Part shown: positions 1-64,000 of the stretch, piece by piece
Layout: each line of letters begins with the position of its first letter
How positions within the stretch are numbered: the first letter of the stretch is position 1
IMG/VR virus record: IMGVR_UViG_3300027754_000034
Coordinates: 124,001 to 188,000 of that record
DNA: 64,000 bases
Direction: 5' to 3' (one strand)
Program-made: the position numbers and the translations under genes
The notes under the pieces: model-generated
The model's input: only the letters and a program-made list of their open reading frames with translations
Told to the model about the DNA's origin: nothing
The model's database searches: none

Positions 1-377
1 GGATCTCTTAATGATTCTAAGGTGACGCCTTCCCAAAAATCTTCATTGATTCGGTTCAGTACCCACGGGATTCCTTTATTAAGTTGCATGGGGCCAAAAG
101 CATTGCACTTTTTTTCCTTGCTCATCCCGTTAAAAAAACAATCTCCGTCAGGAGAATCTGGTCGATGTCTGGATTCTTCATATCCGATGGTAGCCAGTAA
201 AATGGGGTCGATATCTGGAGAGACTATCTTGCCCTCTCGTCCGACTTCCAAGTAATGTTCTGCCATCTCCCGAGCACCATTCAAATACTTGGCGTTTCGA
301 GCAGACCCGTCTTCAATGTTAGGATACTCATATGCCACCATCTTCAAAATGACAGCAAGAAATACTTTGAAATCCAT
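1..377 (-). CDS. Lytic transglycosylase (SLT-like) protein, runs off the window edge
   Basis: My translation from ATG 377: MDFKVFLAVILKMVAY...DPILLATIGYEESR...AFGPMQLN; ES catalytic motif and GxMQ motif of SLT/lysozyme-like fold. Confidence 0.65.
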   Translation of the reverse strand, partial: MDFKVFLAVILKMVAYEYPNIEDGSARNAKYLNGAREMAEHYLEVGREGKIVSPDIDPILLATIGYEESRHRPDSPDGDCFFNGMSKEKKCNAFGPMQLNKGIPWVLNRINEDFWEGVTLESLRD

Positions 378-406
378 AGTTCCTCTTAGTAGTTAGGTTG
401 TTTTAT

Positions 407-889
407 TTATTGTTTATGTAAACGAGCCATTACATTAATGAATGGTTCATAATCTAAGTATAGACTGTGTTGTATCTGTCTAGTTATTTTGTTGCAATCC
501 TGGGTTCCCACGTAGTGAAATCTTTCGTCATTTTCGTTTCCCTTAAACAGAGTCCATACTCCTATTATATTTGAAATTGGATCTATATACTCGAGTTTCA
601 TCCGGAAAATTCCAGGGAACTTGCTACGAATAGCCTGCACAATCTTCAGACTCGGTCGTGAAGATTCATAATTTCCTATTACCCTTTGATACATCTTATT
701 ATTTATTTTTACATTTTCTCTGTCGATGTCGATTGGACCTGGGTCCTTCTCCACATCCCAATTCATGTATGTATCATGTCCAATAGTTTCCGGGAATAAA
801 TGGGGTAACATAAACTGCGACCTATCAATCGCATCAATATCAGGTTCAGACCCGATAAAGATAAACCTATTGTAGCACCATCCAGACAT
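407..889 (-). CDS. YubB/DUF1281(Api92)-like ferredoxin-fold protein
   Basis: MSGWCYN start and NWD motif; paralogous to 4455..5216. Confidence 0.5.
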   Translation of the reverse strand: MSGWCYNRFIFIGSEPDIDAIDRSQFMLPHLFPETIGHDTYMNWDVEKDPGPIDIDRENVKINNKMYQRVIGNYESSRPSLKIVQAIRSKFPGIFRMKLEYIDPISNIIGVWTLFKGNENDERFHYVGTQDCNKITRQIQHSLYLDYEPFINVMARLHKQ

Positions 890-1041
890 TTCTATATTGC
901 ACCGGTTAATTTTTTAATTTTCCTAAACCTCGATTTTTGCTGACTTGAATCGGATCAAATCAGCAGAAAATATTTGTACCTCCGTAGTGCGCTCTGTGTG
1001 GACCGTCACGGAGCTTGTGCCCTGGCATTACCTTGGGTCGG

Positions 1042-1347
1042 TCAGCTAATTCCCAAGCGGTCGGCTTCGGCTTGGGTCAAGCCCATCGAGACCATAACGA
1101 GCGACGCTTCCAACTCCCCCCGGACTGACCCGAATGCATTGAGAATGATCCGCGAACGGACGGACTGATGAAGGTCGTCGAACTTGGACCAAATGACGAA
1201 CAAGTGCGTACAACGCGGCCTCACTCGCCTAATCAATATAATGGGCTCTGGGTTGTCGGTGGGTTCTCGAAGCTCGGCTTCGAGAACCATTTGGAGTTCT
1301 GGCTCCTCGGGTAGGGGGGTATATATCAGGTGGTCTCGGACTGGCAT
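1042..1347 (-). CDS. BolA-like small protein
   Basis: VIWSKFDDL..SVRSRII..A...MGLTxxE pattern; GGAG RBS; GC-richer than flanks. Confidence 0.35.
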   Translation of the reverse strand: MPVRDHLIYTPLPEEPELQMVLEAELREPTDNPEPIILIRRVRPRCTHLFVIWSKFDDLHQSVRSRIILNAFGSVRGELEASLVMVSMGLTQAEADRLGIS

Positions 1348-1446
1348 TTTTATGTCTCCGGTTGTGGTGGCATCATCAAAAGCGGTATGCCATTGAAGTT
1401 TTCTACTTACATGTCTGCATGGACATGATTTTAAAAAAATACATTC

Positions 1447-1872
1447 CTAATGCAATTTGACTACTTCTACTGGTGTTCCCCATATATCTCTTCCTGTGTC
1501 TCCGCTTATAACAAGGCAGTCAAACCCTAACTTTTTAAGCTCAGGCAGAGACTCTTCTATTACTAAAGCTATATCACCCATCACTTCTAGCGGTTTACTC
1601 AGCGATTCTATGAATTCCAGATGATTTGGATTATCTAAATCCAGGAACGCAATTTTCGAACAATTGGGGAGTTTATGTTCCTCAGGAACTCCATAAAATT
1701 CTGCGCCTTCAAAATCTGTGTGATAGTAAGTCCCACTTAAAAGAGACGACGAGCTACCGCTCCTCCATAGCTTCCCGTCCCACTCCTGGTCATAAGCTTT
1801 ATAAGCTTTTTCTATTAATTGTCTTAAATTAGAAAAAGAAAAATTTGTTGGAATACTTAATTTATTTAGCAC
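1447..1872 (-). CDS. Possible ADP-ribosyltransferase-fold protein
   Basis: LWRSG...GTYYHTD...AEFYG...KLGFDCLV...EVV resembles phage ART-fold domains. Confidence 0.35.
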   Translation of the reverse strand: MLNKLSIPTNFSFSNLRQLIEKAYKAYDQEWDGKLWRSGSSSSLLSGTYYHTDFEGAEFYGVPEEHKLPNCSKIAFLDLDNPNHLEFIESLSKPLEVMGDIALVIEESLPELKKLGFDCLVISGDTGRDIWGTPVEVVKLH

Positions 1873-1932
1873 AATTTAACTCAAAATTACATGTAATTGT
1901 ACCATTCATAGTATGAACCCCGAGGCTTCGCT

Positions 1933-3234
1933 TCATGGCGCCTCGAGCGCGCGATCGATCACGGCGTCGCTCCACCTGAGCACGTGCTCGGGGTCGAAAC
2001 AGGCCGCCAGGGCTGCGGGTGTGAGAACCCGCACGACGTCGGGATCGGCCGCTAACAGCGTTTGAAACTCGCCATGCCCTTCGAACGAACGCATTGCCGA
2101 GCGTTGCACGACGACGTAGGCGTCCTGGCGCGCCATGCCCCTGCGGACGAGCTCGAGAAGCACGCCTTCGCTGTAACAGCGTCCGCCCGATAACTCGAGG
2201 TTTCGCAGCATCGTCTCCCCGTAAACGACGAGCCCTTCCGCGAGCCCTGCGGCACGCTCCAGCATGAAGCCGAGGGTTGCGATTGCGTCCGGCGCAATCA
2301 TTCTCTCGACGGACGAATGCGAGATGTCGCGCTCGTGCCAGAGGGCGACATTCTCAAGCGCCGGGATGACTGCCGCCCGCACGACACGCGCGAGGCCGCA
2401 CAGGTTTTCACTTAGGATTGGATTGCGCTTGTGAGGCATTGCGCTCGAGCCTTTTTGGCCGCAGGTGAACGCTTCCTCCGCCTCGGTGACTTCGGTGCGC
2501 TGCCAGTGTCGTACGTTCGTCGCGAGGCGCTCGATCCCTGCGGCTACGAGTGCGAGCGCGGCGAAGAAGGCTGCGTGACGGTCGCGTGCGACGACTTGGG
2601 TGGACACGGTCTCGGGGCGCAGGCCGAGGGTCTCGAGTGCTTTTGCCTCGAGTTCGGGTGAGAGGTGCGCGTAACTGCCGACCGCGCCGGCAAGCTTCCC
2701 GACTGCGATCTCGTCCCGCGCGATTCGCAGTCGATGGCGGCCCCGTTTCAGTTCGGCAAGGTGGCCTGCGAGCACCATGCCGAAACGCAGGGGTTCGGCG
2801 TGGATCCCGTGGCTGCGGCCGATGATCATCGTGTTGCGGTGCTCGTCCGTGCGCTTCGCGAGTGCGGCAATAAGGCGGTCCTGCCGCACGGCGAGGAGGT
2901 CACAGGACTGGACGAGGAGCATCGCGAAGCTCGTGTCGAGCACGTCGCTCGAGGTCATGCCGAAGTGGAGCCAGCGTGCGTCGCTTCCGGCGAGCTCTTC
3001 GACGTGCGTCAAAAATGCGATCACGTCGTGCTTCGTCGTGCGTTCGATCGCATCGATGCGCTCGGGATCGAGCTTGAGCTCTTTTGCGCGAATGTTGGCC
3101 ACGGTTCCAGCGGGGACGACGCCGGCTTCCTCCATGGCCTCACACGCGGCAAGCTCGACGGCCAACCAGGCTCGAAAACGGGTGAGCGGGGACCAAAGCT
3201 CCAGAAATTCGGCAGGAGTGTAGCGGGGGATCAT
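1933..3234 (-). CDS. purB: Adenylosuccinate lyase
   Basis: MIPRY start (ATG 3234), TKHDVIAF, HFGMTSSDV, GRSHGIHAEP, signature GSSAMPHKRNP, ERDISHSSVER; markedly GC-rich. Confidence 0.97.
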   Translation of the reverse strand: MIPRYTPAEFLELWSPLTRFRAWLAVELAACEAMEEAGVVPAGTVANIRAKELKLDPERIDAIERTTKHDVIAFLTHVEELAGSDARWLHFGMTSSDVLDTSFAMLLVQSCDLLAVRQDRLIAALAKRTDEHRNTMIIGRSHGIHAEPLRFGMVLAGHLAELKRGRHRLRIARDEIAVGKLAGAVGSYAHLSPELEAKALETLGLRPETVSTQVVARDRHAAFFAALALVAAGIERLATNVRHWQRTEVTEAEEAFTCGQKGSSAMPHKRNPILSENLCGLARVVRAAVIPALENVALWHERDISHSSVERMIAPDAIATLGFMLERAAGLAEGLVVYGETMLRNLELSGGRCYSEGVLLELVRRGMARQDAYVVVQRSAMRSFEGHGEFQTLLAADPDVVRVLTPAALAACFDPEHVLRWSDAVIDRALEAP

Positions 3235-3407
3235 GGCAGGCGGACGGTGTCCCGCTCCTTCACCGCGACGTCGTGGAACGCTTTGGCACACGCAAGCTCG
3301 GCTTCCAGCAAAACGATTTTCTCGCGTAGGGCGTCACGTTCTTCGACGGCCATAACCGTCTTGCCGCACATCCGTCGAACTAACTCTTGGATGATGTCGT
3401 AACTCAT
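3231..3407 (-). CDS. 58-aa phage-type coiled-coil protein translationally coupled to purB
   Basis: My translation MSYDIIQELVRR...AKAFHDVAVKERDTVRLP*; its TGA overlaps the purB ATG (ATGA). Confidence 0.6.
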   Translation of the reverse strand: MSYDIIQELVRRMCGKTVMAVEERDALREKIVLLEAELACAKAFHDVAVKERDTVRLP

Positions 3408-3450
3408 GGCCCTATTTTACACCGGTTAGAAGGGTCAACACCCTTCTCAA

Positions 3451-4230
3451 TCACTTTAACGCTTCCCGGCACCACGACATTAGATCGCTCCAAGATTGAT
3501 CTGGATCGCTGTCGTATTCCACGACGCGCTGTAGCGCCGCTCTTGCCTCATCAAGCTCCGCTAGCGCCTCCAATTCGCGTTTCTCGGCGGCGCGTAACGC
3601 TTCGCGCATCTTCGCCATGGCGGTACCGAACTCGCTTTTTGCCGCATACCAGTCTCGCTCGTACTCGGCGGCTTTTGCTTTCGCATCGTCGCGTTCATTT
3701 TCGGCAGCGGCGGCTCGCGCGCCAAGCTCTCGGTAGCCGTCCAGCTTTTCGTTTGCGGCGCGCTCAACCATGAATGCGTAGTTGGCCCGCGCCTCGTCGC
3801 GCTCTTTTGTTAGGCGCTGGATCTCCTCCTCGTGCGCCACATTCAGCGTGTACGTCCCGGTCGGCGCGAGGCGATGCAGTTGCTCAAGTTCTTTGTGTAA
3901 CTCGTCGCGCTCTGCCCGAGCCGCACGCGCGTCGGCGCGTAGGTTACGAATGGCGTTTTCGACGTGCATCGCCGCGTGCAGGTAGCTCGTGTCGCTCCAG
4001 CCAAACTCACTGACGAGCATATGCACCAGCGTGTCGCGCTCTGCTTTCAGCGAAACGAGTTTCACCGTCGCTTCGGCAAGACGCTTTGCCATACGACCGA
4101 CTTCGCTTTCGAGTGAGCGGACGTCGGCGAGTAGCATCAATTCGACTTCCTCACTCATCTTCGGCTCCATGCATCGCGCTCGCGAGCCGCCCTCCAGCTC
4201 GGTACGCCTCGACAGCGTGAAGCAACGCAC
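3451..4230 (-). CDS. Coiled-coil phage protein (probable start near 4158, MSEEVEL)
   Basis: Repeated ERDEARA/ERDDAKA heptads; part of the GC-rich island. Confidence 0.6.
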   Translation of the reverse strand: MRCFTLSRRTELEGGSRARCMEPKMSEEVELMLLADVRSLESEVGRMAKRLAEATVKLVSLKAERDTLVHMLVSEFGWSDTSYLHAAMHVENAIRNLRADARAARAERDELHKELEQLHRLAPTGTYTLNVAHEEEIQRLTKERDEARANYAFMVERAANEKLDGYRELGARAAAAENERDDAKAKAAEYERDWYAAKSEFGTAMAKMREALRAAEKRELEALAELDEARAALQRVVEYDSDPDQSWSDLMSWCREALK

Positions 4231-4414
4231 CGGCAGCGCGGAGCGTCTCGCCCCTCTGGCTGGTTAAAAGACACTGAGCGTCCACGATTTGGTGCAAATC
4301 GCCGCCTTCGCGATCTATCGCACGCGCCCTATTTTCTATGCGGTGTAAGTCTGCTGATGCGTCGTAATATCGCTCAGCAGCGTCGATCAGTTCTTTGATA
4401 ACGTCAGGTTCCAC
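4151..4414 (-). CDS. Hypothetical protein
   Basis: AGGAG RBS before GTG; overlaps next gene. Confidence 0.5.
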   Translation of the reverse strand: MEPDVIKELIDAAERYYDASADLHRIENRARAIDREGGDLHQIVDAQCLLTSQRGETLRAAGALLHAVEAYRAGGRLASAMHGAEDE

Positions 4415-4454
4415 TTGACCACTTCTCCTGAATCACAAATGGGTCAGGTCTCAT

Positions 4455-5216
4455 TCAATTCTTCTTCTTGGCCTTGACAGCAGTCTTCTTGATAGCCTTG
4501 GAGGTCAACTTCTTCTTGGTAGCAGACTTCTTGGTAGCAGACTTCTTGGTAGCAGACTTCTTGGTAGCAGACTTCTTGGTAGCAGGCTTCTTGGTAGCAG
4601 GCTTCTTGGTAGCCTTCATAGTTCCGGATACTTTTTTAATTTCAGCATCAGCAAGAGCACGCTCGTCAGCTTCCCGTTCCAACACATATTCAGCTTCGCT
4701 TCGGGCCATTTCACTTCCAATAGTATCCGCCCAGGCTAAAAGGTCATCTCCGCTCTCATACTCGATATGATCGTCAGACCATAACCCATCACGGCCTTTG
4801 CAAAGGCCAGCCAATTTTTGTCCGGCTTCGTGATATTCACAGAATAAAGTTAACCCTTTGTCCTTATACTTCTCATATAGTAACTCCAGACCTTTATCCG
4901 GTGGTCCCCATGCAGATTCAAAGGTGGCATAAAGCTCCCATACTTTTGACTTACCTACCGGAGGGGTTACGGTTATATCCGGCTGGATATCCCACTTGGT
5001 ACCCCAGTTCTTGGTGCACCAATTCCACCAGTCTGCGCTCCCATATTTCTTCTCTAATGATTTAGCTAACTTCTTGTTCGTATTTGGTGAAGGACTCTCT
5101 CGAAGTTCAGTAGGACAAGGAAGAATGACTTCCAGAGATAACTCAAAGTCCTCGATTTCTTGAATAATCTTCTTAGGACCAGTAAGAATCAGGCTATTTT
5201 GACACCAGTTAGGCAT
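4455..5216 (-). CDS. YubB/DUF1281-like protein with histone H1-like KK[PS]AT tail
   Basis: [29 protein letters not shown]; C-terminal Lys-rich pentamer repeats. Confidence 0.75.
4513..4615. repeat. 15-bp tandem repeat (cttcttggtagcag[a/g]) encoding KK[SP]AT
   Basis: About 6-7 consecutive units visible. Confidence 0.85.
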
Positions 5217-5222
5217 AATTCT

Positions 5223-5525
5223 TCACTTCTTAGCCGTCTTGAGGACCGATTTCTTACGGGGCTTTTTAGGTGCAGACTCCTGCTTCTTCGGGATGTCGCC
5301 CAAGTTAGACATGGACCTTGGGCGAAAAATTGATTCTCCCATGAGAGTCAGGTCGTGTTCGAACACGGGGGCGTAAACGCGCTTCATGATATCCCATGAT
5401 GATTTATTTACGGGTTCAAACCCGGCATCGCGCAGGAGTTTACGTGCCTGTCGAAGTGTCAGCCCTCCCAGAAGTGCTGCGTACGTGATTGCTCTCTCTG
5501 CCGGTTCCTTATTGCGGGTCTTCAT
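5223..5525 (-). CDS. Hypothetical basic protein
   Basis: GAGGAG RBS, operon-like overlap. Confidence 0.55.
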   Translation of the reverse strand: MKTRNKEPAERAITYAALLGGLTLRQARKLLRDAGFEPVNKSSWDIMKRVYAPVFEHDLTLMGESIFRPRSMSNLGDIPKKQESAPKKPRKKSVLKTAKK

Positions 5526-5769
5526 GATTTCTCTCCTCAGTCTCGTTTACTTCGTAAATCACCGGGATTGGTTCTTTACCAGTTATGCTCGGATTCTTGT
5601 TAAACACACCTGGATCACTCGTACGAGGTCCGAATTTCTTCTTCAAGTAATTGTAATGCTCGGCAGATTCTACGGCCCGCATGATTTGTTCTGCTTGCTC
5701 TTGTTCCTTCACTGCCTTATTAAATGGATTTTCCCACTTTCCGCGGTTGTTATCCTTCACCTTATCCAC
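5509..5769 (-). CDS. Hypothetical protein
   Basis: Overlapping operon arrangement. Confidence 0.45.
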   Translation of the reverse strand: MDKVKDNNRGKWENPFNKAVKEQEQAEQIMRAVESAEHYNYLKKKFGPRTSDPGVFNKNPSITGKEPIPVIYEVNETEERNHEDPQ

Positions 5770-5983
5770 TCTTTCCTATTATTAAGTTCTTCCAACACTC
5801 GGTTCAGCTTCTTGAGTCTTGCTTCATGAAGCGACGGATGACTGATTGGAGCCAGGAGAGAAAACTTCAAAATGGTGGATTTAAGAGATTCAATCACTTC
5901 ATCCAAGATTTTCATCTGGCTTCCCCGGCTAATACTTCCATTCATCGGTCCGCTACGAGTCGTATTATGAGAGTACGGCGGGT

Positions 5984-6184
5984 TCATGATTTCTCTACCA
6001 TCAATTCATTCAAACTCATTCCGGTTATCATCTTCATGATGCGGTCTAAATCCTCAATGAAAATTTGATCCTCTTGATATAGTTCCTCCAGTAATTGAAA
6101 CATCAAGGATTTCTTTTCCGATAAACTTAGAGAGGAAATTGGGTTCAATGTTACCTCCTCATTAATCCGCTGATAACGAACCAT
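5984..6184 (-). CDS. Hypothetical protein
   Basis: ORF track; strand and packing consistent. Confidence 0.45.
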   Translation of the reverse strand: MVRYQRINEEVTLNPISSLSLSEKKSLMFQLLEELYQEDQIFIEDLDRIMKMITGMSLNELMVEKS

Positions 6185-6223
6185 ATTATGTATTTGGTGA
6201 ATATATAACTGATATAAGTAAAA

Positions 6224-6267
6224 AACTTCCCCTCCACCGAAGGGTATCCTACGATGGAGGGGAAGTT
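6224..6267 (-). terminator. Rho-independent terminator
   Basis: aacttcccctcca...tggaggggaagtt stem with minus-strand U tract, just after 6288..6974. Confidence 0.7.
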
Positions 6268-6287
6268 CCGCCCACGCCTGGACGGAA

Positions 6288-6974
6288 TCAGAATTTCAGG
6301 CCAGGCTGCGCTCGGCTGACTGCCTGGACGAGGATGGTTCGAATCTCATCAGGAGCTTGGGTTTCCTGCTGCTCGAAATCATCACGGGTAGTGACCTTAG
6401 TGTCGACCTCGAAGAGCGCCTCCATAGCGCTATCCAAGGCTTCACCCTGCAGACCCAACTCAGAGAAGATATTACGAACCATCCCCTCCGCATCTGGACG
6501 CAGCTTCTTAGTCACGTCGAACTTGAAGAGCCGCTCATTCCAACCACCGAGAGCGTCCCGATTGTTCAACACCACATCACGGGCCACCGAGTATTTGTTG
6601 GAGCAGATGACGCTCACGTACTTGGTTTCGGGACCCTCGGGAGTCTCTACTGAGTAGGGTACTCCAACCGTTGTGACATTAGCCTTGTAAGTGTCGTTAT
6701 AAACCTTGCGCTTATCACGACCATAATCGCGAAGCTCTGCCTGCACGATTTCGAAATCGGACTGGGCACGCTCCAAAGCTTCTTTGAGTTTCGCCCCGTA
6801 GGCTGCTTTCTCATGGAAGTTCGGGTCTTGGCCCAGCTTCACTGTCGCCTTATCCCGCTTAGCCCCTGCAATCGCAGGGTCGGTCACTTGGATCGTCAGA
6901 CTCGGGGCCTGGGGAGCGGGCTTCTTCTGTGCGAGGTTACGGAGGGCTTCAATAGCAGAGGTCTTGTTTTCCAT
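6288..6974 (-). CDS. Conserved-looking phage protein of unknown function
   Basis: 228 aa, GGAG RBS, promoter motif upstream (7105), terminator downstream. Confidence 0.7.
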   Translation of the reverse strand: MENKTSAIEALRNLAQKKPAPQAPSLTIQVTDPAIAGAKRDKATVKLGQDPNFHEKAAYGAKLKEALERAQSDFEIVQAELRDYGRDKRKVYNDTYKANVTTVGVPYSVETPEGPETKYVSVICSNKYSVARDVVLNNRDALGGWNERLFKFDVTKKLRPDAEGMVRNIFSELGLQGEALDSAMEALFEVDTKVTTRDDFEQQETQAPDEIRTILVQAVSRAQPGLKF

Positions 6975-7104
6975 AGTCAGTTTCTCCGAGGGTCTGTAAA
7001 GAGCACCGGAAGTGGGGTTTATCAGGTCAGCTTATTCTGCCCAATTATCCCAAATCGTGTGTCCACGTCGCCTGTGCGGTCGCTGGTCGCCAGCGCCAAT
7101 CAGT

Positions 7105-7129
7105 AGACGCTGCCGCGCTGCCGATTTTC
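7105..7129 (-). promoter_or_regulatory. ECF-like promoter motif, variant GAAAA-N15-CGTCT
   Basis: plus strand agacg-15nt-ttttc; same variant at 28080. Confidence 0.55.
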
Positions 7130-7289
7130 GCTGTCGCTTTAGAAATTTACATTTAAAACTGGTTTTTTCAATAACCCATCATTAATACTGACGGAGCCGA
7201 AACCTAAATACTGAGGGTAGGTCATCCCGAGAACCATTCGTAATCCGCCAAAGTAACTCTTTAATACTTTTACTTTCGGCATACTTGGG

Positions 7290-7361
7290 CTCCGGGGGTA
7301 CGGATCGAACGTACGACCAGTGCATTAACAGTGCACCGCTCTACCACTGAGCTACCCCGGA
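7290..7361 (-). tRNA. tRNA-Asn(GUU)
   Basis: TCCGGGG/CCCCGGA acceptor, GTGCA-CTGTTAA-TGCAC anticodon arm, GTTCGATCC T-loop. Confidence 0.93.
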
Positions 7362-7387
7362 ATTTAATTCACCGTACCAACAAAATG

Positions 7388-7421
7388 AAAAAGGCGACCC
7401 CGGATAACCAAGGTCGCCTTT
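7388..7421 (-). terminator. Rho-independent terminator
   Basis: aaaggcgacc...ggtcgccttt. Confidence 0.65.
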
Positions 7422-7443
7422 CCTATCAGTCAGTTCGAGTTAA

Positions 7444-7848
7444 TCAGAAATGATTATCCTCGTTGTGGTCGTGCGACGGGTACTGGAGGGTATCAGTCTC
7501 GTTCTCCCCGCGCACATAATCGACCTGTACGCCTCCACGGTCGGTGCGTGGAAAACGCTTCCGGTAACCACCGGAAGATCGACCATCGTTCATCTTGAAC
7601 TTCAGGTAAACGGGAGCGGTGGTCTTCCCTTCTTCTGGAATGTTGCTAATCGCAACCAGCTTGAATGGCCCGAGTTCGACCTCGAAAACCATTGCTTCTC
7701 CGTCGCGGACGGAGATGATACGTCCATCTACGGTCGACTCGTAAACCACTTCATTGTAACGCGGATTTGAACTCTGATTCTGATTCTGATTCTGATTCTG
7801 ATTGGAATACTGATTCTGATTCTGATTGGGATACTGATTCGGGTACAT
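7444..7848 (-). CDS. Protein with Q/N/Y-rich low-complexity N-terminus and acidic C-terminus
   Basis: MYPNQYPNQNQNQYSNQNQNQNQNQ; hexamer ctgatt repeats at about 7774-7840. Confidence 0.7.
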   Translation of the reverse strand: MYPNQYPNQNQNQYSNQNQNQNQNQSSNPRYNEVVYESTVDGRIISVRDGEAMVFEVELGPFKLVAISNIPEEGKTTAPVYLKFKMNDGRSSGGYRKRFPRTDRGGVQVDYVRGENETDTLQYPSHDHNEDNHF

Positions 7849-8066
7849 TTTTTCTTCTTTCTAGTAAGGGGATTTCCCCATAATTATGGTGTCTGATTTC
7901 TGGCCTGAATTACACTGGAGTCCAGTGTTGATATAAACTTTACCTGCTTAGGAAGGTGTTCGTTTATATATGTGTCATACTCCTATAATATCACATATAT
8001 GTGAGTATGCTTGGTATAAATCCTCCGATTTCTTACACTTGAAGGACGTATCGTCCCCGATAATTT

Positions 8067-8528
8067 TCATGCTTCGTGGACTTTATTAATTAAACGAATC
8101 TTCCGGCATGCAGAAAGAAAAGAGCTTTTTGTCGTCTTCCACCACCAAGTCTTTTCTAAATAACCTTTACTCAGCATGACTTTTACCATCTCTTGATCGA
8201 GAGTATATGAATACATCTTAGATCTGTCGAATTCGTCTGGTATGATATTTAGTCCCTGTAGGATTACTTCATCCATGAAACCGGCACCGAACTTTTTAAT
8301 ACACTTATCGATATAACCAAGATGATTAACAATCACCCTCATTACTTTTTCCCTGGATGAACTCCCACTAGTAAGTTCCGCCAGGCGATCTGCGCCGATT
8401 TTATTTAGCACTTCGTTAATCTGTTGATGAATTGGTGATAAATAATCAATGCGAGATAAGAATGAAATTGCACAGGCTTCCCCTGCGCCCTTCATAAATT
8501 TGTCATTCCAATATCCACTATTTGCCAT
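8067..8528 (-). CDS. Hypothetical protein with shared C-terminal tag
   Basis: Ends RLINKVHEA*. Confidence 0.65.
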   Translation of the reverse strand: MANSGYWNDKFMKGAGEACAISFLSRIDYLSPIHQQINEVLNKIGADRLAELTSGSSSREKVMRVIVNHLGYIDKCIKKFGAGFMDEVILQGLNIIPDEFDRSKMYSYTLDQEMVKVMLSKGYLEKTWWWKTTKSSFLSACRKIRLINKVHEA

Positions 8529-8553
8529 GTTATTTGCCTTGTAAAGTAATGAT

Positions 8554-8748
8554 ATGAAGTTTATGGTCCGTTATGACTTGAATGGAAACGTGAAAGAAAA
8601 TATACTGGATATTCCTGCTAATAAATATTGGAGTTCACAGAAAATTTTAAGAGTAGCCTCGGAGTCTCTTCTGCAATTAGTGGGTCATCACACTCTTCTA
8701 AGAGTGAAATCACTCAATGAGTCGGATCCAGTTGCAGCTGAATTATGA
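8554..8748 (+). CDS. Small hypothetical protein, probably leaderless
   Basis: G-TAAAGT 6 nt before ATG. Confidence 0.45.
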   Translation: MKFMVRYDLNGNVKENILDIPANKYWSSQKILRVASESLLQLVGHHTLLRVKSLNESDPVAAEL

Positions 8749-9069
8749 TTCCATCACATCATGAATACTGAAGTAGTCGTTAATACTTGCGGCGTCTTGG
8801 GGATTCATCTGTGCCACTGACTTTGGGAATTTCCTAGCGAATGCTTGAATTTCCTCGATCTCTATCCTATACTCATTATATAATTTTGCTAGATTTATTA
8901 CCTCCTGCACTGAAAATTTATTAAGTATTCTCTTCCTACCACCCCACTTACCAGATGCAGAAAAAAATTCTGTAAAATTACTATGATTCTTTTTCGTTCT
9001 TTTCTCTGGTAATCCAGGAGAGAATGAATCGAAATCGTAGTTATGAAATATTATCTTTCGCTGTGACAT
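8743..9069 (-). CDS. Hypothetical protein with shared C-terminal tag
   Basis: Ends SIHDVMES*. Confidence 0.65.
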   Translation of the reverse strand: MSQRKIIFHNYDFDSFSPGLPEKRTKKNHSNFTEFFSASGKWGGRKRILNKFSVQEVINLAKLYNEYRIEIEEIQAFARKFPKSVAQMNPQDAASINDYFSIHDVMES

Positions 9070-9103
9070 GGGACGTATATCATGAAGATTCTGGTTACAT
9101 ATC

Positions 9104-9150
9104 CTGAGGATTCGGGTGGGTATTCATTTTAACCCCACCCGAATCCTCAG
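9104..9150. terminator. 17-bp stem hairpin after 9152..9967
   Basis: ctgaggattcgggtggg...cccacccgaatcctcag. Confidence 0.65.
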
Positions 9151-9151
9151 A

Positions 9152-9967
9152 TCAGCCACCGCTCATCCCACCAAACCACTCTGGGGTGATTTTGTGGGAC
9201 CCCTTCGGCGTCTTGATGTAGAGTCCATTGTAAAACTCCACCAAGAGCTGAGCCAAGAACAAACGGTGCTTCTTAGGTACGATAGTCGCCTTCTTCGGGT
9301 ATCTCGTCATATGAACACCATCTTGGCCCCTCAGACGGTTCCAGAAGGACCAGCTGAAATCGGCCTTCTTGATCCACATACCGTAGGACTCCGGGTTATC
9401 GGTAAGCTCGTAAAGCTCCACCGCCGAGATTGACTCTCGGAGAGCTGATGCCAGCTTCTCATATCCGAGTGCCCCTATGGCGTCGGTGCAAGCCGCATGC
9501 ACCGGGGTGCGACGATTGAGAGAAGCCGTACGGGTTAAGCCGTTGACGAGGCCACGATTCCCCTTCGGCTTATACTTCTTGACGAGGTAGTCTACAAGCT
9601 CGGGGTACTCAGCCAAAGCCATCATGGCCTCAACATCATCCTTGGGTTCCACTTCCTCCTTGTAACCCTTCTTGGAGCATATAGGGCCGATACCCCGCTC
9701 AACAGACTCCGAATCCGTGAGGGGTTGCCCACAATGGGCACATGAGGTGCAAATTCCCTCGAGCACTAGCTGGTAGCGGCTACCACCGCTGAAGTAGCTA
9801 CTCGCGACGGGGACCAGGACGGGTCCGGTCACGAGGGTCATCTGAGTCATGGGGGTAGCCTCTTCTGGCGTGGTGGTGGTGGTGCTTTCGATCGGAATTG
9901 TGTTCATGGGTACCTCATCATTAAACATTTCGTCCATCATATCAATAATGTTCTTCATTGCGCTCAT
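9152..9967 (-). CDS. DUF6011-like Zn-ribbon protein
   Basis: CAHCGQPLTDSESVERGIGPICSKK. Confidence 0.7.
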   Translation of the reverse strand: MSAMKNIIDMMDEMFNDEVPMNTIPIESTTTTTPEEATPMTQMTLVTGPVLVPVASSYFSGGSRYQLVLEGICTSCAHCGQPLTDSESVERGIGPICSKKGYKEEVEPKDDVEAMMALAEYPELVDYLVKKYKPKGNRGLVNGLTRTASLNRRTPVHAACTDAIGALGYEKLASALRESISAVELYELTDNPESYGMWIKKADFSWSFWNRLRGQDGVHMTRYPKKATIVPKKHRLFLAQLLVEFYNGLYIKTPKGSHKITPEWFGGMSGG

Positions 9968-10019
9968 TGTATTACCTATTTGCTGTGTGTTGTGTGTGCG
10001 TGTCGCTCGCCCACCAGGA

Positions 10020-10044
10020 AGACGCAGCGCGCGCGCCGACTGTC
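10020..10044 (-). promoter_or_regulatory. ECF-like promoter motif (GACAG-N15-CGTCT) in a ~55-bp repeated cassette
   Basis: cgcccaccaggaagacgcagcgcgcgcgccgactgtcaccattctcttcagaat, near-identical at 15.57, 31.41 and 35.36 kb. Confidence 0.75.
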
Positions 10045-10147
10045 ACCATTCTCTTCAGAATGTTCCTCCATCAATTCTTGGATTTCTGCCTGGATAATAT
10101 TTAATTCTTGGACGTAATTTTTATAAAAATCGACGAGATCCTTCATA

Positions 10148-10729
10148 TCAATCCACCATAACTTCTTGAACAACCGCTAATTTTAAAATTTCTTCAATTT
10201 CTTTAGGAGAAATTCCTACTGTAAGCGCTTCGTTGATCCAATTGGGAAGAGCTACTTCAGCTTTCTTCCTCCGAATTTGATTTTTATGGATTCGAATTTT
10301 GTTTTGATCCGACAGTAATTTGTCAATTTGACATGTGGTATTTTCTAATAAACACTCGATATGTTCCTTTGACTTAGGGTTTAGACTACCAACTTTCACA
10401 CTAAGTTCAGATACAACTTCATCTCTAACATCTCGCAAAGTTCGTTTTTCTGAATTGAATCCTTGTTTATTGAGTAATTCATATGTTTTAATCCACCAAT
10501 TAGCAAGACCAGAAATTTCAATTATGAAATTTCTGGTCGATGGTGGTGGAGAAGTACGATCACTTCGAGATGAATAGTAACCCGTTATTCTTTTCCCATT
10601 TTCAACTCGCGAGATCCTAGTCCCTATTTTATCGCCGTTACCAACGATTGTCGTGGACTTGAGAGTCATGGTCGGTATAGAATCAATAACATCCTGTATT
10701 TTCTTCTGAATAATCTGATGGTGAATCAT
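10148..10729 (-). CDS. Hypothetical protein with shared C-terminal tag
   Basis: Ends SPKEIEEILKLAVVQEVMVD*. Confidence 0.7.
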   Translation of the reverse strand: MIHHQIIQKKIQDVIDSIPTMTLKSTTIVGNGDKIGTRISRVENGKRITGYYSSRSDRTSPPPSTRNFIIEISGLANWWIKTYELLNKQGFNSEKRTLRDVRDEVVSELSVKVGSLNPKSKEHIECLLENTTCQIDKLLSDQNKIRIHKNQIRRKKAEVALPNWINEALTVGISPKEIEEILKLAVVQEVMVD

Positions 10730-10997
10730 TCTTTTCTTTCTTCTTTTTCATTCTAATCGCTCTAAGCTCTAATCTAGAAAGCTCTGGCGGAAATTTATCC
10801 GTTCTTGCAATATAATACATCGTCAAGAAACTCAACCTCGCAAACCACACCTTATTACTTTCATTAATTTTGTCGTAATAGTCCAGAATCATTTGACAAT
10901 CTTCTGGACTGTGATACCATAAACCAAATCGAATTTTTTCTTGGTAGAATATTGATTCTACTAGTTTTTCAACACTATGATTCATGATGATCCGCAA
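10683..10997 (-). CDS. Hypothetical protein
   Basis: Operon overlap. Confidence 0.45.
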   Translation of the reverse strand: MRIIMNHSVEKLVESIFYQEKIRFGLWYHSPEDCQMILDYYDKINESNKVWFARLSFLTMYYIARTDKFPPELSRLELRAIRMKKKKEKNDSPSDYSEENTGCY

Positions 10998-11308
10998 ATT
11001 AAATCGTAAAAGTCTTTCTCACTGATAGTTTTCACACCCTTTTGGATGGCTTTCTGAAATTTAGAAGCCACATTTCCAGCGGCATTTGTCCAGTCCGCAT
11101 TGGTGAGAAGCAAGTCTGTGTTCCACTTCACGCTATTATGGAATACCCCGCCGGCAAGACCGATGATGTTTACGATATCCTTCCTTGGTCGGCCAAGATG
11201 ACCCGTGATACAAATGTTCTTCCCCCTAAGAGTGTCGGAGACTTCCATGATTTCCACAATAGTCGCCATGTCGGTAAATTCATTAATTCTTGCCATGATT
11301 CTCTCCAT
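10982..11308 (-). CDS. Stand-alone BRCT domain (NAD-ligase type)
   Basis: LRGKNICITGHL..PR.......GG....SV...TDLLL...SKFQKA...GVKTISEKDF. Confidence 0.8.
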   Translation of the reverse strand: MERIMARINEFTDMATIVEIMEVSDTLRGKNICITGHLGRPRKDIVNIIGLAGGVFHNSVKWNTDLLLTNADWTNAAGNVASKFQKAIQKGVKTISEKDFYDLICGSS

Positions 11309-11457
11309 GATAACGTTGATGCATTGGTACTCGTCTTGACACTCATTTGGCCGAGACGAGTGAATGAACTGATAACTGGGAAAGCTGCTAGGATAAGAAG
11401 CAGCTCATCCATATAGAAATGCGGGCCGAGGTTCCTCCGCTGTTCTCGTTACCGAAC

Positions 11458-11482
11458 AGACGCAGCGTCCTACCCGATTGTC
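11458..11482 (-). promoter_or_regulatory. ECF-like promoter motif (GACAA-N15-CGTCT)
   Basis: agacg-cagcgtcctacccga-ttgtc. Confidence 0.7.
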
Positions 11483-11513
11483 GCAGTTGATTTCGTGATA
11501 TGGAGCTAAAATT

Positions 11514-12212
11514 TCAAAGTAAACTTAAGCATTTCTTGTGAAATTTCTCTTGCTGGCCAGGGTGAAATATTTGAAAAGAATGCCAAAACTCTTCCACCCC
11601 ATTACCACTTTTAAATGTAGTACCCCTACCAAATTCCGGCATACCGTCTTTTAAATTCCAAGACGGGGCTTCTTGGGGAGCTTCATCAAATCTAGACGGG
11701 ATATAAAATTCTATTGGAACCCCGTTATCCTCTGCTAAAAAGGTATACTCCTCGGCCACATCAGATCTATAAGTTTCTACAGCACTCGGGCTTCCCATTT
11801 CCTTAAAGACTTCACGGTGGATTGCCATGCAAGAAGGAGCTACGAATAGGTGCTGATTATTCGCTATATGGTTTGACCTTTGAACGTTTCCTATTAGGAC
11901 ACCAGAATTGGCTTTATGGGCCAAGTTATTAATGGCTTCACAATTTAGAGGAACGCAATCAATATCTAAAATCACTACGACATCATGGTCACAATGATTT
12001 TGTACTTTTAAACTCTTAAAATATTCATTATCTGCACCATTCATTGCCCAAAAATGATCAATGCTGATCCCGTGCCTCGTATTGGTCTTTATTGAATAAT
12101 GAGGGAATTTAGAAGGGTTAAATTTCTCAACTACCTTTCTTTGTAATTCGACCGTATTATGGTCAATGTTATCCATATAAAAACTAATTATGCATGCATT
12201 CACTTGATCCAT
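11514..12212 (-). CDS. GT-A fold glycosyltransferase-like protein
   Basis: VVILDIDCVPL DxD motif; adjacent to a GT2. Confidence 0.65.
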   Translation of the reverse strand: MDQVNACIISFYMDNIDHNTVELQRKVVEKFNPSKFPHYSIKTNTRHGISIDHFWAMNGADNEYFKSLKVQNHCDHDVVVILDIDCVPLNCEAINNLAHKANSGVLIGNVQRSNHIANNQHLFVAPSCMAIHREVFKEMGSPSAVETYRSDVAEEYTFLAEDNGVPIEFYIPSRFDEAPQEAPSWNLKDGMPEFGRGTTFKSGNGVEEFWHSFQIFHPGQQEKFHKKCLSLL

Positions 12213-12955
12213 GGGAGTTTCCCTTCGTGTCTTTCCAGCATTACTTTATTCCCGTTCAGGAAAAAATCCTTTTTCACAGAGGTATCTGTGTTTCCTGCCG
12301 TATAATTAACCGAGTATTCATGAGTCGAACCATAATTTGGAAAGTCCTTATTCAGAATATTAAATATTGCTCTATCAGCTTCCAGGATCCCCAATTTTCG
12401 GGTTTGACGATGCCATGTGGGGGCAACTCGGATAGCAACGAATTTCCGTAGAAGATAACAATTCGTATCTACTAGATGATCGTTCTGATTCATAAAACTG
12501 CTCCATATCCCCAAAGACTCGCAGTTGTCTTGGCAAATGAAATTTCCCTCAGAATCCGTAATATTTCTAAAAGAATAAACCCAATCCCGCTTAGGATTAT
12601 CAAGAGACTTTATGCTCTTCTCTAAATGACCCTCTATGTAGGTATTATCATCATCTAGATATGAAACATATTCCCCTTCTGCGAAGAAGGGAGCACCGCC
12701 GTAAATTCGGTGGCAAAGATAGCCACTTTTGCCGGTCGAGTATGGTAGTGGGATTATATCCAGCCTACGGCCTGGTGATGGCAAGAATTGTGAGTTACTT
12801 ACTGCTTCTTGCACTTTATTTAAATGTTCTGCTCCATCTACTATTATTAGATGTTGAATATTGGGGTAAGTCTGATTAAAAACACTATTTATGCATTTAA
12901 CAGCTAAAGGATTTCCTGTGCTTGCTGTTATTACAGTAATAAACGGCTTTTTCAT
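12200..12955 (-). CDS. Glycosyltransferase family 2
   Basis: ITVITAS...CINSVFNQTYPNIQHLIIVDG...YVSYLDDDN. Confidence 0.88.
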   Translation of the reverse strand: MKKPFITVITASTGNPLAVKCINSVFNQTYPNIQHLIIVDGAEHLNKVQEAVSNSQFLPSPGRRLDIIPLPYSTGKSGYLCHRIYGGAPFFAEGEYVSYLDDDNTYIEGHLEKSIKSLDNPKRDWVYSFRNITDSEGNFICQDNCESLGIWSSFMNQNDHLVDTNCYLLRKFVAIRVAPTWHRQTRKLGILEADRAIFNILNKDFPNYGSTHEYSVNYTAGNTDTSVKKDFFLNGNKVMLERHEGKLPWIK

Positions 12956-13007
12956 CTATTTACTTTACGGGTAAAATATACTAAATCTTTAAAATGAGAA
13001 ATTTGGT

Positions 13008-13253
13008 ATGGATATGATGAGTGTAATCGCAAAACTAAATGGAGAAGGACAACTTATTTGGATAATAAAATCCAATGATTACTTAGTGATATATAATTGC
13101 GAATCCGGAAAAATAAGCGGAAATTGGAAAGAAGGAGTGTTTGCACCAATAGATGCCGTCATAGGTGCTCTGATTGAGTGGTATGAAATAGATAAAGTCA
13201 GTTATGGTGGAGAAAATATTAAGAAGGTTAAAGACTCACTTCATTCTATTTGA
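13008..13253 (+). CDS. Hypothetical protein
   Basis: ORF track. Confidence 0.4.
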   Translation: MDMMSVIAKLNGEGQLIWIIKSNDYLVIYNCESGKISGNWKEGVFAPIDAVIGALIEWYEIDKVSYGGENIKKVKDSLHSI

Positions 13254-13693
13254 ATGGATTCTATCTTAGTAAGCCTATATAAATCAATTATGTAGGCTTC
13301 TTCGAAGTCATGCTTTTTGAATACTTTTTTGAGGGAGTTAACCCCCTCAAAATCCATTTTCGCCGTGACTCTTTTTGCTTTTTTAAGAGACTTTCCGAAT
13401 TCTGAAAAATTTACGCAACTATTCTTTATTAAATCATTAAGTTTCACACTTTTACTGAGTCGTAGAACTTCTTCTTTACTATCTTTAATCCATAAAGTAG
13501 GATGATCTATCTTGATGCAATATTTAACTATATCGGATTGAGTGTTAGAGTTGTAAATAAAACTCTTTATATTTCCTTTATACTTTATTTGTACATTCTG
13601 AAATATTTTATCACTTTTAACAGTCCAAAAACTAGTAAGTATTAGGTTAGTTAATACTTCCTTTTCAAAATTCTCATATAATTTATGGGACAT
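13241..13693 (-). CDS. Hypothetical protein with shared C-terminal tag; paralog of 13717..14307
   Basis: Ends KHDFEEAYIIDLYRLTKIESIQIE*. Confidence 0.65.
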   Translation of the reverse strand: MSHKLYENFEKEVLTNLILTSFWTVKSDKIFQNVQIKYKGNIKSFIYNSNTQSDIVKYCIKIDHPTLWIKDSKEEVLRLSKSVKLNDLIKNSCVNFSEFGKSLKKAKRVTAKMDFEGVNSLKKVFKKHDFEEAYIIDLYRLTKIESIQIE

Positions 13694-13716
13694 TAGTCCA
13701 ATTTACATCACCTGAT

Positions 13717-14307
13717 TTATTCGTTCTGGATTTTATGGATTTGGCTTTCTCTTAAAAGGTTCAGTACTTGTTCTTCTTCAAAGTCATGACTTTCAAACAT
13801 CTTTCTGAGCCTCTTAATCTTCGTGGACTCAGCCATTTCAACTTTCTTGGTCTGAACCTTCTTGACTATGGCCTGTGCCGGTCCTTGTCCTATTGCTTGA
13901 TTGATGGCATGATCGATTTTGGCGATGAGGGTTGGGTTCACGTAATTTTTCTCCACTGTGTTCACATACTCCTCTGACCATCCGTTCTGTGTGGCAATCC
14001 AAGACAGGTCACCCTGCCTCCCGTAATAACAAATATACCCCATGATGTAAAGGGCCGCTCTCTCGGTATCGGGAAGAGAGAAGCCAAATCTTTGGATTTC
14101 ATTTCTGAGACGGTAAGCAGGAGGAGCAATTCGTTGCTCATATCCGATTTTAATTTCCTTGATTCTCACCCCAGAGAGAACTGGAAATTTCATTTTCACA
14201 GAGAGCTTCCTAATAATCTGGTATCCAGACGTCGTCCAATAAGCTGATAGCTGCAAATCATTGATGATTTCCTGCAGTTCTTTTTCTGTATACTGGTATT
14301 TATGCAT
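13717..14307 (-). CDS. Hypothetical protein with shared C-terminal tag
   Basis: Ends SHDFEEEQVLNLLRESQIHKIQNE*. Confidence 0.7.
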   Translation of the reverse strand: MHKYQYTEKELQEIINDLQLSAYWTTSGYQIIRKLSVKMKFPVLSGVRIKEIKIGYEQRIAPPAYRLRNEIQRFGFSLPDTERAALYIMGYICYYGRQGDLSWIATQNGWSEEYVNTVEKNYVNPTLIAKIDHAINQAIGQGPAQAIVKKVQTKKVEMAESTKIKRLRKMFESHDFEEEQVLNLLRESQIHKIQNE

Positions 14308-14325
14308 GATGAATCCCTTGGTCTT

Positions 14326-14568
14326 TCACGGGAGAACGTCCAGATATTGGATTCCGATCAGCTTTGGATTTGTTCGAGCCCACCTCTTCGCCTCGGTGTA
14401 CGTCAGCCCGCCCGGACTGAATACGGTGTGGTCAAGGTAATCGGGCTTGTTCGTATAATACTGATCGCAGAAGGCCCAGCTCCCTCGGCCTCGGGGAGGC
14501 TTCTGATGAGAGTTCTCATATGGAGCGGTATTAAAGATTTTTGCCGACACGATTCTCTCCTTCACCAA
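14326..14568 (-). CDS. Small phage protein (PRGRGSWAF family)
   Basis: PY..SH.K.PRGRGSWAF...TYTEAKRWA. Confidence 0.55.
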   Translation of the reverse strand: MVKERIVSAKIFNTAPYENSHQKPPRGRGSWAFCDQYYTNKPDYLDHTVFSPGGLTYTEAKRWARTNPKLIGIQYLDVLP

Positions 14569-14652
14569 TCATACTAATTTTGGACTCTCTGGATTCTTAA
14601 AAGCTACGCTTTCGACCGTCTATTCAGGCTCAATTGCTGTTCCAGTACATAT

Positions 14653-15075
14653 TTAATTTGTATCGAGAAAAACTTCAATCAATTCAAATGGTCTAATGAG
14701 TATTTCTTTTACTAAATCTTGTATTAAACTCCATTCAATGTTGTTTACAATATGTTCGAATATTGCACAGATGTCTTCACATTGTGGGTCATCGGGGTTG
14801 AAATCTTTTATATTTAGTTCATTTTGAATACTCAGTATCGAGTATAATTCGACAAGTTTTTCTATTCCTTCCTTAGTGATTATTCCTTCTAGGTCTTCGG
14901 AAAAATCATAAAGACGCGCGGAACTGCTTCGATAAAACTCACGTTCTTTTTCTTCTAATGCTTCCTCCGCTTTCTCTTTTGACTTGTAAAGAGTATGTGG
15001 TTTACTATATCCCGCCCTCGTGTAAGTTTGATCATCATAGTCATATTCAGATTCAATTACTCCATAAACTATCAT
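14653..15075 (-). CDS. Hypothetical acidic protein
   Basis: Coupled to upstream gene. Confidence 0.55.
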   Translation of the reverse strand: MIVYGVIESEYDYDDQTYTRAGYSKPHTLYKSKEKAEEALEEKEREFYRSSSARLYDFSEDLEGIITKEGIEKLVELYSILSIQNELNIKDFNPDDPQCEDICAIFEHIVNNIEWSLIQDLVKEILIRPFELIEVFLDTN

Positions 15076-15452
15076 TAGTCAACAAGCTCCACATGTGTTT
15101 CACTCATGGTGATTTTTAATGGCACGCCTTTGAAGGTCTTGGATCCCATCCAAGGTTCAACTGGCATACCCGACATACACTTCTCAAGTGTCGGGATATG
15201 ACCTAGGTCATCTACCACATGCTGTTCAAGGACGTCCCTGACAGAAACATCCTTGCCGTCCGAATTTTTAAAATATACTCCATGGATCTGCTCGGCCAGC
15301 ATGATCCCCCAGGCATTGTGGAGAATCATCCGATGGCGCATGTCCGGAACGTAACCTTTGGTAGAATCCATCCAGTTGTGGAGTGGAATATAGTCATCGA
15401 CCTTCCCCCCAAATTTACGAACTGAGATCTTGGCATGAATGAGTGGTTTCAT
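15075..15452 (-). CDS. DUF6915-like His-rich protein
   Basis: PLIHAKISVRKFGG..DDY..LHNWMDSTK...DMRHR..LH..WG...EQHV.DDLG.IPT. Confidence 0.7.
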   Translation of the reverse strand: MKPLIHAKISVRKFGGKVDDYIPLHNWMDSTKGYVPDMRHRMILHNAWGIMLAEQIHGVYFKNSDGKDVSVRDVLEQHVVDDLGHIPTLEKCMSGMPVEPWMGSKTFKGVPLKITMSETHVELVD

Positions 15453-15577
15453 TATACTCTGAAAAACCTCGTATCAACAAATTGCATATAGAGTAGTTTG
15501 ATCACCCCCATTGGGGGAGTCTCCGCTTATCGTAAATTCAATACTTACCTATGCTGTGTGTGCGTCGCCCACCAGAG

Positions 15578-15602
15578 AGACGCAGCGCGCGCACCGACTG
15601 TC
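15578..15602 (-). promoter_or_regulatory. ECF-like promoter motif
   Basis: agacg-cagcgcgcgcaccga-ctgtc. Confidence 0.75.
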
Positions 15603-15627
15603 ACCGTTTTCTTCAGAATATATCTGT

Positions 15628-16725
15628 TCATTCGTAGTTTCGTTCCCCAACGAAGGCAGGAAATCTTGGGATACCATCCTTCGTAGTTTCCTGAAATCGA
15701 AACGTAATCATTGCACCGACGATCGGCGGAGAACGCCGATTATTATCAGTCAGTCCGGACCCGATTTCAAACCGGGTTCCTGCAGCCAGGATAGCTTTCT
15801 TCCCTCCAGCCTGGAGTGTGGTCGGCTGATTAATAATGCACTCCAGCCCCCCGGTCATTCCTTTATATTTTCCTTTTCCCGGAAAGTGACCTGTGACTTG
15901 GGCTTCAGTATCAAAGAAAGTCTTCACTTTTAGTAAAGAACCGGATCGCCCGATCTCGTAGTGGGACCCGGGCATGCGTGCCATAACACCTTCCCCGCCC
16001 AGCGTTTCAATATCTGCCAGGTATTTCCGCAAATGTTCATTCCCCTCGCATTCATGGCTCGGTAGCATCTGAACGAAATCCGGGAATGATAACGAGTGAG
16101 TTCGAAGAACAGACATTCGGGTTTCGAACGTCCCATCGACCTTCGGGGCGTCGAACACCTGAAATTGAATTCGCTTCCACCTGTCATCCGGAGTCATTGT
16201 CCGAACGATCGAAATGGTTTCCTGGAACATTCCCCGTCCACATGTTAGTTCCCCGTCGAGCGGAATCTCTGGCATTTGGTCCAGAAACCATTGCGGGGCG
16301 TTGAACACATTCGACCTCTTCGTTACCGCATTCTCTCGACTCCAGAACTTCTTACCATCCCATAGAGCCCGAACTCCATCCAACTTTTCCGAGAGCCACC
16401 AACCGGTCAGGTCTTGTGTGTTATCCCATGAGTGTGCCAATAAACAGTTTCCCTTGCTGGAACTGAGTGCAGTTGCTGTGACTGAACTCTTCAGGGGTGC
16501 ACTTTCCTGAAGCAGGACACCAAGACGGGTGTCCTCAAAGGCAAGGCCGTTTTCGACCTTGAGATGTTTACAAGTTCTTTTATCGGGACTTGACTGGCCC
16601 TGGTTTCTCCAGGCCGGGCAATCACACGAAAAATGACCCCCATGGTTTTTAAGTTTATAAGGATTTTTTCCAGATCCTTGGAACAACACTATAGTTCCAA
16701 GACCCCCATCAATCAATTTACCCAT
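15628..16725 (-). CDS. ATP-dependent DNA ligase with N-terminal SWIM zinc finger
   Basis: SEKLDGVR, LDGEL, FQVFD, EGVM, LLKVK, PRFP; N-terminal CDCP...CKH. Confidence 0.93.
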   Translation of the reverse strand: MGKLIDGGLGTIVLFQGSGKNPYKLKNHGGHFSCDCPAWRNQGQSSPDKRTCKHLKVENGLAFEDTRLGVLLQESAPLKSSVTATALSSSKGNCLLAHSWDNTQDLTGWWLSEKLDGVRALWDGKKFWSRENAVTKRSNVFNAPQWFLDQMPEIPLDGELTCGRGMFQETISIVRTMTPDDRWKRIQFQVFDAPKVDGTFETRMSVLRTHSLSFPDFVQMLPSHECEGNEHLRKYLADIETLGGEGVMARMPGSHYEIGRSGSLLKVKTFFDTEAQVTGHFPGKGKYKGMTGGLECIINQPTTLQAGGKKAILAAGTRFEIGSGLTDNNRRSPPIVGAMITFRFQETTKDGIPRFPAFVGERNYE

Positions 16726-16820
16726 TTAATTTTCCTAGCTTGTAAATAACATTATATGTGTTATGAAATGAAGACGTGTGCGCCCGCCGCGCCGAGCGCC
16801 GCGAATTGCCCGCACCGGGA

Positions 16821-16845
16821 AGACGCGCTGATCGCGCCGATTGTC
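16821..16845 (-). promoter_or_regulatory. ECF-like promoter motif
   Basis: agacg-cgctgatcgcgccga-ttgtc upstream of the ligase. Confidence 0.7.
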
Positions 16846-16874
16846 GCGGAATCTTGAAGCACATATATAATACC

Positions 16875-17687
16875 CTAATTCAGGTGTACGTCCGCGATTT
16901 GCAGCCTTCTCAACAAATCACTAAAATCAACACAGTGCCCTTCCATAAAGCTGCCCGCTGACAGTTCAGCCAGTAATTCTTTTTCCACAAGCTCTTTCCA
17001 ATGAGGGCTCGGATATTCGTGTTCCGAAACCGCCTTGACTAGCAGTTCGGTCCAATCGGAGAAAGTAGCAATTCCATGTTTATTTCTTTCGAAATGTTCA
17101 TCTCTTTTGAAGATCATGTGGATTCGTTCTTCAAAAGAGATAACCACTTTCGTCTTCTTGCGAACCAAATCCCCAAGATCTTTCAGGATCGCCCCGGTCA
17201 GGATCGCCCCGGTCAGATTCGCCCCGGTCAGGTCCGCCCCGCTCAGGTTTGCCCCGCGTAGATTTGTCAGCATCAGGTTCGCGTTGGTCAGGATCGCCCC
17301 GGTCAGGTTCGCGTTGACCATATACGCCCCGCTCAGGTCCGCCCCGCTCATGTCCGCATTGGTCAGGTCCGCCCCCCGCAGGGCCGCATGGTTCAGGGAC
17401 GCATGGCTCAGATTCGCCATACTCAAGTCCGCACTATTCAGGTTCGCCCCGAACAGGTTCGCCAAACTCAGGTTCGCCCCGAACAGGTTCGCCAAACTCA
17501 GGTCCGCATCAGTCAACATTGCCCCAGTCAGGTTCGCACCACATAAGTTCATCCCGCTCAGGTTCGCATCGGTCAGGTACGCATTGCGCAGGTCCGCCTT
17601 GGCCAGGTCCGCCTGCTTTTCCCCCTCCTGACGGCTGAGCCGGATGGCGTGTTGCACTAAAACTGCTTCGAGTTCTGCCTTTTTCAT
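16875..17687 (-). CDS. Pentapeptide-repeat protein with C-terminal domain and shared tag
   Basis: A(D/N)LxG repeats; ends RLQIADVHLN*. Confidence 0.9.
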   Translation of the reverse strand: MKKAELEAVLVQHAIRLSRQEGEKQADLAKADLRNAYLTDANLSGMNLCGANLTGAMLTDADLSLANLFGANLSLANLFGANLNSADLSMANLSHASLNHAALRGADLTNADMSGADLSGAYMVNANLTGAILTNANLMLTNLRGANLSGADLTGANLTGAILTGAILKDLGDLVRKKTKVVISFEERIHMIFKRDEHFERNKHGIATFSDWTELLVKAVSEHEYPSPHWKELVEKELLAELSAGSFMEGHCVDFSDLLRRLQIADVHLN

Positions 17688-17816
17688 AATATGCTTCCTC
17701 TTGGATATCGTGCGGGGAGAAGATGAACTAAAAAGAGTTATTCATAACTTCGCTTTCCAACGAATGTCGGGAACATTAGCATAGGATTACTTTTACGTTG
17801 GTTTTATCTGAGGTAT

Positions 17817-17857
17817 AGATTCCTGCCACCCATTCCTCATTAGGATGGCAGGAATCT
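17817..17857. terminator. Hairpin after the VWA gene
   Basis: agattcctgcca...tggcaggaatct. Confidence 0.6.
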
Positions 17858-17859
17858 TC

Positions 17860-19341
17860 TTACTGCCGGGTAGGATTGAGCTGAACTACCCGACCGAAGT
17901 TCGGCTTAAAATGCCGCTTATTCGTGATAATCCACAGGCAATCCGCTCCCCTCGGCATCAGATTAATCGGGACTTCACCACAATCTCCATCGGTCAGAAT
18001 GATCACTAGATCAATCTTGTCACCAAATTTCTGCTTCGGCAGATCCTGGAAGAACTCGGTAAATACCGTGCCTCCACGACCCACCACCTGCGTACGCTCC
18101 AAAGAAGTCTTGCCGCTAACCCGAGTCGCTTTATCCCAATAGGGGACCGCATCACATGGCACGATCCAACCTTCAGCGACATCCGCCACCAATTGAAGCT
18201 CCTTCACCCCGTTCGCAATATCGTCATCCGACATTGACCCGGAGGTGTCCATCAAACAAACCCACCTAGGGAGGAAGTCGTGCTTCTTGGGTGTGTAGAG
18301 CTGATGCTTTGGGACGAATTTCCCATTCTCGTCCTTCGAGTAGATGTAGCTCGGACGACGGCGGAATCGCTTCCAGTCATTAATGTTTCCGGCATTCGCC
18401 TTCTTCTGTGCAATAGCCATTCGGATGATATCTCGTGCCGAGAGTTCTGGCTTCTTGAGTCGACCCAATGCCTGTTCGATACCCTCCGGTACCTCTCCAC
18501 GACCCATGGCACGGGTCTGGTCAGCAGCCCTCATCATATCCCCAAAGGTCTCCTCCTTGGTTTGGGAGGGAGGCATATGAGAATCGAGAGACCCCGGTCC
18601 ATCACAACAACCGGGCTTAGCCCCGCACTTCTGGCAACATTCTGGTCCCCAGGGCTGCGGGATTGTGCTCTGACCAGTCTTCGGGTCAAGAGACATGGCA
18701 CCGCAACCTCCTGCGTGCTCCTTGCAACGACGAGGGGAGTTCATTTGAGCCTTGCGGATCTGCTCGTAGATGGACTCCGGGCTTCGCCCGTAGACCGTGA
18801 CGTCTGCAAAGCATCCGGGTTGGGGGAGGTCATCCCGCGTTCCACCAATCCACTCCAAGTACATTTGGAGCGAAATCGGAGTTCCGAGCGGACCTGTCCA
18901 GATCTTCGGGAATTTCTGGTTCCGACCGGACTTCTCGTGCTCGGTCTCGATCGTGGCGTTCACCACGTAATCGACCGAGATGTTCCAGCATTGTCCGTCC
19001 AGACCACCGGCCCGTTCGGGGGAACAGTGGAAGAAGAGTACATGGTAGCTCTCGTGAGACATGACGGTCGTCACCTCTTCGGGAGACAGGGATTCCAGGA
19101 ACTCGGGGTTCCAATAGTATTCCTTACCGTTCGTGGCTGCTGTCTTGATTTCTTGTCCCCCGAGCTGCTTCGCCAGCTTATGGGGTTTAGGACCACTGAG
19201 GGCGAACAGGAAGGGATTTCCCCCTCCTGACGGCTGCCGGAACATCCTGGTTAAACATGAATTGATTTTATCCTGACAGTCCTGCAACTGTCGGGGGCTT
19301 GAGGCCACATTGTACGGATCAGCCAGTCGTGTGTATTGCAT
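17860..19341 (-). CDS. DUF2201-type metallopeptidase-VWA protein (MoxR partner)
   Basis: TAATNG, HESYH (HExxH), DYVVN, MIDAS DTSGS, GRGGT, ILTDG. Confidence 0.88.
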   Translation of the reverse strand: MQYTRLADPYNVASSPRQLQDCQDKINSCLTRMFRQPSGGGNPFLFALSGPKPHKLAKQLGGQEIKTAATNGKEYYWNPEFLESLSPEEVTTVMSHESYHVLFFHCSPERAGGLDGQCWNISVDYVVNATIETEHEKSGRNQKFPKIWTGPLGTPISLQMYLEWIGGTRDDLPQPGCFADVTVYGRSPESIYEQIRKAQMNSPRRCKEHAGGCGAMSLDPKTGQSTIPQPWGPECCQKCGAKPGCCDGPGSLDSHMPPSQTKEETFGDMMRAADQTRAMGRGEVPEGIEQALGRLKKPELSARDIIRMAIAQKKANAGNINDWKRFRRRPSYIYSKDENGKFVPKHQLYTPKKHDFLPRWVCLMDTSGSMSDDDIANGVKELQLVADVAEGWIVPCDAVPYWDKATRVSGKTSLERTQVVGRGGTVFTEFFQDLPKQKFGDKIDLVIILTDGDCGEVPINLMPRGADCLWIITNKRHFKPNFGRVVQLNPTRQ

Positions 19342-19385
19342 TTGATATTACCTCCGTGAGCGAACCTGCGCGGCTCGCACCGGAA

Positions 19386-19410
19386 AGACGCCGCGACACG
19401 CACGACTGTC
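19386..19410 (-). promoter_or_regulatory. ECF-like promoter motif
   Basis: agacg-ccgcgacacgcacga-ctgtc. Confidence 0.7.
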
Positions 19411-19466
19411 GATATTCCCTTTGATCAATTATATGAATTTTTATCGGGAAGGTAAAGTAAATAATC

Positions 19467-20192
19467 ATGCCAGCATTCGTCTCTAAATTAGATAGTTGCG
19501 TCATTCACAATACGGGATTCGTTGAAATTCCCGGGGGATTAGAAATTTCAAAGTTCCCGGTTTGGGATCGCGACAATGATTTAATCGCTAGATTAGGTCC
19601 TGGAATTTCATCGACTTGGGCAGAATCTAGTGGTTTTAGACTCCCTAGTGTTGCCGAGTATGACGCTTTACATAAAATTTCAGTCTACATATCTCCTTAT
19701 ACCCTTCCTACTTCTGATATGTTAAAAACTGCTGGTGTTTCTGCTAACGATGTAACCTCAATTAATAATTTTAGAAATAATAATATGCGGTCTAAAGAAT
19801 GGTGTGAAAAACACGATAAGGGGGTACTTGCCAGATTAGCTGATGTTAATTGGATAGACCAACCAGTAAGCAATGCAGGGAAACATTGGGTACAAGGTGG
19901 AGTAATATATGGATGGTGGAAAAAGGATGGGACTAAAATCCAAAACCCAAGCACTGCTCATCGGGCTGATGTCGGATTTACAGATTACGCAACTAATTTT
20001 CATGTCGTAAGGAAGTGTGCAAACCCGAGTTCTCCAGTTCTTCCGAAGAGAACGAAATTGGGAGATAAAGGCCCAGACGTCATTGCCTGGCAGAACTTTT
20101 TGATAACGAGTGGTTTTAACCCCGGAACTCCCGATGGAATTCATGGGAAGAAAACAGAAGACGCAGGTTTGGCCTGGAGTAAGTCAAAATGA
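19467..20192 (+). CDS. Protein with FGE/C-lectin-like N-terminal part and C-terminal peptidoglycan-binding domain
   Basis: GFRLPSVAEY; LGDKGPDVIAWQNFL...G.PDGIHGKKTEDA. Confidence 0.6.
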   Translation: MPAFVSKLDSCVIHNTGFVEIPGGLEISKFPVWDRDNDLIARLGPGISSTWAESSGFRLPSVAEYDALHKISVYISPYTLPTSDMLKTAGVSANDVTSINNFRNNNMRSKEWCEKHDKGVLARLADVNWIDQPVSNAGKHWVQGGVIYGWWKKDGTKIQNPSTAHRADVGFTDYATNFHVVRKCANPSSPVLPKRTKLGDKGPDVIAWQNFLITSGFNPGTPDGIHGKKTEDAGLAWSKSK

Positions 20193-20929
20193 CTATTGTA
20201 GCACCGAAGAGAACGAAATTGGGAGATAAAGGCCCAGACGTCATAAGTTGGCAAAAATACTTAGTGAGTGCTGGTTTTAACCCCGGAACTCCCGATGGTA
20301 TTCATGGGAAGAAAACAGAAGACGCAGGTTTAGCCTGGGAAAAAGCGTCAACTGCTTCCACAATTCCGCCCGAATCTACTCTTTTTAGTCAGCACATTCA
20401 GTCTCGTAATTTCACGAAAGCTAACCGTAAGAAGGTAGACTTGGTGGTTCTCCATAGCACAGAAAACCCGATAAAGGCCGGAGTCGCGAAGAGCGTCGCT
20501 TTGTGGTTCAGCGGCGAGTCTTCACCTCGTGCGTCCGCTCATTACATCGTCGGCCCCGACGCCACGTTCCGGTGCGTCCGGGAGGACGACGTGGCGTACG
20601 CCGCACCAGGAGCGAACAACAACGGCGTGCAGATAGAGCAAGTCGGGCAAGCTTTTAAAACTCAGTGGCTCAAAGACGGGACTGGAGTCACCGATGGTTA
20701 CCAGGTTTTTAAAAATTCAGCTAAACTCGTCCATGATATTTGCCTTCGTTGGGACATTCCGATGGAGAAAGTGGATGCTATAGGTTTATTAGCCAAAAAA
20801 CGCGGCATTACCACTCACGCAGCAGTCAGCGAGGCATTTAAAAAATCAGATCATGTGGACCCAGGTTGCAAAGGCGATATTCGTTGGCCTTGGGCAGAAT
20901 ATCTTGACCTAGTAAATCAATCGTCCTGA
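20189..20929 (+). CDS. Endolysin: PG-binding domain plus N-acetylmuramoyl-L-alanine amidase (Amidase_2)
   Basis: VVLHSTE, ASAHYIV, AYAAPGAN..GVQIE, ITTH, HVDPG..WPW. Confidence 0.9.
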   Translation: MTIVAPKRTKLGDKGPDVISWQKYLVSAGFNPGTPDGIHGKKTEDAGLAWEKASTASTIPPESTLFSQHIQSRNFTKANRKKVDLVVLHSTENPIKAGVAKSVALWFSGESSPRASAHYIVGPDATFRCVREDDVAYAAPGANNNGVQIEQVGQAFKTQWLKDGTGVTDGYQVFKNSAKLVHDICLRWDIPMEKVDAIGLLAKKRGITTHAAVSEAFKKSDHVDPGCKGDIRWPWAEYLDLVNQSS

Positions 20930-21345
20930 ATACTGCTTATTGTCTTTAACTTGGCTTTGATGGATTTTATCTCCTTTAAATTTTCAGTCCACCAAGTACA
21001 AGTTTTCAGTCGTCTTCCCAAATCACGAGCGATTCTCGGCTTACTATATAACTCAAAATCACCGACACCCACCACGTTATAGCAGAATTCACCGAATCCA
21101 TGGCTCTTTGTGAATTCGGTGAATTCTGCTTCTAAATTCCCGTACTCGAGTAAGATAATCCCCAAGTGTTCATCGTGAAATGATCCAGCCAATAGCCCTA
21201 AAGGAATTTTTCGACATATTAAATCCAGATTATCCAAAATCCCGGATTCTTTATACCAATATCCCACCATGGTGACTACCAAGGTTTCCAAGTCAATTTT
21301 AATGGTAATGAAATTACGATTACTTATCATGATATTACCTCGCAC
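20917..21345 (-). CDS. Hypothetical protein with shared C-terminal tag
   Basis: Ends KLKTISSIQDD*. Confidence 0.55.
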   Translation of the reverse strand: MRGNIMISNRNFITIKIDLETLVVTMVGYWYKESGILDNLDLICRKIPLGLLAGSFHDEHLGIILLEYGNLEAEFTEFTKSHGFGEFCYNVVGVGDFELYSKPRIARDLGRRLKTCTWWTENLKEIKSIKAKLKTISSIQDD

Positions 21346-21350
21346 AAGAA

Positions 21351-21366
21351 AGACGCCGCGACTGTC
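21351..21366 (-). promoter_or_regulatory. Deleted copy of the promoter motif (spacer 6 instead of 15)
   Basis: agacg-ccgcga-ctgtcgatatt; equals the 19386 copy minus cacgcacga. Confidence 0.65.
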
Positions 21367-21435
21367 GATATTTCCTTTGATATGTGGTCATTATAAAACT
21401 ATATATGATATATTTGCAAAATATATGAAATACGT

Positions 21436-21479
21436 ATGAGTCGACCCCAACACCCTTTCGGGCGTTGGGGTCGACTCAT
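21436..21479. terminator. Long hairpin after the MoxR gene
   Basis: atgagtcgaccccaac...gttggggtcgactcat, GAAA loop on minus strand. Confidence 0.7.
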
Positions 21480-21492
21480 GTTCATCTTAAGA

Positions 21493-22593
21493 TCATTTCA
21501 AGACCTTCCGGACGGCCAGGTAGGTGGCCATTACGGATGGGATCTTCTGCATGCTGAAAGACTTTATCAAGTCCATGTTCAGCGCGGATTTCACCGCCGC
21601 GACCTGGAATTCAGTGGGGATTTCCTGCAACCAATTGAAGACATTGGTAGCTACCTTGTCGACGGATGCCTGGTGTTTCGTCTTATCCTTGAAGTCCGTT
21701 CGACGGCACTCCTGGGCAACGGCAGACACGGAGCCGATCGCGCAGACCAATTGCTTATCAATCGTCATCGTGTCCATGTTCGGCTTGGTCCCATCTGCCA
21801 CCAGCTTGTCGATGATAGGCTCGACGTGGCGGTAGTGGTCCAGCCAAACCCGGAACTTTACCGCAGCCTCACTCCCGACCCGGCCTGCAACCAGCATGGT
21901 CTGGAACTCGACCGAATCTTTGGACGTCGTCTGGTCCACTTCCCGAGCCGCCAGGCTCCAGGAGCGGGGAGACGGCCTGCAATAGGCAGTGGGGTCACCC
22001 TCAACCGAAGGACGGCTGAGGAATTCCTGATTCTTGCTCAGGAATCCGACCACAAGCGGATTTAGACCCGCGTCCTGTGCCCATTGCCTCCATGGTTCAA
22101 AGCTGTGTGTCAGCTTATACACCTTGCAACGGTTAGTCAGCGCGTGCGACACGGGCTGGCTGTGTGCCCCCTCGTCGGGTAGATTACCCGTTGCGATGAT
22201 GGCTTGAATCGAAAGCTTCGTCCCATTGAGGGTATGGGACTGGAACAACTCCAGGAGAGGATTCTGAAGCTCAGGCTTCGACTTGTCAACCTCATCCACG
22301 AGGAGGACCACCGGTCGATCCACCCTACCCTCAATGGGTAGGAAACGGGGTCGAGCATAGTCCACGCTCTGGTCCTCGGTGATGATGGGGAGACCGAGCA
22401 AATCCGGTGCTTCAAGCACCGACAAGTTCAGGTAGTACACCCCAAACCCCTCTGCCTCAGCGGCTTGGACCGCCATTTCGGTCTTGCCGATCCCCGCCTG
22501 ACCGAAAACCATGAGGTTTCCACCCGTTCGGACATTGAAGCGTAGAACCTCGGCGTAGGTATCCTGGGTGATTTCGACAACATTGGTGAGCAT
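21493..22593 (-). CDS. MoxR-like AAA+ ATPase
   Basis: Walker A GQAGIGKT, DLLGLP, Walker B LLVDEVD, ATGN, ALTNR, PSPRSW. Confidence 0.92.
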   Translation of the reverse strand: MLTNVVEITQDTYAEVLRFNVRTGGNLMVFGQAGIGKTEMAVQAAEAEGFGVYYLNLSVLEAPDLLGLPIITEDQSVDYARPRFLPIEGRVDRPVVLLVDEVDKSKPELQNPLLELFQSHTLNGTKLSIQAIIATGNLPDEGAHSQPVSHALTNRCKVYKLTHSFEPWRQWAQDAGLNPLVVGFLSKNQEFLSRPSVEGDPTAYCRPSPRSWSLAAREVDQTTSKDSVEFQTMLVAGRVGSEAAVKFRVWLDHYRHVEPIIDKLVADGTKPNMDTMTIDKQLVCAIGSVSAVAQECRRTDFKDKTKHQASVDKVATNVFNWLQEIPTEFQVAAVKSALNMDLIKSFSMQKIPSVMATYLAVRKVLK

Positions 22594-22653
22594 TTTTGTA
22601 TTACCTTTTATATAACGTGTTGGCGGAAAGCGCCACCGATCGGCGCACTAGAA

Positions 22654-22678
22654 AGACGCAGCGACAGCGACAGTTGTC
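22654..22678 (-). promoter_or_regulatory. ECF-like promoter motif
   Basis: agacg-cagcgacagcgacag-ttgtc. Confidence 0.72.
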
Positions 22679-22757
22679 GCTATTAACTTTAAGATATAAT
22701 AACTGAAAGATTTGGAGGATGGGAAGATTACAACCTATTACCATCCTCCATTAGATA

Positions 22758-23414
22758 TCAATCTTTCATAATTTCATGCATAACATAGGAGTCAAGTGCC
22801 CTTTTGAGCACTTCTGGTGAAGCATCTTTGGCCCATCTGTCCAAACACTCCACAATTTTCTCTACGACGTGATCTTCCCGGGCTTTTCGGAGGCCACTCT
22901 TGTACTCATCCCCCGATTGGTCTTCGGCAACCAGGAGACAAATCTTTTTAGAAGCTTCTTGAAATTCGGTCTCCAGGTTATAAAACTCTTGGTGAATATC
23001 TTCCCACATCATCTGCAATAGCCTATCCGGCTTGCAGAAATAAGTAGGAACCCGAGGCTTCCTCTCTCCCTCCCGAATGACGCCGAAATTATCTAGAATG
23101 ATCTTCTCCAGATCCTTCTTGTGGAAGACCATACTGAAGTTCGTTCGGCACTCGAATTGAAATTCGCCCCCAGAAATCTTGTTATGGTGGAAGCCGGAAA
23201 TGACATTTTCCTCGTTCTCTCCAAATCCAACTACAAGTATTGGGTATGACACCCCACTATAATCGACTTGGAAATCCCATTTTACGATGGACGGCGTTGC
23301 AAGTCTCCTTTTTGCAATGGCTATATAATTTTTAAAATCTTCAGTCTCCTGAATGAGACTTGAAACCTTCTTATAACTTTCACCACTCTTCAGCTTTCGC
23401 GGATTACGGGACAT
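22758..23414 (-). CDS. Hypothetical protein with shared C-terminal tag (start revised to MSRNPRK)
   Basis: AAGGAG RBS after promoter motif; ends SPEVLKRALDSYVMHEIMKD*. Confidence 0.7.
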   Translation of the reverse strand: MSRNPRKLKSGESYKKVSSLIQETEDFKNYIAIAKRRLATPSIVKWDFQVDYSGVSYPILVVGFGENEENVISGFHHNKISGGEFQFECRTNFSMVFHKKDLEKIILDNFGVIREGERKPRVPTYFCKPDRLLQMMWEDIHQEFYNLETEFQEASKKICLLVAEDQSGDEYKSGLRKAREDHVVEKIVECLDRWAKDASPEVLKRALDSYVMHEIMKD

Positions 23415-23435
23415 CGTGTTCTCCTTCACCCGGCG

Positions 23436-23460
23436 AGACGCAGCGACGCGGGCAATTGTC
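23436..23460 (-). promoter_or_regulatory. ECF-like promoter motif
   Basis: agacg-cagcgacgcgggcaa-ttgtc. Confidence 0.72.
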
Positions 23461-23490
23461 AGTATTTCGTTTCGATGCATTTACTACTAT

Positions 23491-23841
23491 TTAAGCAGCA
23501 CTATTAACTATTTTATTGATATAATGAGAAATGATTTTAGCATCTTTAACGCAAATGTCCATTTTCTCCGCAACATAATAACAGTTCGGGTTAGTGCCTT
23601 TTCCAACAATCATTGCAGAATTTTTCTGATAATTTATCCAGGTAACCAGAAATCCATCCGTTATCATTAGCTCAGAATTTTCACTTGCTTTCGGTCCGTT
23701 TACCGGAGTAATCATTAAAAGGTATCTGGTTCCATTACCGGGTTGTATTTCATGAAGACTAACTATAGCTGACCACGCATTTATTTTAACCATAAGTCCT
23801 ATATTTAGTTTTATTAAATAACAATCTGATACCAAGTTCAA
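23491..23841 (-). CDS. Hypothetical protein
   Basis: QPGNGTRY-containing ORF; start uncertain. Confidence 0.45.
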   Translation of the reverse strand: MNLVSDCYLIKLNIGLMVKINAWSAIVSLHEIQPGNGTRYLLMITPVNGPKASENSELMITDGFLVTWINYQKNSAMIVGKGTNPNCYYVAEKMDICVKDAKIISHYINKIVNSAA

Positions 23842-23902
23842 GAAAAGCTAAGAAACGACATCAAGACGCCTGTGATTAAGTGTCTTTTAGGTATTAATTA
23901 TT

Positions 23903-24556
23903 ATGAAGATTTATCCCATAGCCATCCGAATAGCTGGATTGGAGTCATACTTTGATGATATTTGCATCTATGTAGATTTAGATAATACGCTAATATGTGC
24001 CAGAGAAAAAAGTTCTCTGGATGAAGAGGATTTTAAAGAAATATCTGATTCAGGATACGAATACAAAGAAGTGGTAGCAGGGAAAAAATGGATAGTAGGG
24101 TTGAGACCTGGTGCAAAAAGTTTTCTTGAAGCAGTAGGTGAACTTGGTGAAGTCAAGCTATGTACTGCAGCCACTAAACCTTATGCGAATGCCATGCTCA
24201 GAGCATTCGAGTTAACTAGATATTTCAGCGAAATAATAAGCAGAGAGAACTTAGATTCAAACGAAATGAAAGAAAAGTACCCGTGCTCCATACTAGTGGA
24301 CGATTTACCGTCAGGTATGCCAGATATAAAGAGTAAACTAAAAGTTATGGGTATACCGTGGGATAACTCTGAATTCTATCGTAATAATCCTAATGGTGGC
24401 TTATTAGAAGAGCATAAAGCTGAAATGGCTCACCATAAAAACCACCACGTAAATGTGGCGGGTTTTTATGGTGGTATTGATGATGGCGATATTAATTTAA
24501 ATGAAGCTCTTGCAAAAGTAAAAATCGTTCTTGGTCGTATTAATAGAACGATGTAA
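23903..24556 (+). CDS. HAD-family (NIF/FCP1-like) phosphatase with N-terminal 'RIA' leader
   Basis: DLDNTLI, LRPG..FL, CTAA...YA, LVDD. Confidence 0.8.
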   Translation: MKIYPIAIRIAGLESYFDDICIYVDLDNTLICAREKSSLDEEDFKEISDSGYEYKEVVAGKKWIVGLRPGAKSFLEAVGELGEVKLCTAATKPYANAMLRAFELTRYFSEIISRENLDSNEMKEKYPCSILVDDLPSGMPDIKSKLKVMGIPWDNSEFYRNNPNGGLLEEHKAEMAHHKNHHVNVAGFYGGIDDGDINLNEALAKVKIVLGRINRTM

Positions 24557-24896
24557 AAGTACCCTTATTTGGATTTTAAGCCTAAACCGGGCAATACATC
24601 CCAGCATTTATCTATATTTTTTGAAGATCTTCCGCCATACTCTTTATATCTTTAACTACTTTTTCTATGCGTTCTGGACTTACATCTTCTCCGTCCAATA
24701 AAGATTTTGCTTGACTTATTATCCGATTAATATATCCTGCTGACGGATCAAAAAAGAATTGGTTCAAACTTGTTTTCTTACCTGTCGATATTCGGGAAAT
24801 GAGTGCTAGTGAACTGTCTACCTTTAAATAAAGTACACCGAAGAATGAATTTTATGTTCCGAAGTATAAAGTCCACTGGTCATATGCTTTTTATTA

Positions 24897-25493
24897 TTGT
24901 TTTTTAACGTGAAACCTCGTGAATTATCAAATGCCCTTCGTCGTATAGCTGCAGCCATAGAGGGTTCTAAAAACCCATCTCGTAAACTTGTAACTGCGGA
25001 TTTAAAAGGGGTTATTTCACGTTTATCTTCTGATAAAATATCAAAAGATAAACTTGAAGAAATTATCAAGCAGCACGCCCTATGGGTCAAAAAAGACCCC
25101 GCAGGGGTGGAGGCGGACCTTAGCGGGATGGACCTTAGCGGGATGGACCTGGAGGGGGCTAACCTGAAGGAGGCTAACCTGAAGGAGGCTAAACTGAAGG
25201 GGGCTAACCTGAAGAGGGCTAACCTGCTTCATGCGGACCTGACCGGGGCGGACCTGACCGGGGCGGACCTGACCAAGGCGGACCTAAGCGGGGCGGACCT
25301 GGACCGGGCGTTCCTGACCGATGCGAATCTGACCGGGGCGCGGCTGGTCAATGCTAACCTGAAGGGGGCTAACCTGGACGGGACGAACGTGCACGATGCG
25401 GACTTTCGTGGGGCGAACCTGAATAATATATCCTTGGACAAAACGAAGGGCAAACCCAAAGAGGAAGGGATGCGAACCTTCGGACGGATCTAA
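24897..25493 (+). CDS. Pentapeptide-repeat protein with N-terminal 'LRRIAA' module
   Basis: ANLKE/ADLTG repeats; out-of-frame repeats continue to about 25540. Confidence 0.85.
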   Translation: MFFNVKPRELSNALRRIAAAIEGSKNPSRKLVTADLKGVISRLSSDKISKDKLEEIIKQHALWVKKDPAGVEADLSGMDLSGMDLEGANLKEANLKEAKLKGANLKRANLLHADLTGADLTGADLTKADLSGADLDRAFLTDANLTGARLVNANLKGANLDGTNVHDADFRGANLNNISLDKTKGKPKEEGMRTFGRI

Positions 25494-25590
25494 CCGATGC
25501 GATCCTGCGCTATGCTAATCTGACCGGGGCGGACCCGTATCATTCCTTTTAATACTAACTGGTGATTCGCCTAACGACATACCGTACTCT

Positions 25591-26166
25591 TCACGAATTC
25601 ATGACTCGCTCAGAAATGATAAGGTTCATAGCTGAAGCGAAAACTTCGTCATTAAGTTCAGACTTAGATAATATCATCTTTTTAAACTTCGTCCACCAAA
25701 AAATAGCATCCCCGAAACGGCTATTGGAAATATTATATTCCATCCAACCATTAAAATCCCTTACGGTGTGAATCTCAGGATATTCAAGAGACACGTATGA
25801 AGATGGATATTTAAGAGATCTCAGATTATTCTCTTGAATTAACTTGTCAAGCTCTTGAAGACGACTAAAGATCATCTTCGTCAGAACACTGTTAGGGACC
25901 GGTGCCTTCTTTTTCGGCTCCCACTCCTCAATCAATTTCTTGGTTGCCTCGAAGTCCATCCTAAAAAATAAAATACAATTTGGTATTGTCACCATGGTGA
26001 CATCTTCCAAGGTCAGGAAGTTCTGCTCTTGCAGAACTCTGATGTGAGACAAGTTCCCGCCTTGGAGGATGGAATTGGCCAACTTTCGAAGCTGACCCAT
26101 ACCTCCAAAGATGGAATCTGCTTTGGTTTGCGCAATACTATCGAGTTTATAATCGTGGTAAAACAT
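25591..26166 (-). CDS. Hypothetical protein with shared C-terminal tag
   Basis: GGAG RBS; ends NLIISERVMNS*. Confidence 0.7.
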   Translation of the reverse strand: MFYHDYKLDSIAQTKADSIFGGMGQLRKLANSILQGGNLSHIRVLQEQNFLTLEDVTMVTIPNCILFFRMDFEATKKLIEEWEPKKKAPVPNSVLTKMIFSRLQELDKLIQENNLRSLKYPSSYVSLEYPEIHTVRDFNGWMEYNISNSRFGDAIFWWTKFKKMILSKSELNDEVFASAMNLIISERVMNS

Positions 26167-26226
26167 ACTCTCCTATACATGGTGTAAAACGGCGCGGAGC
26201 GACGCACCAGCGGAGCGCCAACAGCA

Positions 26227-26251
26227 GGACGCAGCGGCAGCGGCAGCTGTC
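26227..26251 (-). promoter_or_regulatory. ECF-like promoter motif (GACAG-N15-CGTCC)
   Basis: ggacg-cagcggcagcggcag-ctgtc. Confidence 0.7.
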
Positions 26252-26504
26252 ACTCACTCATTGTAAGTTCAATTATTGAAAGACGTATAGCATCTTCTTG
26301 AAGTTCATACAATCTGGAGGATCTTGCACGAGGCCACAATTTCTGCCCTCCAATCGTTAAAATCCAGTATGAAGTTTGAAAATCAATACATTCCGATATG
26401 CAAAATTCTTCTCCTCTAAATTTAAAAGTAGTGTGTGAATGAATTTTAAGACGGTTTATGGCGTTTCGTATTACAAGAGAAAAAGCACTCGGGATTTTCT
26501 TCAT
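26250..26504 (-). CDS. Hypothetical protein with tag-like C-terminus
   Basis: Ends RLSIIELTMSE*. Confidence 0.5.
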   Translation of the reverse strand: MKKIPSAFSLVIRNAINRLKIHSHTTFKFRGEEFCISECIDFQTSYWILTIGGQKLWPRARSSRLYELQEDAIRLSIIELTMSE

Positions 26505-26813
26505 TGGTCATAGGCCATAAAGTGGGTTAATTTCGAATTAAAACTTCCCATATGGATTCATACCATGAATATCAGTCGAAAGACTGCTTTGACTCATGGT
26601 TGGTCTTCATATTCACGAAATCATGAAGAGCTTCATCAAGATTAATACCTGTGGCAACGAATTGCCAATTACCGACAGTCCAAAGACCGTTTTTCCGAGT
26701 CATCTTGATGGGACCAAATTCAGTAACTAACTTTTCCATAAACCACCATGTATGTATTATATAGATGTGGGGGCAACCTCATTCGGTTTACCCCCATATT
26801 TCAAATTCAATTA

Positions 26814-27182
26814 CTAAATCAGAAAGTATTTAGCTTTACCTTTGATACCTTCCATCCGAATTGATCCTTGACTCCGAAGTGTCCGCAACCAGGATTTAAC
26901 TTCATTCCGGTCACATCCAAGTTGGGTTATGAGGTCTCCCATCCCCACCCCAGCGGCGTGCATTTTCACAGTTTCAAGAACCGCTGACAGTCCTTGCTTG
27001 GATTTCGGAGCCTCGTGTTGTCGCTCCGTTATTAGCGGAGGTTGTGACTCGGCGCTGATGCTGGTGGAGAAGTCACCTAGAAGGTCCGCTATAGCAGATT
27101 CTACCTGGGACTGAACGATCTCGCGAACGCGCTCTTCCACGACAGCCATAAACCGATTGAACTCAAATGTTACTCTATCCAT
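26814..27182 (-). CDS. Winged-helix DNA-binding protein
   Basis: VLETVK...GMGDLITQLG.DRNEVKSWLRTL...G.I...G.K.KAKYF. Confidence 0.65.
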   Translation of the reverse strand: MDRVTFEFNRFMAVVEERVREIVQSQVESAIADLLGDFSTSISAESQPPLITERQHEAPKSKQGLSAVLETVKMHAAGVGMGDLITQLGCDRNEVKSWLRTLRSQGSIRMEGIKGKAKYFLI

Positions 27183-27283
27183 TTTTCTTCCTTTTGTGTT
27201 TCAGACATCGAACAAACGCAAACAAACTGATAATTTTCTTAGTGTTATTGGCGATACCTCTCGGTAAAACCCGAGGAACTACT

Positions 27284-27599
27284 TGGTGCGACAGGAGGGA
27301 CTTGAACCCCCGACCCGCTGATTATGCTTACCACTTCGACTTTCGCCGCCCTCTTTCGAGGTTCGTGGTCTGGACTATACCTTGCCTCTCGGCCCTAGCG
27401 TCTAGTCTCTACACCTTCCTGATAAATCAGGCTTGGCTCGGGATTGGCATGCCGGTTTCCCAGTTTAGCGTTCCCCGAATTTGCCAGGTTCTACCGGGGT
27501 GTTTCGCCCGGCAACCCTACCCATTCAAACATAGGCGTAAAACCTTTAGTCGGAATTGGTCTTAAGTCAGCTGCTACTAACCTACTGAGCTACTGTCGC
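27284..27599 (-). tRNA. tRNA with CAU anticodon (Ile2 or elongator Met), split by a group I intron
   Basis: Exon 1 27565-27599 (GCGACAG...GCTGA-CT), exon 2 27284-27326 (CAT-AA-TCAGC...GTTCAAGT...CTGTCGC-A-CCA). Confidence 0.9.
27327..27564 (-). mobile_element. Group I (IC3-like) self-splicing intron, 238 nt, ORF-less
   Basis: P AAATTCGGGGAA, Q AATCCCGAGC, R GTAGAGACTAGACG, S AAGGTATAGTCC; 5' exon ends in U33, intron ends in G. Confidence 0.92.
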
Positions 27600-27741
27600 A
27601 TGAATTATTGTAAGTGCGGAACTTAATCCCTCGCCAAGCTATGCGGCAAAACGAGAGATCCTCTCAATCGAACCCGGATGCCTTATTATCTTCCTTTCGG
27701 TGAAAGAAATTACATCAAACTTAATAACAGTCTCTCACCAG

Positions 27742-27814
27742 AGCGGGATGACGGGTTCGAACCGACGACATGGAGGTTGGAAACCTCCTGCTCTACCAAC
27801 TGAGCTAATCCCGC
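27742..27814 (-). tRNA. tRNA-Gly(UCC)
   Basis: GCGGGAT acceptor, GGAGG-TTTCCAA-CCTCC arm. Confidence 0.92.
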
Positions 27815-27890
27815 GTTATTTTACTTTACAATGAAGAGTCGCCTTAATTCAGTTCTTAAAAGTCTATCATTTTACACCAATAGCATTCTT

Positions 27891-27966
27891 TGGTGGCCAT
27901 GGTGGGACTCGAACCCACACTTTATCGATTTTAAGTCGATTGCCTCTGCCTTTGGGCTACATGGCC
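27891..27966 (-). tRNA. tRNA-Leu(UAA) with short variable loop
   Basis: GGCCATG acceptor, ATCGA-CTTAAAA-TCGAT, 5-nt variable region, encoded CCA. Confidence 0.88.
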
Positions 27967-28079
27967 AAGTTTACTTAACAATACCGAGAGGGTAACGGCC
28001 ATGGAGCCGACCAAAGCTCAACCGCTACCCTCTCGGGTCTGCCGCAGAGGACGAGACGTGCTCGTCTCCTGCGATCGGA

Positions 28080-28104
28080 AGACGCAGCGACCGGGCCGAT
28101 TTTC
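28080..28104 (-). promoter_or_regulatory. ECF-like promoter motif variant upstream of the tRNA cluster
   Basis: agacg-cagcgaccgggccga-ttttc. Confidence 0.6.
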
Positions 28105-28127
28105 GCCGTCGCTTGCCTACAGGACTT

Positions 28128-28514
28128 TTAAAATTGGAGAATTTTCCCATCCTTCTTGAGGATGACATTTCGCTCCACAGGATCAATTTCAGCATCAATT
28201 CCCGCATACTTCTTCATCAAGTAGATATAAACTTCGTCAGTTCTGATGGAATCTTGCATTCCTTCATTGCACCACATATAAGAATCATGTCCTATGATTA
28301 GATATGGTGCCCACTCATCGGCTACTTGAATACAATAAAAACCACCATGGCTGAACTCTCCGAGCTTCCATTTTATACCAAGAGGCTCTAAGACGGACTT
28401 GGTCATTCCCCTTACATGAGGAGATAAATCAAATAGTCTTGCATTATCAAATTTCATGGGAGGTTCCAAATGCAATCTTTCTTTGAAAACCTCCGCAGCC
28501 TCCCGAATGTGCAT
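28128..28514 (-). CDS. Hypothetical protein
   Basis: ORF track. Confidence 0.55.
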   Translation of the reverse strand: MHIREAAEVFKERLHLEPPMKFDNARLFDLSPHVRGMTKSVLEPLGIKWKLGEFSHGGFYCIQVADEWAPYLIIGHDSYMWCNEGMQDSIRTDEVYIYLMKKYAGIDAEIDPVERNVILKKDGKILQF

Positions 28515-28527
28515 AAGGGAACTTTAC

Positions 28528-28809
28528 TTAATTCAAAAGATAGCGAAGTTCCTTCAATTTTTCACAACATTGTTCAGCCTGATCAAGGAGTCGATGCCAC
28601 ACCATAGTGGGTTCTCCCAACTCTTTACAATTAAAATAGGCAATACCAGCCACAAATTCCGCTGTCGTGCCTTCGAGATTCATAGTATTCTCAGTAATTT
28701 GAATATTATGGATCGTATCAAGATGACCAACGATTTTTCGACCATCCTTCAATTCAACAGTAACCCAGTCCCCATCGTTTATTTTGGATGTTTTTATTGA
28801 TGCTAACAT
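28528..28809 (-). CDS. Hypothetical protein (Sm/Hfq-like beta start)
   Basis: GGAG RBS; VTVELKDGRKIVGHL. Confidence 0.5.
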   Translation of the reverse strand: MLASIKTSKINDGDWVTVELKDGRKIVGHLDTIHNIQITENTMNLEGTTAEFVAGIAYFNCKELGEPTMVWHRLLDQAEQCCEKLKELRYLLN

Positions 28810-28816
28810 GTTCTCC

Positions 28817-29269
28817 CTAACTGCTCATGATGTCAGATAACACTTGCGATCCACAATTTAAGTCAACACTGCTCTCTTCGCAAGCCTCAACCAGAGTTTG
28901 ATCTCGGCGTACGTTCACCCATTTAAGACATCTTCGGCACCTAAATTGGTATGCTTCATCAGAATAGATAGATTCTCTTGCAGATGCCCAATCATGGTTA
29001 TTAAAATTTCCTTTTGCCGGGTTGTACTTCTTTCTCTTCTCTAAACTTACATCAACACCTTCGGATTCAAGCAGAGAATCAAGCATGAAGGAAAATTGGT
29101 CTTTTTCAACCGTATCTTCCTCAGGGTCTACCGGCTTTTCAGCGTCGTATTCATCTTCTGCAATTTCTGATTGTACTTGTACATGAGTACCCTGATTAAG
29201 AATCAGATCTTCTTTCTTGGCTTCCGGTTTGCTAATGCCGAATAGATCATCCATTTCTTTGCTAAACAT
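28817..29269 (-). CDS. Acidic Zn-finger protein with shared C-terminal tag
   Basis: HDW...CRRC...C; ends QVLSDIMSS*. Confidence 0.65.
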   Translation of the reverse strand: MFSKEMDDLFGISKPEAKKEDLILNQGTHVQVQSEIAEDEYDAEKPVDPEEDTVEKDQFSFMLDSLLESEGVDVSLEKRKKYNPAKGNFNNHDWASARESIYSDEAYQFRCRRCLKWVNVRRDQTLVEACEESSVDLNCGSQVLSDIMSS

Positions 29270-29294
29270 GTAAACCTCGCTCTCTCCGTGGTAC

Positions 29295-29319
29295 AGACGC
29301 GGAAGAATCGCAGACTGTC
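29295..29319 (-). promoter_or_regulatory. ECF-like promoter motif
   Basis: agacg-cggaagaatcgcaga-ctgtc. Confidence 0.65.
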
Positions 29320-29498
29320 ACCCTTTATATTTCACCATCATCATCTTCGATTACATAATCGTGATGGGTTAGTTTTATTTTATTCTTGGTGCGTTCTAAA
29401 TCTAAAAGATATAAAGTATATTCTAATGCAGACACTTCTGTTTTTCTCTCTTCTAAGTATTTTCTAACCCTTCCCTCATCCCAGTATTTCATTTCCGG

Positions 29499-29571
29499 CA
29501 CCCCGTACGGGACTTGAACCCATTTACATGATTTGAAAGGACGCTGGCCTGACCGGGTAGTCTAACGGGGT
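29499..29571 (-). pseudogene. Degenerate tRNA-Glu(UUC)
   Basis: Acceptor ACCCCGT/ACGGGGT and T arm intact; anticodon stem GCGTC/ATCAT mostly unpaired. Confidence 0.7.
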
Positions 29572-29584
29572 ACATTCCTTTACT

Positions 29585-29884
29585 TTACTGTTTCTTTTTA
29601 TAAGGCAAAGGCGCCTCACCATTCCGAGCTAATTTACATACTTCTTCGTGCCCCAATCGGGCAGAATCCTCATCTTTATATTTAACCGTAAGTAACTCCG
29701 TTTTATTACTTACGGTTACGAATTCATGAACTTCTAAAATGCTCTCCATCCGTGGATTTTCATAATTATTAAAGAAAACCATAGTCTCGTAAGGATAACT
29801 AAGATTAATAGATAATGATGGAAGGAAATTCGTAGAAACGAGATAAAATACCCCGTTGCATAAAATGTCATCTTTCAGGTTCAT
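29585..29884 (-). CDS. Hypothetical protein, paralog of 33364..33735
   Basis: YPYETMVF...KY..E..A..GH. Confidence 0.6.
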   Translation of the reverse strand: MNLKDDILCNGVFYLVSTNFLPSLSINLSYPYETMVFFNNYENPRMESILEVHEFVTVSNKTELLTVKYKDEDSARLGHEEVCKLARNGEAPLPYKKKQ

Positions 29885-30327
29885 GATTCCATCACATTCT
29901 CGATCACCAGTTCATCCGTCGCTTCTTGAAAGGCTGCGAACCAAACTTCACGTGAAACCTTAGAAGTCCACTTACTTTTCATGATATCCTTGAATTTGGT
30001 TTTGATCCGTTCGACCATCACGTCTTCTAGATATAATTTGGCTTCGGTTTCCTGAATAGTGGTGACCGATGCAGGCACAATCCAGAGCCTCCATACCGAC
30101 CCTTCACCATGATTTTTGCCCGGGTCCCAATTATGCGGTTCTGACATTCCTTTGTTGCAGTCGGAACAGAACCCGTAAACTTTGCGAGACATTAGCCATG
30201 GTGAGGTATTGACACCCGAAGAATACGTGACTCTATAAAAATGTCTTGATTTTTTACGACAAAAATCAATTTCCGGGGTGCCATTTTGTCTTTTCGTTCC
30301 GCGATCAACATTCTTAAAACAGCGCAT
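29881..30327 (-). CDS. Hypothetical Cys-rich protein with shared C-terminal tag
   Basis: AGGAG RBS; ends DELVIENVMES*. Confidence 0.7.
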   Translation of the reverse strand: MRCFKNVDRGTKRQNGTPEIDFCRKKSRHFYRVTYSSGVNTSPWLMSRKVYGFCSDCNKGMSEPHNWDPGKNHGEGSVWRLWIVPASVTTIQETEAKLYLEDVMVERIKTKFKDIMKSKWTSKVSREVWFAAFQEATDELVIENVMES

Positions 30328-30348
30328 CTTTTTCTCCTATGGATGCAT

Positions 30349-31044
30349 TTACTTCATCAAATCATCGGAAATAATATTCAATTTGTTAATAATATCTGGA
30401 GATTTCTCTTGCAGCAGGGGAATTAAGATATTGCGAACCCACACCCTAAGAAATTCTTCATTATTATTAGAAGGATCTTCTGCACATGTCAGATCCCATC
30501 GTTTAGCATATCCCAGGATATCTTGCTTACTTGCCTTCAAGAGGGGTCGAAATAAGGCCAAATGAGTATCCCGCACAGGGATGTATTGGATTTCCGGAAG
30601 AACCGCTAAACTTCCAGCAGAAGTCGCTCGCATCATTCGAATGAGAACAGTTTCTGCTCTATCATCTCGATGATGGGCAGTTACCAGATTCGCCCCAATT
30701 TCATATGCCTTATTCCACAAGGCACAATAACGACCTTCTCGAGCTCGGGCTTGTAAATTGCCACCCTTCTCGATAGTGATTCTTTCTCGAATGAACGGGA
30801 TGGACTCATGTCGGCAAAGCGATTCTGCTGAATCCAGTTCAGAATCCGCCTCCGGTCGGAGTCCATGATTCACACCCATGGCCCATATACGGTGTCCCTG
30901 GGCTTTCGCGACGTGAGAAAAGCCCTTGATTAACACTTGACTATCTGAGCCGCCAGAGACGGCCAAGAGAAAGCGGAAAGGGCCATCGAAGTGCCTCTTC
31001 AGAGCAGCTTCAATTTCCTGATTGATGATGGCCCTCCCGCTCAT
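30349..31044 (-). CDS. tilS: tRNA(Ile)-lysidine synthetase (catalytic domain only)
   Basis: AVSGGSDS PP-loop, VNHGLR, AREGRY, TAHHRDDRAET, RPLL, EDPSN, R..VRN. Confidence 0.92.
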   Translation of the reverse strand: MSGRAIINQEIEAALKRHFDGPFRFLLAVSGGSDSQVLIKGFSHVAKAQGHRIWAMGVNHGLRPEADSELDSAESLCRHESIPFIRERITIEKGGNLQARAREGRYCALWNKAYEIGANLVTAHHRDDRAETVLIRMMRATSAGSLAVLPEIQYIPVRDTHLALFRPLLKASKQDILGYAKRWDLTCAEDPSNNNEEFLRVWVRNILIPLLQEKSPDIINKLNIISDDLMK

Positions 31045-31049
31045 TTTTA

Positions 31050-31394
31050 TTAGGCCTCCCCGATCGTTCCGAAAGTCTCAGCCGCCACCCGTGGTCCTTC
31101 ACCACGAACAATCACTGACATGTAATTGCCTGGCACTCCAAACATGTCGAAGAATGACTGGGTTAGAGTACCTCTTGCCATCAACGGAATATGCTTAGCA
31201 TCCTTGAGGGCTGCAATTTGTTCGTCCGAGATACGCGATCCAGATCGGATCTCGGTAGCTCGCGACATCTGGTGAATCACCAAGATGAGGTTTTCGAATT
31301 CCTCATCACTGCAGACAACGCTCGTCATGGTCCAAGGACCCGGATCTCCATTTGGGGAAGTTTCATGAAAGACATAATCGTGTAGTGTTGCCAT
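31050..31394 (-). CDS. Hypothetical protein
   Basis: Directly after promoter cassette and AC-rich leader. Confidence 0.6.
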   Translation of the reverse strand: MATLHDYVFHETSPNGDPGPWTMTSVVCSDEEFENLILVIHQMSRATEIRSGSRISDEQIAALKDAKHIPLMARGTLTQSFFDMFGVPGNYMSVIVRGEGPRVAAETFGTIGEA

Positions 31395-31425
31395 GTGTTT
31401 ACCTGTGTGTGTGCGCCCACCAGGA

Positions 31426-31450
31426 AGACGCAGCGCGCGCGCCGACTGTC
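31426..31450 (-). promoter_or_regulatory. ECF-like promoter motif in repeated cassette
   Basis: Matches the 10020 copy over more than 50 bp. Confidence 0.75.
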
Positions 31451-31484
31451 ACCATTCTCTTCAGAATATGTAAATATATGTATG

Positions 31485-31829
31485 TCAGAGTTTGACCCAA
31501 TGCGCAAACTTTTCTGCGGGAAGATTGTCTGGGATACTTGTGTCAGCTATCACCACCATTTTGTCAGGATCCCACATAATTTGTCCAATGGCCTCCTGAA
31601 CAACGGAATCTGCCATACAGGCCCCCGTAACTATTATGAAATCTCCCGGATTGTAACTCGACCAGAATGAATTCAAAATAGAGTCGTCCAGGATTTCAAT
31701 ATCCAGAATGCGAGGCTCCTTTCCCTTTTTCCAAGCCTCCTCCTTGGCCATCATTTCTGCAGCATTCTGAGATACTGCCGTTAGCAGGATCGGCTTTCCG
31801 AAAATAATTTGATCACTAAGCGTCGTCAT
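31485..31829 (-). CDS. Hypothetical protein (start revised to MTTLSDQ)
   Basis: GGAGG RBS after promoter motif. Confidence 0.55.
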   Translation of the reverse strand: MTTLSDQIIFGKPILLTAVSQNAAEMMAKEEAWKKGKEPRILDIEILDDSILNSFWSSYNPGDFIIVTGACMADSVVQEAIGQIMWDPDKMVVIADTSIPDNLPAEKFAHWVKL

Positions 31830-31846
31830 GCGGACCTCCACCGGAC

Positions 31847-31871
31847 AGACGCAGCGGCAGCGGCGACTGTC
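31847..31871 (-). promoter_or_regulatory. ECF-like promoter motif
   Basis: agacg-cagcggcagcggcga-ctgtc. Confidence 0.7.
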
Positions 31872-32033
31872 GTCACCGCTTCATTACATGCTGTATTTGA
31901 GCTTTGGGAATACAATTCTCCATCCTTGTAGCGAGATCCCCATCCATGTTTTCTCTCAGGAGATCTTTCCAAATATTAAGTTCATCCGGAGATAAAACCG
32001 ACACATTCTTGATCAAATCCTCGATTTTGTCTT

Positions 32034-32360
32034 TCATGAATTTTCGCCTTCCTTCATAAACCGGGCAACTTCAAGCAATCTACGTATGGCGCTATCCTTT
32101 TGTGATAGTGCCATACTCCAATGATCACGGCAGTCTTGAGACTTCTCGTAAATCTGCGTGTCTACGGTGCGTGGGTACAGAACGAAGTGTTCATTGACCA
32201 CATTTTCGGCATCCAGAAGGCCCATAAGAGCAACCTCAACATCCTGTGTGGTATTTGGGAATGTACGTACATTCTTCTTCTCTACCTCAATTTCCCTCCG
32301 AAGATTCGCCACGGCAACTTCCAAAATTGCCAAGTTCACGTTCAGGTTATGATCGTTCAT
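32034..32360 (-). CDS. Hypothetical protein
   Basis: ORF track. Confidence 0.5.
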   Translation of the reverse strand: MNDHNLNVNLAILEVAVANLRREIEVEKKNVRTFPNTTQDVEVALMGLLDAENVVNEHFVLYPRTVDTQIYEKSQDCRDHWSMALSQKDSAIRRLLEVARFMKEGENS

Positions 32361-32399
32361 ATTTATTCCACTCTGGTTTTTTAATCGGGGTGTTAAATT

Positions 32400-32894
32400 A
32401 TGATTAGGTTAGCGGCTTTAGTAGAAAGTCTCTTCGGCAAATTTGGGACCAGTGATATTGCAAATGCATTCTGGGGGATGGCATTCGACTGGGCTGATAA
32501 AAACCGTGCTTCCCTGCGGGTAAGTGTTCGTAAAACTGCCGGTGAGATTCACAAAAGATCAGTAACAGACGATGAAGCTGATGATATTGCAGACCACATA
32601 ATATATTACATACTGGAAAGAATAGACGTTTCGAACCCCATGGCCAATTCTCTTAAGCAGAAGTTAGAGAATCTTGGTCCAAGGGACGATAAAGAAGACA
32701 TCATATTAGAATTTGTGAAGTCATACTTGAATGAAGATCGTCTTTCTACTCTCTGGGACAGAAACGAAATCGAAGGATATTTAGACCGGGAAAAGCACCC
32801 TGTGCTACGCCAAGTATCCAGCATGATTACGAATCTAAAGAAGATGGAAAGTAATCAAATGAAAAAGTTCGCTTCAATCTTAAAGCATAACTGA
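32400..32894 (+). CDS. Hypothetical protein with 'RLAA' N-terminus
   Basis: Plus-strand gene within the minus-strand arm. Confidence 0.55.
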   Translation: MIRLAALVESLFGKFGTSDIANAFWGMAFDWADKNRASLRVSVRKTAGEIHKRSVTDDEADDIADHIIYYILERIDVSNPMANSLKQKLENLGPRDDKEDIILEFVKSYLNEDRLSTLWDRNEIEGYLDREKHPVLRQVSSMITNLKKMESNQMKKFASILKHN

Positions 32895-32951
32895 TGATTA
32901 CTTCAGCTTACCGGCCATTTCTCTAAATATATGGCATATGCAAGTGAAATT

Positions 32952-32995
32952 AATGTGTCCGAAAGCGGCTTGCAGATGCCGCTTTCGGACACATT
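32952..32995. terminator. Bidirectional hairpin between convergent genes
   Basis: aatgtgtccgaaagcggc...gccgctttcggacacatt. Confidence 0.7.
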
Positions 32996-32999
32996 CCGC

Positions 33000-33260
33000 T
33001 CAGAATTCCGAATCTTTGAATGAGTGACCCTTGACGCCGACCATGATCGCCCTGGTCAGCTGCGCCCCCTCCCATTCAGCCCCGGTCAGATCCGCCCTGG
33101 TCAGGTCCGCCCTGGTCAGGATCGTGTTGCTCAGGTTCGCGAAGGTCAGGTTTGTGTCAACCAGACACGCCCCGCTCAGGTTCGCGAAGGTCAGGTTTGC
33201 AAAGTGCAGGTTTGCTCCGCTCAGGTTCGCGTTGAGCATCCACGCATCGCTCAGGTTCGC
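33000..33260 (-). pseudogene. 5'-truncated pentapeptide-repeat gene fused to a promoter cassette
   Basis: ANLSD/ANLTF repeats start immediately after the motif copy, with no N-terminal domain. Confidence 0.6.
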
Positions 33261-33267
33261 AACAGGA

Positions 33268-33292
33268 AGACGCAGCGAGTGCGCCGACTGTC
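33268..33292 (-). promoter_or_regulatory. ECF-like promoter motif (duplicate of 34017 copy)
   Basis: cgcaacaggaagacgcagcgagtgcgccgactgtcgcgaatttttcgaacccaaa. Confidence 0.72.
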
Positions 33293-33363
33293 GCGAATTT
33301 TTCGAACCCAAAAACTCTGTGTCTTTCGACTGATATTGTTACCTTCTAACTATATACGGGTGG

Positions 33364-33735
33364 TTAGGTTCGCGTTGAGAATATGGCGACAAGGCGAGTT
33401 ACCATCGATTCATGTCCGCCGACAGCTTCAACCTCATTGATATACCTGTCCGATTCTATTTCGGACCAGTTGATCTGTTCGCCTTCCACGGAGGCGTACA
33501 CCATGGTCTCCCATGGATATTCCAATGGATCGTAGTGATCATTTCTGACCTTATATGTTGTTACCACCGCTTCCCCCGTGGGGGATGCACTGGTATTAAT
33601 AAACGTTTTCATTTGTTCTGCCTGTCGTTCCACATGCTTGATTGGTTGCCCGCTTTGACTCACCATCCACGATTTCTCCGTCAGCCACTTTTTAATCATG
33701 GCAGAATGCCCAGCTGCAGCTACTTGTTCGTCCAC
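33364..33735 (-). CDS. Hypothetical protein (YxxETMV family)
   Basis: YPWETMVY...RY..E.EA..GH. Confidence 0.6.
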   Translation of the reverse strand: MDEQVAAAGHSAMIKKWLTEKSWMVSQSGQPIKHVERQAEQMKTFINTSASPTGEAVVTTYKVRNDHYDPLEYPWETMVYASVEGEQINWSEIESDRYINEVEAVGGHESMVTRLVAIFSTRT

Positions 33736-33790
33736 ATAACTGACAAGCTCGAGATCGAGGAAATTGAGGGCTTCGTCCGTGAGACTGGAG

Positions 33791-33979
33791 TCACTTCTTC
33801 GGCACGAGATCGAAGTTTAGCCGGAGATACTCGAGCATGTAGTGGAGGTCGGCGGCATCGCTCTCGACCGTGGTGCGGCTCTTGTGGGCCGTGTGGGTGA
33901 GGCCATTGGCCATCTTGCAGGCCTTCTCGAGGCCTGCATCGTGGAGGTCGGGATGGAGGTGGGACTTGTCGTTGCTCAT
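33791..33979 (-). CDS. Small GC-rich hypothetical protein
   Basis: Directly downstream of promoter motif. Confidence 0.5.
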   Translation of the reverse strand: MSNDKSHLHPDLHDAGLEKACKMANGLTHTAHKSRTTVESDAADLHYMLEYLRLNFDLVPKK

Positions 33980-34016
33980 GGTTCTACCCTAGCTGCTATG
34001 GCCCGCCGCAACAGGA

Positions 34017-34041
34017 AGACGCAGCGAATGCGCCGACTGTC
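34017..34041 (-). promoter_or_regulatory. ECF-like promoter motif
   Basis: agacg-cagcgaatgcgccga-ctgtc. Confidence 0.72.
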
Positions 34042-34139
34042 GCGAATTTTTCGAACCCAAATATTTATGATATATGATACGAAGTCATGCCATCCTTCGC
34101 GAACCGTGCGGCAGTGCCTTATGGATGGGTGAAAATATT

Positions 34140-34493
34140 CTAGTTCAATTGCAAAACTTCAAAAGAATCGGGTCCGGTCGAATAAACAACCTTCCGGACT
34201 CCACGACGACGAAGCATACGCTCACAGTTATGGCATGGTTTAGCCATTGCCAAATCCCCATTCCTAGACGCTCTCGCCACCCAGACGATAGCGCCAACAT
34301 CAAGTTTGGAACAAAGCCGGGTTTCCGCATGAATCATCGCACACTTATCTCGTGCGGCACCATTATAACTAGAAACAAAAGCACCATCTGCCCGAAGCCC
34401 TAAGGCACCAACCCAGAAAGAACGTTCATCCTTCCTCTTGGAGCCGAGACGAGCTGCCTGCTCCAGCAGGCCCAGGTCTTCTTTTCGCGACAT
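34140..34493 (-). CDS. Zn-dependent deaminase, CDA/TadA/dCMP-deaminase superfamily
   Basis: VGA...N...HAE...KPCHNC...GVRKVVYS. Confidence 0.88.
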   Translation of the reverse strand: MSRKEDLGLLEQAARLGSKRKDERSFWVGALGLRADGAFVSSYNGAARDKCAMIHAETRLCSKLDVGAIVWVARASRNGDLAMAKPCHNCERMLRRRGVRKVVYSTGPDSFEVLQLN

Positions 34494-34494
34494 A

Positions 34495-34917
34495 TCAATA
34501 ATGTTTCACAAGTCGCGCATTCACTATTCCGAGTTCCAGTACTCCGAAGTTTGTGTCAAATCGGCAAGCGATAATGTCGCCGTGATATTCTATCATTTGT
34601 CCTTCACGAACCCTCAGCGTCTGCTCGTCATTCGAAAGACGCAAGTAAATATCCGGGACGGATACTATTGCCTCGTCCATGTCTGCAGTGATTTTCCCTG
34701 AACGGCTCACATTTACCACGTAGCTGTTCAGATGAGCTTCGTGCCCTGTGAGGGCTTCACAAGCTTTTTCGGCTTGGAATCCGGTAAGCTTACGCATTCG
34801 GAATTCTGAACGAATTTGGAAATATTCCGATGTAGTAAGTACCGAACTCGCCTTGGCTAACGGATCGATGAAAAGGATTGAAAATGCTAGAACGGCTGCT
34901 GTTGCGATCTTCTTCAT
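34495..34917 (-). CDS. Secreted OB-fold-like protein
   Basis: Signal peptide MKKIATAAVLAFSILF...AKA; L..GQ.I...G. Confidence 0.5.
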   Translation of the reverse strand: MKKIATAAVLAFSILFIDPLAKASSVLTTSEYFQIRSEFRMRKLTGFQAEKACEALTGHEAHLNSYVVNVSRSGKITADMDEAIVSVPDIYLRLSNDEQTLRVREGQMIEYHGDIIACRFDTNFGVLELGIVNARLVKHY

Positions 34918-34944
34918 AATTCCTCCAGAAGATTAGAATCTTCG

Positions 34945-35018
34945 CGCCCTCGGGTGGACTCGAACCACCGACCTGTCGCTTAGAAGGCGAATGCTCTATC
35001 CAATTGAGCTACGAGGGC
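34945..35018 (-). tRNA. tRNA-Arg(UCU)
   Basis: GCCCTCG/CGAGGGC acceptor, TCGC-CTTCTAA-GCGA. Confidence 0.92.
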
Positions 35019-35107
35019 AATTTTTGGTTTTCATTTACCGCGAACGTAAAACCAATAAAACCGTACTCCGTCCAATTAGGACGAATACCATGTTCACGAG
35101 CGGGATT

Positions 35108-35326
35108 TTAAAATCTCATCCAGTTCTCGGGTTCACCTGAAGAAATGGCTTTTTTGGCCTCTTCCTCGGTTTCGAAGTAGATAGACTCCCGAGAGTAGGG
35201 TCCACAGTAACAAGCTGTTCCGAGGTACCACCCCGCGCCGGAACGGAGCGGTTGGAGGACCAGCTTAATATTACAACTGCCGCAGGTATCAGCGGCTCCA
35301 GACAGTATAGTTTCGCCTGCAATCAT
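35108..35326 (-). CDS. Small Cys-containing phage protein (start revised to MIAGET)
   Basis: SGAGWYLGTAC.CGPYSRES.YF.T.EEA. Confidence 0.65.
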   Translation of the reverse strand: MIAGETILSGAADTCGSCNIKLVLQPLRSGAGWYLGTACYCGPYSRESIYFETEEEAKKAISSGEPENWMRF

Positions 35327-35362
35327 TTGTGTTCTTCCTGTGTGTGTGTGCGTCTCTCGGGT

Positions 35363-35387
35363 AGACGCTGCGCGCGCGCCGACTGTC
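35363..35387 (-). promoter_or_regulatory. ECF-like promoter motif in repeated cassette
   Basis: agacg-ctgcgcgcgcgccga-ctgtcaccattctcttcagaat. Confidence 0.72.
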
Positions 35388-35429
35388 ACCATTCTCTTCA
35401 GAATATTTCTCCATCAGGACATTTTTGGG

Positions 35430-35993
35430 TCATTTATTCAAAAGGTGTCGATTCAGCAAATGCTGAAAAGGGCGGATTTCAAACATGGCTTCCTGAACCA
35501 TTCTCACCCAGGTAGAAGAATGGAAAAAATTGGGTCCAGGTTTTTCCAGGAAATTCCAGAACCCCAGGAAATCGGTATTATGTCCGATTTTCCGATTCAT
35601 CCGGTCGGTCGGATCTACCCAGGGGTTTGTCACCATCCATGATGGTCTGCCTCTTCGAATTTGAAAAAGACAGGGTTCCCAGTCCAATATATGACACATA
35701 CTGGACGAAAATAATATATTATTTCGGTTTAAATCTCCATGCACTAGACCGAAATAATAAGCTAAATCCAAAGATTTGGCTAGGCTGATTTTTTGCCTAG
35801 AGGACAACTCACCATAGTTTATTTTTTCGCCGGGCGAGCGAGAAGATTCCCTTACTACATTATCCTTCAATACAGTAAATTTTACTTGAACAGGAATCCT
35901 GACCGAAATCTTTTCAATCACGGCGATTCTATCTAGAACTTGGTCCCAAGGGCAAAGAAGGTCTTCTCTTTTATAAGATTTTTGGAAGATCAA
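35430..35993 (-). CDS. Protein-kinase-like (APH/PKL) protein
   Basis: VHGDLNRNNILF...ILDWE. Confidence 0.7.
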   Translation of the reverse strand: MIFQKSYKREDLLCPWDQVLDRIAVIEKISVRIPVQVKFTVLKDNVVRESSRSPGEKINYGELSSRQKISLAKSLDLAYYFGLVHGDLNRNNILFSSSMCHILDWEPCLFQIRRGRPSWMVTNPWVDPTDRMNRKIGHNTDFLGFWNFLEKPGPNFFHSSTWVRMVQEAMFEIRPFQHLLNRHLLNK

Positions 35994-36199
35994 CCGAGCT
36001 TCCTTAGTTTATCATTCAATTCTTCAATTTTATCTCGCAAAAATTTGCGCATCGCCTGATTGGCTTTCGACTCTTCCTGGAACGTTAAGTCGTTCTTTAC
36101 GTATCCGTGTCCCACGATGTGATAACCATCGGGGTCACTACGGATTGCATCCGAACGCTTCACTTCTTCTTTTGACGAGTCGATAAACCAAAGCTTCAT
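35990..36199 (-). CDS. Hypothetical protein
   Basis: ATGA-coupled operon. Confidence 0.5.
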   Translation of the reverse strand: MKLWFIDSSKEEVKRSDAIRSDPDGYHIVGHGYVKNDLTFQEESKANQAMRKFLRDKIEELNDKLRKLG

Positions 36200-36624
36200 T
36201 TTATATGAACTTTACAAGTCCGTTTATTATGACCGAGTTCGTAACAAATCGAACATCGATTGAAGCCGATTTGGGTTCTCGGCGGACTTGAAATTCGCAT
36301 CCTAGAATTCTTCTTTTTAAAGAATTCCGGGGGTTTGGGTCTGCAAGTTTCCATTATGTCGATTTCAAGACCCAAAACGAATAAAACTTTTCGAAATACA
36401 AGTTCGCTGATTGATTCTTGTCGAAGCATTCCACGAATTCTTGCAGAAGTCACACCGACTCTGCGAGCCAAATCGCTCTTGGTCCAATTTAGATCTTTTA
36501 GCCTGAAATCAATGACCTCTGAAAAAGTAAAATTTTGATTCAAATTACTACCATTTGGGAATACGTTTCCAAATGTAATGATAGCCTTTCTCACCCGGTA
36601 AATTACAACGGCAAAGACTCCCAC
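36196..36624 (-). CDS. XRE-type HTH regulator with C-terminal zinc knuckle
   Basis: WTKSDLARRVGVTSARI; CSICYELGHNKRTC. Confidence 0.75.
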   Translation of the reverse strand: MGVFAVVIYRVRKAIITFGNVFPNGSNLNQNFTFSEVIDFRLKDLNWTKSDLARRVGVTSARIRGMLRQESISELVFRKVLFVLGLEIDIMETCRPKPPEFFKKKNSRMRISSPPRTQIGFNRCSICYELGHNKRTCKVHIK

Positions 36625-36690
36625 TGTATTTGATACAATATATCAGCATGCCGTGTCAAATATGTGCTATATATTTGACACGGCATTCGG

Positions 36691-36775
36691 CGGAAGAAGA
36701 GGGATTCGAACCCACGGTGGGTTTCCCCACGGCTGATTAGTAATCAGCTGCCTTAAACCACTCGGCCATTCTTCC
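36691..36775 (-). tRNA. tRNA-Ser with rare ACU anticodon
   Basis: GGAAGAA acceptor, GCTGA-TTACTAA-TCAGC, long variable arm GTGGG-GAAA-CCCAC, G73. Confidence 0.9.
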
Positions 36776-36780
36776 TAGTA

Positions 36781-37221
36781 TCAGCCGTAATTTCGGACGA
36801 TGTGGAAGTTCCACCATTTGAGAGGTCGGAACCTTCGCAAACGGTCGGAAAGATCCATGATCGTCCGAAGCGGGACATTATGAATGTTCCGATCGGAGCA
36901 CAGATCCACATCAGCGTCGATTCGGATGATGCGGGAATCACATCCAAACGCGTTGGCGAGCGCCATGTAAGGCGCGCATTCAAGCTCAGTGGTGTTTGTA
37001 TTATCAATGATCACCTCTGGGGCACCAGAGGTTACAGCTTCTACTGCTCTCTTGAAGCAGTTCCCATGAGCCCATGATAGCTGCGTTTTATCGAATTTGT
37101 AAACCCCATTCACTTCAAAGAAGTGTTCGGAGCTACAAATTACGGCGTTCTGAAAGTGGGCTTTCGTGTAATGGGTTTTACCTGAGCCAGGAAGACCCTG
37201 CATAATGTATAATTTAGTCAT
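36781..37221 (-). CDS. P-loop kinase, polynucleotide-kinase/AAA_33-like
   Basis: MQGLPGSGKT, IIDNTN, RNIHNVP. Confidence 0.85.
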   Translation of the reverse strand: MTKLYIMQGLPGSGKTHYTKAHFQNAVICSSEHFFEVNGVYKFDKTQLSWAHGNCFKRAVEAVTSGAPEVIIDNTNTTELECAPYMALANAFGCDSRIIRIDADVDLCSDRNIHNVPLRTIMDLSDRLRRFRPLKWWNFHIVRNYG

Positions 37222-37275
37222 AACCTATTTTACAGACCAAACTGGTAGTAGAATTTTCTCTTTCTAGTATCCATC

Positions 37276-38273
37276 ATTAAGTGAGGTATATGGAATATTG
37301 AGAAAATATTCCATATACCTCACTTAATTTTTCACAAATTCTAGGCCTCAGTTGATTTCTATGACCTTCCCCTCTTCCAAGAGTACTATATACTCTTTCT
37401 GGCCGAATCCGCAGAAAGTAACGGTATTCCTTTCACTATCATGATGCCCTATATAGAAGAAAGGTATATTATACCTCACTCTAAGATAGTCTAATGAATC
37501 TTGATTCATGGGATCCTATTTCTTAGAATAGGCTTAATCCTCACAATTTCTCTTTCGAGAATATATGGCATGAATGCTAGAAATTCATGCCATATATGTT
37601 TCACTTGCCGATGAATGCGAGTCCAGTTAGAATGATGCCTCTTTCAGTACCAATTAATCACTTGATCAGGTTTTATTTTTCCGGGTGTGGTGGGTTGGGG
37701 ATCGAGCAAGAGATATGGCATAAATTTTAGAAACCTATGCCATATCTGTGCGTGTGTGTTTGTTGTGTGGTGCTATGGGGATCGGTCTCGCTACCCATCT
37801 CCATTCAAGTTTGGCTCGCTTTGATCTCAAATCTCGATCCTAACCCAGGGGTCTTCCGCCTGGGTTAGGATCGAGCAAAATATATCCTAGGGGTTCAAGC
37901 GAATCCTGCCACCCATCCGGCGACTTCTCGGCCTTGGGCAGACATGACGATCCCATTGATTCGAATGAGTGCCAATGGGTTCCGATGTAAAAGTTCTCCC
38001 CGTCCACCGTCAGAGCAAGATGGAGTGCTTCTCCTCGAGCCAGTGTATCCCCCCTAGGAATGCTTCGAATTTCTTTTATAGTTCCTCCAAATGTATGGCA
38101 TAAATGTTAGAAATCTATGCCATACATGATGTGTGTTTGTAGGGTGGTGCTTTGTTATTTAAATATCAAGTAACCGGATATTTAAATAACAGAGCACCAC
38201 CACCCTTTCGGATGGTGGTGCTCAGGTTCGCCCGGTTCAGATGGGCCGGTCTTGCGACCGGCCCATCTGAACC
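37276..38273. other. Hairpin-dense, apparently non-coding ~1-kb region
   Basis: 24-bp stem at 37276-37328; three 37-nt related inverted repeats (37561, 37711, 38091); further stems at 37833, 38152, 38192, 38234. Confidence 0.75.
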
Positions 38274-38279
38274 TCCTCC

Positions 38280-38891
38280 TCAGATCTCGGGGGAGATCAC
38301 CCGGGCCTGGTCTCGAAGCGCGGGATCAGCTGCCATCAGCTGGTCTCGAACCACGACCAAGGTGGCCTTGCTGTAACGTGTGCCCACCAATGTTGCGTAA
38401 CCAAGCATCCCATGCTTGGTGGTTGCAAACCGGATCCCATCGGCCTTGAGCTGCCCGAGTGGCTTGCCATCCTTGTCCGTTGGGACCTTTAGATCTCCCT
38501 CCCAGGCCTTCTCGAAGGCCTGGGCCGGTTCCTCACCAGCGGTGGTGAGTGCCTCGAAGGAGGCCATGATTTGGGAGGCGATGCCAGTGCTCGCGAGAGC
38601 GTGGCTCGACATGAACCCCCTCCGGTTCTTACTTGTGGTCTCTTTCGAGGCCACCTCGTCTTGTGTCTGGAGGAGGAAGGTCAAGAGGAAGACGCAGCGC
38701 GCGGCGGCATCGTCGTTCGAGACTCTGTGCCGCAATTCTTCGACCCCGATGAAGGGCCACTGGCGGAAGCCAGGGGAAGGGACCTTGATCTGGACGAGGT
38801 TGTTGATGAGCATGGAAATGGTCTTGATGTTGTTGTTCACGGTCGGCTCCAATGCAGGTGAAGGTGAAATGTCCGAAAGCGGCACCTGCAA
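38280..38891 (-). CDS. First gene after the tandem promoters; unknown function (likely GTG start at 38840)
   Basis: GC-rich coding bias, GGAG RBS before GTG, hairpin after stop. Confidence 0.65.
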   Translation of the reverse strand: MQVPLSDISPSPALEPTVNNNIKTISMLINNLVQIKVPSPGFRQWPFIGVEELRHRVSNDDAAARCVFLLTFLLQTQDEVASKETTSKNRRGFMSSHALASTGIASQIMASFEALTTAGEEPAQAFEKAWEGDLKVPTDKDGKPLGQLKADGIRFATTKHGMLGYATLVGTRYSKATLVVVRDQLMAADPALRDQARVISPEI

Positions 38892-38904
38892 GCCGCTCTC
38901 GCAT

Positions 38905-39112
38905 CAGGAGGACGCAGCGCCCGGTGCAGCTGTCGCTGCGACCGGATCACCGCTCCCTCACACAAGGAGGACGCAGCGCCCGGTGCAGCTGTCGCTGCGA
39001 CCGGATCACCGCTCCCTCACACAAGGAGGACGCAGCGCCCGGGGCAGCTGTCGCTGCGACCGGATCACCCCGTCTCCCTCACAAGGAGGACGCAGCGCCC
39101 GGGGCAGCTGTC
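38905..39112 (-). repeat. Four tandem 59-60 bp repeats, each carrying the promoter motif
   Basis: aggaggacgcagcgcccgg[t/g]gcagctgtc with ggacg at 38910, 38969, 39028, 39088. Confidence 0.9.
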
Positions 39113-39121
39113 ACCCAGTGA

Positions 39122-39250
39122 CAATCTCCATCCCCCTATATATATAGGGGGATGGAGATTGGGTGAAAATTGGTATACCCCCCTATATATATAGGGGGAT
39201 GGAGATTGGGTGAAAATTGGTATACCCCCATATGTATAGGGGGGATGGGG
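39122..39250. repeat. 40-bp perfect palindrome plus ~46-bp direct repeats
   Basis: caatctccatccccctatat|atatagggggatggagattg; ccccctatatatataggggg recurs at about 39178. Confidence 0.85.
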
Positions 39251-39363
39251 TATAGGGAAAATTAGGTAGGGATCAGTGAACCCCTTTGGGAGGGGAAACC
39301 GTGAGCCTGGTAAAATGGGGGGTCCCCGGTGAAAATTGGGTACGATTCAGTTTACACGGTAGT

Positions 39364-39583
39364 GGTCCCGTTTCAAACATATCTGGGTATTTGACATCAC
39401 GATAAAAAACGGTCCCATTTCAAACATATCTGGGTATCCTGAATGCTAATAACTGGGTATCATGAATGCTGATACAAGTGGATTCCACCCTAGAAATGTT
39501 TAACTTGTAACTCCGCATTCATAACGATCCTGACGTATTCAGGTATTTGCGGAATTAAAGTGGTCCCATTTCAACCATATTTT
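39364..39583. repeat. Iteron-like repeats ggtccc[a/g]tttcaa[a/c]catat
   Basis: Copies at about 39365, 39411 and 39562. Confidence 0.7.
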
Positions 39584-39907
39584 GGAATGTAAAGCCATAA
39601 TATCCGGGTTTTTAAAACCGGTTATGCTTTATCTCTTTAAATGATAATCCTGAAAGTTCATCCAAAAATCTGAATATATCGAGATAAACGACTCTAAATA
39701 AAAACCTTTTTGGAGAAGAAATTAAACGGGAAATTCTTTTTTGGGTCCCCCTTCCCACATTATACATTATGTAATTTCATTTTTGTTCTATCACAGAACA
39801 TCCTGATATTGACGCTTCACAAGCATGCTTTTTAAGTGTTTATGGGTCCCGCAGTTTAAAATCACCGGGTCAATCAGTATGGTGTGTAGATTATATGGAG
39901 GCAGTAA

Positions 39908-40117
39908 ATGAAAGAATTTCAAATATGGAGTGAAGGTTTTAGTATGGGCAATAAAATCACACGAGCTAGTTATATGGGGATTTCTAGAGGTGCTTCCTTT
40001 CATGAAGCGTGTGATTATTTTTTCCGAAAAAATCCTCGTTATAATTCGTCAGACATTACTCATTGGGGATGCAGGCTTTTCGAGGATGAAAAATCTGCTA
40101 GAAGCCGATTTGGGTGA
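39908..40117 (+). CDS. Small conserved phage protein
   Basis: GGAGG RBS; IWSEG...G.SF.EAC...WGCRLF.DE..AR..FG. Confidence 0.6.
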   Translation: MKEFQIWSEGFSMGNKITRASYMGISRGASFHEACDYFFRKNPRYNSSDITHWGCRLFEDEKSARSRFG

Positions 40118-40120
40118 TCG

Positions 40121-40528
40121 TCAAGTCATTTGTTCCAACATATCTTGAGCCTTATCGGACATCTCACCTTTACCTTTACCTTTACCTTTTTTCTGGTCTC
40201 TACGGTTTACCTTTTTTAGCTCTTTCTTTTCCTGGTTCACTTGAGTAGTAGTCATTACCGTATTTTGGCTAGGTCGAGCCATATTTTTACATAACGGACA
40301 ATATACACCAGAAGTCTTCACGGTATCCAGGTACACTTGGAAATCAGCGTTACATTTTTCACATTTATAATCCCACAATTTCATAGCAAGTCTTTTTGAC
40401 GTCGCATTCCTAAAATTGTAAGTTTTACCAAGTAACTCGATAGAACGTCGAAATTCATCCATACAAAGGCTCACCATTAAGGGTGTAACCTTCCGAATGG
40501 ATTTAACCGAACACTTCATTCGGACCAT
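40121..40528 (-). CDS. FmdB-like zinc-ribbon protein (true start probably MKLWDYKC)
   Basis: YKCEKC...F...CPLC. Confidence 0.5.
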   Translation of the reverse strand: MVRMKCSVKSIRKVTPLMVSLCMDEFRRSIELLGKTYNFRNATSKRLAMKLWDYKCEKCNADFQVYLDTVKTSGVYCPLCKNMARPSQNTVMTTTQVNQEKKELKKVNRRDQKKGKGKGKGEMSDKAQDMLEQMT

Positions 40529-42179
40529 TCCTGATTCACATGAGTACCAAGAACGTTTAAAATTAGAACTTTCTTGGTTTCGGGGTAGCGCGGCTGAACC
40601 TTATTTATTAACCGTCGCCCAAATATGCAGAGCAACAGTCGATATACCTCGAATTATTCGCGGATCAGCAGGTTCCAGTCTTGTCGTCTACGCCCTCGGG
40701 ATTTCAGACATTGATCCCGTTCATTGGAACATTGAGCCAGAACGGTTCTTCCATCCCCGACGACATTCTCTTCCCGATATCGATTTAGACTTCCCCGACA
40801 ATCGTCGTGACGAAGTCTTCGAACGCATCTACAATTTATTTCCCGGAAGAGCAGCTCGAATCTCTAATCATTCTCAATTTTCCGACGCCGGGTCCATTCG
40901 ACAAGCCGTTCGGTTTCTCGGTTATCGACACCATTTACCCAGTAAATTCCTTCTTTCCGACGTCGTTCCCGGTCTTGAATCTCGCGCCGTCGAAATCGCT
41001 TCAGAGTTACGACACCAAGTCTACAACATATCGCTTCATTGCGGCGGAGTCGTCGTTTTCGACCACCAGGTTCCACCACATCTTCTAACAGATTCCCCCC
41101 GACAAATTCGACTCGATAAGTTGGAAACCGAACATCATCAATTTATGAAAATCGACATTTTATCTAACATTTCGCTCACCCAACTCCACGCAATATCGGA
41201 CGCTCCCTTTTCCTCATATTCTGAAAAGGACGAACTCACATCCCGTCTCTTATCTAGCGGGCGTTCTCTCGGCATCACTCAAGCGGAGTCTCCCGCTTTC
41301 CAGAAGCTCCTTCGAGCACTTCGTCCTAATTCTCTTCCAGACGTCGTTCTCGCTATGGCTCTCATTCGTCCAGCATCCGCTTGGCGAGCCCACAGGCGCG
41401 ATTTTCTTAATCAGTGGCATCAAAATAGAAGAACTTCTCTCATGGTTTATGAGGACGACGCTACGCAGGTAATATCACGCCTCACAGGTTTACCAGGTCC
41501 TGAATCCGATGAAATTCGCCGCGCCTTTATAAATCGTCATCTGGAAATAACCAAAACATTAAGAGACAAATTAGAATTAACAGAAGAAGGTAACGGGATA
41601 ATCCAGGATATAGAGGCTTTTCGCACATTTTCAATGTGCAAGTCTCATTCAGTATCTTACGGGCGAGTTGTATGGGCACTCGCATATCATAAAGCCCACA
41701 ACCCCTCCGCTTTTTGGTTATCCACCATCAACCATGCAAAGTCCATGTGGCGTGATTGGGTGCACATTGAAGAAGCGAAACTGTCAGGACTCGACATAAA
41801 GCCGGGGAAAAAACCCTTCATCCTATCCGGTTCTACTTTATATCCTTCGGGATATACACCAACACTTTTCCTTCCGGATCCCCTTTGGGAGCTTAAAACT
41901 TACGGGATGTGGTCCGGCAATACGTTTCCAGCCGGATGTGGTCACAGTTATGATGAGACTCGAATCTCTTTCAAAGGAATAATCGGTACTTCTCGAATTT
42001 TAAAATCAAAAGATGGAGACGCCACTACATTTGTTACCATTGGGACTTCTCCCGGCGTATACCGCGATCTAATCTTAGAGGGAGCGATCGATACGACTCG
42101 CCGGAACTTTATCGAAGGTACCGGGGATTCGTATGTAACAAATGGGAGTGAATCTGTTAAAGTAACTCATTACGAGTTA

Positions 42180-42185
<6 letters not shown>
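40497..42185 (+). CDS. dnaE: Minimal C-family DNA polymerase (DnaE alpha-like, lacking PHP domain)
   Basis: [49 protein letters not shown]. Confidence 0.88.
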
Positions 42186-43986
<1,801 letters not shown>

Positions 43987-44005
43987 TAATGACCTATAGT
44001 CCGTA

Positions 44006-44896
<891 letters not shown>

Positions 44897-45131
44897 TTAC
44901 ATATGTTTTTTTATAAACAATTCACTTCAGATCATTATTTATTAGTTTATTAGTATGTAGGCACATACTTAACTTATGCTTTATGAAATCATTCTAAGGT
45001 AAGTTCGATCAATGAAACATAAATCATATGCAAGATTCTAGTCCGACTAGTTCTTAGTAAACCCCGGAACTCCTTTTACATATTTATTCTAGATTAATCA
45101 TAATAGAAAAGTCCCGAGTATTTATAATAAA

Positions 45132-45344
45132 TTAGGGAGAATTAGGGATATTGATTCCCATTTGTTTCAAAGCGTCCACCAATACTCTTAAGTTTTCTTC
45201 TACTGAGTTATTCTTAATATCTGGAATGCCTATGCTTTCTAATCCAGCCCTCTTCTTCACTTCTGCACTGGCTACATTAACAATATCTAGAAGTTCATCA
45301 TCGGGTATAATAGACATATTAGCTTTTAAAGATTCTAGGATCAT
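45132..45344 (-). CDS. Hypothetical protein
   Basis: Leaderless-type -10 box upstream. Confidence 0.5.
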   Translation of the reverse strand: MILESLKANMSIIPDDELLDIVNVASAEVKKRAGLESIGIPDIKNNSVEENLRVLVDALKQMGINIPNSP

Positions 45345-45357
45345 ATTTTATTGTACA

Positions 45358-46452
45358 TTAAGAAATGGTTATTGTTATCAAATTGGACTCAACCGGATTG
45401 TAATTAGAATTACCATTAAATTCGCATTTCAAGGATTGATTCATATCCCAGGATAATGAAGAATTATATTTCACCATTATAATTTCTGGATTCTGATTTA
45501 CCAGTCTTGTTTCTAACTTCCTTCTAGTCATTCCCTGTAATGATGTTACCTCGACCGTATAAGGAATTTCTAAATCATGTATTAAATTGATGGTAATCCA
45601 TTCATTGGTTGAAATTGTGGTCTTATTTGGCGAGATAGTGATATTCTGGTTTCCCTTGGAGACGTTAACGTTAAAATATTTTTTTGATTTTAAAAATGTG
45701 AATAAATCATCATCACCTGGATAGAAAGATACTGAATAATCCTGACTTCCAGCATCTTTTGGAATGTATGTTAAAGAAGCACTGTTATTTATCAAAGCTA
45801 TTCTAGGTCCATCATTCAATCTAACTTCTCCTTTTACGCTTATCGGTATTTCATTAAACAATGATACAGCTGTCACATTAATTACGTATGGAGACTGAAC
45901 TTCCGGAATCATCATCGGTGTAATCTGAAATTCTACAGATAATTTAGGGGATGAATCGAAAACATATTGACCATATATAGGAAATTCATGATCGTATAAT
46001 GTAATATTATTCCAAATCCAGGAATTTTTCAAATCAACCTTTTTAAATTCCTCTGCGGCATTTATTTCGTTTAAACTAGCGATTTCTTTGAACGCGTAGG
46101 CTGGGATGCTGTCTGTTACTAGTAAAACTGAGTATTGATTTTCTGCGATTCTGTCTACTCTAGATACATGTACTTTGGATATTATTTCATCTTGTAATTG
46201 ATATCCCTCTAAATACCAGTTAGTAACGAGTCCATTTTTAAATAATTTTATTGCGTTTTGTTCGGCAGTCTTGGAGTCTAGAGCAGATATGAGTATGCTA
46301 GCTCTAGCAAAGTATTTTTTACTAAATACAGTCAATACATAATTATTCATAACAAAATATCCGATAAAAATTCCGACTTGGATATTTTTATGTAATATTT
46401 TGATGTAATATTTTGTGTGGAAAGACACACTACACTTGATCAAAATTACCAT
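45358..46452 (-). CDS. Protein with C-terminal Ig-like domains (probable start MNNYVL)
   Basis: V.FYPGDD and F.GNSNYNP.ES Big_3-like endings. Confidence 0.55.
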   Translation of the reverse strand: MVILIKCSVSFHTKYYIKILHKNIQVGIFIGYFVMNNYVLTVFSKKYFARASILISALDSKTAEQNAIKLFKNGLVTNWYLEGYQLQDEIISKVHVSRVDRIAENQYSVLLVTDSIPAYAFKEIASLNEINAAEEFKKVDLKNSWIWNNITLYDHEFPIYGQYVFDSSPKLSVEFQITPMMIPEVQSPYVINVTAVSLFNEIPISVKGEVRLNDGPRIALINNSASLTYIPKDAGSQDYSVSFYPGDDDLFTFLKSKKYFNVNVSKGNQNITISPNKTTISTNEWITINLIHDLEIPYTVEVTSLQGMTRRKLETRLVNQNPEIIMVKYNSSLSWDMNQSLKCEFNGNSNYNPVESNLITITIS

Positions 46453-47106
46453 AAATACGCTCCATCAGAATGTCTAAACCCCAAAGAATGGTTCGAAAAG
46501 GCATTCCAGTTCGGTCATGAATATTATGGTTCAGAAATAACTAGAGCTAGTGCAGTAGATTTTAAAAAGGTTTCCCCCAGTTTATTCTTCTCAGAATATA
46601 TCTGGGTAGTTCATGCGACAGGCTTTTCAGCAAAAGCAGTTAGTAAATTTATCGAACGTCTGTCGAAAGCATATGGGGAGTATGATACACTAAGCCAAAA
46701 ATCCATAGAAGAGGCACTAATGATAGTAACTCCTGTCGTGAATAACCCTCCTAAAATTAGAGCCATATGGGAGACATCAAAATTACTTAATCATGGCATT
46801 ATACTTATGGGTTGGGAGGAGTTCAAAAATACTAAATTAAACGACCTAGAAAAACTGCAATCACTTCCATATATAGGAAAAGTAACTAAATATCATTTAG
46901 GCAGAAATATTGGAATGTTAGATTGTGTAAAACCAGATTTACACTTAGTGAGATTGAGGAAAAAATTCGGGTACGAATCTGAAATAGAAATGATAAGAGA
47001 TATGTCTATGGGTCACGAATTACCACTAGGAATCGCTGATATGATTGCTTGGTACTATGCTTCTACCTTTGGAACCAGCCATATGAAAAATAAAGGAGAC
47101 CGATAA
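46417..47106 (+). CDS. HhH-GPD DNA-glycosylase-fold protein
   Basis: LQSLPYIGKVT HhH; KPDLHLVRL. Confidence 0.75.
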   Translation: MERHTTLDQNYHKYAPSECLNPKEWFEKAFQFGHEYYGSEITRASAVDFKKVSPSLFFSEYIWVVHATGFSAKAVSKFIERLSKAYGEYDTLSQKSIEEALMIVTPVVNNPPKIRAIWETSKLLNHGIILMGWEEFKNTKLNDLEKLQSLPYIGKVTKYHLGRNIGMLDCVKPDLHLVRLRKKFGYESEIEMIRDMSMGHELPLGIADMIAWYYASTFGTSHMKNKGDR

Positions 47107-47915
47107 TGAATTATATTTTTGGAATATCTGGATTCGCAGGTATTGGTAAAGATGAATTTTGTAGAAGACTTGTGTCGAATTACGGGGCAACGCATATTGG
47201 ACTCATAGATCCAGGTAAAAGAACATTGCACGAAATATATGGATTCTCGGAAAAACAGTTATTTGGTCCTTCGAAGTATAGGAATTACGGTGACTTGAGA
47301 TATCCTAAAGCGCCATTTTTTGAGGAGAAACTCATTAGAACGAACATCAAGAATGAAACAGGCAAACACTTTTGGGTTAAATCTCTAAATTCCCATATCG
47401 ACAGTCAAGACTGTATTTCAGAAGGAGACCCAAAGTACTGGCTATCTCCTAGAGAAGCATTACAACAAGTGGGGGAACTTTTAAATAATTTATATCAAAA
47501 TACTTGGATAGATTTAGGATTGAAGACCCATCAAGTATTAGCTGAGGGAGGATATAAATATTCTAGAATGGAAGGGTTAAAAAAAGATAATTCAATACCA
47601 AAACCGAAGACATTCATTTCCTGTTTTTCAGATTTTAGACATCATAATGAAATTCATGCTACTAGAAAATTAGAATCTGCGGATTTGAAGACTATTTTAA
47701 TAAGAATTAAATCCTGTAAAATTCCGCAACCACAACATGATCATAAATCTGAGATAGAACAAACGACTATTCCAGATTCACATTTCGATTTTATCATTCA
47801 AAATGACGGTACTCTAATGTTATACCATGAAATGATAGATAAAATATTATATGAAGTATTTAATACTAATCATCTGGAATCTCCTGAATCATCAATGATC
47901 AATGGAAGTACTTAG
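47106..47915 (+). CDS. Deoxynucleoside monophosphate kinase (T4 gp1-like)
   Basis: GISGFAGIGKD, PREALQQVG, SDFR..NE, HKSE, IQNDGT. Confidence 0.88.
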   Translation: MNYIFGISGFAGIGKDEFCRRLVSNYGATHIGLIDPGKRTLHEIYGFSEKQLFGPSKYRNYGDLRYPKAPFFEEKLIRTNIKNETGKHFWVKSLNSHIDSQDCISEGDPKYWLSPREALQQVGELLNNLYQNTWIDLGLKTHQVLAEGGYKYSRMEGLKKDNSIPKPKTFISCFSDFRHHNEIHATRKLESADLKTILIRIKSCKIPQPQHDHKSEIEQTTIPDSHFDFIIQNDGTLMLYHEMIDKILYEVFNTNHLESPESSMINGST

Positions 47916-48741
47916 TGATTATCCATTGCAAAAAGGCTATAGCAGCTGCCATGGTTCCCACAGGAATAGTAATTTTTCGAGTCAATCCTTTTCCGGATTG
48001 ATCAGCCTGATCAATAATCTGCGTTAAAGCTTCAGTTGTGGTTTTCTTAACATGACCTTCAAAGGTCGCCATTCGCGAATCATGTATCACATCGGATGTC
48101 ATTAGTTTCATTATTTCCTTCGTATGTATATTAAACTGGTTTATTACTTGATTTTTTAGTTCTTCTAAAGCATCTTTATTTTGTATAGCTGCGGCCTCCG
48201 CCTTTTTTGAGGCTGCAACCGCTTGATTTAAATCTTCTCTTGTCTTTATGATTTCTTCTTTAAGAGTATCATTGATGTCTAAAATCTCCTTTTTTATAGA
48301 TTTTAACTCCATGAGTGCAGCTGAAGTCTGAAACGTATTGTCTGCTGACATCTTTGCGAACTTAAATCCTATGTCCGCCTTTTCTGTTAAAACCATTAAT
48401 TCCACGTGGAAAATTAAATATTCATCATCTTTATATTCTATGCTCATCATCCACCATGCTATTTTATGTTTAGCGCATGAAATAGGCCACAACGTTTTTA
48501 GTGGGACACTGTGTGGGGAATAGCCAGTAAGTAATCTTGATAATCTACCCCTAAAGGTTTCGTCCACCAAGCCGAATATACTAGTATTAAGAATAGAGTT
48601 TAATTCCCCATTGCACTTTTCTGTTAAGGAGGTATTCACCCAAGTAACAGTTCCTGAAAGACATTCTAACTCAAAGTATGATTTTTCAGAGTATGCCTTG
48701 TCTTCTTTAAATAATTCTCTAGATGCATTTGACTCTTGCAT
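47899..48741 (-). CDS. PAS-like domain, coiled coil and C-terminal transmembrane helix
   Basis: G.V.WVN.......G......LN.SI..LV pattern; hydrophobic C-terminus. Confidence 0.4.
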   Translation of the reverse strand: MQESNASRELFKEDKAYSEKSYFELECLSGTVTWVNTSLTEKCNGELNSILNTSIFGLVDETFRGRLSRLLTGYSPHSVPLKTLWPISCAKHKIAWWMMSIEYKDDEYLIFHVELMVLTEKADIGFKFAKMSADNTFQTSAALMELKSIKKEILDINDTLKEEIIKTREDLNQAVAASKKAEAAAIQNKDALEELKNQVINQFNIHTKEIMKLMTSDVIHDSRMATFEGHVKKTTTEALTQIIDQADQSGKGLTRKITIPVGTMAAAIAFLQWIITKYFH

Positions 48742-48782
48742 TATTCTGTAAAGTATATTAACGATTAAACACTGAAAGAATC

Positions 48783-49115
48783 ATGATTTTAGAAATGAGA
48801 TGTGAAAAATGCAGAGTATCTGATTATTGTCCTTCGAAGGGTTCGTCTCCTGGCGTCCTTAAAAATGGAAAGCATGCGTTATGTAGATTAGTAGGGGGAT
48901 ATGGACGAAAAACTCTTCCTGAAAAAATCCTTTCTAAGGAATCGAAAGAATTGTCAGCAAACGGTAGGAATTGTCTAACAATAGCTGAAATTCCCATTAT
49001 TTTAGGAAATGATGTATTTTACAAAATAGAAAAGATATTCTCGCCCCCAGTTTTACATGAGAGAGAATCTCTCTCATGGCATCAGAAAATGTTAATGCCT
49101 AAAAGAAAATCATAA
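48783..49115 (+). CDS. Cys-rich hypothetical protein
   Basis: CEKC...CP...C. Confidence 0.5.
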   Translation: MILEMRCEKCRVSDYCPSKGSSPGVLKNGKHALCRLVGGYGRKTLPEKILSKESKELSANGRNCLTIAEIPIILGNDVFYKIEKIFSPPVLHERESLSWHQKMLMPKRKS

Positions 49116-50423
49116 ATGATCACCTATTTCGTCTGGGGAGATCGCGTTGCACCACTGCATTAATTCAGGAAATTTATTATTTACTTCTTCAAACATTTTA
49201 AATGCTATTCTTCTATATGAAATATGACCTTGAGGCTTAGTTCTCAATTCAGTGATATAATATAACTCCGCTAGGTCCATCTTAAATATACTACGATGTA
49301 AATAACCCATGGGAATGATGTACTGGTATATGTCATTGTCATGAATTACTGTGTCTTCTTCGTAATTCAATAACTGATCCATAACGTTCCTATATTTTTC
49401 CTCCAGGGGTGTGTTAACAAAGTCATCCGGCACTGAGTACCCATAGTATGTAGTTAAAGGTTCAGGAAATTGTTCACACCTTCGATGTCTTTGTAAGTCT
49501 CTATATGCCCCATAATCCATTATTATCTCTAATGTGAAATCTACTAATCTAAATATTTCAACAGTTCTTCTATTTCCTCTTTTATTCATCAGTGTATTCA
49601 ATTCCCCCCATTCCATACCATATATGCTCTTTGCATATTTCTTCATTTTCTCGAAGGACTTAAGGTCGCAATTTAGTATCTTTACTGATTCTTTATCTTT
49701 TACAAAATAATCTGGTATGATCGCCTTCAACCTTGGTTCAAAATTATCTGGTTCAATTCCCCCCAATAATGAAGGACATAATTCCGAAGCACATTTTAAA
49801 ACCTCTGCACCTATGGTTCGTATCTCCGGATTTTTATGCCCTAAAGCCTCCGATATCAAATATCTTAAATCCCTAAGATTTATTACGCAAGCCAAGTTGG
49901 TTCCTGTTCCAGCTGGTAATAAGTATCTAAGACTATCAAAAGCCCTGGCTTTTACTCTATTTTCATTAATGTCTTGAGTTCCAATGAGGCATGCTGCTCT
50001 ATCTAGAGCAGCATGATGCATTTCATCATACGCTTCATAATATCTTTTAGCAAAGTTCGTAAGTGTTGTATTACCAGGTAAGGGATTAATAAAACTATCC
50101 TTACTAAAATATTGATATCTGGTACTTTTCTCTGAATAGCCTGCTCTTTGATATTTTTCTATGAATTTAGATGCAATTATACTAATTCCTTCAAAGCAAA
50201 TAGGGATTACAGCTAGCTCTGCAACACTAGAATGACCATAACTTATAGTCCATTTAGAATGGAATTTATTCGCTTCTTCGTTAGTTAACGTGTTTATTAT
50301 ATCCTTTGCAGATAAGGACGACCTAGAATACTTAGCAAGAGTAGTGGCTTGAATGGAAGGAGGTAATAAATTTCCATCCTTAGATTTAAGAACATATATA
50401 TCCATAAAGAATCCTACATTCAT
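49110..50423 (-). CDS. thyX: FAD-dependent thymidylate synthase, tandem-domain type
   Basis: YGHSSVAE, SEKSTRY, RYLLP, RDLQRHR, ELRT..QGH..YR. Confidence 0.9.
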   Translation of the reverse strand: MNVGFFMDIYVLKSKDGNLLPPSIQATTLAKYSRSSLSAKDIINTLTNEEANKFHSKWTISYGHSSVAELAVIPICFEGISIIASKFIEKYQRAGYSEKSTRYQYFSKDSFINPLPGNTTLTNFAKRYYEAYDEMHHAALDRAACLIGTQDINENRVKARAFDSLRYLLPAGTGTNLACVINLRDLRYLISEALGHKNPEIRTIGAEVLKCASELCPSLLGGIEPDNFEPRLKAIIPDYFVKDKESVKILNCDLKSFEKMKKYAKSIYGMEWGELNTLMNKRGNRRTVEIFRLVDFTLEIIMDYGAYRDLQRHRRCEQFPEPLTTYYGYSVPDDFVNTPLEEKYRNVMDQLLNYEEDTVIHDNDIYQYIIPMGYLHRSIFKMDLAELYYITELRTKPQGHISYRRIAFKMFEEVNNKFPELMQWCNAISPDEIGDHL

Positions 50424-50455
50424 ATAATGATTCTAACAATGGAATTGGTAAGGTA

Positions 50456-51025
50456 ATGCTGGAGATTACAAAAATGTTAAATGCGGAACTAATAGAGAGA
50501 ATATCTAAAACGAAAATAAATGTGAACCCTGAAGTTTATTCACATGAAATTCAAAAAGCTTTTCTACCATGGGATGTAGATTTATCTCCCTCTGCCTTAT
50601 ACGGGTGTAGTGTTGGATGCAGGAAGTCCATGGGAATTAAAACCCCAGAAGTAAAATGGATAAGTGTTAAAAGATGGGTGAATATAACACCAATGGGTGT
50701 TACCCTCCCACCAGGGTGTTATTTATCAATTAAAAGAAAAGAAACATTTGAAGCCACTCCGACACCCAAATTCATAAAACAAGATTTCGTTTTAGTATTA
50801 TTTCCACATGGGAATGTGTGGTCACAAAAAGAAGAAGATGATCCAATTACGGAAGAATGGTTATGGTCAGAAGAAAACGGAAAAACCATCTTCGAAATGC
50901 TCATAAATAAGGATTATGACAGACCGATATCTGGATATTTTTCTTCCTGCTATGGATATATGAAGAAAAATCCTGAACAAATCGGAATACACCTAAAGAG
51001 AAAGAAAAATCTCACTAAGGTGTGA
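50456..51025 (+). CDS. Hypothetical protein
   Basis: ORF track. Confidence 0.55.
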   Translation: MLEITKMLNAELIERISKTKINVNPEVYSHEIQKAFLPWDVDLSPSALYGCSVGCRKSMGIKTPEVKWISVKRWVNITPMGVTLPPGCYLSIKRKETFEATPTPKFIKQDFVLVLFPHGNVWSQKEEDDPITEEWLWSEENGKTIFEMLINKDYDRPISGYFSSCYGYMKKNPEQIGIHLKRKKNLTKV

Positions 51026-51027
51026 AA

Positions 51028-51237
51028 TCATTCAAGTCGTATGAAAGGAAGTCCCACTAAATTTCTCCTTATGGACTCTCTTTCTTCTGATGAATTCGTT
51101 TTTATTATTAAATGACTGTCGGACCAATGAATACTTAGGGCTTCATATGGTAACTCGGTGGTTCCGATCCATAATCTTATTCCATTCTGATTTATCGCTA
51201 TAGTTACTGAGTCCATCGAAAATACCTTAGGCTTCAT
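51028..51237 (-). CDS. Hypothetical protein
   Basis: ORF track. Confidence 0.4.
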   Translation of the reverse strand: MKPKVFSMDSVTIAINQNGIRLWIGTTELPYEALSIHWSDSHLIIKTNSSEERESIRRNLVGLPFIRLE

Positions 51238-51261
51238 AAAGACATTTTGAGTATAAAAGAA

Positions 51262-52296
51262 TTACTTTTTATATAACCTATTCACATTATTCAAGGCCCA
51301 TTCTTCCAATTCTGATTTTCCTAGTCTTTTTGCCGACCACCTAATTATATCATAGGGTCCTTCATGTAAGGCTGCTGGATGTCGAAAACCTATTCTATAT
51401 ACCGATGTTCCAAGTCCACTATCTAGTCCCATATTAATCGCTTGTCTCGACCAGATTATTGCTTTATCAAACATGTTGAGATGATAACTACAAAATCCTG
51501 CCAACCAATACAACTCCGCGATGCCAGGATGTCTACCTATCCCTCTCGCACATGATTCCAAAGCTTTCTGATATTCATTTTTCTTAATAAAGCAACCAGC
51601 CATTTTGAACATACTCCAAGCAGATTCTTCATCCCAGCCGTTCAAATTATGGCAAGATTCATAAGCTAGTATGGCGTCATCTAATTTATTTAAATTATTG
51701 TAAGTGTCTCCTAAATAATAAAACCACCTCGGATCTTTCGCATTTTCCTTTGTATGCTTTTCTAAAATTTCGGCATCTCTCTTTAGTTTGTGCTGCATCT
51801 GTTCAGCAGTCTTACGTAACTCACTAAAATTAGCATTAGGGGCATTGTGGCACCCCACAGAATGTGCAGGGTAAACCTCATGGGTAGGACCATAAAAAGC
51901 ACTGGATATAGGCAACCGAAAACATCGTGCTTTATAATATGTCTTCCCAACATCCATTATGGATATGCAGTTTTCTTTTGTAAGAGACATTAGTTTTCTT
52001 AAGTCATCGTTATTCTGGTGAATTCTTTCGTCCGTATCTAGAATTATCGCCCAATCACCACCGTGGTTATGCGCCGACAATAGTGTGAAATTCCGAGCAG
52101 CTGCAAAGTCATTGATCCATGGGAAAGATTCTATTATGAGTCTTTCTCCACATACATCTTTAGCTACTTCTAAAGTTTGGTCTGTAATGCCTGTATCAAC
52201 CACCAAGAATTTATCGACTATATCATATACGCTTTTTAAGGCATCTGATATTATACTCTGATTATTTCCAGATAGAGTTACACTTATGACCTTCAT
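51262..52296 (-). CDS. GT2 glycosyltransferase with TPR repeats
   Basis: VVDTG.TD.T, W.NDFAAARN, LDTDE, HE, DPRW.YYLG. Confidence 0.9.
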   Translation of the reverse strand: MKVISVTLSGNNQSIISDALKSVYDIVDKFLVVDTGITDQTLEVAKDVCGERLIIESFPWINDFAAARNFTLLSAHNHGGDWAIILDTDERIHQNNDDLRKLMSLTKENCISIMDVGKTYYKARCFRLPISSAFYGPTHEVYPAHSVGCHNAPNANFSELRKTAEQMQHKLKRDAEILEKHTKENAKDPRWFYYLGDTYNNLNKLDDAILAYESCHNLNGWDEESAWSMFKMAGCFIKKNEYQKALESCARGIGRHPGIAELYWLAGFCSYHLNMFDKAIIWSRQAINMGLDSGLGTSVYRIGFRHPAALHEGPYDIIRWSAKRLGKSELEEWALNNVNRLYKK

Positions 52297-52349
52297 AACT
52301 AAGTTATTTTACTAATTGAGTTGTCGCATCATTACTTTATTTATGGTAT

Positions 52350-52766
52350 GTGAAAATCATGGGAATTTTTAGCAAGTTAAAACATAAAATAGCCGTAACC
52401 AAAAGCAATAGAAGAGAAAAAAGAAAAGAAAAACTCCGTTCCCCTAAGTGGTCTTCTACCAGGGATTCATTTTTAAAAAGTCACAATACTTGCTCTGTGT
52501 GTATGGGAACCAGTAATCTACAAGTACACCACATAAAACCATTCCATAAATATCCCGAACTAGAATTAGACTCTGAAAATCTTATTACATTATGTATGGG
52601 CGACAAGGATTGCCACTTAGGAATAGGTCATGGAGGATCCTTTGATTTTTATAATCCAAAGGTTCGAGAAGATGTAAAACTGCTTACGGAAAAATTGTCT
52701 TTATTTGATAAATTGAAAACAGAAATAAAGCAAAGAAGATTTTCTAATACTAATAAATCCCTCTAA
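52350..52766 (+). CDS. HNH endonuclease
   Basis: CSVC...LQVHHIKP...NLITLC....CH...H. Confidence 0.88.
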   Translation: MKIMGIFSKLKHKIAVTKSNRREKRKEKLRSPKWSSTRDSFLKSHNTCSVCMGTSNLQVHHIKPFHKYPELELDSENLITLCMGDKDCHLGIGHGGSFDFYNPKVREDVKLLTEKLSLFDKLKTEIKQRRFSNTNKSL

Positions 52767-53047
52767 TCTCCAATAACGATATCCAAAGACAATAAATTTA
52801 GAGAATATGTGAGTTGCATTTGCGCCACTACGTGGAGGCCATTACTTGGTGTTTCCATGACCTCCCGTATTGATTTTATGTCTTCAGATTCTTGAGCCAG
52901 CTCACATTTATCTAAACTATAACTCTCAATTAATCCTTGCTTACATAATGATTCTAAAAGAATATTAATTTTAACCCGATGAGTTTCTAACGATTTATCT
53001 GTAATTATATAATTAGATATCGTATCACGAATCATTTGCTCTATCAT
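52763..53047 (-). CDS. Hypothetical protein
   Basis: Leaderless-type box; internal tag-like IREVMET. Confidence 0.45.
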   Translation of the reverse strand: MIEQMIRDTISNYIITDKSLETHRVKINILLESLCKQGLIESYSLDKCELAQESEDIKSIREVMETPSNGLHVVAQMQLTYSLNLLSLDIVIGD

Positions 53048-53135
53048 AAATGAAGTTACACAAAGAATTTCATTTACACCGGATTTGAATTTGTCATATA
53101 CCCTAGTAGTTCCCCGAGCATATGTTCAGGTGAAA

Positions 53136-53185
53136 CGACGCCGTGATCGATCGAGTGTATTCGGGCTCGAACGATCACGGCGTCG
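53136..53185. other. GC-rich hairpin in AT-rich intergenic DNA
   Basis: cgacgccgtgatcg...cgatcacggcgtcg perfect 14-bp arms plus inner tcgag/ctcga. Confidence 0.7.
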
Positions 53186-53280
53186 AACGTGAATCCCATT
53201 CTTTTAACATTGGCTTTAAACCTTGATTAAGGCTGCGGAGTCTCACCACGGTTTTTATCTTTTAATGTATACTTCATAGT

Positions 53281-54174
53281 ATGAACCCCGTAAATGCATC
53301 TAATATGATGAAGAGAATGGCTGCCGCGTTAGCGGCATCCAAGTCTCCCAATAAATCTGCCGTAGCAAAAGATCTTATGGCATTATCTGACGCCATAAAC
53401 GGAAATAGAAAAGCTGAGGCTTATTTAACAAATAAATTGGCGGGAGGAAGGACTCACAAAGGAAACATACCACCCCTCCCCATGCAAGGGGAGCGTTTGG
53501 ATTTTTCTGGTATGATCCCTTTAGATAAGGATTTTCATGGGAAGGACCTGTCCGTACTGAACTTCATCGATGAGGATTTACGCAGGGCGCAATTACAAAA
53601 CGCGAAACTTAACGGGAGGGACCTGTCCGGGGCGGACCTGTCCGGGGCGGACCTGACCGGGGCGGACCTGAGCGGTGCGAAACTTAACGAGGCAACCATG
53701 AAAGGGGCGAACCTCACCGGGGCGGACCTGACCGGGGCGGTCCTGACCAACGTAAACCTGTCCGTGGCGAAACTGACCGAGGCGAACCTGTCCGGGGCGA
53801 ACCTGTCCGGGGCGAACCTGTCCGGGGCGAACCTCACCGGGGCGAACCTGTCCGGGGCGAATCTGGACGAGGCATTTCTGATTGATAAGCGGCACCCCGC
53901 ACCCACAGTAAGAGCTGAAGGACACCCAGAAATAGAATTGTTCATCCAAGAAAATCTCAGCAGAAATTATGGAGTTCATACTCTCAATGACTGGTCTGAT
54001 CTCTTGACTGATGCGGTATATGAGGCGTCCGGTGCCTACCATGGTAGTAATTTGAAAGAGCGTGTAAAAGAGGAGCTGATAAAGGAACTATTAGCGGGCA
54101 ATTTTATGAGAGGCATTATAGACTTCAGTGATATTCTGAAAAGACTTCAAATTTCGGATGTAATGATGGCATAA
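53281..54174 (+). CDS. Mosaic pentapeptide-repeat protein (N-module of 24897, C-domain and tag of 16875)
   Basis: KRMAAAL..SK.P N-terminus; ends DFSDILKRLQISDVMMA*. Confidence 0.88.
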   Translation: MNPVNASNMMKRMAAALAASKSPNKSAVAKDLMALSDAINGNRKAEAYLTNKLAGGRTHKGNIPPLPMQGERLDFSGMIPLDKDFHGKDLSVLNFIDEDLRRAQLQNAKLNGRDLSGADLSGADLTGADLSGAKLNEATMKGANLTGADLTGAVLTNVNLSVAKLTEANLSGANLSGANLSGANLTGANLSGANLDEAFLIDKRHPAPTVRAEGHPEIELFIQENLSRNYGVHTLNDWSDLLTDAVYEASGAYHGSNLKERVKEELIKELLAGNFMRGIIDFSDILKRLQISDVMMA

Positions 54175-54248
54175 TAGTAAAAATGCAACTGAACCATAAT
54201 GATCACCAAACAGAAAACACGTGGATTATTATGGCACCTCACTTGTTG

Positions 54249-54824
54249 TCACTTATTTGATGACCACACCACACGCCGACGACCTTTATCCTTAATATAG
54301 GCTCGAACTATGGATGATATTGGAATGTTTCCAGGATATCTTGCTGTCAAAGCCCCCAATCCCCCTTGCCCATCATCGATCAACAAAGGGTCAGGGGTAA
54401 TCTTCATGGAGTTAATAACCTGAATGATTACATCATTAGGTTCACCCCCGTTTTCGATGAGCTTCATGATCTCGGCCCCAGCTTCTGGATATTCATCCAT
54501 GAACTCGTCAGATGGCGGGTCTCCAAGACTATAACAGTTCACGGAGTCCTCATCCATCAAGAGAGGTCCAGGTGGAACCACCTCGATGATTACAACCTCA
54601 TCGTCTGATAGTTTTAGAATTTCCTGATAATTGTTGGCCCCTTTCATATTATTTATGAGATAAACCCCTTCTCCCGTCTTATATCCTCCCCATTTAACAT
54701 TATTAGAAGTCTTTTTCAGTCCGCTCTTAAGAATAGATTTCAACAACTTCCGATTCGTAACATGAAACCATTTATTACCGCCAGCAGCCACCCGATAGGC
54801 AACAGTGTAGAGATTCATAGACAT
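54249..54824 (-). CDS. ADP-ribosyltransferase-fold (Tpt1/DarT-like) protein with 'RVAA' leader
   Basis: WFHVT....LKSILKSGLK...GVYL...IP.S.I. Confidence 0.65.
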   Translation of the reverse strand: MSMNLYTVAYRVAAGGNKWFHVTNRKLLKSILKSGLKKTSNNVKWGGYKTGEGVYLINNMKGANNYQEILKLSDDEVVIIEVVPPGPLLMDEDSVNCYSLGDPPSDEFMDEYPEAGAEIMKLIENGGEPNDVIIQVINSMKITPDPLLIDDGQGGLGALTARYPGNIPISSIVRAYIKDKGRRRVVWSSNK

Positions 54825-54991
54825 CCTTGTTGAGATAGTAGTATGCTGAATTTTATTATTACGGTGATACTTTTCTTCCTGTTATTTTAAAAAAAAATTC
54901 AGTATCATTTAGCCTTGTTGGTGTTTATCCAGTATAATCTATTTGCGTTTTACTAATTGACTTTTTTGATACGTAGTGTTACAATGGTTAC

Positions 54992-56515
54992 ATGATTGAG
55001 TTTTTAGATTCTGAATTTACTCTTAGAGAGTTTGGTTATTCAGTTCCTAAAAGATCAGATGATAAATGCTATGCCAAATGCTCACTTGGGAATCATTCTG
55101 TAATAACCACGTTAAGAGCTTTGAAGAGAACTCTTAAGAAGCGTGGGTTATATAGATGTTCTAAGTGCGTTTCTAACTCAGAAGAAGGCAAGCGACACCG
55201 ATCTTTGCAGGCCATTACTTTATGGTCTAATCCAGAAATAGCAAGTTTGATATCTGAAAAATCTAAGGAGTTAGCGAATAGCGAGAAGGGAAGAGCACAA
55301 CGTTCTCTTCAATCAAAGAAGGCGTGGGAGTCAGAACCCTATTCCAGAGTTCAAAAAGACCGAATCGCTAGTTTATTTAAGTCAGAAGAACATCGTAAAT
55401 TAGTATCTGAACGGAATAAAAAGGATTACCAAGAAAATCCTATTAAATATATTGAAGATAAAGTATCCGCGATGTGGTCGGATGCTGCAAAGAAAAAACA
55501 TAAAGAAGCTCTGGCTAGTCCCGAATATAGAGAAACTCACCGCCAGTTAGCCAAAACCAGGTTTGAAAACGATGAGTATAAAGAAAAAATAGCTAAGGGA
55601 CTAGAAAACTTTCCTCGTGGTGGGAAGATGTCCACGCCGGAAAAGCAGGTAAAAGATATTTTAGAAGCTCTTGTACTAGAGTATGTTTATAACAAGGCGG
55701 TAGGCCCTTATAACTTTGACTTCTATATCGAAAAACTTAACCTATATGTTGAGGTACAAGGTGAATATTGGCACAGTCTACCAAATAACGAAAGACGAGA
55801 TCGGGCTAAGTTTTCATACCTAAGAATGGCTTTTCCAGAAGCCAAATTAATTTATCTGTGGGATTATGATTTTAACTCCGGAAACGCTGAATATAAAATT
55901 CGAGAAGCATTAGGGTTATCCCTTAATTCAGCAATCGAGTTTAAGTTCTCAGAATGTTCATTGAGAACAGTTAATTCAACTGAGGCTAAGCCGTTTCTTA
56001 ACAGCTGGCATTACGCGCAATATGGAAAGGCTGCTAAATTTCTCTATGGTGTTTATTTAAACGAGTTATTAATATCAGTTTGCAAAATTGGTCCGGTGAG
56101 CCGTAAAGAAGTCGCTTCGTCAGAAGGATTCACTCCTAAAGAATGCTTCGAACTTGATAGGTTCTGCATTCACCCTTTTTATCATAAGAAAAACCTCGGG
56201 TCTTTTCTATTGAGCCGATCGGTAAAAACTTTCTTTAATGAATTTCCGCAATCTAAAGCATTAGTTAGCTTTTCTGATTCTACCTTCGGGCATGAGGGAA
56301 CTATTTATCGAGCTAGTAATTGGACGGAAGTCAGAAAAGTAAAACCTGATTACATTTATGTGGCTTCTGATGGATGGATTTTACATAAGAAAACCCTATA
56401 TAATCAAGCCGTTTCGGTACATATGACCGAAACGGCTTATGCTTCTAAGCATGGTTATAAAAAAGTATTCGGAAAAGAAAAAACGAAATTCATCACCAAA
56501 CGCTCATGTCGATAA
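54992..56515 (+). CDS. Fusion: helical repeats, DUF559/Vsr-like endonuclease and Mom-like (GNAT) domain
   Basis: S.PE...FDFYI...VEVQGEYWH...RD..K; FL..WHY, ELDRFC, SFLLSRS, LVSFSD...GHEGTIYRASNW. Confidence 0.78.
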   Translation: MIEFLDSEFTLREFGYSVPKRSDDKCYAKCSLGNHSVITTLRALKRTLKKRGLYRCSKCVSNSEEGKRHRSLQAITLWSNPEIASLISEKSKELANSEKGRAQRSLQSKKAWESEPYSRVQKDRIASLFKSEEHRKLVSERNKKDYQENPIKYIEDKVSAMWSDAAKKKHKEALASPEYRETHRQLAKTRFENDEYKEKIAKGLENFPRGGKMSTPEKQVKDILEALVLEYVYNKAVGPYNFDFYIEKLNLYVEVQGEYWHSLPNNERRDRAKFSYLRMAFPEAKLIYLWDYDFNSGNAEYKIREALGLSLNSAIEFKFSECSLRTVNSTEAKPFLNSWHYAQYGKAAKFLYGVYLNELLISVCKIGPVSRKEVASSEGFTPKECFELDRFCIHPFYHKKNLGSFLLSRSVKTFFNEFPQSKALVSFSDSTFGHEGTIYRASNWTEVRKVKPDYIYVASDGWILHKKTLYNQAVSVHMTETAYASKHGYKKVFGKEKTKFITKRSCR

Positions 56516-57710
56516 TATCATCATGAACTGCCCCTGTTCCTATTAGGATAACAGGCACCCCAGCAGTTTCTTCTACTTTGTTAATGAAATCGCGGGATTC
56601 TTTAGAAAGACTCTTTAGAGCCTCCTTTCCTCCACGAATCCCATTATCATTCCAGTTTAGATATTGAACGAAGTTCACCGAGATCTTGGTAACCCCGTTT
56701 ACGCGAACGGCGTCTTCCAAGCCTATCCAAGAAAATGTAGAAACTCGTCGAATACGTTTTGTAACTGTTGTACGCTCGCGTTCTGCTAGTTTTTCTGCCT
56801 CTTCTTTAGGCATTCCCGCGTTTTTTGCTACTTGATCCCAGGTCAGCTCTTTACAATCATCGTAAAAGCCTCCTGAATACCCCTTCTGCTCTCCGTCATC
56901 CTCCACCACATTGCCTACGCGGATTGGGTAGGAGCGAAGATTCAGCCAAACATCACCCAGCATACTGGGAGGTACCGCCATGTAGTCCATAGCGGCTTGC
57001 AGGGTGCAGTTCCGACTCGTGCAGAATGGATAATGAGACCCATGGTCTATTGACAGTGCATAACCTTGGCTTCCTTCATGGAGCCAAGTATTACCTTCAT
57101 TAATCAATGAATGCGTGAGATTCCGAAATTCCATGGCAGACACCACCTGAATTTTCTCAAGTGCTTCTGCAATCCCGTTTTCTCCAATATATTTTTGGCA
57201 TTCCGAATCAGATGAAAGCAAGTCTGAGAACACATCTTCTAACTTGCGAGAAGCCACCACTGAGGCGTTTGGCTTTCGAAGAATCTTATCAGACAAAGCC
57301 GTTCCTGATCCCTGCATCGTGGAGGCAATGTGTTTGGTGGACTCCATACCATCTCGCTCACGAGAGGCATGTTCATCTGTCACATAAAGAGCTCGATCAT
57401 GAATGAAGAGACGAGGATTGCCACATTCATGCCATTCCTTCAAAAGCTGCTTCGGGGCAAATCCGGAACCTGGGCTTACAAATCCCACCATTCCAATCCC
57501 ATTCACCTTCTTAAGGATCAGAGCCGTTGGAATGGCCTTGGATACGAATTTTGTTCCATCTGCAAATATGGCGGAGTGACCGGCATTCGGAAGATTCGCG
57601 GAGGAGACGTTCACCACCCCATATTTATCAGCCAGGTATGTTGATATCTTTCCTTTCCCACTCGATCCCCACGCCTGATCCAAAATTACGTTAAATTTAC
57701 CGTTCTTCAA
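56493..57710 (-). CDS. purZ: PurZ-like 2-aminodeoxyadenylosuccinate synthetase (PurA paralog)
   Basis: WGSSGKGK (Ser where PurA has catalytic Asp13), PNAGH, EGSQG, YPIRVG (Ile, not Thr), TTVTK, NFVQY (not TKLD); TTG start with GGAGG. Confidence 0.8.
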   Translation of the reverse strand: MKNGKFNVILDQAWGSSGKGKISTYLADKYGVVNVSSANLPNAGHSAIFADGTKFVSKAIPTALILKKVNGIGMVGFVSPGSGFAPKQLLKEWHECGNPRLFIHDRALYVTDEHASRERDGMESTKHIASTMQGSGTALSDKILRKPNASVVASRKLEDVFSDLLSSDSECQKYIGENGIAEALEKIQVVSAMEFRNLTHSLINEGNTWLHEGSQGYALSIDHGSHYPFCTSRNCTLQAAMDYMAVPPSMLGDVWLNLRSYPIRVGNVVEDDGEQKGYSGGFYDDCKELTWDQVAKNAGMPKEEAEKLAERERTTVTKRIRRVSTFSWIGLEDAVRVNGVTKISVNFVQYLNWNDNGIRGGKEALKSLSKESRDFINKVEETAGVPVILIGTGAVHDDIIDMSVW

Positions 57711-57739
57711 TGCAACCTCCGTGTTTAGAGACTATACAT

Positions 57740-58507
57740 TCAGTCTTTATCTTCAATATCATTTTTAACCGGCTTTAAATCCGAAATCAGAATTTCCGAT
57801 TCAACGCCCGAAACTCTATATAAGGTAGTTTTTTCGTATATCTTATCAAGATCTTTTTTCTCTACATATCTGGCTAGACTTCTACGAGGGTCATTTTTAA
57901 AATGACCCAAGGCAAATATTCGGGCACCCGCTAGTTGTTTAAAAGTGAATTCTCTCCCTTCTAATTTAAATTCTTTTCTTTTATGGTATCTATTTAGTTC
58001 TCTTACCTTCAAATGCCTTCTGAGAGAACGTTCACTCACGAACATCACTCGAATGGAAATGTCACTAGGTATTTTCTTAAATAATCTTAAGGAAATTCTC
58101 AAAGCATAATCGCATGCTAATGCAAAAGCATCTTGATATGAATTGGCCCTAATTAAGACACTCGCCATTCCGAAAGATTCATGCAATATGACTCGCCAGA
58201 TTTTCATATCGGGGTCTATACTTTCACCCACCAGCCTTCTAAGGGTATTTATTTTGTAATCAGGGAATGCTAATTTTTGAGCAGCATCAAATATCTGATC
58301 AAATTTAGTTTTCCCTGATTTTGCAGGATGAATCGGAATCTCTTCTAAAATACTATAATGTATAGCATTGTTTTTTATTAGTTCCGTGAGCACTTCCCTG
58401 AAGTATTCTTCATCCTTTTTACCAGACATTCTAAATATGCATTTTTCTATCGCTTCCAGGGCCTCTTCAGATAAAGGATCAACAGAACGAATTTTGGGAC
58501 TACTCAT
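57740..58507 (-). CDS. Hypothetical protein
   Basis: 255-aa ORF upstream of purZ. Confidence 0.6.
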   Translation of the reverse strand: MSSPKIRSVDPLSEEALEAIEKCIFRMSGKKDEEYFREVLTELIKNNAIHYSILEEIPIHPAKSGKTKFDQIFDAAQKLAFPDYKINTLRRLVGESIDPDMKIWRVILHESFGMASVLIRANSYQDAFALACDYALRISLRLFKKIPSDISIRVMFVSERSLRRHLKVRELNRYHKRKEFKLEGREFTFKQLAGARIFALGHFKNDPRRSLARYVEKKDLDKIYEKTTLYRVSGVESEILISDLKPVKNDIEDKD

Positions 58508-58865
58508 AAACTGTATAGTTTTAGCACAGAAGACAGACTCTGGGTACTTTACCCAATGGGATTAAATTACTTACTCGAAAAATTAATTTAATCCTAGCCT
58601 AATAAGGGAGCGGTTTTAAACCAGGAAGACCTAAGAAAAAAATAGGATCATCAGAATCGAGATTTTTCTGATTATCTGAAAATAAAGCATCTCATGATCC
58701 TTTATTTTCTTTTTCTTTTTTTGATCTGATCTTTTGTTAATTGAAATGAAATGGAAATGAACAAAGTAGATTCCTTCGTAGCAGGACACCCAGAGAAGGT
58801 AGAAGAGAAGTCAGTGAAGAAGAACGCCAAGTAAGTAGAACGCCAAGTAAGTAGAAGATTTAGAA

Positions 58866-59135
58866 ATGAAAGATTTTATTATAAGTAAAGAAGAGGGGAT
58901 ATTTCCTACTTTCTTTATTTTTATGGATCTTCCGAAGCATCTAGAGTATAGAGTGCAAAATATGCCCCTTTTAAAAGAAGGTATGATCGTTGATTTTAAT
59001 CTAAACATCAATGATCTTAGGTCTTTTAGACATCCCAAGATTATTAAGGGTAACCATATAATAAATAAATGTGTTTTCAAATATGGGGGAAAAAGGCCCG
59101 GTTTGGTGCAGTATGTGGAGTGGAAAGCTATTTAA
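58866..59135 (+). CDS. Hypothetical protein
   Basis: ORF track. Confidence 0.5.
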   Translation: MKDFIISKEEGIFPTFFIFMDLPKHLEYRVQNMPLLKEGMIVDFNLNINDLRSFRHPKIIKGNHIINKCVFKYGGKRPGLVQYVEWKAI

Positions 59136-59552
59136 AATTTATGAAACTTATGTAGGATAGTATTAAATAAAAATATTTATTGTGTAAATTGTATATGAGA
59201 AAGTATCCTCTTATATAAAGGGTCAATTTACGAAAAAATATTTAAATCACTATTCATTGAAGGGGGTCTACACACGAGAGCGTCACTTCTCTGGGATTCG
59301 CTGGTTATTTTCCTAAATGAAAGAATGGTGTGCCAATATGCTGAAGACTGGGGTATATGGGAAAGGAGCAGTGGGGAGAAATTTTATGAAAATTTGGCGA
59401 AAATTCTTATGCTTGTTTAGTATTTACTGAACAGATATTTACTTTACTATTGACTTTAAAAGAGGGCTATGTTAGACCTCTTTTATCCGATGTTGATCGG
59501 TTCTAACCATAACTCCGATAAGTCGGCGTAGCATTCGCCGCATGGGGACTAC

Positions 59553-60851
59553 ATGAATTCTGAAAAAGCCGATATTTCGGCAAGTTCTTCTGTGCGTGTC
59601 ATTATTCCTACAACTTCGGAATTTTTGACTAAATGGAATGCCTGGATTCACGGCAAAGTGAGCAAGCATTATAAGCGAGATAAAGAAAGAATCCCTGACA
59701 CTGCTCAAAGGGTAAGGCTTCGTTTACTCTCCAAGGATTTCATTTCTCGTTGGTTTTTTAAACATCTCACTGACGATCTCGTTGATCTGTCAGAGGCAAT
59801 CAGTATGACTGGCAATCCTAGGATTAATTTTTCACCTAGGATTAGCCCAGTTCATGGGGGTCGCAAAGATCCTAATTCTCTTTGGAGAATTTCAGATATT
59901 CTGAATTTCAGTAATTTTGATTATGAAAGGTATTTTTATAGTACTCAGAATCACACTATAGAGACTGATAAATTTCTTCGTTTATTGGGTTACGGATCTA
60001 AAAGTACTGTTACAGGTAAGTGGGAAATAAACACCGAGGATTATAGTGTACTGGAGTCATTATATCGACAAGGTAGAATCAAACCTGCTGAACTTACGGA
60101 ACATACTTGTTCAGAATCTAACATCAAGAAGAATTCTGACGGAACATGTTTAGTAGGTGGTTGTTCAGAAAAGCATTTTAGCAAGGGTTATTGTAAACCT
60201 CATTATAGAAGTACTCGCGCCAATGCATGTTCTGAATGTGAAAAAGGAAGAAATGTACTCAAAAGTAAGGGTATTTCTCTTGCTCATAGATGGAATGACC
60301 CTGAAGTAATAAAGTCTGTTTCGAAGCTTCGTTGGAACGATTCTCAGCTGGTTCCATTCTTGCGGGATTGGAAAAGTGGAAATCTTATTAAGCATCCACC
60401 TCGCTACATTATGAGAAAGCCTTCTGAGGCTACGGTGGATGCTGGATTACTCAAATACGCTAATATGGTGATTGATAATGACGTTTTCAATCATTTTAAG
60501 AGTATGATCAGATCGGATGATGTCTCTTACATCTCATTAGATATAAAATCTGACCCTGATGGGTCTACATTTGAGAAAATGTATTGGGAGACTAGTGAAG
60601 AAGGTTCAGGAAGAACAGCAGTATTTATCGATCATAACGCTCAAAATGAATTTATTGTGACTGAAGACAGATATACTATTATTTCATTAATAAGAAAGGC
60701 GAATTTAACACAGATTGAAGAGAATATCATCAAATTTGTGGATCTAGAAGAGTCTACCATATCTGAAGTAGCAGATAAATTAGGACTAGCCCCGGCTAAA
60801 ATTAATAAAATTCGTTTAAACGCTATGAATAAAATAAGAAGTTTAGCTTAA
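59553..60851 (+). CDS. ECF-like sigma factor with large Zn-finger-containing insertion in region 2
   Basis: DTAQ (DxxQ of sigma2.2), LLKYANMVIDNDVFNHFK (sigma2.3/2.4-like), LTQIEENII...TISEVADKLGLAPAKINKIRLNAMNKIR (sigma4). Confidence 0.65.
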   Translation: MNSEKADISASSSVRVIIPTTSEFLTKWNAWIHGKVSKHYKRDKERIPDTAQRVRLRLLSKDFISRWFFKHLTDDLVDLSEAISMTGNPRINFSPRISPVHGGRKDPNSLWRISDILNFSNFDYERYFYSTQNHTIETDKFLRLLGYGSKSTVTGKWEINTEDYSVLESLYRQGRIKPAELTEHTCSESNIKKNSDGTCLVGGCSEKHFSKGYCKPHYRSTRANACSECEKGRNVLKSKGISLAHRWNDPEVIKSVSKLRWNDSQLVPFLRDWKSGNLIKHPPRYIMRKPSEATVDAGLLKYANMVIDNDVFNHFKSMIRSDDVSYISLDIKSDPDGSTFEKMYWETSEEGSGRTAVFIDHNAQNEFIVTEDRYTIISLIRKANLTQIEENIIKFVDLEESTISEVADKLGLAPAKINKIRLNAMNKIRSLA

Positions 60852-60879
60852 ATTTTTCATGATTACCTAATGTAGGATC

Positions 60880-63183
60880 ATGAATACTCGTATATCTGCT
60901 GCGGAGATCATCCATCTTTATAGAACCAGAATAGCGTCACTAGAGGATGATTTAGGAAATCGAGTAAGATTGTACCTGGAATCGAAATTTCCAGGTACAA
61001 ATATCGAATTATCACCTAAGCGAATAGGTGTCAGATTATATAAGATACTTAGCCAAAATACTAAAAGTGATATCGATACACTAATTGAATCACTATTTGA
61101 AAAGTTAGAGTCCAAATCTTTAAGTGCGAATGATGTGGACGAAGCATATGCGAATCTAATAACGGTTGCTAAGGGAGTGGCCTCTGGCGCGACGTCTTCC
61201 AAGGATCCCGTTCAGAAAAGTACAAAGACCTCCATCCCGGAGATCGATACAGATGCTATTAAGGCCAGAGATTTCGGAAATTCTCTAATCGCTGTCCTAC
61301 AAAGGAATTCATTTTTAGGGGAATTCGCTAATGATTCTCCAGAATCTATAGGCAGAAGATTAATATCGATTGCAAAGTATCAGTTGGCAGGGAATTTACA
61401 AAAGGCATATGATGCCATACAGGATTTACTGAAGTATTATGTAACTTCCGATTATGACTTTACGAAAAGAGCAGACAATATAAATCAGGCAATATTAAAA
61501 GTATTTGGAGATTTAAAAAGTAGATCGATGTCGCGCTCTAAATCTGAGCGTCAATATAAGCACAAGAGTGATATAGACGAGATGTCTGCACTGTTGTGGA
61601 AAAAGAATAAAGTAGAATCAAAATCACTGTTCAAAGGAATTCCAATAAAATGGACAAGTAAAGATGAACAGAGATTTAGGAGTTTAGGCGAAAAACTGAA
61701 GGGTGATGGAATAGATAGTTCTATCATAACTCCAAAGCCTCCAGATATGACTTCGGAGCGCAAAGAAGAATTCGCAGAGGAAGCATTTGGGACTCGTTCA
61801 GATAGTGGAGTATCTGAGGGAGGGATTGATAAAATACCGGAGGGGGCTCAAAAGTTTCTAGAAATAGGCGATGCTGAGGTAGATACTTTAAGTGGGGAAA
61901 AGCATTTCATAAAAATACTTCAGAGTCATTTTCCTGAAATTAAATCAACACTGGATGATAAAGAAAAATTATTATTTGAATTAATTGTAGAACAGGGATC
62001 AGGGTTTTACAATTCAGCGAAGGAAATAAAGAAAAAGGATGGTACTACGGAGATCGTAGAATCAAAGAAAAAATGGTCAGGGAGTTTGCTTCCTGGCGAA
62101 GAACATAATATGAATTTAGGAGGGGCATGGAAAGAAGCATGTCTGCTCGAAAATCCGACTTGGGTATCTTGGTATCAAGACAGACCTGGTCGGTTAACAA
62201 AATTACGAGAAGTTCTCTTAGATAAGATTCAGAGCTATCTCGATAATAAATTACCTAAAGAAGATTACGAGGTATTGTACTCAACATGGAATACTTCTGG
62301 TGGTAAGGTAATAGATAAAGATTTAGAAAGATTTCAATATGAAAGAGGTCGCTTAGAAAGGAAAAAACAAAAATTAGAGGAGAGTATAACGACCAGAGGT
62401 CTTTCTCCTCAAGAGGAAGCAGAAATTGAGCGTTATAACGATAAATTCATTTTAGAAGATGAATATGGTAAACTAAAGTACTATGATGATATTAGGGAAT
62501 TAACTCATAAAGAAGAACGGAGGTTAGAGGAACTGCCGTTACTTTTAAAGAAATATAATGTAAATCTTAATAGTATACCCAAGATTCCACCTAAGACGCC
62601 GACACCAGTGGAACATCTAATGTGGCTTAATAAATTAGAAGACACAAGAGCGTTAACTCCTTCTTTAGATATTCTGATGGATAAGGTATATGATGAAGTG
62701 TTGGATATGTTCGATGGGAAGGGGTCAATAGTCCGTTCCATAATTTCGGAAATGCCTTCTTCTTCGAATCTGTCTCTATTAAATTCGATGGCGAAGGGAT
62801 TACAAAAAGTACGAGAAGAGAAAGTACGAATAAAGGATCTTCCTGCTCAGAAGGAAAAAGAATCCGAGAATGGATCAAGAGATTTTGAAGATTCAGAAGA
62901 AGACTCGGTAAAGAAAGAATCCATTAAAAAAATTAAAGATATGCTTGCTCAAATCAAGCGAGCTGTTCCCCTAAAATATCTAGATCTCTTGAATGATGTA
63001 AAAGCATTTGCAGATGGAAACCCTCCATCTAGACTCCGAGATAAGAATTTTTGGAAGGATCTGGAGCCCAGTGACTTTCGAGATATTTTAAATGCAATAC
63101 CTGGAGCGAATCAATTATTAGAAGAATCTTTAGGTGTCAAAAAGGCGTCATACCTAGAACGGATTGCACTAAGTATCATGTAA
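60880..63183 (+). CDS. Large protein with degenerate sigma2/sigma4-like segments and terminal 'RIA' motifs
   Basis: RRLISIAKYQLAGNLQKAYDAIQD; LDDKEKLLFEL; N-terminal YRTRIAS, C-terminal KKASYLERIA. Confidence 0.45.
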   Translation: MNTRISAAEIIHLYRTRIASLEDDLGNRVRLYLESKFPGTNIELSPKRIGVRLYKILSQNTKSDIDTLIESLFEKLESKSLSANDVDEAYANLITVAKGVASGATSSKDPVQKSTKTSIPEIDTDAIKARDFGNSLIAVLQRNSFLGEFANDSPESIGRRLISIAKYQLAGNLQKAYDAIQDLLKYYVTSDYDFTKRADNINQAILKVFGDLKSRSMSRSKSERQYKHKSDIDEMSALLWKKNKVESKSLFKGIPIKWTSKDEQRFRSLGEKLKGDGIDSSIITPKPPDMTSERKEEFAEEAFGTRSDSGVSEGGIDKIPEGAQKFLEIGDAEVDTLSGEKHFIKILQSHFPEIKSTLDDKEKLLFELIVEQGSGFYNSAKEIKKKDGTTEIVESKKKWSGSLLPGEEHNMNLGGAWKEACLLENPTWVSWYQDRPGRLTKLREVLLDKIQSYLDNKLPKEDYEVLYSTWNTSGGKVIDKDLERFQYERGRLERKKQKLEESITTRGLSPQEEAEIERYNDKFILEDEYGKLKYYDDIRELTHKEERRLEELPLLLKKYNVNLNSIPKIPPKTPTPVEHLMWLNKLEDTRALTPSLDILMDKVYDEVLDMFDGKGSIVRSIISEMPSSSNLSLLNSMAKGLQKVREEKVRIKDLPAQKEKESENGSRDFEDSEEDSVKKESIKKIKDMLAQIKRAVPLKYLDLLNDVKAFADGNPPSRLRDKNFWKDLEPSDFRDILNAIPGANQLLEESLGVKKASYLERIALSIM

Positions 63184-63184
63184 A

Positions 63185-63514
63185 ATGGATGGAAGTTCAA
63201 AAAATAGTGTAGTAGATGGTGTTTTATTCAGACCCGTATCCTTGTCATATGCCCTATCTGAATTTCCTGTATTAATATATGACATGATTTGTAGAAGAGT
63301 TCATATAAACCCAATATCTACTGCAAATGGTTTATATGGAGTAAAGATATTTGGCCGCAATAATAAAATATGGACTCTGAGAACTGAAGATTATGATAAG
63401 TGTCTTAATATCACAAGAAAATTCAGTTCATCCGCTCTTTTTCCTTCTTCTATTGAATCTACTCTAGAAATTGTAAAAAGTTTCATCTCTGTTGAATTTG
63501 CAGGTAGAGTATGA
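63185..63514 (+). CDS. Hypothetical protein
   Basis: ORF track. Confidence 0.45.
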   Translation: MDGSSKNSVVDGVLFRPVSLSYALSEFPVLIYDMICRRVHINPISTANGLYGVKIFGRNNKIWTLRTEDYDKCLNITRKFSSSALFPSSIESTLEIVKSFISVEFAGRV

Positions 63515-63701
63515 CATGAAGAATAAAGAAGAAGTATTTGTAGTTTGTAAGCGTGGTAAAGACAATGCTACTGCTGGTCAGCATTGTTCAAGCAACCTTG
63601 CATATAAGATGTCGGAGGATGGATCTCATTCAGTAATATTCAGGTGTGTAAAGTGTAGCTACCAATGGAGCACTCCTATTGGTGGTTCTGTTAGTTTATG
63701 A
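63492..63701 (+). CDS. Zinc-ribbon protein (TFIIS/RNAP-subunit-like)
   Basis: CKR...C...IFRCVKCSYQW. Confidence 0.55.
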   Translation: MNLQVEYDMKNKEEVFVVCKRGKDNATAGQHCSSNLAYKMSEDGSHSVIFRCVKCSYQWSTPIGGSVSL

Positions 63702-63880
63702 TATTTTTTTGCCCGGATTGTAACAGCAAACTAGATCAGTCTGCGTTTCCGGGTAAATTATACTGCAATCTTTGTGATTGTAATTTCTCATTGGAGATTA
63801 AATTTATAAAAGAAAATAATGAACACTCTTTATATAGGAAACAAACATGCGCAAGAATTGACGAGAAGAGTAATAGATGA
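63698..63880 (+). CDS. Small zinc-ribbon protein
   Basis: CPDC...LYCNLC. Confidence 0.45.
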   Translation: MIFFCPDCNSKLDQSAFPGKLYCNLCDCNFSLEIKFIKENNEHSLYRKQTCARIDEKSNR

Positions 63881-64000
63881 TGGCTTAGGTCCAGTTTTAC
63901 TCCAAGGACCGGGAGGAATAGGAAAATGTTCTTTTATTAAAGAAATTCTTTTATCACAAGAGTATAAAGTTAGTATATTGAATAAAGAAAGTAAGATAGA
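63819..64000 (+). CDS. Clamp-loader-like AAA+ subunit, partial
   Basis: My translation MNTLYIGNKHAQ...VLLQGPGGIGKCS (Walker A in DnaX/HolB-like position). Confidence 0.6.
   Translation, partial: MNTLYIGNKHAQELTRRVIDDGLGPVLLQGPGGIGKCSFIKEILLSQEYKVSILNKESKI

What the first reader, a model, noticed from the sequence alone, without database searches (positions are those of the whole stretch)
34140..36775. tRNA-Ser(ACU) near a TadA/CDA-like deaminase: phage-run wobble editing?
Seen: a well-formed class II tRNA-Ser with anticodon ACT, and 2.2 kb downstream on the same strand a HAE...PCxxC deaminase. Established: A34 tRNAs are very rare in bacteria apart from Arg(ACG), and I34 on ACU would also misread AGA(Arg); the phage carries tRNA-Arg(UCU) in between. 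Inference: either an unmodified A34 tRNA evading an anticodon nuclease, or a substrate for the phage deaminase, paralleling the tilS/tRNA(CAU) pair.
Basis: partly seen in the sequence, partly recalled or inferred. Interest (0 to 1): 0.62.

Follow-up and report, generated by a model that had tools for sequence, protein, structure and literature searches.

The report
Phage tRNA-Ser(ACU), unlinked small deaminase
The odd serine tRNA with an A-starting anticodon is real and belongs to a widespread, conserved tRNA type carried by many phages and some AT-rich bacteria, and nothing links it to the small deaminase gene 2.2 kb away, which more likely serves nucleotide metabolism.

Summary
A class II tRNA-Ser with anticodon ACU lies at 36689-36775 (-), with A34 at base 36741. 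A 117-aa HAE...PCxxC deaminase lies at 34140-34493 (-), and tRNA-Arg(UCU) sits between them.

The window is part of a 257-kb IMG/VR jumbo-phage record.

A34 is not an assembly error. All 10 metagenome contigs sharing this anticodon arm have A34. More than 119 viral contigs carry a tRNA-Ser(ACU). In a sample unbiased at position 34, 13 of 71 viral AGY-type tRNA-Ser genes are ACU. The 127 unique ACU sequences covary in every helix. Bacterial genomes also carry it, often beside Ser(GCU), and a cultured Rhizobium phage has it annotated.

ACU-bearing contigs are more AT-rich and more AGU-biased, as this phage is. The best reading is an AGU-specialised decoder with A34 kept as A.

The deaminase belongs to a large viral family of about 115-aa minimal deaminases without TadA's C-terminal helices. 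That family and tRNA-Ser(ACU) do not co-occur in either direction. The phage encodes ThyX, so a dCMP or dC deaminase role is more likely. Wobble editing is not supported.

The parts
36689..36775 (-). tRNA-Ser, anticodon ACU (A34 is + strand base 36741). Class II, with a long variable arm, G73, C11-G24 and a U50-U64 mismatch.
   Evidence: ARAGORN; Rfam 56.2 bits; cloverleaf as the minimum-energy fold; member of a covarying family of 127 unique ACU tRNAs.
36650..36684 (-). Perfect 14-bp hairpin with a 7-nt loop, starting 5 nt after the tRNA's 3' end. It may be a processing or termination signal, but no T run follows.
   Evidence: Read from the sequence. The terminator scan did not call it. Its function is inferred.
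36781..37221 (-). P-loop kinase (AAA_33, polynucleotide-kinase-like). Its stop codon lies 6 nt upstream of the tRNA-Ser, so the two are probably co-transcribed.
   Evidence: Pfam PF13671 at 1.2e-15; PHROG 2071 at 4.9e-24 and PHROG 505 polynucleotide kinase at 9.6e-10; weak NCBIfam PNK and PSTK hits far below cut-off.
36196..36624 (-). Small helix-turn-helix protein (142 aa).
   Evidence: Weak Pfam HTH_37 and HTH_3 hits and PHROG transcriptional-regulator hits.
34944..35018 (-). tRNA-Arg(UCU), which reads AGA.
   Evidence: ARAGORN; Rfam 68.8 bits. It is kept in the same place in the 85%-identical relative L014 and in L012.
34495..34917 (-). 140-aa protein with a signal-peptide-like N-terminus and no family match. 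Its stop abuts the deaminase start.
   Evidence: ORF list and sequence; no Pfam or PHROG hit; synteny kept in L012 and L014.
34140..34493 (-). 117-aa zinc deaminase of the cytidine-deaminase fold (H55-A-E57, P86-C87-x-x-C90). It belongs to a large, mostly viral family of about 115-aa proteins. Substrate unproven; a dCMP or deoxycytidine deaminase is the most likely.
   Evidence: PF00383; PHROG 174 dCMP deaminase at 3e-8; 2242 relatives; AF2 model with pLDDT 94; fold searches; Atlas cluster 92% viral; the only PF00383 gene in the record.
49110..50423 (-). ThyX-type thymidylate synthase (two Thy1 domains), the likely consumer of dUMP made by a dCMP deaminase.
   Evidence: the genome search on the own record with PF02511: 71.4 and 49.7 bits, both above cut-off. 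No ThyA was found.

Best explanation
The tRNA is a working serine tRNA of a recurrent type in which position 34 is A instead of the usual G. SerRS should charge it through its long variable arm, G73 and acceptor and D-stem elements, none of which involve the anticodon. With A34 left as adenosine it pairs by Watson-Crick with AGU, the AGY codon this AT-rich phage uses twice as often as AGC. It thus supplements a host tRNA-Ser(GCU) that reads AGU only by G-U wobble. It sits with the phage's other tRNAs (Arg UCU, Leu UAA, Gly UCC, Asn GUU, Ser GGA), which match the phage's favoured A/U-rich codons. The 117-aa deaminase is an independent gene. It is a minimal cytidine-deaminase-fold enzyme of a large viral family and most likely deaminates a pyrimidine nucleotide or nucleoside (dCMP or dC) to feed the phage ThyX. 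Shown here: the tRNA's existence, its conservation and covariation, its distribution, the AT and AGU association, the lack of co-occurrence with the deaminase family, and the deaminase fold. Inferred: that the tRNA is expressed, that A34 stays unmodified, that it decodes AGU, and the deaminase's substrate.
For: A34 is conserved. All 10 metagenome contigs with the same anticodon arm have A at position 34. At least 119 IMG/VR contigs match an ACU-specific pattern, and 77 of 80 fetched loci hold an ARAGORN tRNA-Ser(act). With position 34 left free, 13 ACU and 58 GCU genes were found in viral contigs. In Patescibacteria the ratio is 4 to 135 (Fisher p = 2e-4). In GTDB genome contigs, 53 of 80 fetched loci hold tRNA-Ser(act), often adjacent to Ser(gct), Ser(tga) or Ser(gga). 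The 127 unique ACU tRNAs keep every helix through compensatory changes. With position 34 masked, the nearest relative of an ACU tRNA is another ACU tRNA in 131 of 134 cases. Adjacent ACU and GCU genes in one genome are only 52-72% identical. Viral ACU loci have lower GC than GCU loci (37.6% against 40.8%, p = 7e-4) and a higher AGT share of AGY codons (0.67 against 0.53, p = 9e-4). This phage has 1282 AGT and 656 AGC codons. Published work reports that unmodified A34 pairs best with U (PMC11066159 abstract) and that an engineered Ser-tRNA(ACU) is tolerated and even beneficial in E. coli (bioRxiv 10.64898/2026.05.15.725136). On the deaminase: PHROG 174 dCMP deaminase; ThyX present, and this is the only PF00383 gene in the record; the fold lacks TadA's C-terminal elements; there is no co-occurrence with ACU tRNAs.
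Confidence: 0.6

Rival explanations
1. Phage-run wobble editing. The 117-aa deaminase converts A34 of tRNA-Ser(ACU) to inosine, which widens its reading to AGU and AGC, and also to AGA.
For: The two genes share a strand and lie 2.2 kb apart. By sequence, the family profile's best solved relative is TadA. MafB19-deam hits occur in 19 of 87 members. Some family members sit close to tRNA genes.
Against: There is no co-occurrence. Ten large ACU-bearing phage genomes lack the family, and no member lies within about 2 Mb of tRNA-Ser flanks. LR745208.1 carries the family but has Ser(GCU) and not ACU. Two carriers have no tRNA at all. The model ends in a beta-hairpin and lacks TadA's helix 4 and C-terminal tRNA-binding helix. 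An ICU anticodon would put Ser at AGA, the phage's most used Arg codon. Bacteria keep ACU next to GCU, which would be pointless if ACU were edited into a broader reader.
Confidence: 0.04
2. The host TadA edits A34 of the phage tRNA, partly or fully, because the loop is one base away from its motif.
For: UUACUAA differs from YUACGAA at position 36 only. 26% of natural TadA mRNA sites deviate from the motif by one base (PMC12255301). An engineered two-codon-box A34 tRNA became I34 in E. coli (bioRxiv 10.64898/2026.05.15.725136).
Against: The four-base core UACG is described as required, and single-base mutations of the motif abolish or nearly abolish editing. Editing would cause AGA misreading. 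The long-term conservation of ACU beside GCU in bacterial chromosomes argues that ACU has a distinct and harmless decoding role.
Confidence: 0.12
3. Defence evasion. A34 lets the phage tRNA escape a host anticodon nuclease that cuts tRNA-Ser(GCU), so AGY decoding continues during infection.
For: A polynucleotide-kinase-like P-loop kinase sits immediately upstream of the tRNA. ACU is enriched in viral contigs relative to bacteria.
Against: No Rnl2-type RNA ligase (PF09414) or CCA-adding enzyme was found in the record, although it is only about 60% complete. I know of no nuclease specific for tRNA-Ser(GCU). ACU also occurs in bacterial chromosomes beside GCU. The association with AT content and AGU usage fits codon matching.
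Confidence: 0.1
4. A hitchhiker or decaying copy. This particular gene is a neutral passenger or a pseudogene with a G34A change and a T-stem mismatch.
For: It has a U50-U64 mismatch, and there is no expression evidence.
Against: Its nearest relatives are all ACU tRNAs. A34 is invariant in 10 of 10 contigs sharing the arm. Four of the 127 unique family sequences, this one among them, carry the same U-U pair while keeping every other helix. It scores 56 bits against a cut-off of 29 and folds as a cloverleaf.
Confidence: 0.1

Closest known systems
tRNA-Ser(act) annotated in Rhizobium phages RHph_TM30, TM40 and Y65 (MN988521.1, 128636-128725)
   Same: A class II tRNA-Ser with anticodon ACU in a jumbo-size phage of about 207 kb. 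It is 80% identical to the window's tRNA over 68 nt.
   Different: It comes from a different phage family and host, and no deaminase link was examined. The record only annotates it; I found no functional study.
tRNA-Ser(ACU), reading AGU, of chloroviruses (ATCV-1 and the SAG clade)
   Same: A virus-encoded tRNA-Ser for AGU, listed within tRNA clusters thought to offset host codon bias (PMC4810235; PMC7589089).
   Different: These are viruses of eukaryotic algae, whose hosts have ADAT. Homology to the phage tRNA was not tested here.
Engineered Ser-tRNA(ACU) in E. coli (bioRxiv 10.64898/2026.05.15.725136)
   Same: The same anticodon in a bacterial translation system. It was reported as functional, with a low predicted risk of mistranslation, and as growth-improving when overexpressed.
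   Different: It is a synthetic G34A change in an E. coli backbone. That paper treats natural two-codon-box A34 tRNAs as rare in GtRNAdb genomes.
TadA / ADAT2 tRNA adenosine deaminases
   Same: The HAE and PCxxC zinc site, and the best sequence-profile match among solved structures (S. aureus TadA 2b3j, E = 7e-7).
   Different: TadA is 150-170 aa with helix 4, a parallel beta5 and a C-terminal helix that holds the anticodon loop. The 117-aa protein ends in a beta4-beta5 hairpin. It gave no NCBIfam hit. Its family does not track A34 tRNAs.
Phage dCMP deaminases (T4 Cd 1vq2; cyanophage S-TIM5 4p9c)
   Different: These enzymes are longer (138-193 aa) and carry the helix-4 topology. Similarity is weak (E = 1e-2 to 1e-4). 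dCMP binding was not tested.
Homotetrameric cytidine deaminases and blasticidin-S deaminase
   Different: Those enzymes use Cys-Cys-Cys zinc ligands, whereas this family has His-Cys-Cys. Sequence identity is only 13-23%.

Membership tests
tRNA-Ser (bacterial class II) | Cloverleaf that scores above the tRNA covariance-model threshold | tested here: met
   Rfam RF00005 at 56.2 bits against a cut-off of 29; ARAGORN call; cloverleaf as the minimum-energy fold.
tRNA-Ser (bacterial class II) | Long variable arm, G73 discriminator and C11-G24. These SerRS identity elements, recalled from the E. coli literature, are independent of the anticodon. | tested here: met
   A 5-bp variable-arm helix, G73 and a GCC/GGC D stem are read from the sequence. 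The same features are kept in 127 family members.
tRNA-Ser (bacterial class II) | Transcribed, processed and charged with serine | not testable with these tools
Recurrent phage and bacterial tRNA-Ser(ACU) group | Loop YUACUAA with A34, and nearest relatives that are other ACU tRNAs | tested here: met
   The top 25 BLAST hits among 218 Ser(ACU) and Ser(GCU) tRNAs are all ACU. The stem has G30-C40 as in 98% of the group. A31-U39 is the minority state, seen in about 18%.
TadA/ADAT tRNA adenosine deaminase | H(C)AE and PCxxC zinc-binding catalytic motifs | tested here: met
   H55, E57 and C90 are invariant and C87 is at least 90% conserved across 87 family members. The motifs are shared by the whole superfamily, so this is not diagnostic.
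TadA/ADAT tRNA adenosine deaminase | Helix 4, a parallel beta5 and a C-terminal helix that form the anticodon-loop binding surface | tested here: not met
   The AF2 model (pLDDT 94) has beta4 at 101-107 and beta5 at 110-115 joined by a two-residue turn, and the protein ends at residue 117. The best full-length superpositions are with cytidine and blasticidin deaminases.
TadA/ADAT tRNA adenosine deaminase | Matches curated TadA models | tested here: not met
   No NCBIfam family at E <= 0.01. Pfam gives only the generic PF00383.
TadA/ADAT tRNA adenosine deaminase | Co-occurs with an A34 tRNA substrate | tested here: not met
   Searches show ACU tRNAs without the family. Searches show the family without ACU tRNAs, and in two records without any tRNA.
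dCMP deaminase (ComEB / T4 Cd type) | Similarity to dCMP deaminase models | tested here: inconclusive
   PHROG 174 at 3.1e-8; PDB 2hvv at 1.7e-3 and 4p9c at 1.2e-2. With the family profile, TadA scores slightly higher.
dCMP deaminase (ComEB / T4 Cd type) | A thymidylate synthase partner in the genome | tested here: met
   ThyX at window 49110-50423. This is the only PF00383 deaminase in the record.
dCMP deaminase (ComEB / T4 Cd type) | dCMP phosphate binding and deamination activity | not testable with these tools
   This needs an enzyme assay or a ligand-bound structure.
Homotetrameric cytidine deaminase / blasticidin-S deaminase | Small core of about 120-135 aa with a C-terminal beta-hairpin | tested here: met
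Homotetrameric cytidine deaminase / blasticidin-S deaminase | Three-cysteine zinc site (CxE ... PCxxC) | tested here: not met
   The family has an invariant His55 at the first ligand.

The most novel reading that the evidence does not exclude
tRNA-Ser(ACU) is not a scatter of G34A accidents. It is a distinct, old and mobile isoacceptor lineage with its own backbone signature, such as G30-C40 in 98% of members. It works with a true A34 in a split codon box. Phages carry it several times more often than bacteria do, as an AGU-dedicated decoder, which breaks the textbook rule that ANN anticodons outside Arg(ACG) are avoided. The more exotic reading, that the small viral deaminase family edits this or another RNA, is not excluded for this phage, but I put it at or below 5%.
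Probability: 0.5. Interest if true: 0.6.

Novelty: new member of a known kind. Interest (0 to 1): 0.42.

Why it matters
The avoidance of A at the wobble position is a long-standing puzzle in decoding. A natural, conserved and abundant A34 tRNA in a two-codon box gives a ready test system. Its members include tRNAs of cultured Rhizobium phages and of Polynucleobacter isolates. With them one can ask whether A34 stays unmodified in vivo, how it discriminates AGU and AGC from AGA and AGG, and why TadA leaves it alone. For phage biology, it adds a specific example to the codon-matching view of phage tRNAs. For annotation, it warns against treating gene proximity as a tRNA-enzyme pairing. It also flags a family of more than 2000 minimal viral deaminases whose substrate is still unknown.

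Tried and rejected
- **Raw reads.** No read-level check or expression test was therefore possible, and read laying was not called.
- **Other assemblies of the same phage.** The same phage, or a near-identical one, was assembled in other samples (JGI 3300010885 and a Logan run). The DNA around the tRNA was not retrievable: 'sample's file too large' or contigs too short.
- **Close relatives.** The exact anticodon arm was not found in viral contigs. The kinase gave no relatives there. The 85% relative L014 stops short of the tRNA-Ser. BLAST of 5 kb against cultured phages found only tRNA and pentapeptide-repeat matches.
- **Searches that failed to run.** The search for related loci with the 87-sequence alignment failed for lack of a conserved stretch. 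With the 4-sequence alignment it gave two loci. Whole-record tRNA searches of the Logan and ENA contigs L013, L356 and L358 were not possible because those records are not held.
- **Gene neighbourhood of the deaminase family.** Four family members were examined: P0004, P0154, P0013 and P0018. They showed no recurrent partner. The neighbours seen were NAD-salvage-like genes, an Asp/Asn-tRNA synthetase, amidoligases and many small hypothetical genes.
- **Structure searches.** They did not discriminate between substrates.
- **tRNA repair module.** No Rnl2-type RNA ligase (PF09414) or CCA-adding enzyme was found in the record.
- **Literature.** Searches for phage or bacterial Ser(ACU) found only chlorovirus tables and the 2026 preprint on ANN tRNAs.
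Full report
**Setting.** The window is bases 124001-188000 of a single 257,205-bp contig with 39.8% GC. IMG/VR holds it as a linear virus record that CheckV rates about 60% complete. It is the JGI contig Ga0209596_1000003. It encodes a phage-type DNA polymerase, a DnaB-like helicase, a Mom-like protein and other phage genes. It carries seven tRNA genes, six of them in the window. No close relative exists among cultured phages.

- ARAGORN calls tRNA-Ser(act) at 36689-36775 (-), and Rfam scores it at 56.2 bits.
- The loop is UUACUAA, and plus-strand base 36741 is T, which is A34 of the tRNA.
- The tRNA has a 5-bp variable-arm helix, G73, a C11-G24 pair and one U50-U64 mismatch. On its own it folds into a cloverleaf.
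- tRNA-Arg(UCU) lies at 34944-35018 (-).
- A 117-aa ORF at 34140-34493 (-) carries HAE and PCHNC motifs and matches PF00383.
- The tRNA starts 6 nt after the stop codon of a polynucleotide-kinase-like P-loop kinase (36781-37221). A perfect 14-bp hairpin follows it at 36650-36684.

I did not try to reach reads another way.
- As a substitute, I searched the 21-nt anticodon arm in metagenome contigs with position 34 left free. Ten contigs matched: the window's own and nine other tRNA clusters. All have A at position 34.
ARAGORN found tRNA-Ser(act) in 77 of the 80 loci fetched.
- With position 34 as N, a sample unbiased at that base gave 58 Ser(GCU), 13 Ser(ACU) and 4 Arg(CCU). So about 18% of such viral AGY-type tRNA-Ser genes are ACU.
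- A cultured example is already annotated in GenBank: Rhizobium phage RHph_TM30, tRNA-Ser(act), 80% identical to ours.
- Chlorovirus papers also list a tRNA-Ser for AGU.

**Not confined to viruses.**
Of 80 loci fetched, 53 hold tRNA-Ser(act). It often sits directly beside Ser(gct), Ser(tga) or Ser(gga) on large chromosomal contigs.
- The carriers are mostly Patescibacteria. Others include Polynucleobacter isolates, uncultured Pseudomonadales, planctomycetes and verrucomicrobia.
- Within groups it is sporadic: 4 of 201 Patescibacteria genomes and 3 of 61 Polynucleobacter genomes.
- In the same 201 Patescibacteria, the GCU version of the pattern occurs in 134 genomes. The ACU:GCU ratio is therefore about 3% there against 18% in viral contigs (Fisher p = 2e-4).

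**A family under selection.**
- The 127 unique ACU tRNAs align to one cloverleaf. Nearly every pair is kept in at least 97% of sequences, through many compensatory changes in all five helices, including the variable arm.
- With position 34 masked, the nearest relative of an ACU tRNA is another ACU tRNA in 131 of 134 cases.
- ACU and GCU genes that lie side by side in one genome are only 52-72% identical.
- G30-C40 is present in 98% of ACU tRNAs against 57% of GCU tRNAs.
- This points to a distinct lineage and not to repeated fresh G34A mutations. Both sets were drawn with sequence patterns, so a proper tree is still needed.

**What it probably does.**
- Viral loci with ACU have lower GC than loci with GCU (median 37.6% against 40.8%) and use AGT for a larger share of AGY codons (0.67 against 0.53). 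Both differences have p below 1e-3.
- This phage has 1282 AGT against 656 AGC codons. Its other tRNAs (Arg UCU, Leu UAA, Gly UCC, Asn GUU, Ser GGA) match its most used codons: AGA, TTA, GGA, AAT and TCT.
- Unmodified A34 is reported to pair best with U (PMC11066159). An engineered Ser-tRNA(ACU) was tolerated and even beneficial in E. coli.
- I therefore read the tRNA as an AGU-specialised supplement to the host's Ser(GCU).
- Inosine is unlikely as the intended state. ICU would also read AGA, and AGA makes up 41% of the combined AGY+AGA codons in this phage.
- Host TadA requires YUACGAA in a stem-loop, and single-base changes abolish or nearly abolish editing. Even so, a quarter of natural sites deviate from the motif by one base, and our loop deviates at G36 only (PMC12255301). 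Partial host editing remains a live rival.

**The deaminase.**
- A word search found only three relatives, at 85%, 60% and 49% identity. The exhaustive profile search found 2242 relatives (372 at E <= 1e-10), and most of the 150 listed are 105-135 aa long.
- The matching ESM Atlas cluster has 1575 members and is 92% viral.
- D36, N44, H55, E57 and C90 are invariant. R34, G37, K63, R74, P86 and C87 are nearly so.
- Pfam sees only the generic PF00383, NCBIfam sees nothing, and PHROGs points weakly to dCMP deaminase.
- The family profile matches S. aureus TadA best among solved structures (32 bits), followed by other TadAs, a cyanophage dCMP deaminase (25.6 bits) and guanine deaminases. These margins are too small to assign a substrate.
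- The AlphaFold model (pLDDT 94) is a bare core. After the PCxxC helix come beta4 (101-107) and beta5 (110-115), joined by a two-residue turn, and the chain ends there. TadA and classical dCMP deaminases have a helix between these strands plus further C-terminal helices.
- The phage has ThyX (window 49110-50423) and no ThyA, and this is its only PF00383 gene. A dUMP-supplying role is the economical guess, held with moderate confidence.

**Test of the proposed pairing.** If the deaminase served tRNA-Ser(ACU), the two should travel together. They do not.
- From the tRNA side: across 718 kb around 80 viral ACU tRNAs, the family profile gave three weak hits of 27-39 bits. True members score 90-190 bits.
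- A further 1.28 Mb of viral, metagenomic and bacterial tRNA-Ser loci gave one weak hit.
- Ten large ACU-bearing viral genomes, eight of them rated complete, hold either an ordinary dCMP deaminase (frames of 135-197 aa, 33-46 bits) or nothing. None holds a family member.
- From the enzyme side: the 485-kb phage LR745208.1 has a family member and 35 tRNAs, with Ser(GCU) and not ACU.
- Two IMG/VR records with members at 40-43% identity have no tRNA at all.
- Other members sit near Ile(UAU), near Pro(UGG) or near no tRNA.

**Other readings.** Escape from an anticodon nuclease has no positive support. The neighbouring kinase is PNK-like, but no Rnl2-type RNA ligase (PF09414) or CCA-adding enzyme was found in the incomplete record. 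ACU tRNAs also live in bacterial chromosomes beside GCU. A decaying copy is unlikely given the score, the fold and the family context.

**Verdict.** The feature is real, but it is a member of a recurrent and little-discussed tRNA type. It is not a singular oddity, and the proposed tRNA-deaminase partnership is not supported. The wider pattern is the more interesting outcome: a conserved A34 tRNA in a split codon box, enriched in phages. It deserves a proper census and a modification assay.

Noticed in passing
window 29497-29571 (-) and 30349-31044 (-): A marginal tRNA-like gene that ARAGORN calls 'SeC (tca)'. Rfam scores it at only 30.5 bits, its anticodon arm pairs poorly, and its folding z-score is -0.55. 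It lies about 800 nt from a 231-aa TilS-like PP-loop protein (PF01171, 140 bits). The pair may be an unusual tRNA with its modification enzyme, or the tRNA call may be false.
   Followed up: partly
L409:292-378 (Caulobacter phage CcrBL9, MH588546.1 81826-81912) and nine related Caulobacter phages: An 87-nt tRNA with anticodon CUU, annotated as Lys, is 83% identical to the window's tRNA-Ser over 66 nt and has the length of a class II tRNA. A Ser-type body with a Lys anticodon would insert Ser at AAG if SerRS charged it.
   Followed up: no
L404 (Pseudomonas phage PhiPA3, HQ630627.1 294661-294937): The GenBank record labels two tRNAs 'tRNA-Thr, codon recognized ACU' and 'tRNA-Cys, codon recognized UGU'. 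ARAGORN reads them as Ser(UGA) and Thr(UGU). The record looks like an anticodon, codon or strand mix-up.
   Followed up: partly
Genome loci L236-L315; G238 (a Polynucleobacter genome) contigs C13, C25, C28 and C37: tRNA-Ser(ACU) sits next to Ser(GCU) and other Ser tRNAs on chromosomal contigs of many Patescibacteria and other MAGs. One Polynucleobacter genome has four near-identical copies on different contigs, which suggests carriage on a mobile element.
   Followed up: partly
LR745208.1 (485-kb uncultured phage), 153495-153567 and 422757-423098: This huge phage encodes 35 tRNAs, including Arg(ACG), the canonical TadA substrate. It also carries a member of the small deaminase family about 270 kb away from that tRNA.
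   Followed up: partly
window 1-44000 against 44001-64000: GC content shifts from about 42-53% to about 35-40% near 44 kb. The tRNA and accessory-gene region is richer in GC than the genome mean of 39.8%.
   Followed up: no
window 33000-33311 (-): A 103-aa pentapeptide-repeat protein (PF00805, 71.7 bits) shares about 70-73% nucleotide identity with pentapeptide-repeat genes of Ralstonia podophages.
   Followed up: no
G000:C1:1-460 (outside the window): The first 100 bases of the contig recur at offset 153, and the first 20 recur again at offset 306. This indicates a tandem repeat with a period of about 153 bp at the left end of the contig.
   Followed up: no
window 44006-44896 (-): A 296-aa protein with collagen triple-helix repeats (PF01391, 76 bits).
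   Followed up: no

What the first reader, a model, noticed from the sequence alone, without database searches (positions are those of the whole stretch)
54992..56515. Endonuclease-Mom fusion overlapping purZ tail-to-tail
Seen: a DUF559/Vsr-like nuclease fused to a Mom-like domain (WHY, ELDRFC, SFSD, GHEGTIYRASNW), overlapping the purZ stop by 23 bp. Established: Mu Mom modifies adenine N6. Inference: a second adenine-directed modification, a Z-versus-A discriminating nuclease, or a free-standing homing element targeting the purZ locus.
Basis: partly seen in the sequence, partly recalled or inferred. Interest (0 to 1): 0.6.

Follow-up and report, generated by a model that had tools for sequence, protein, structure and literature searches.

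The report
Homing endonuclease gene beside purZ
The gene is a selfish "homing" nuclease of the known Hef/Vsr-like family, one of six copies in this giant phage, and its lineage has specialised on the 3' end of the purZ gene; it is mobile DNA, not part of the phage's unusual base chemistry.

Summary
A 507-aa ORF (54992-56515, +) overlaps the 3' end of a purZ-like gene (56493-57710, -) by 23 bp. It joins a Vsr-like nuclease to a Mom-family GNAT domain. The nuclease is of the EDxHD type, with I-Bth0305I as best PDB hit and all catalytic residues present. Nuclease plus C-terminal domain are homologous to annotated "Hef-like homing endonucleases".

The 257-kb phage record holds six paralogs. They share this core but have different N-termini and sit at unrelated loci. 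The orthologs of this copy lie at the purZ 3' end in all 12 loci examined. Yet 27 of 31 IMG/VR purZ loci lack it, scattered across the purZ tree.

Close relatives show a clean 1.5-kb single-gene indel and a 40-bp deletion footprint. In one locus an 85-nt copy of the purZ 3' end lies on the far side of the gene and differs only at synonymous sites.

The best reading is a free-standing homing endonuclease gene that inserts into the last ~85 nt of purZ. The role of the Mom-like domain is unresolved: six Mom active-site residues are conserved, but essential R151 is Thr. This is a new member of a known kind.

The parts
54992..56515 (+). Free-standing homing endonuclease gene (Hef-like / EDxHD family), 507 aa
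   Evidence: ORF. Near full-length PHROG matches to phrog_559 and phrog_3339 'homing endonuclease'. BLASTP E=4e-15 to the Acinetobacter phage 133 Hef-like homing endonuclease, across the nuclease and the C-terminal domain. AF2 model mean pLDDT 91.5.
55061..55177 (+). N-terminal Cys4 zinc-ribbon-like module (about residues 24-62; C30, C56 and C59 conserved)
   Evidence: Nearly invariant Cys columns in A2 and A5. Two strands plus a helix in the model. Paralogs give weak Pfam matches to zinc-ribbon/zinc-finger families in the same place. The DNA-binding role is inferred.
55178..55609 (+). Helical repeat region (residues 63-206), with recurring S-x-E-G-R-x-x-R-S-x-Q-S-K-x-A-W / PEY-R motifs; presumed target-recognition module
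   Evidence: Nine consecutive helices at high pLDDT. It is among the least conserved parts across the family, with 24% mean pairwise identity against 40-49% for the core. No Pfam family matches and no fold match above Z 5.
55610..55921 (+). Vsr-like PD-(D/E)xK nuclease domain of the EDxHD type (residues 207-310); E217, D243, Q256, H261, D270, K273
   Evidence: PDB 3r3p_A (I-Bth0305I) E=3.9e-7. D243, H261 and K273 are invariant, and D270 and E254 nearly so, in 82 homologs.
55937..56512 (+). Mom-family GNAT-like domain (residues 316-507); H340, Y341, R390, S404, D429 and Y439 conserved; T431 stands in place of Mom R151
   Evidence: Pfam Mom E=8e-23. 8bv8 alignment. Foldseek 8bv8 E=2e-11. Column counts. 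This is the most conserved part of the family.
56493..56515 (.). 23-bp tail-to-tail overlap of the endonuclease gene and the purZ 3' ends
   Evidence: In orthologous loci the overlap ranges from 35 bp to a 71-bp gap, so its size is not conserved.
56493..57710 (-). purZ-like gene (405 aa, TTG start); its last ~85 nt are the inferred insertion/target region
   Evidence: The insertion region is inferred from the 85-nt duplicate in L018 and the decayed duplicate in L017. No duplicate is detectable in the window itself.
54957..54985 (+). Promoter-like site (TTGACT-17-TACAAT with TG) just upstream of the ATG
   Evidence: Such sites are not enriched over shuffles (14 found against 10.7 +/- 3.8), so this is weak.

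Best explanation
This is a free-standing homing endonuclease gene (HEG) of the Hef / EDxHD (Vsr-like) family. It belongs to a lineage that lives at the 3' end of purZ. The protein is modular. A variable N-terminal zinc ribbon plus helical repeats would read the target sequence (inferred). A Vsr-like EDxHD nuclease domain would cut DNA (inferred from conserved catalytic residues and from the characterised relatives I-Bth0305I and Hef). A C-terminal Mom-family GNAT-like domain forms a conserved core together with the nuclease. When a HEG-less relative co-infects the same cell, the enzyme would cut in or near the last ~85 nt of its purZ. Repair from the HEG-carrying genome would then copy in the HEG together with the adjoining purZ 3' end (inferred). 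The comparative data show that the gene is gained and lost as a single-gene unit at this one site, which is the footprint of that cycle. The role of the Mom-like domain is not settled. It may be a DNA-binding or base-flipping module, or an active acyl-transferase that marks the element's own DNA.
For: Family membership: the best PDB sequence hit is I-Bth0305I, with D and H present where the crystal mutant has Ala. EDxHD residues are invariant or nearly so in 82 homologs. Taylor et al. 2011 place Hef-type endonucleases in the EDxHD family (PMC3239194). Homology to an annotated Hef-like HEG runs over both core domains. PHROG matches are to homing endonuclease families.

Multicopy: six paralogs in the 257-kb record all end in a Mom domain but differ at the N-terminus. 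They sit beside a major head protein gene, between a RecD2-like helicase and an SbcD-like phosphoesterase, and at other unrelated places. One copy is broken by a stop and has His to Tyr in the nuclease motif.

Site specificity: all 12 loci that carry an ortholog have it at the purZ 3' end (window). A paralog-type homolog does not.

Patchiness: 27 of 31 IMG/VR purZ loci lack it. Its presence needs at least 6 changes on the purZ tree, 2 of them forced by well-supported branches.

Clean indel: L036 and L038 differ by exactly the 1.5-kb gene between purZ and the next conserved gene.

Loss: L060 (HEG-less, purZ 85% identical to the window's) keeps a frameshifted footprint of about 40 bp of the HEG 3' end, with 87% identical flanks to HEG-bearing L013.

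Gain and insertion site: in L018 an 85-nt copy of the purZ 3' end lies upstream of the HEG start. It is 71/85 nt identical and 27/27 aa identical, so all differences are synonymous. L017 has a decayed copy.

The N-terminal modules are the least conserved parts and the nuclease plus Mom-like core the most, as expected if the N-terminus sets target specificity.
Against: No cleavage site or activity is shown, and the target is inferred from two related loci, not from the window, which has no duplicate. I found no nucleotide pattern in the purZ 3' end that separates HEG-bearing from HEG-less alleles, so the basis of self-immunity is unknown. The HEG and purZ trees do not clearly conflict. Much of the patchiness could therefore be repeated loss after one old gain, rather than active homing today. 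The strict conservation of a Mom-like active site is not explained by a pure homing-nuclease model. The constant linkage to purZ is also what a functional partnership would give.
Confidence: 0.85

Rival explanations
1. It is a fused restriction-modification-like weapon, as Iyer et al. 2021 predicted for jumbo-phage Mom-REase fusions. The Mom-like domain would acylate adenine (or 2-aminoadenine) N6 in the phage's own DNA, and the nuclease would attack unmodified host or competitor DNA. A hybrid version is possible: a homing endonuclease whose self-immunity comes from modifying its own target site.
For: The prediction is in the literature (PMC7824862). H340, Y341, R390, D429 and Y439 are invariant and S404 is Ser in 78 of 82 homologs. 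These match Mom H58, Y59, R111, D149, Y159 and S124, which are needed for Mom activity. The Mom-like domain is the most conserved part of the family. The genome has no stand-alone Mom; all six Mom domains are in these fusions. No sequence difference that would protect the HEG-bearing purZ allele was found.
Against: Mom R151 is Thr here and in 78 of 82 homologs, and the R151A Mom variant has no detectable activity in vivo. Annotated Hef-like endonucleases of phage 133 and CP81 have Asn at the D149 position and fall below Pfam's Mom threshold, so in that branch the domain looks non-catalytic. Six paralogs with different N-termini, each a dispensable single-gene indel, fit selfish elements better than a genome-wide defence. 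Most related phages do without this copy.
Confidence: 0.2
2. It is a functional partner of purZ in the Z-genome lifestyle. For example, it could be a nuclease that tells A-DNA from Z-DNA and destroys A-containing DNA, or a second modification of Z/A.
For: Orthologs are beside purZ in 12 of 12 loci. This holds even where the gene pair is inverted between the same flanking genes. The genome also encodes PurB-like and MazG-like genes, which is consistent with a Z pathway.
Against: 27 of 31 purZ loci lack it. The two closest purZ relatives found lack it, and one of them has a deletion footprint. Five paralogs with the same catalytic core lie at loci unrelated to purine metabolism. The wider family is common in phages with no purZ, including Campylobacter phages, T4-like phage 133 and Tenacibaculum phages. 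purZ in these phages is also invaded by two kinds of intein and by a second HEG on its 5' side, the usual fate of a conserved gene targeted by selfish elements.
Confidence: 0.04
3. It is a decayed, no longer mobile remnant that is kept only by linkage: a domesticated or dying HEG with no current activity.
For: The HEG and purZ trees are broadly compatible. Loss events are documented. One paralog in the same genome is visibly broken.
Against: This copy is a full-length open frame with every catalytic residue of both conserved domains that the family keeps. Orthologs at 48-66% identity keep the full length. The synonymous-only duplicate in L018 points to a recent insertion.
Confidence: 0.08

Closest known systems
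Hef and Hef-like free-standing homing endonucleases (phage U5; T4-like Acinetobacter phage 133; Campylobacter phages CP81/CP8, hef-1 to hef-8; Tenacibaculum PTm1)
   Same: The architecture is the same: a variable N-terminus, a Vsr-like nuclease and a GNAT/Mom-like C-terminal domain, alignable over about 320 residues (E=4e-15). They occur in many copies per genome and sit between conserved genes, for example between gp23 and gp24 in phage 133 and beside the tail sheath gene in CP81. Hef is reported to cleave nrdB of HEG-less phages (PMC2988022).
   Different: Identity is only about 23%. In those proteins the C-terminal domain is below Pfam's Mom threshold and has Asn at the Mom D149 position, whereas this clade keeps D149 and scores E=8e-23. 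The target locus differs: purZ rather than nrd or structural genes. I could not compare it with U5 Hef itself, because neither the sequence nor the 2005 paper was available.
I-Bth0305I, prototype of the EDxHD homing endonuclease family (PDB 3r3p)
   Same: It is the best solved-structure match for the nuclease domain (E=3.9e-7), and all EDxHD positions are conserved (E217, D243, H261, D270).
   Different: I-Bth0305I is intron-encoded, has NUMOD2/HTH-like N-terminal modules and has no Mom-like domain. This protein is free-standing, has a zinc ribbon plus helical repeats, and carries the extra C-terminal domain.
Phage Mu Mom (PDB 8bv8), a tRNA-Gly-dependent N6-adenine modifying GNAT
   Same: It is the top structural match (Foldseek E=2e-11). 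The equivalents of H58, Y59, R111, S124, D149 and Y159, and probably W181, are present.
   Different: Here the domain is fused to a nuclease rather than being a stand-alone protein of about 240 aa. Essential R151 is Thr, R154 is His, and the dimer-interface residue W48 is not conserved. No modification activity is known for any fused member.
Jumbo-phage Mom-REase fusions noted by Iyer, Anantharaman, Krishnan, Burroughs and Aravind 2021 (Viruses 13:63)
   Same: This is the same kind of protein in the same kind of genome. [quoted passage not shown]
   Different: That paper reads them as restriction-modification-like defence or offence. The locus-level evidence here (patchy single-gene indels, footprint, target duplication) argues that they behave as homing elements.
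Free-standing HEGs that insert into the 3' end of a host gene and carry a replacement copy of its C-terminal coding segment (described for fungal mitochondrial genes; from my own knowledge, not checked here)
   Same: In L018 and L017 the HEG is flanked on both sides by purZ 3'-end sequence. One copy completes the gene and the other is a displaced remnant.
   Different: The nuclease family and the host system differ, and the window itself no longer shows the remnant.

Membership tests
EDxHD (Vsr-like) homing endonucleases | Nuclease domain homologous to I-Bth0305I/Vsr | tested here: met
   3r3p_A E=3.9e-7, residues 214-279. Pfam Vsr/DUF559 matches are weak but recur in the paralogs.
EDxHD (Vsr-like) homing endonucleases | Composite catalytic motif E...D...x...H...D | tested here: met
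   E217 (71/82), D243 (82/82), Q256 at the x position, H261 (82/82), D270 (81/82).
EDxHD (Vsr-like) homing endonucleases | Behaves as a mobile element: patchy presence at one fixed site among related genomes | tested here: met
   4 of 31 IMG/VR purZ loci carry it. At least 6 changes on the purZ tree. Clean 1.5-kb indel. Deletion footprint. Synonymous-only duplicate of the target gene end.
EDxHD (Vsr-like) homing endonucleases | Site-specific double-strand cleavage of the HEG-less allele | not testable with these tools
   This needs an enzyme assay. The homodimer prediction gave no verdict.
Hef-like homing endonucleases | Homology across nuclease plus C-terminal domain to annotated Hef-like proteins | tested here: met
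   BLASTP E=4e-15 over residues 163-457 against the phage 133 Hef-like protein. tblastn hits to Campylobacter hef genes. phrog_559 and phrog_3339 match nearly full length.
Hef-like homing endonucleases | Direct similarity to the founding member, U5 Hef | not tested
   The U5 sequence and the 2005 paper were not available. The link rests on annotations and on Taylor 2011.
Mom family (PF25680) | Mom-type GNAT fold and sequence profile | tested here: met
   Pfam E=8e-23, 81.6 bits against a cut-off of 27.1. Foldseek 8bv8 E=2e-11, TM 0.60-0.64 on the target.
Mom family (PF25680) | Residues essential for momylation: R111, S124, D149, R151 | tested here: not met
   R390, S404 and D429 are present, but R151 aligns to T431, which is Thr in 78 of 82 homologs. 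Three of the four are met.
Mom family (PF25680) | Transfers a group to N6 of adenine in dsDNA | not testable with these tools
   This needs LC-MS or sequencing kinetics on DNA exposed to the protein.
PurZ (neighbouring gene) | Scores as PurZ rather than PurA | tested here: inconclusive
   The best NCBIfam model is amino_Aden_PurZ, but at 190.6 bits against a cut-off of 300. The best PHROG is the PurZ family, E=5.6e-60. Top PDB hits include 7odx PurZ.

The most novel reading that the evidence does not exclude
The Mom-like domain is catalytically active with altered chemistry (Thr and His in place of Mom R151 and R154). It would mark a purine in the element's own recognition site, so that the protein is a self-contained 'homing restriction-modification' enzyme. 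In that case immunity of the carrier genome comes from a covalent base modification instead of from target-site sequence change, possibly acting on 2-aminoadenine in a Z-genome.
Probability: 0.15. Interest if true: 0.75.

Novelty: new member of a known kind. Interest (0 to 1): 0.35.

Why it matters
The locus gives a well-documented natural example of the gain and loss cycle of a homing endonuclease in uncultured giant phages. The insertion point is pinned to the last ~85 nt of purZ.

It shows that purZ, the signature gene of 2-aminoadenine genomes, is a hot spot for at least four kinds of selfish element: a 3' Hef-like HEG, a 5' Hef-like HEG, and inteins at two sites.

It warns against reading every Mom-nuclease fusion in jumbo phages as a defence or DNA-modification system.

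It leaves one open question that can be tested directly: why a homing nuclease family keeps a nearly intact Mom active site. If such enzymes cut Z-containing DNA at defined sites, they could also be useful reagents.

Tried and rejected
1. The megablast search of the phage collection found nothing close.
3. The homodimer prediction for residues 207-507 gave no verdict (score 0.00). It is no evidence either way.
4. The N-terminal 210 residues had no Pfam match even at E<=10. A separate AF2 model searched against about 48,000 PDB representatives gave nothing above Z 4.7, so the fold and DNA-binding role of this part remain inference.
5. I searched for remnants of the endonuclease 3' end downstream of purZ in the other HEG-less loci, by tblastn and by motif. 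None were found.
6. I searched for a purZ 3'-end duplicate upstream of the gene in the window, L013-L015, L029, L034, L036 and L052. None was found; only L017 and L018 have one.
7. A codon-by-codon comparison of the last 28 purZ codons in 10 HEG-bearing and 19 HEG-less alleles showed no diagnostic nucleotide pattern.
8. The HEG tree and the purZ tree showed no well-supported conflict, so they do not decide between horizontal transfer and repeated loss.
9. The promoter and terminator scan was not enriched over shuffles.
10. No HD (DatZ-like) gene was found in the held 257 kb. The record is estimated to be 60% complete, so this says little.
11. The Sandegren 2005 Hef paper is not held.
12. A literature search for PurZ together with homing endonuclease found nothing relevant.
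13. I did not use the large representative protein search, because the word search and family scans already settled the family.

Full report
**Observation**

The window holds a 507-aa ORF at 54992-56515 (+) and a 405-aa ORF at 56493-57710 (-). Their 3' ends overlap by 23 bp.

- Pfam finds a Mom domain (PF25680, E=8e-23, residues 324-484) and a sub-threshold Vsr match (E=0.009, residues 214-262).
- The nuclease call is secured by a PDB sequence hit to 3r3p, the nuclease domain of the homing endonuclease I-Bth0305I (E=3.9e-7, residues 214-279). Mu Mom (8bv8) aligns to residues 319-452.
- An AlphaFold2 model built on 82 homologs is confident (mean pLDDT 91.5). Its best Foldseek match is Mu Mom (E=2e-11), followed by ordinary GNATs.
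- The neighbouring gene is purZ-like. Its best PHROG is the PurZ family (E=5.6e-60). Its best NCBIfam model is amino_Aden_PurZ, although below the cut-off (190.6 against 300 bits). Its PDB hits include 7odx PurZ. From memory, the top hits 6fm1, 6fko and 6tnh are the phiVC8 PurZ entries.

**Which family it belongs to**

- PHROGs matches nearly the whole protein to families named HNH or homing endonuclease (phrog_559, phrog_3339), and matches the C-terminus to Mom-like (phrog_1384).
- tblastn against deposited phages hits genes annotated "Hef-like homing endonuclease". These are in Campylobacter phages (up to 8 places per genome), T4-like Acinetobacter phage 133 and Tenacibaculum phages.
- In phage 133 the gene sits between gp23 and gp24. 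In CP81, hef-7 and hef-8 sit beside the tail sheath gene.
- BLASTP of the focal protein against the phage 133 protein aligns residues 163-457, covering the nuclease and the C-terminal domain, at E=4e-15.
- Taylor et al. 2011 defined the EDxHD family of Vsr-like homing endonucleases around I-Bth0305I and state that Hef-type endonucleases belong to it (PMC3239194).
- Hef is cited as an endonuclease that cleaves nrdB (PMC2988022).
- In an alignment of 82 homologs the EDxHD positions are conserved: E217 (71/82), D243 (82/82), Q256 at the variable position, H261 (82/82) and D270 (81/82). K273 is also invariant.

**It is one of six copies**

The window is part of a 257-kb IMG/VR virus record estimated to be 60% complete. 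A search of that record finds five more paralogs.

- All six end in a Mom domain, and most have a DUF559/Vsr-like domain before it.
- Their N-termini differ: zinc ribbons, helical repeats, DUF7487.
- A scan of the record with the Mom family model finds only these six, so there is no stand-alone Mom.
- One paralog lies just after the major head protein gene. It is split by a TAG and has Tyr in place of the nuclease His.
- Another lies between a RecD2-like helicase and an SbcD-like phosphoesterase.
- Across the family the N-terminal parts are the least conserved (24-27% mean pairwise identity). The nuclease (40%) and the Mom-like domain (49%) are the most conserved.

This is the pattern of a modular nuclease with exchangeable targeting modules.

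**The tie to purZ**

A word-based protein search found 157 homologs, mostly on large phage-like contigs. I looked up the contigs of six full-length orthologs at 49-66% identity. Each lies at the 3' end of an adenylosuccinate-synthetase-family gene, tail to tail, with anything from a 35-bp overlap to a 71-bp gap. A 37%-identical paralog-type homolog does not.

Among 31 purZ loci recovered from IMG/VR, only four carry the ortholog. Three are tail to tail and one is head to tail. On a purZ tree, presence needs at least six changes, two of them forced by well-supported branches.

- **Clean indel.** L036 (present) and its sister L038 (absent) differ by exactly this gene. The interval from the purZ stop to the next conserved gene is 1594 bp in one and 93 bp in the other.
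- **Loss.** The two closest purZ relatives of the window (85% identity) both lack the gene. One of them, L060, aligns at 87% DNA identity with HEG-bearing L013 on both sides. It retains about 40 bp of the endonuclease's 3' end with a 5-bp deletion, which is a footprint of loss.
- **Gain and insertion site.** In L018 an 85-nt copy of the purZ 3' end lies 65-150 nt upstream of the endonuclease start. It matches the functional purZ end at 71 of 85 nucleotides and 27 of 27 amino acids, so all differences are synonymous. L017 has a decayed 63-nt copy. Two copies that differ only synonymously must have diverged as parts of working genes in different lineages and then been brought together. That is what insertion of a cassette (purZ 3' end plus endonuclease) into the last ~85 nt of purZ would give.
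- **The window itself.** It has no such remnant.
- **Orientation.** In L013 and L060 the pair is inverted between the same flanking genes relative to the window, L015 and L018. The endonuclease still stays at the purZ 3' end.

**purZ as a target for selfish elements**

Related purZ genes carry LAGLIDADG inteins at two different sites (L013; L035 and L052). A second, different Mom-type endonuclease sits on the 5' side in L017, L018, L052 and L061.

**The Mom-like domain**

The 2026 Mom study lists H58, Y59, R111, S124, D149, R151, Y159, W48 and W181 as important. R111, S124 and R151 are essential (PMC13219725).

- The 8bv8 alignment maps these to H340, Y341, R390, S404, D429, T431, Y439, T330 and probably W462.
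- In 82 homologs H340, Y341, R390, D429 and Y439 are invariant and S404 is Ser in 78.
- Position 431 is Thr in 78 of 82, and a neighbouring His434 (Mom R154) is nearly invariant.
- The pocket is therefore under strong constraint but is not a canonical Mom site.
- In the annotated Hef-like proteins of phage 133 and CP81 the D149 position is Asn, and Pfam's Mom model no longer scores. This suggests the domain can serve without Mom chemistry.
- Iyer et al. [quoted passage not shown]

My data do not exclude an active modification role. They do show that the genes behave as homing elements.

**Mechanism proposed**

- Shown: domain composition, conserved catalytic residues, multicopy state, site-specific but patchy distribution, a clean indel, a deletion footprint, and a target-end duplication.
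- Inferred: the N-terminal zinc ribbon and helical repeats recognise a sequence in the terminal part of purZ. The EDxHD domain cleaves HEG-less alleles during co-infection. Recombinational repair then copies the gene in, with co-conversion of the purZ end.
- Unknown: the cut site, how the carrier allele is protected (no diagnostic nucleotides were found), whether the enzyme dimerises (no verdict), and what the Mom-like pocket binds.

**Rivals**

- A purZ-linked role in Z-DNA chemistry is unlikely. Most purZ phages lack the gene, and paralogs with the same core sit elsewhere.
- A pure restriction-modification reading fits the conserved pocket but not the indel and paralog pattern. A hybrid, a homing enzyme with modification-based self-immunity, is the most novel reading left open. 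I put it at about 0.15.

**Novelty and score**

Hef-like and EDxHD endonucleases, and Mom-nuclease fusions in jumbo phages, are already in the literature. What is new is a purZ-specific lineage, with its insertion site and life cycle documented. A literature search for PurZ with homing endonuclease found nothing relevant. I rate it a new member of a known kind, interest 0.35.

**Limits**

The founding Hef sequence and paper were not available. The big representative protein search was not needed and was not used.

Noticed in passing
window 1933-3291 (-), within the GC-rich stretch 2001-4000: An adenylosuccinate lyase (PurB-like: Lyase_1 plus ADSL_C) gene lies in a 63% GC island, while the rest of the window is about 35-50% GC. 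It looks like a recently acquired cellular gene. It would supply the step after PurZ in 2-aminoadenine synthesis.
   Followed up: partly
window 51026-54991: This is an accessory island that is absent from the syntenic relative L008, where purZ directly abuts the homolog of 50456-51025. It holds a GT2 glycosyltransferase with TPR repeats (51262-52296), a small HNH endonuclease (52350-52766), a pentapeptide-repeat protein (53281-54174) and a weak PARP-like ORF (54249-54824).
   Followed up: partly
L013:5505-7844, L035:2636-5098, L052:2627-5050: purZ genes of related phages are about 780-820 aa because of in-frame LAGLIDADG inteins. These sit at two different sites: after about residue 230 in L013 (a 1125-bp insertion relative to L060) and near residue 55 in L035 and L052.
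   Followed up: partly
L017:6908-8518, L018:6730-8427, L061:238-1944, L052:921-2624: A second, different Mom-type endonuclease gene (536-568 aa, 30-34% identical to the focal one, with a treble-clef zinc finger) sits on the 5' side of purZ in several relatives. There purZ is flanked by homing endonuclease genes on both sides.
   Followed up: partly
L013 and L060 compared with window 50456-60851: The endonuclease-purZ pair is inverted as a unit between the same flanking genes (homologs of 50456-51025 on one side and of 57740-58507 on the other) in L013 and L060 relative to the window, L015 and L018. In L052 the endonuclease follows purZ head to tail.
   Followed up: partly
G000:C1:230391-231893 (L004:910-2412): This paralog, just downstream of the major head protein gene, is split by a TAG stop and has Tyr in place of the catalytic His of the nuclease. 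Its Mom-like part is still intact. It is probably a decaying copy.
   Followed up: partly
window 40497-42185 (+) and 42180-43967 (-): A DNA polymerase III alpha-like ORF of only 562 aa (NTPase and finger domains) ends where a collagen-repeat ORF on the other strand begins. The polymerase may be split or truncated.
   Followed up: no
G000:C1:87878-88078: A MazG-like gene is present in the genome. No HD-domain (DatZ-like) gene was found in the held 257 kb of a record estimated to be 60% complete.
   Followed up: no

Follow-up and report, generated by a model that had tools for sequence, protein, structure and literature searches.

The 405-amino acid open reading frame at positions 56493-57710 (minus strand) of the 64,000-nucleotide stretch analysed here (positions 124,001 to 188,000 of the IMG/VR record IMGVR_UViG_3300027754_000034, hereafter the window) is an intact adenylosuccinate synthetase homologue carried by a 257-kb uncultivated phage (contig Ga0209596_1000003). 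It begins with a TTG codon at 57708-57710, and a GGAGG Shine-Dalgarno sequence was read directly from the DNA at 57716-57720, 5 nt upstream of this start. The protein matches Pfam PF00709 over residues 8-351 with an E-value of 2e-36, indicating that the resemblance is not due to chance, and it matches PHROG 1211 at E=6e-60, while its best match among solved structures is the phiVC8 PurZ (PDB 6FM1). The best NCBIfam model is that of PurZ (NF038379), but its score of 190.6 bits is below the curated cut-off of 300 and the archaeal-type PurA model (NF003295) scores nearly as well, at 173 bits. However, this cut-off is an annotation threshold of a narrow "exception" model built on canonical small-phage PurZ rather than a biochemical criterion. 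All 203 phage-database hits at E<=1e-5 are phages annotated with PurZ or PurA-like genes, the best being 33-36% identical. A megablast of 24 kb of the window against GenBank phages gave no match. Since the window contains many short ORFs, we also considered stop-codon recoding, but no reassignment resulted in a gain in ORF length.

The gene is surrounded by a nucleotide-synthesis module that is conserved in the clade of huge phages to which it belongs (hereafter clade A). A co-directional gene of 255 amino acids (c3, 57740-58507, minus strand) lies 29 nt upstream of the purZ-like gene and occupies the immediately upstream position in 19 of 24 clade-A loci. It had no Pfam or PHROG hit, and its AlphaFold2 model (pLDDT 68) had no Foldseek match. 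A second conserved neighbour (c24, 50456-51025, plus strand, 189 amino acids), found in 12 clade-A loci, lies between the purZ-like gene and thyX. It was modelled with a pLDDT of 84 and a pTM of 0.80, yet had no PDB match with E<0.28, such that it could possibly represent a new fold. When we asked whether c3 and c24 could be cryptic DatZ, MazZ or Dut proteins, profile comparisons with hhalign gave probabilities below 6% and the ESM Atlas gave no lead. The thyX gene itself (49110-50423, minus strand, 437 amino acids, PF02511 E=2e-35) encodes a ThyX-type thymidylate synthase and is also conserved next to the purZ-like gene in clade A. The 269-amino acid P-loop kinase at 47106-47915 (plus strand) resembles dNMP kinases on the basis of a single PHROG match (PHROG 139, E=4e-23). 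It had no Pfam or NCBIfam hit and no PDB match beyond the P-loop, in particular none to a solved dNMP kinase, although a relative showed a faint Pfam DNMK hit and a dNMP-kinase-like gene is conserved near the purZ-like gene across the clade.

Beside the purZ-like gene, a 507-amino acid ORF (54992-56515, plus strand) overlaps its 3′ end by 23 nt and combines HNH/Vsr-like and Mom-like segments (PF25680 Mom, E=8e-23; PHROG 559 and 3339). We considered whether this Mom-like neighbour could bear on adenine modification, but rejected this reading, since the ORF has the architecture of a mobile HNH homing-endonuclease family and is present next to the purZ-like gene only in the nearest relatives. It is probably a mobile homing endonuclease gene inserted beside the purZ-like gene. 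The replicase is of the DnaE type (Pol III alpha), as indicated by a 562-amino acid segment at 40497-42185 (plus strand; PF07733 and PF17657; positions 360-828 of the 1190 positions of the PHROG 405 profile), the same 564-aa gene being found in relatives, and is not a PolA-type DpoZ.

The purB gene (1933-3234) is on the minus strand and encodes an intact 433-amino acid adenylosuccinate lyase that scores 457.8 bits against TIGR00928 (cut-off 326.2). Its Met start at 3234 matches bacterial N-termini, and the catalytic signature SSAMPHKRN is found at residue 282 of the longer, 452-amino acid reading. The protein is 70-87% identical to Polyangiaceae/Sorangium PurB, the GC content of the gene is 65% in contrast to 35-50% for the window, its nearest relative lies in a bacterial context, and no other phage-like PurB appeared among the 120 best hits. 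These observations show a recent acquisition from a GC-rich, Polyangiaceae-like myxobacterial host that is restricted to this lineage, and we thus rejected the view of purB as a designed part of a conserved pathway.

When we compared the active site with solved PurZ structures and the published determinants, the PurZ state was found at each diagnostic position. A Ser replaces the catalytic Asp13 of PurA (WGSSGKGK; phiVC8 S14, S-2L S23), and YPIRVG replaces TRVG and is followed by a 19-residue PurZ-type insertion ending in SGGFYDD (SGGHYPD in phiVC8). The TTVT aspartate loop is present (TTVTKRIRR), and the nucleotide pocket reads NFVQY, aligning with NFCNY in phiVC8 (F295/Y298) and NFAQY in S-2L (N305/F306/Q308). 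This is the adenine-type pocket in place of the guanine-binding TKLD, whereas PurZ0 and PurA have TMLD or TKLD at this site. In an alignment of 218 family and reference sequences, Ser was found in 212, the Ile of PIRV in 214 and the Phe of the NF motif in 208, while the only Asp/Thr rows are four true PurA sequences, including that of the 735-kb phage LR756501. The effect of the insertion on 2′-OH selection is inferred.

A maximum likelihood tree of 99 sequences (IQ-TREE, LG+C20), in which no archaeal PurA was included, separated the Ser-type sequences from Asp-type PurA with 100/100 support and placed the window protein inside an 89-row clade of ATP-type PurZ (100/99) together with S-2L, phiVC8, DMU1 and Bm1, with PurZ0 falling outside. 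Grouping with Asp-type PurA, which would have spoken against a PurZ identity, was thus not observed. A search with the family alignment for archaeal sequences returned only 4 loci, none archaeal, and a search of a plasmid collection returned bacterial Ser-type fused homologues and ordinary PurA instead. The nearest starred clades of the tree include loci whose purZ-like gene sits beside DatZ-, MazZ- or dUTPase-like genes (our loci L067, L074, L092 and L098, and the sister pair L041/L050). The gene belongs to a large family of about 1,600 clusters on phage contigs of up to 436 kb, the complete clade-A genome IMGVR_UViG_3300032782_000001 being of this length. Probable inteins in several homologues and conservation at 60% identity or more across more than 100 clusters point to an important phage gene.

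We then examined the accessory genes within 10 kb of the purZ-like gene. DatZ was found in 11 of 18 canonical small Z-phage loci, while an intermediate clade (clade B) had NDT-like genes in 16 of 37 loci, plus DatZ-, MazZ- and Dut-like genes. Two basal clade-A members (L033 and L034) have an adjacent HD protein that keeps all the invariant DatZ residues. In contrast, 20 of 24 clade-A loci have none of these genes within 10 kb. In the window, Pfam scans of about 80 of the 94 ORFs of at least 60 amino acids and custom HMMs run on a six-frame translation found no DatZ, MazZ or DpoZ, and no DatZ, MazZ/DUF550, DUF5664, dUTPase-like or NDT-like gene and no PolA-type DpoZ was found in about 131 kb (about 51%, from about 95 to 227 kb of the contig) of the 257-kb genome. 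A single-protein query of IMG/VR for DatZ elsewhere in the huge-phage contigs returned only itself. On present evidence there is therefore no known way to keep dATP out of the DNA. The genome also encodes an intact Dam-like N6-adenine methyltransferase with a DPPY motif, which hints that adenine may be present in the DNA, although N6 also exists on Z (2-aminoadenine).

The observation made in an earlier note, which had recognized from the sequence alone a PurA homologue with PurZ-type substitutions, an intact purB and a dNMP kinase in a window without recognizable DatZ, MazZ or DpoZ, is confirmed, with the reservation that the kinase rests on one PHROG match. Its interpretation, that the phage may encode every step from dGMP to dZDP and would represent a new architecture, is only partly supported. 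The PurZ signature and tree position, the intact purB and the conserved dNMP-kinase-like gene bear it out, but a new, self-contained architecture is not supported, since purB is a recent, lineage-specific import, the kinase is assigned no substrate, and PurB-like lyases already co-occur with PurZ0 or PurA-like genes in the public records of the Z-phage Gordonia phage Ghobes and of Streptomyces phages Hiyaa, Galactica and Keanu. The note had also raised the Arg of TTVTKR as a caveat. This can be dropped, since canonical PurZ genes that sit beside DpoZ and DatZ (Bm1, BCSR129 and the environmental loci L078-L084, L094 and L095) also keep that Arg.

We consider it more likely than not that the ORF encodes a genuine PurZ-type enzyme in a huge phage that replicates with a DnaE-type polymerase, and that Z-DNA is plausible but unproven. 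In this view, the enzyme would condense dGMP with aspartate, using ATP or dATP as phosphate donor, to give N6-succino-2-amino-2′-deoxyadenylate, which the phage's own host-derived PurB would cleave to dZMP. The conserved dNMP-kinase-like protein, a candidate for the dZMP to dZDP step, and/or host kinases would raise it to dZTP, and the DnaE-type replicase would place Z opposite T. The gene is a core gene of a large clade of huge phages, a derived branch of the PurZ family that has lost, or never had, the adjacent DatZ/MazZ/DpoZ partners. Homology, the active-site signature, the tree position, the gene neighbourhoods and the origin of purB are established by our analysis, whereas substrate use, the role of the kinase and above all the presence of Z in virion DNA are inferences from sequence. 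The acquisition and retention of an intact PurB fits a demand for the lyase step, and would indicate that this step can limit the pathway, which is useful for engineering Z-DNA production.

The best surviving alternative, although unlikely, is that the enzyme uses dGMP and ATP but that the phage DNA is only partly Z-substituted or not at all, the product serving another purpose such as remodelling the nucleotide pool, draining dGMP or dATP, countering a defence system, or making a signalling or decoy nucleotide. The absence of dATP-exclusion partners and DpoZ from the half of the genome examined and from most clade-A neighbourhoods, the Dam-like methyltransferase, and published work showing that purZ needs DatZ/MazZ-type partners for efficient substitution all favour this view. 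However, the gene is a conserved core gene in a module with thyX, a dNMP kinase and RNR, as expected for DNA precursor supply, PurZ can itself consume dATP, and the conserved neighbours c3 and c24 could supply the missing function. It is very unlikely that the enzyme works on the ribonucleotide GMP to give 2-amino-AMP, with Z entering DNA through the phage ribonucleotide reductase, or entering RNA or cofactor pools. The Arg equivalent to E. coli R303, which contacts O2′ of IMP, is nearly invariant in the family, relatives encode an RNR near the gene and an ATP-cone protein lies downstream in this genome, but the same Arg is kept by canonical PurZ genes in DpoZ/DatZ clusters, and the insertion after RVG, which in S-2L and phiVC8 pushes the conserved Val against C2′, is present and even longer here. 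Least likely is an ordinary auxiliary PurA that, with PurB, converts IMP to AMP to boost adenine nucleotide supply during infection, since even though purA and purB make the canonical IMP-to-AMP branch, huge phages do carry true PurA genes (LR756501 has the GDEGKGK motif) and the archaeal-type PurA model gives the score noted above, the Ser at the Asp13 position in every family member, the adenine-type NFxQY in place of the TKLD/Asp333 motif, the nesting within PurZ and the restriction of the recent purB to this lineage speak against it.

Z-DNA is so far known only from small phages of about 40-80 kb that have PolA-type DpoZ or PrimPol polymerases and well-defined partner enzymes, and the clade described here has never been linked to it. 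A PurZ-type gene that is a core gene of hundreds of huge-phage lineages would greatly enlarge the known range of Z-DNA, imply that a DnaE-type replisome can copy Z:T DNA, and point to undiscovered enzymes for excluding dATP. It remains possible, although we put this forward only tentatively, that a whole, widespread clade of huge phages (contigs of 100-436 kb from lakes and other environments, some probably infecting myxobacteria) replaces adenine with 2-aminoadenine by means of a DnaE-type replicase and a so far unknown mechanism of dATP exclusion, which might involve the conserved proteins c3 and c24. These would be the first Z-genome jumbo phages and a third, independent accessory solution after DatZ/MazZ and DutZ/DmtZ.

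Compared with canonical ATP-type PurZ, with which it shares the fold, the family, the signature residues (the pocket being NF-x-(Q/N)-Y) and a strongly supported clade, the window protein is only 31-36% identical and has 405 rather than about 343-365 amino acids. It sits on a 257-kb genome with a DnaE-type replicase, where it is flanked not by datZ, mazZ or dpoZ but by conserved genes to which no function could be assigned, thyX and a dNMP-kinase-like gene. PurZ0, the GTP-using relative of Gordonia phages Archimedes (PDB 7VF6) and Ghobes and of Arthrobacter phage Wayne, also has Ser at the Asp13 position and PIRV, but it keeps the guanine-type (T/S)M(L/A)D pocket, lacks the long insertion and is only 25-28% identical. 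PurZ0 phages carry DutZ and DmtZ, neither of which was found here. The archaeal-type short PurA of Pyrococcus horikoshii (PDB 2D7U and 5K7X) is of a similar length class and aligns well over the C-terminal segment (residues 299-401), with a comparable score (102 bits in PDB), but it has GDEGKG, TRVG, TVTGRRRR and a TMLD guanine pocket where the window protein has the PurZ state. Finally, PurB-like lyases are encoded by Ghobes (gp36, alongside PurZ0, gp50), by the three Streptomyces phages and by the Microcystis jumbo phage MaAM05, while the PurB of the window is a full-length canonical PurB, a very recent host capture that is only 30-46% identical to these other phage copies.

The open reading frame described in the earlier note is present exactly at 56493..57710 on the minus strand, and all of the motifs listed for it were recovered, so the observation itself holds. 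The ORF is 405 aa long, starts with TTG, has a GGAGG ribosome-binding site 5 nt upstream, and is a clear adenylosuccinate-synthetase homologue (PF00709, E=2e-36). Among curated models the best match was the NCBIfam PurZ model (NF038379) at 190.6 bits, which is below its cut-off of 300, followed by the archaeal-type PurA model (NF003295) at 173 bits and by bacterial PurA at 141 bits or less. In PHROGs it was assigned to phrog_1211, the PurZ family (E=6e-60). The best solved structures were phiVC8 PurZ (6FM1, 124 bits), S-2L PurZ (7ODX, 102 bits) and Pyrococcus PurA (2D7U, 102 bits), while PurZ0 of phage Archimedes (7VF6) scored 56 bits. The accompanying purB gene is real but lies on the minus strand (1933..3234). 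It is intact, since it scores 458 bits against TIGR00928 (cut-off 326), its N-terminus matches bacterial PurB from the Met at 3234, and the SSAMPHKRN signature is present. In contrast, the gene that the note called a dNMP kinase (47106..47915) is supported by one PHROG match only.

When we compared the protein with the published determinants and with reference sequences of phiVC8, S-2L, DMU1, Bm1, BCSR129, Wayne, Archimedes and E. coli PurA, we found the PurZ state at every diagnostic site. The Asp13 position is occupied by Ser (GSSGKG, where PurA has GDEGKG), the TRVG motif of PurA is replaced by PIRVG, and RVG is followed by an insertion ending in SGGFYDD that corresponds to SGGHYPD in phiVC8 and is absent in PurA. 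The aspartate loop reads TTVTK, as in PurZ, and the NTP pocket reads N-F-V-Q-Y, corresponding to N305/F306/Q308 of S-2L and F295/Y298 of phiVC8, whereas PurA and PurZ0 have TKLD/TMLD. Across 218 aligned sequences, Ser was found in 212, the Ile of PIRV in 214 and the Phe of the pocket in 208, and the only Asp/Thr/Lys rows were the four genuine PurA sequences. One of these comes from the 735-kb uncultured phage LR756501.1 (about 345.3-346.3 kb; YGDEGKGK, TRVG, TKAD), which shows that huge phages can also carry true PurA and provides a useful contrast to the Ser-type genes of the window's clade. The note had raised as a caveat the Arg in TTVTKR, which is equivalent to E. coli R303. However, this residue is not diagnostic, since canonical PurZ genes embedded in DpoZ-PurZ-MazZ-DatZ clusters (Bm1, BCSR129 and the environmental loci L078-L084, L094 and L095) have the same Arg.

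The window is part of a huge phage, and it encodes a DnaE-type Pol III alpha segment, ThyX, an ATP-dependent DNA ligase, collagen-like tail fibres, a dCMP deaminase, HNH endonucleases and many ORFans. It corresponds to positions 124,001-188,000 of the 257,205-bp contig JGI 3300027754 Ga0209596_1000003 (IMGVR_UViG_3300027754_000034), and the same phage appears in two other samples. No near relative was found among GenBank phages by megablast of 24 kb of the window. The standard genetic code fits. The DnaE-type polymerase gene (40497..42185, plus strand) covers only the middle of the Pol III alpha profile (positions 360-828 of 1190) and is conserved as a 562-564-aa gene in relatives, so the replicase appears to be split into separate genes.

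The protein belongs to a very large family. At E<=1e-5 we found 1,597 clusters (90% identity), of which more than 100 are 60-85% identical to the query, on contigs of up to 428 kb. At 50% identity there were 224 clusters at E<1e-30, several with probable inteins. Several huge-phage homologues (proteins P0241, P0242, P0244, P0247, P0252 and others in this set) are 750-1200 aa long and match the query in 2-4 separate stretches, which suggests intein insertions in the gene. A scan of IMG/VR returned 79 loci, which we split by identity to the query into clade A (52% or more, contigs up to 436 kb), clade B (36-49%, many on contigs of 100-400 kb) and clade C (33-37%, canonical Z-phages of about 40 kb). 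In a 99-row maximum-likelihood tree (LG+C20+F+G4, 380 columns) rooted on Asp-type PurA, all Ser-type sequences form one group (100/100), plasmid-borne fused homologues and PurZ0 branch first, and a strongly supported clade (100/99) holds the canonical PurZ sequences together with clades B and A. The tree contained no archaeal PurA, whose exclusion rests on motifs and on published trees. The window protein sits in a 14-row clade-A group (99/96) inside a 41-row clade (100/94), which also contains the loci L067, L074 and L092 and the myxobacterial prophage copies L098 and L099.

The gene neighbourhoods differ among these clades. Clade C loci show the textbook arrangement of DpoZ, PurZ, MazZ and DatZ. 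In clade B, many purZ-like genes sit near an NDT-like gene (16 of 37 loci; PF05014, E=2e-5), a DUF1599 plus dUTPase fusion (L046, L074, L092, L098) or DatZ- and MazZ-like genes (L041, L050, L067), and these are the accessory types recently tied to Z synthesis. The basal clade-A members L033 and L034 have an adjacent HD protein with every invariant DatZ residue, which matches YfbR-like at E=1e-3 and our DatZ HMM at E=8e-3. In core clade A, which includes the window, the conserved module is different and reads c3 - purZ-like - c26 - c24 - thyX ... dNMP-kinase-like - DHH phosphoesterase (c3, c26 and c24 being our labels for conserved neighbouring genes), with clamp-loader and RNR genes lying further out. 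Neither c3 nor c24 showed similarity to DatZ, MazZ or Dut, and neither predicted structure had a match in the PDB. This holds even though the AlphaFold model of c24 (50456..51025, plus strand, 189 aa) is confident, with pLDDT 84 and pTM 0.80. Its best structural hit had E=0.28 and TM<0.2, and it may represent a new fold. We also observed, at 54992..56515 on the plus strand, a 507-aa ORF with a weak Vsr-like hit (E=0.009), whole-length HNH/homing-endonuclease PHROG matches and a C-terminal Mom-like domain, which overlaps the 3′ end of the purZ-like gene by 23 nt on the opposite strand. A homologous ORF lies next to purZ-like in 13 loci of clades A and B, which suggests a mobile element that targets the neighbourhood of this gene.

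When we walked along the contig and its near-identical counterparts, precomputed Pfam annotation was obtained for roughly 95-227 kb of the 257 kb. This stretch encodes a RecD2-like helicase, an ATP-cone protein, a Mre11-like phosphoesterase, a PD-(D/E)XK nuclease, a Toprim protein, a clamp loader, a 5′-3′ exonuclease, sigma factors and RuvB. It also encodes an intact Dam-like D12 N6-adenine DNA methyltransferase with KWAGGK and DPPY motifs, flanked by two HNH endonuclease genes, which lies outside the window at about 107.1-108.0 kb on the source contig (positions 1968-2795, minus strand, of our locus L115). No HD/YfbR, MazG/DUF550, DUF5664, dUTPase, NDT or PolA gene was found there, and our own HMMs for these families gave no hit on a six-frame translation of most of this stretch, that is, the window plus loci L109-L115. 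Thus the known means of excluding dATP are missing from the half of the genome that we examined, and the methyltransferase is mild evidence that adenine may be present.

The 120 best relatives of the window's purB are bacterial, mostly from Polyangiaceae and Sorangium, at 70-87% identity, and the closest, at 87%, lies among housekeeping genes of a bacterium. Its GC content is 65%, in a window of 35-50%. The gene is therefore a recent capture from the host, and it points to a myxobacterial host. The distribution of purZ-like genes in cellular genomes fits this assignment, since the only copies found on bona fide cellular genomes are prophage-like copies in Chondromyces apiculatus DSM 436 (contig18, L098) and Sorangium sp. 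So ce131 (9.76-Mb chromosome, L099), while the other two hits in that scan were phage-like contigs binned into MAGs. These two regions have a host-like GC content (0.65-0.67) and carry a purZ-like gene 43-44% identical to that of the window, directly followed in L098 by a DUF1599 plus dUTPase fusion gene. This would be a temperate or integrated element with a PurZ-type gene in myxobacteria. However, purB is not a clade-wide feature, and the pairing is not unprecedented. Gordonia phage Ghobes, a PurZ0 Z-phage, encodes gp36 'adenylosuccinate lyase' alongside gp50 PurZ0, the Streptomyces phages Hiyaa, Galactica and Keanu carry both PurA-like and PurB-like genes, and the Microcystis jumbo phage MaAM05 has a purB. 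The literature that we could search still describes the lyase and kinase steps as host functions, and it contains no paper linking PurZ to jumbo or huge phages.

Taken together, the protein is, with good confidence, a PurZ-type (dGMP/ATP-type) enzyme and not a PurA, and it is a core gene of a large clade of huge phages that descends from within the PurZ radiation. Homology, motifs, tree position, gene neighbourhoods and the origin of purB are shown by the analysis, whereas the use of dGMP and ATP is inferred from sequence, as any Z-DNA in these phages would be. On that last point the evidence is divided. The intact signature, the ancestry among Z-cluster genes, the position in a dNTP-supply module and the capture of purB all speak for it. 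Against it stand the lack of any known dATP-exclusion partner or Z-selective polymerase in the half of the genome examined, or of such genes in most clade-A neighbourhoods, and the presence of the Dam-like methyltransferase. The note's proposal of a self-contained pathway from dGMP onwards is only partly supported and is not architecturally new. The more interesting result is that PurZ is widespread in huge phages with a different, still unknown, accessory set.

GC content per gene ranges from 0.28 to 0.65 across the window. Besides purB, several genes (1042..1347, 3451..4230, 6288..6974, 9152..9967, 17860..19341, 21493..22593 and 38416..39147) have a GC content of 0.54-0.62 in an otherwise 0.28-0.50 GC window. 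They may be further recent imports from a GC-rich host, and most have no Pfam match.

The plasmid-borne 'adenylosuccinate synthetases' that branch basal to PurZ0+PurZ, rather than with PurA, have Ser at the Asp13 position (GSEGKG) and PIRVG. They were found on a Ralstonia solanacearum megaplasmid (L100, 2428-4143), a B. thailandensis plasmid (L101, 2428-4143), a Rhizobium plasmid (L102, 2455-4059) and a Sinorhizobium plasmid (L103, 292-1332). Three of the four (L100-L102, 534-571 aa) carry an N-terminal P-loop/AAA domain, while the Sinorhizobium copy is about 346 aa and is not fused. They sit beside AbiE toxin-antitoxin, SIR2, transposase and AAA ATPase genes, and may be a defence-island PurZ-like family.
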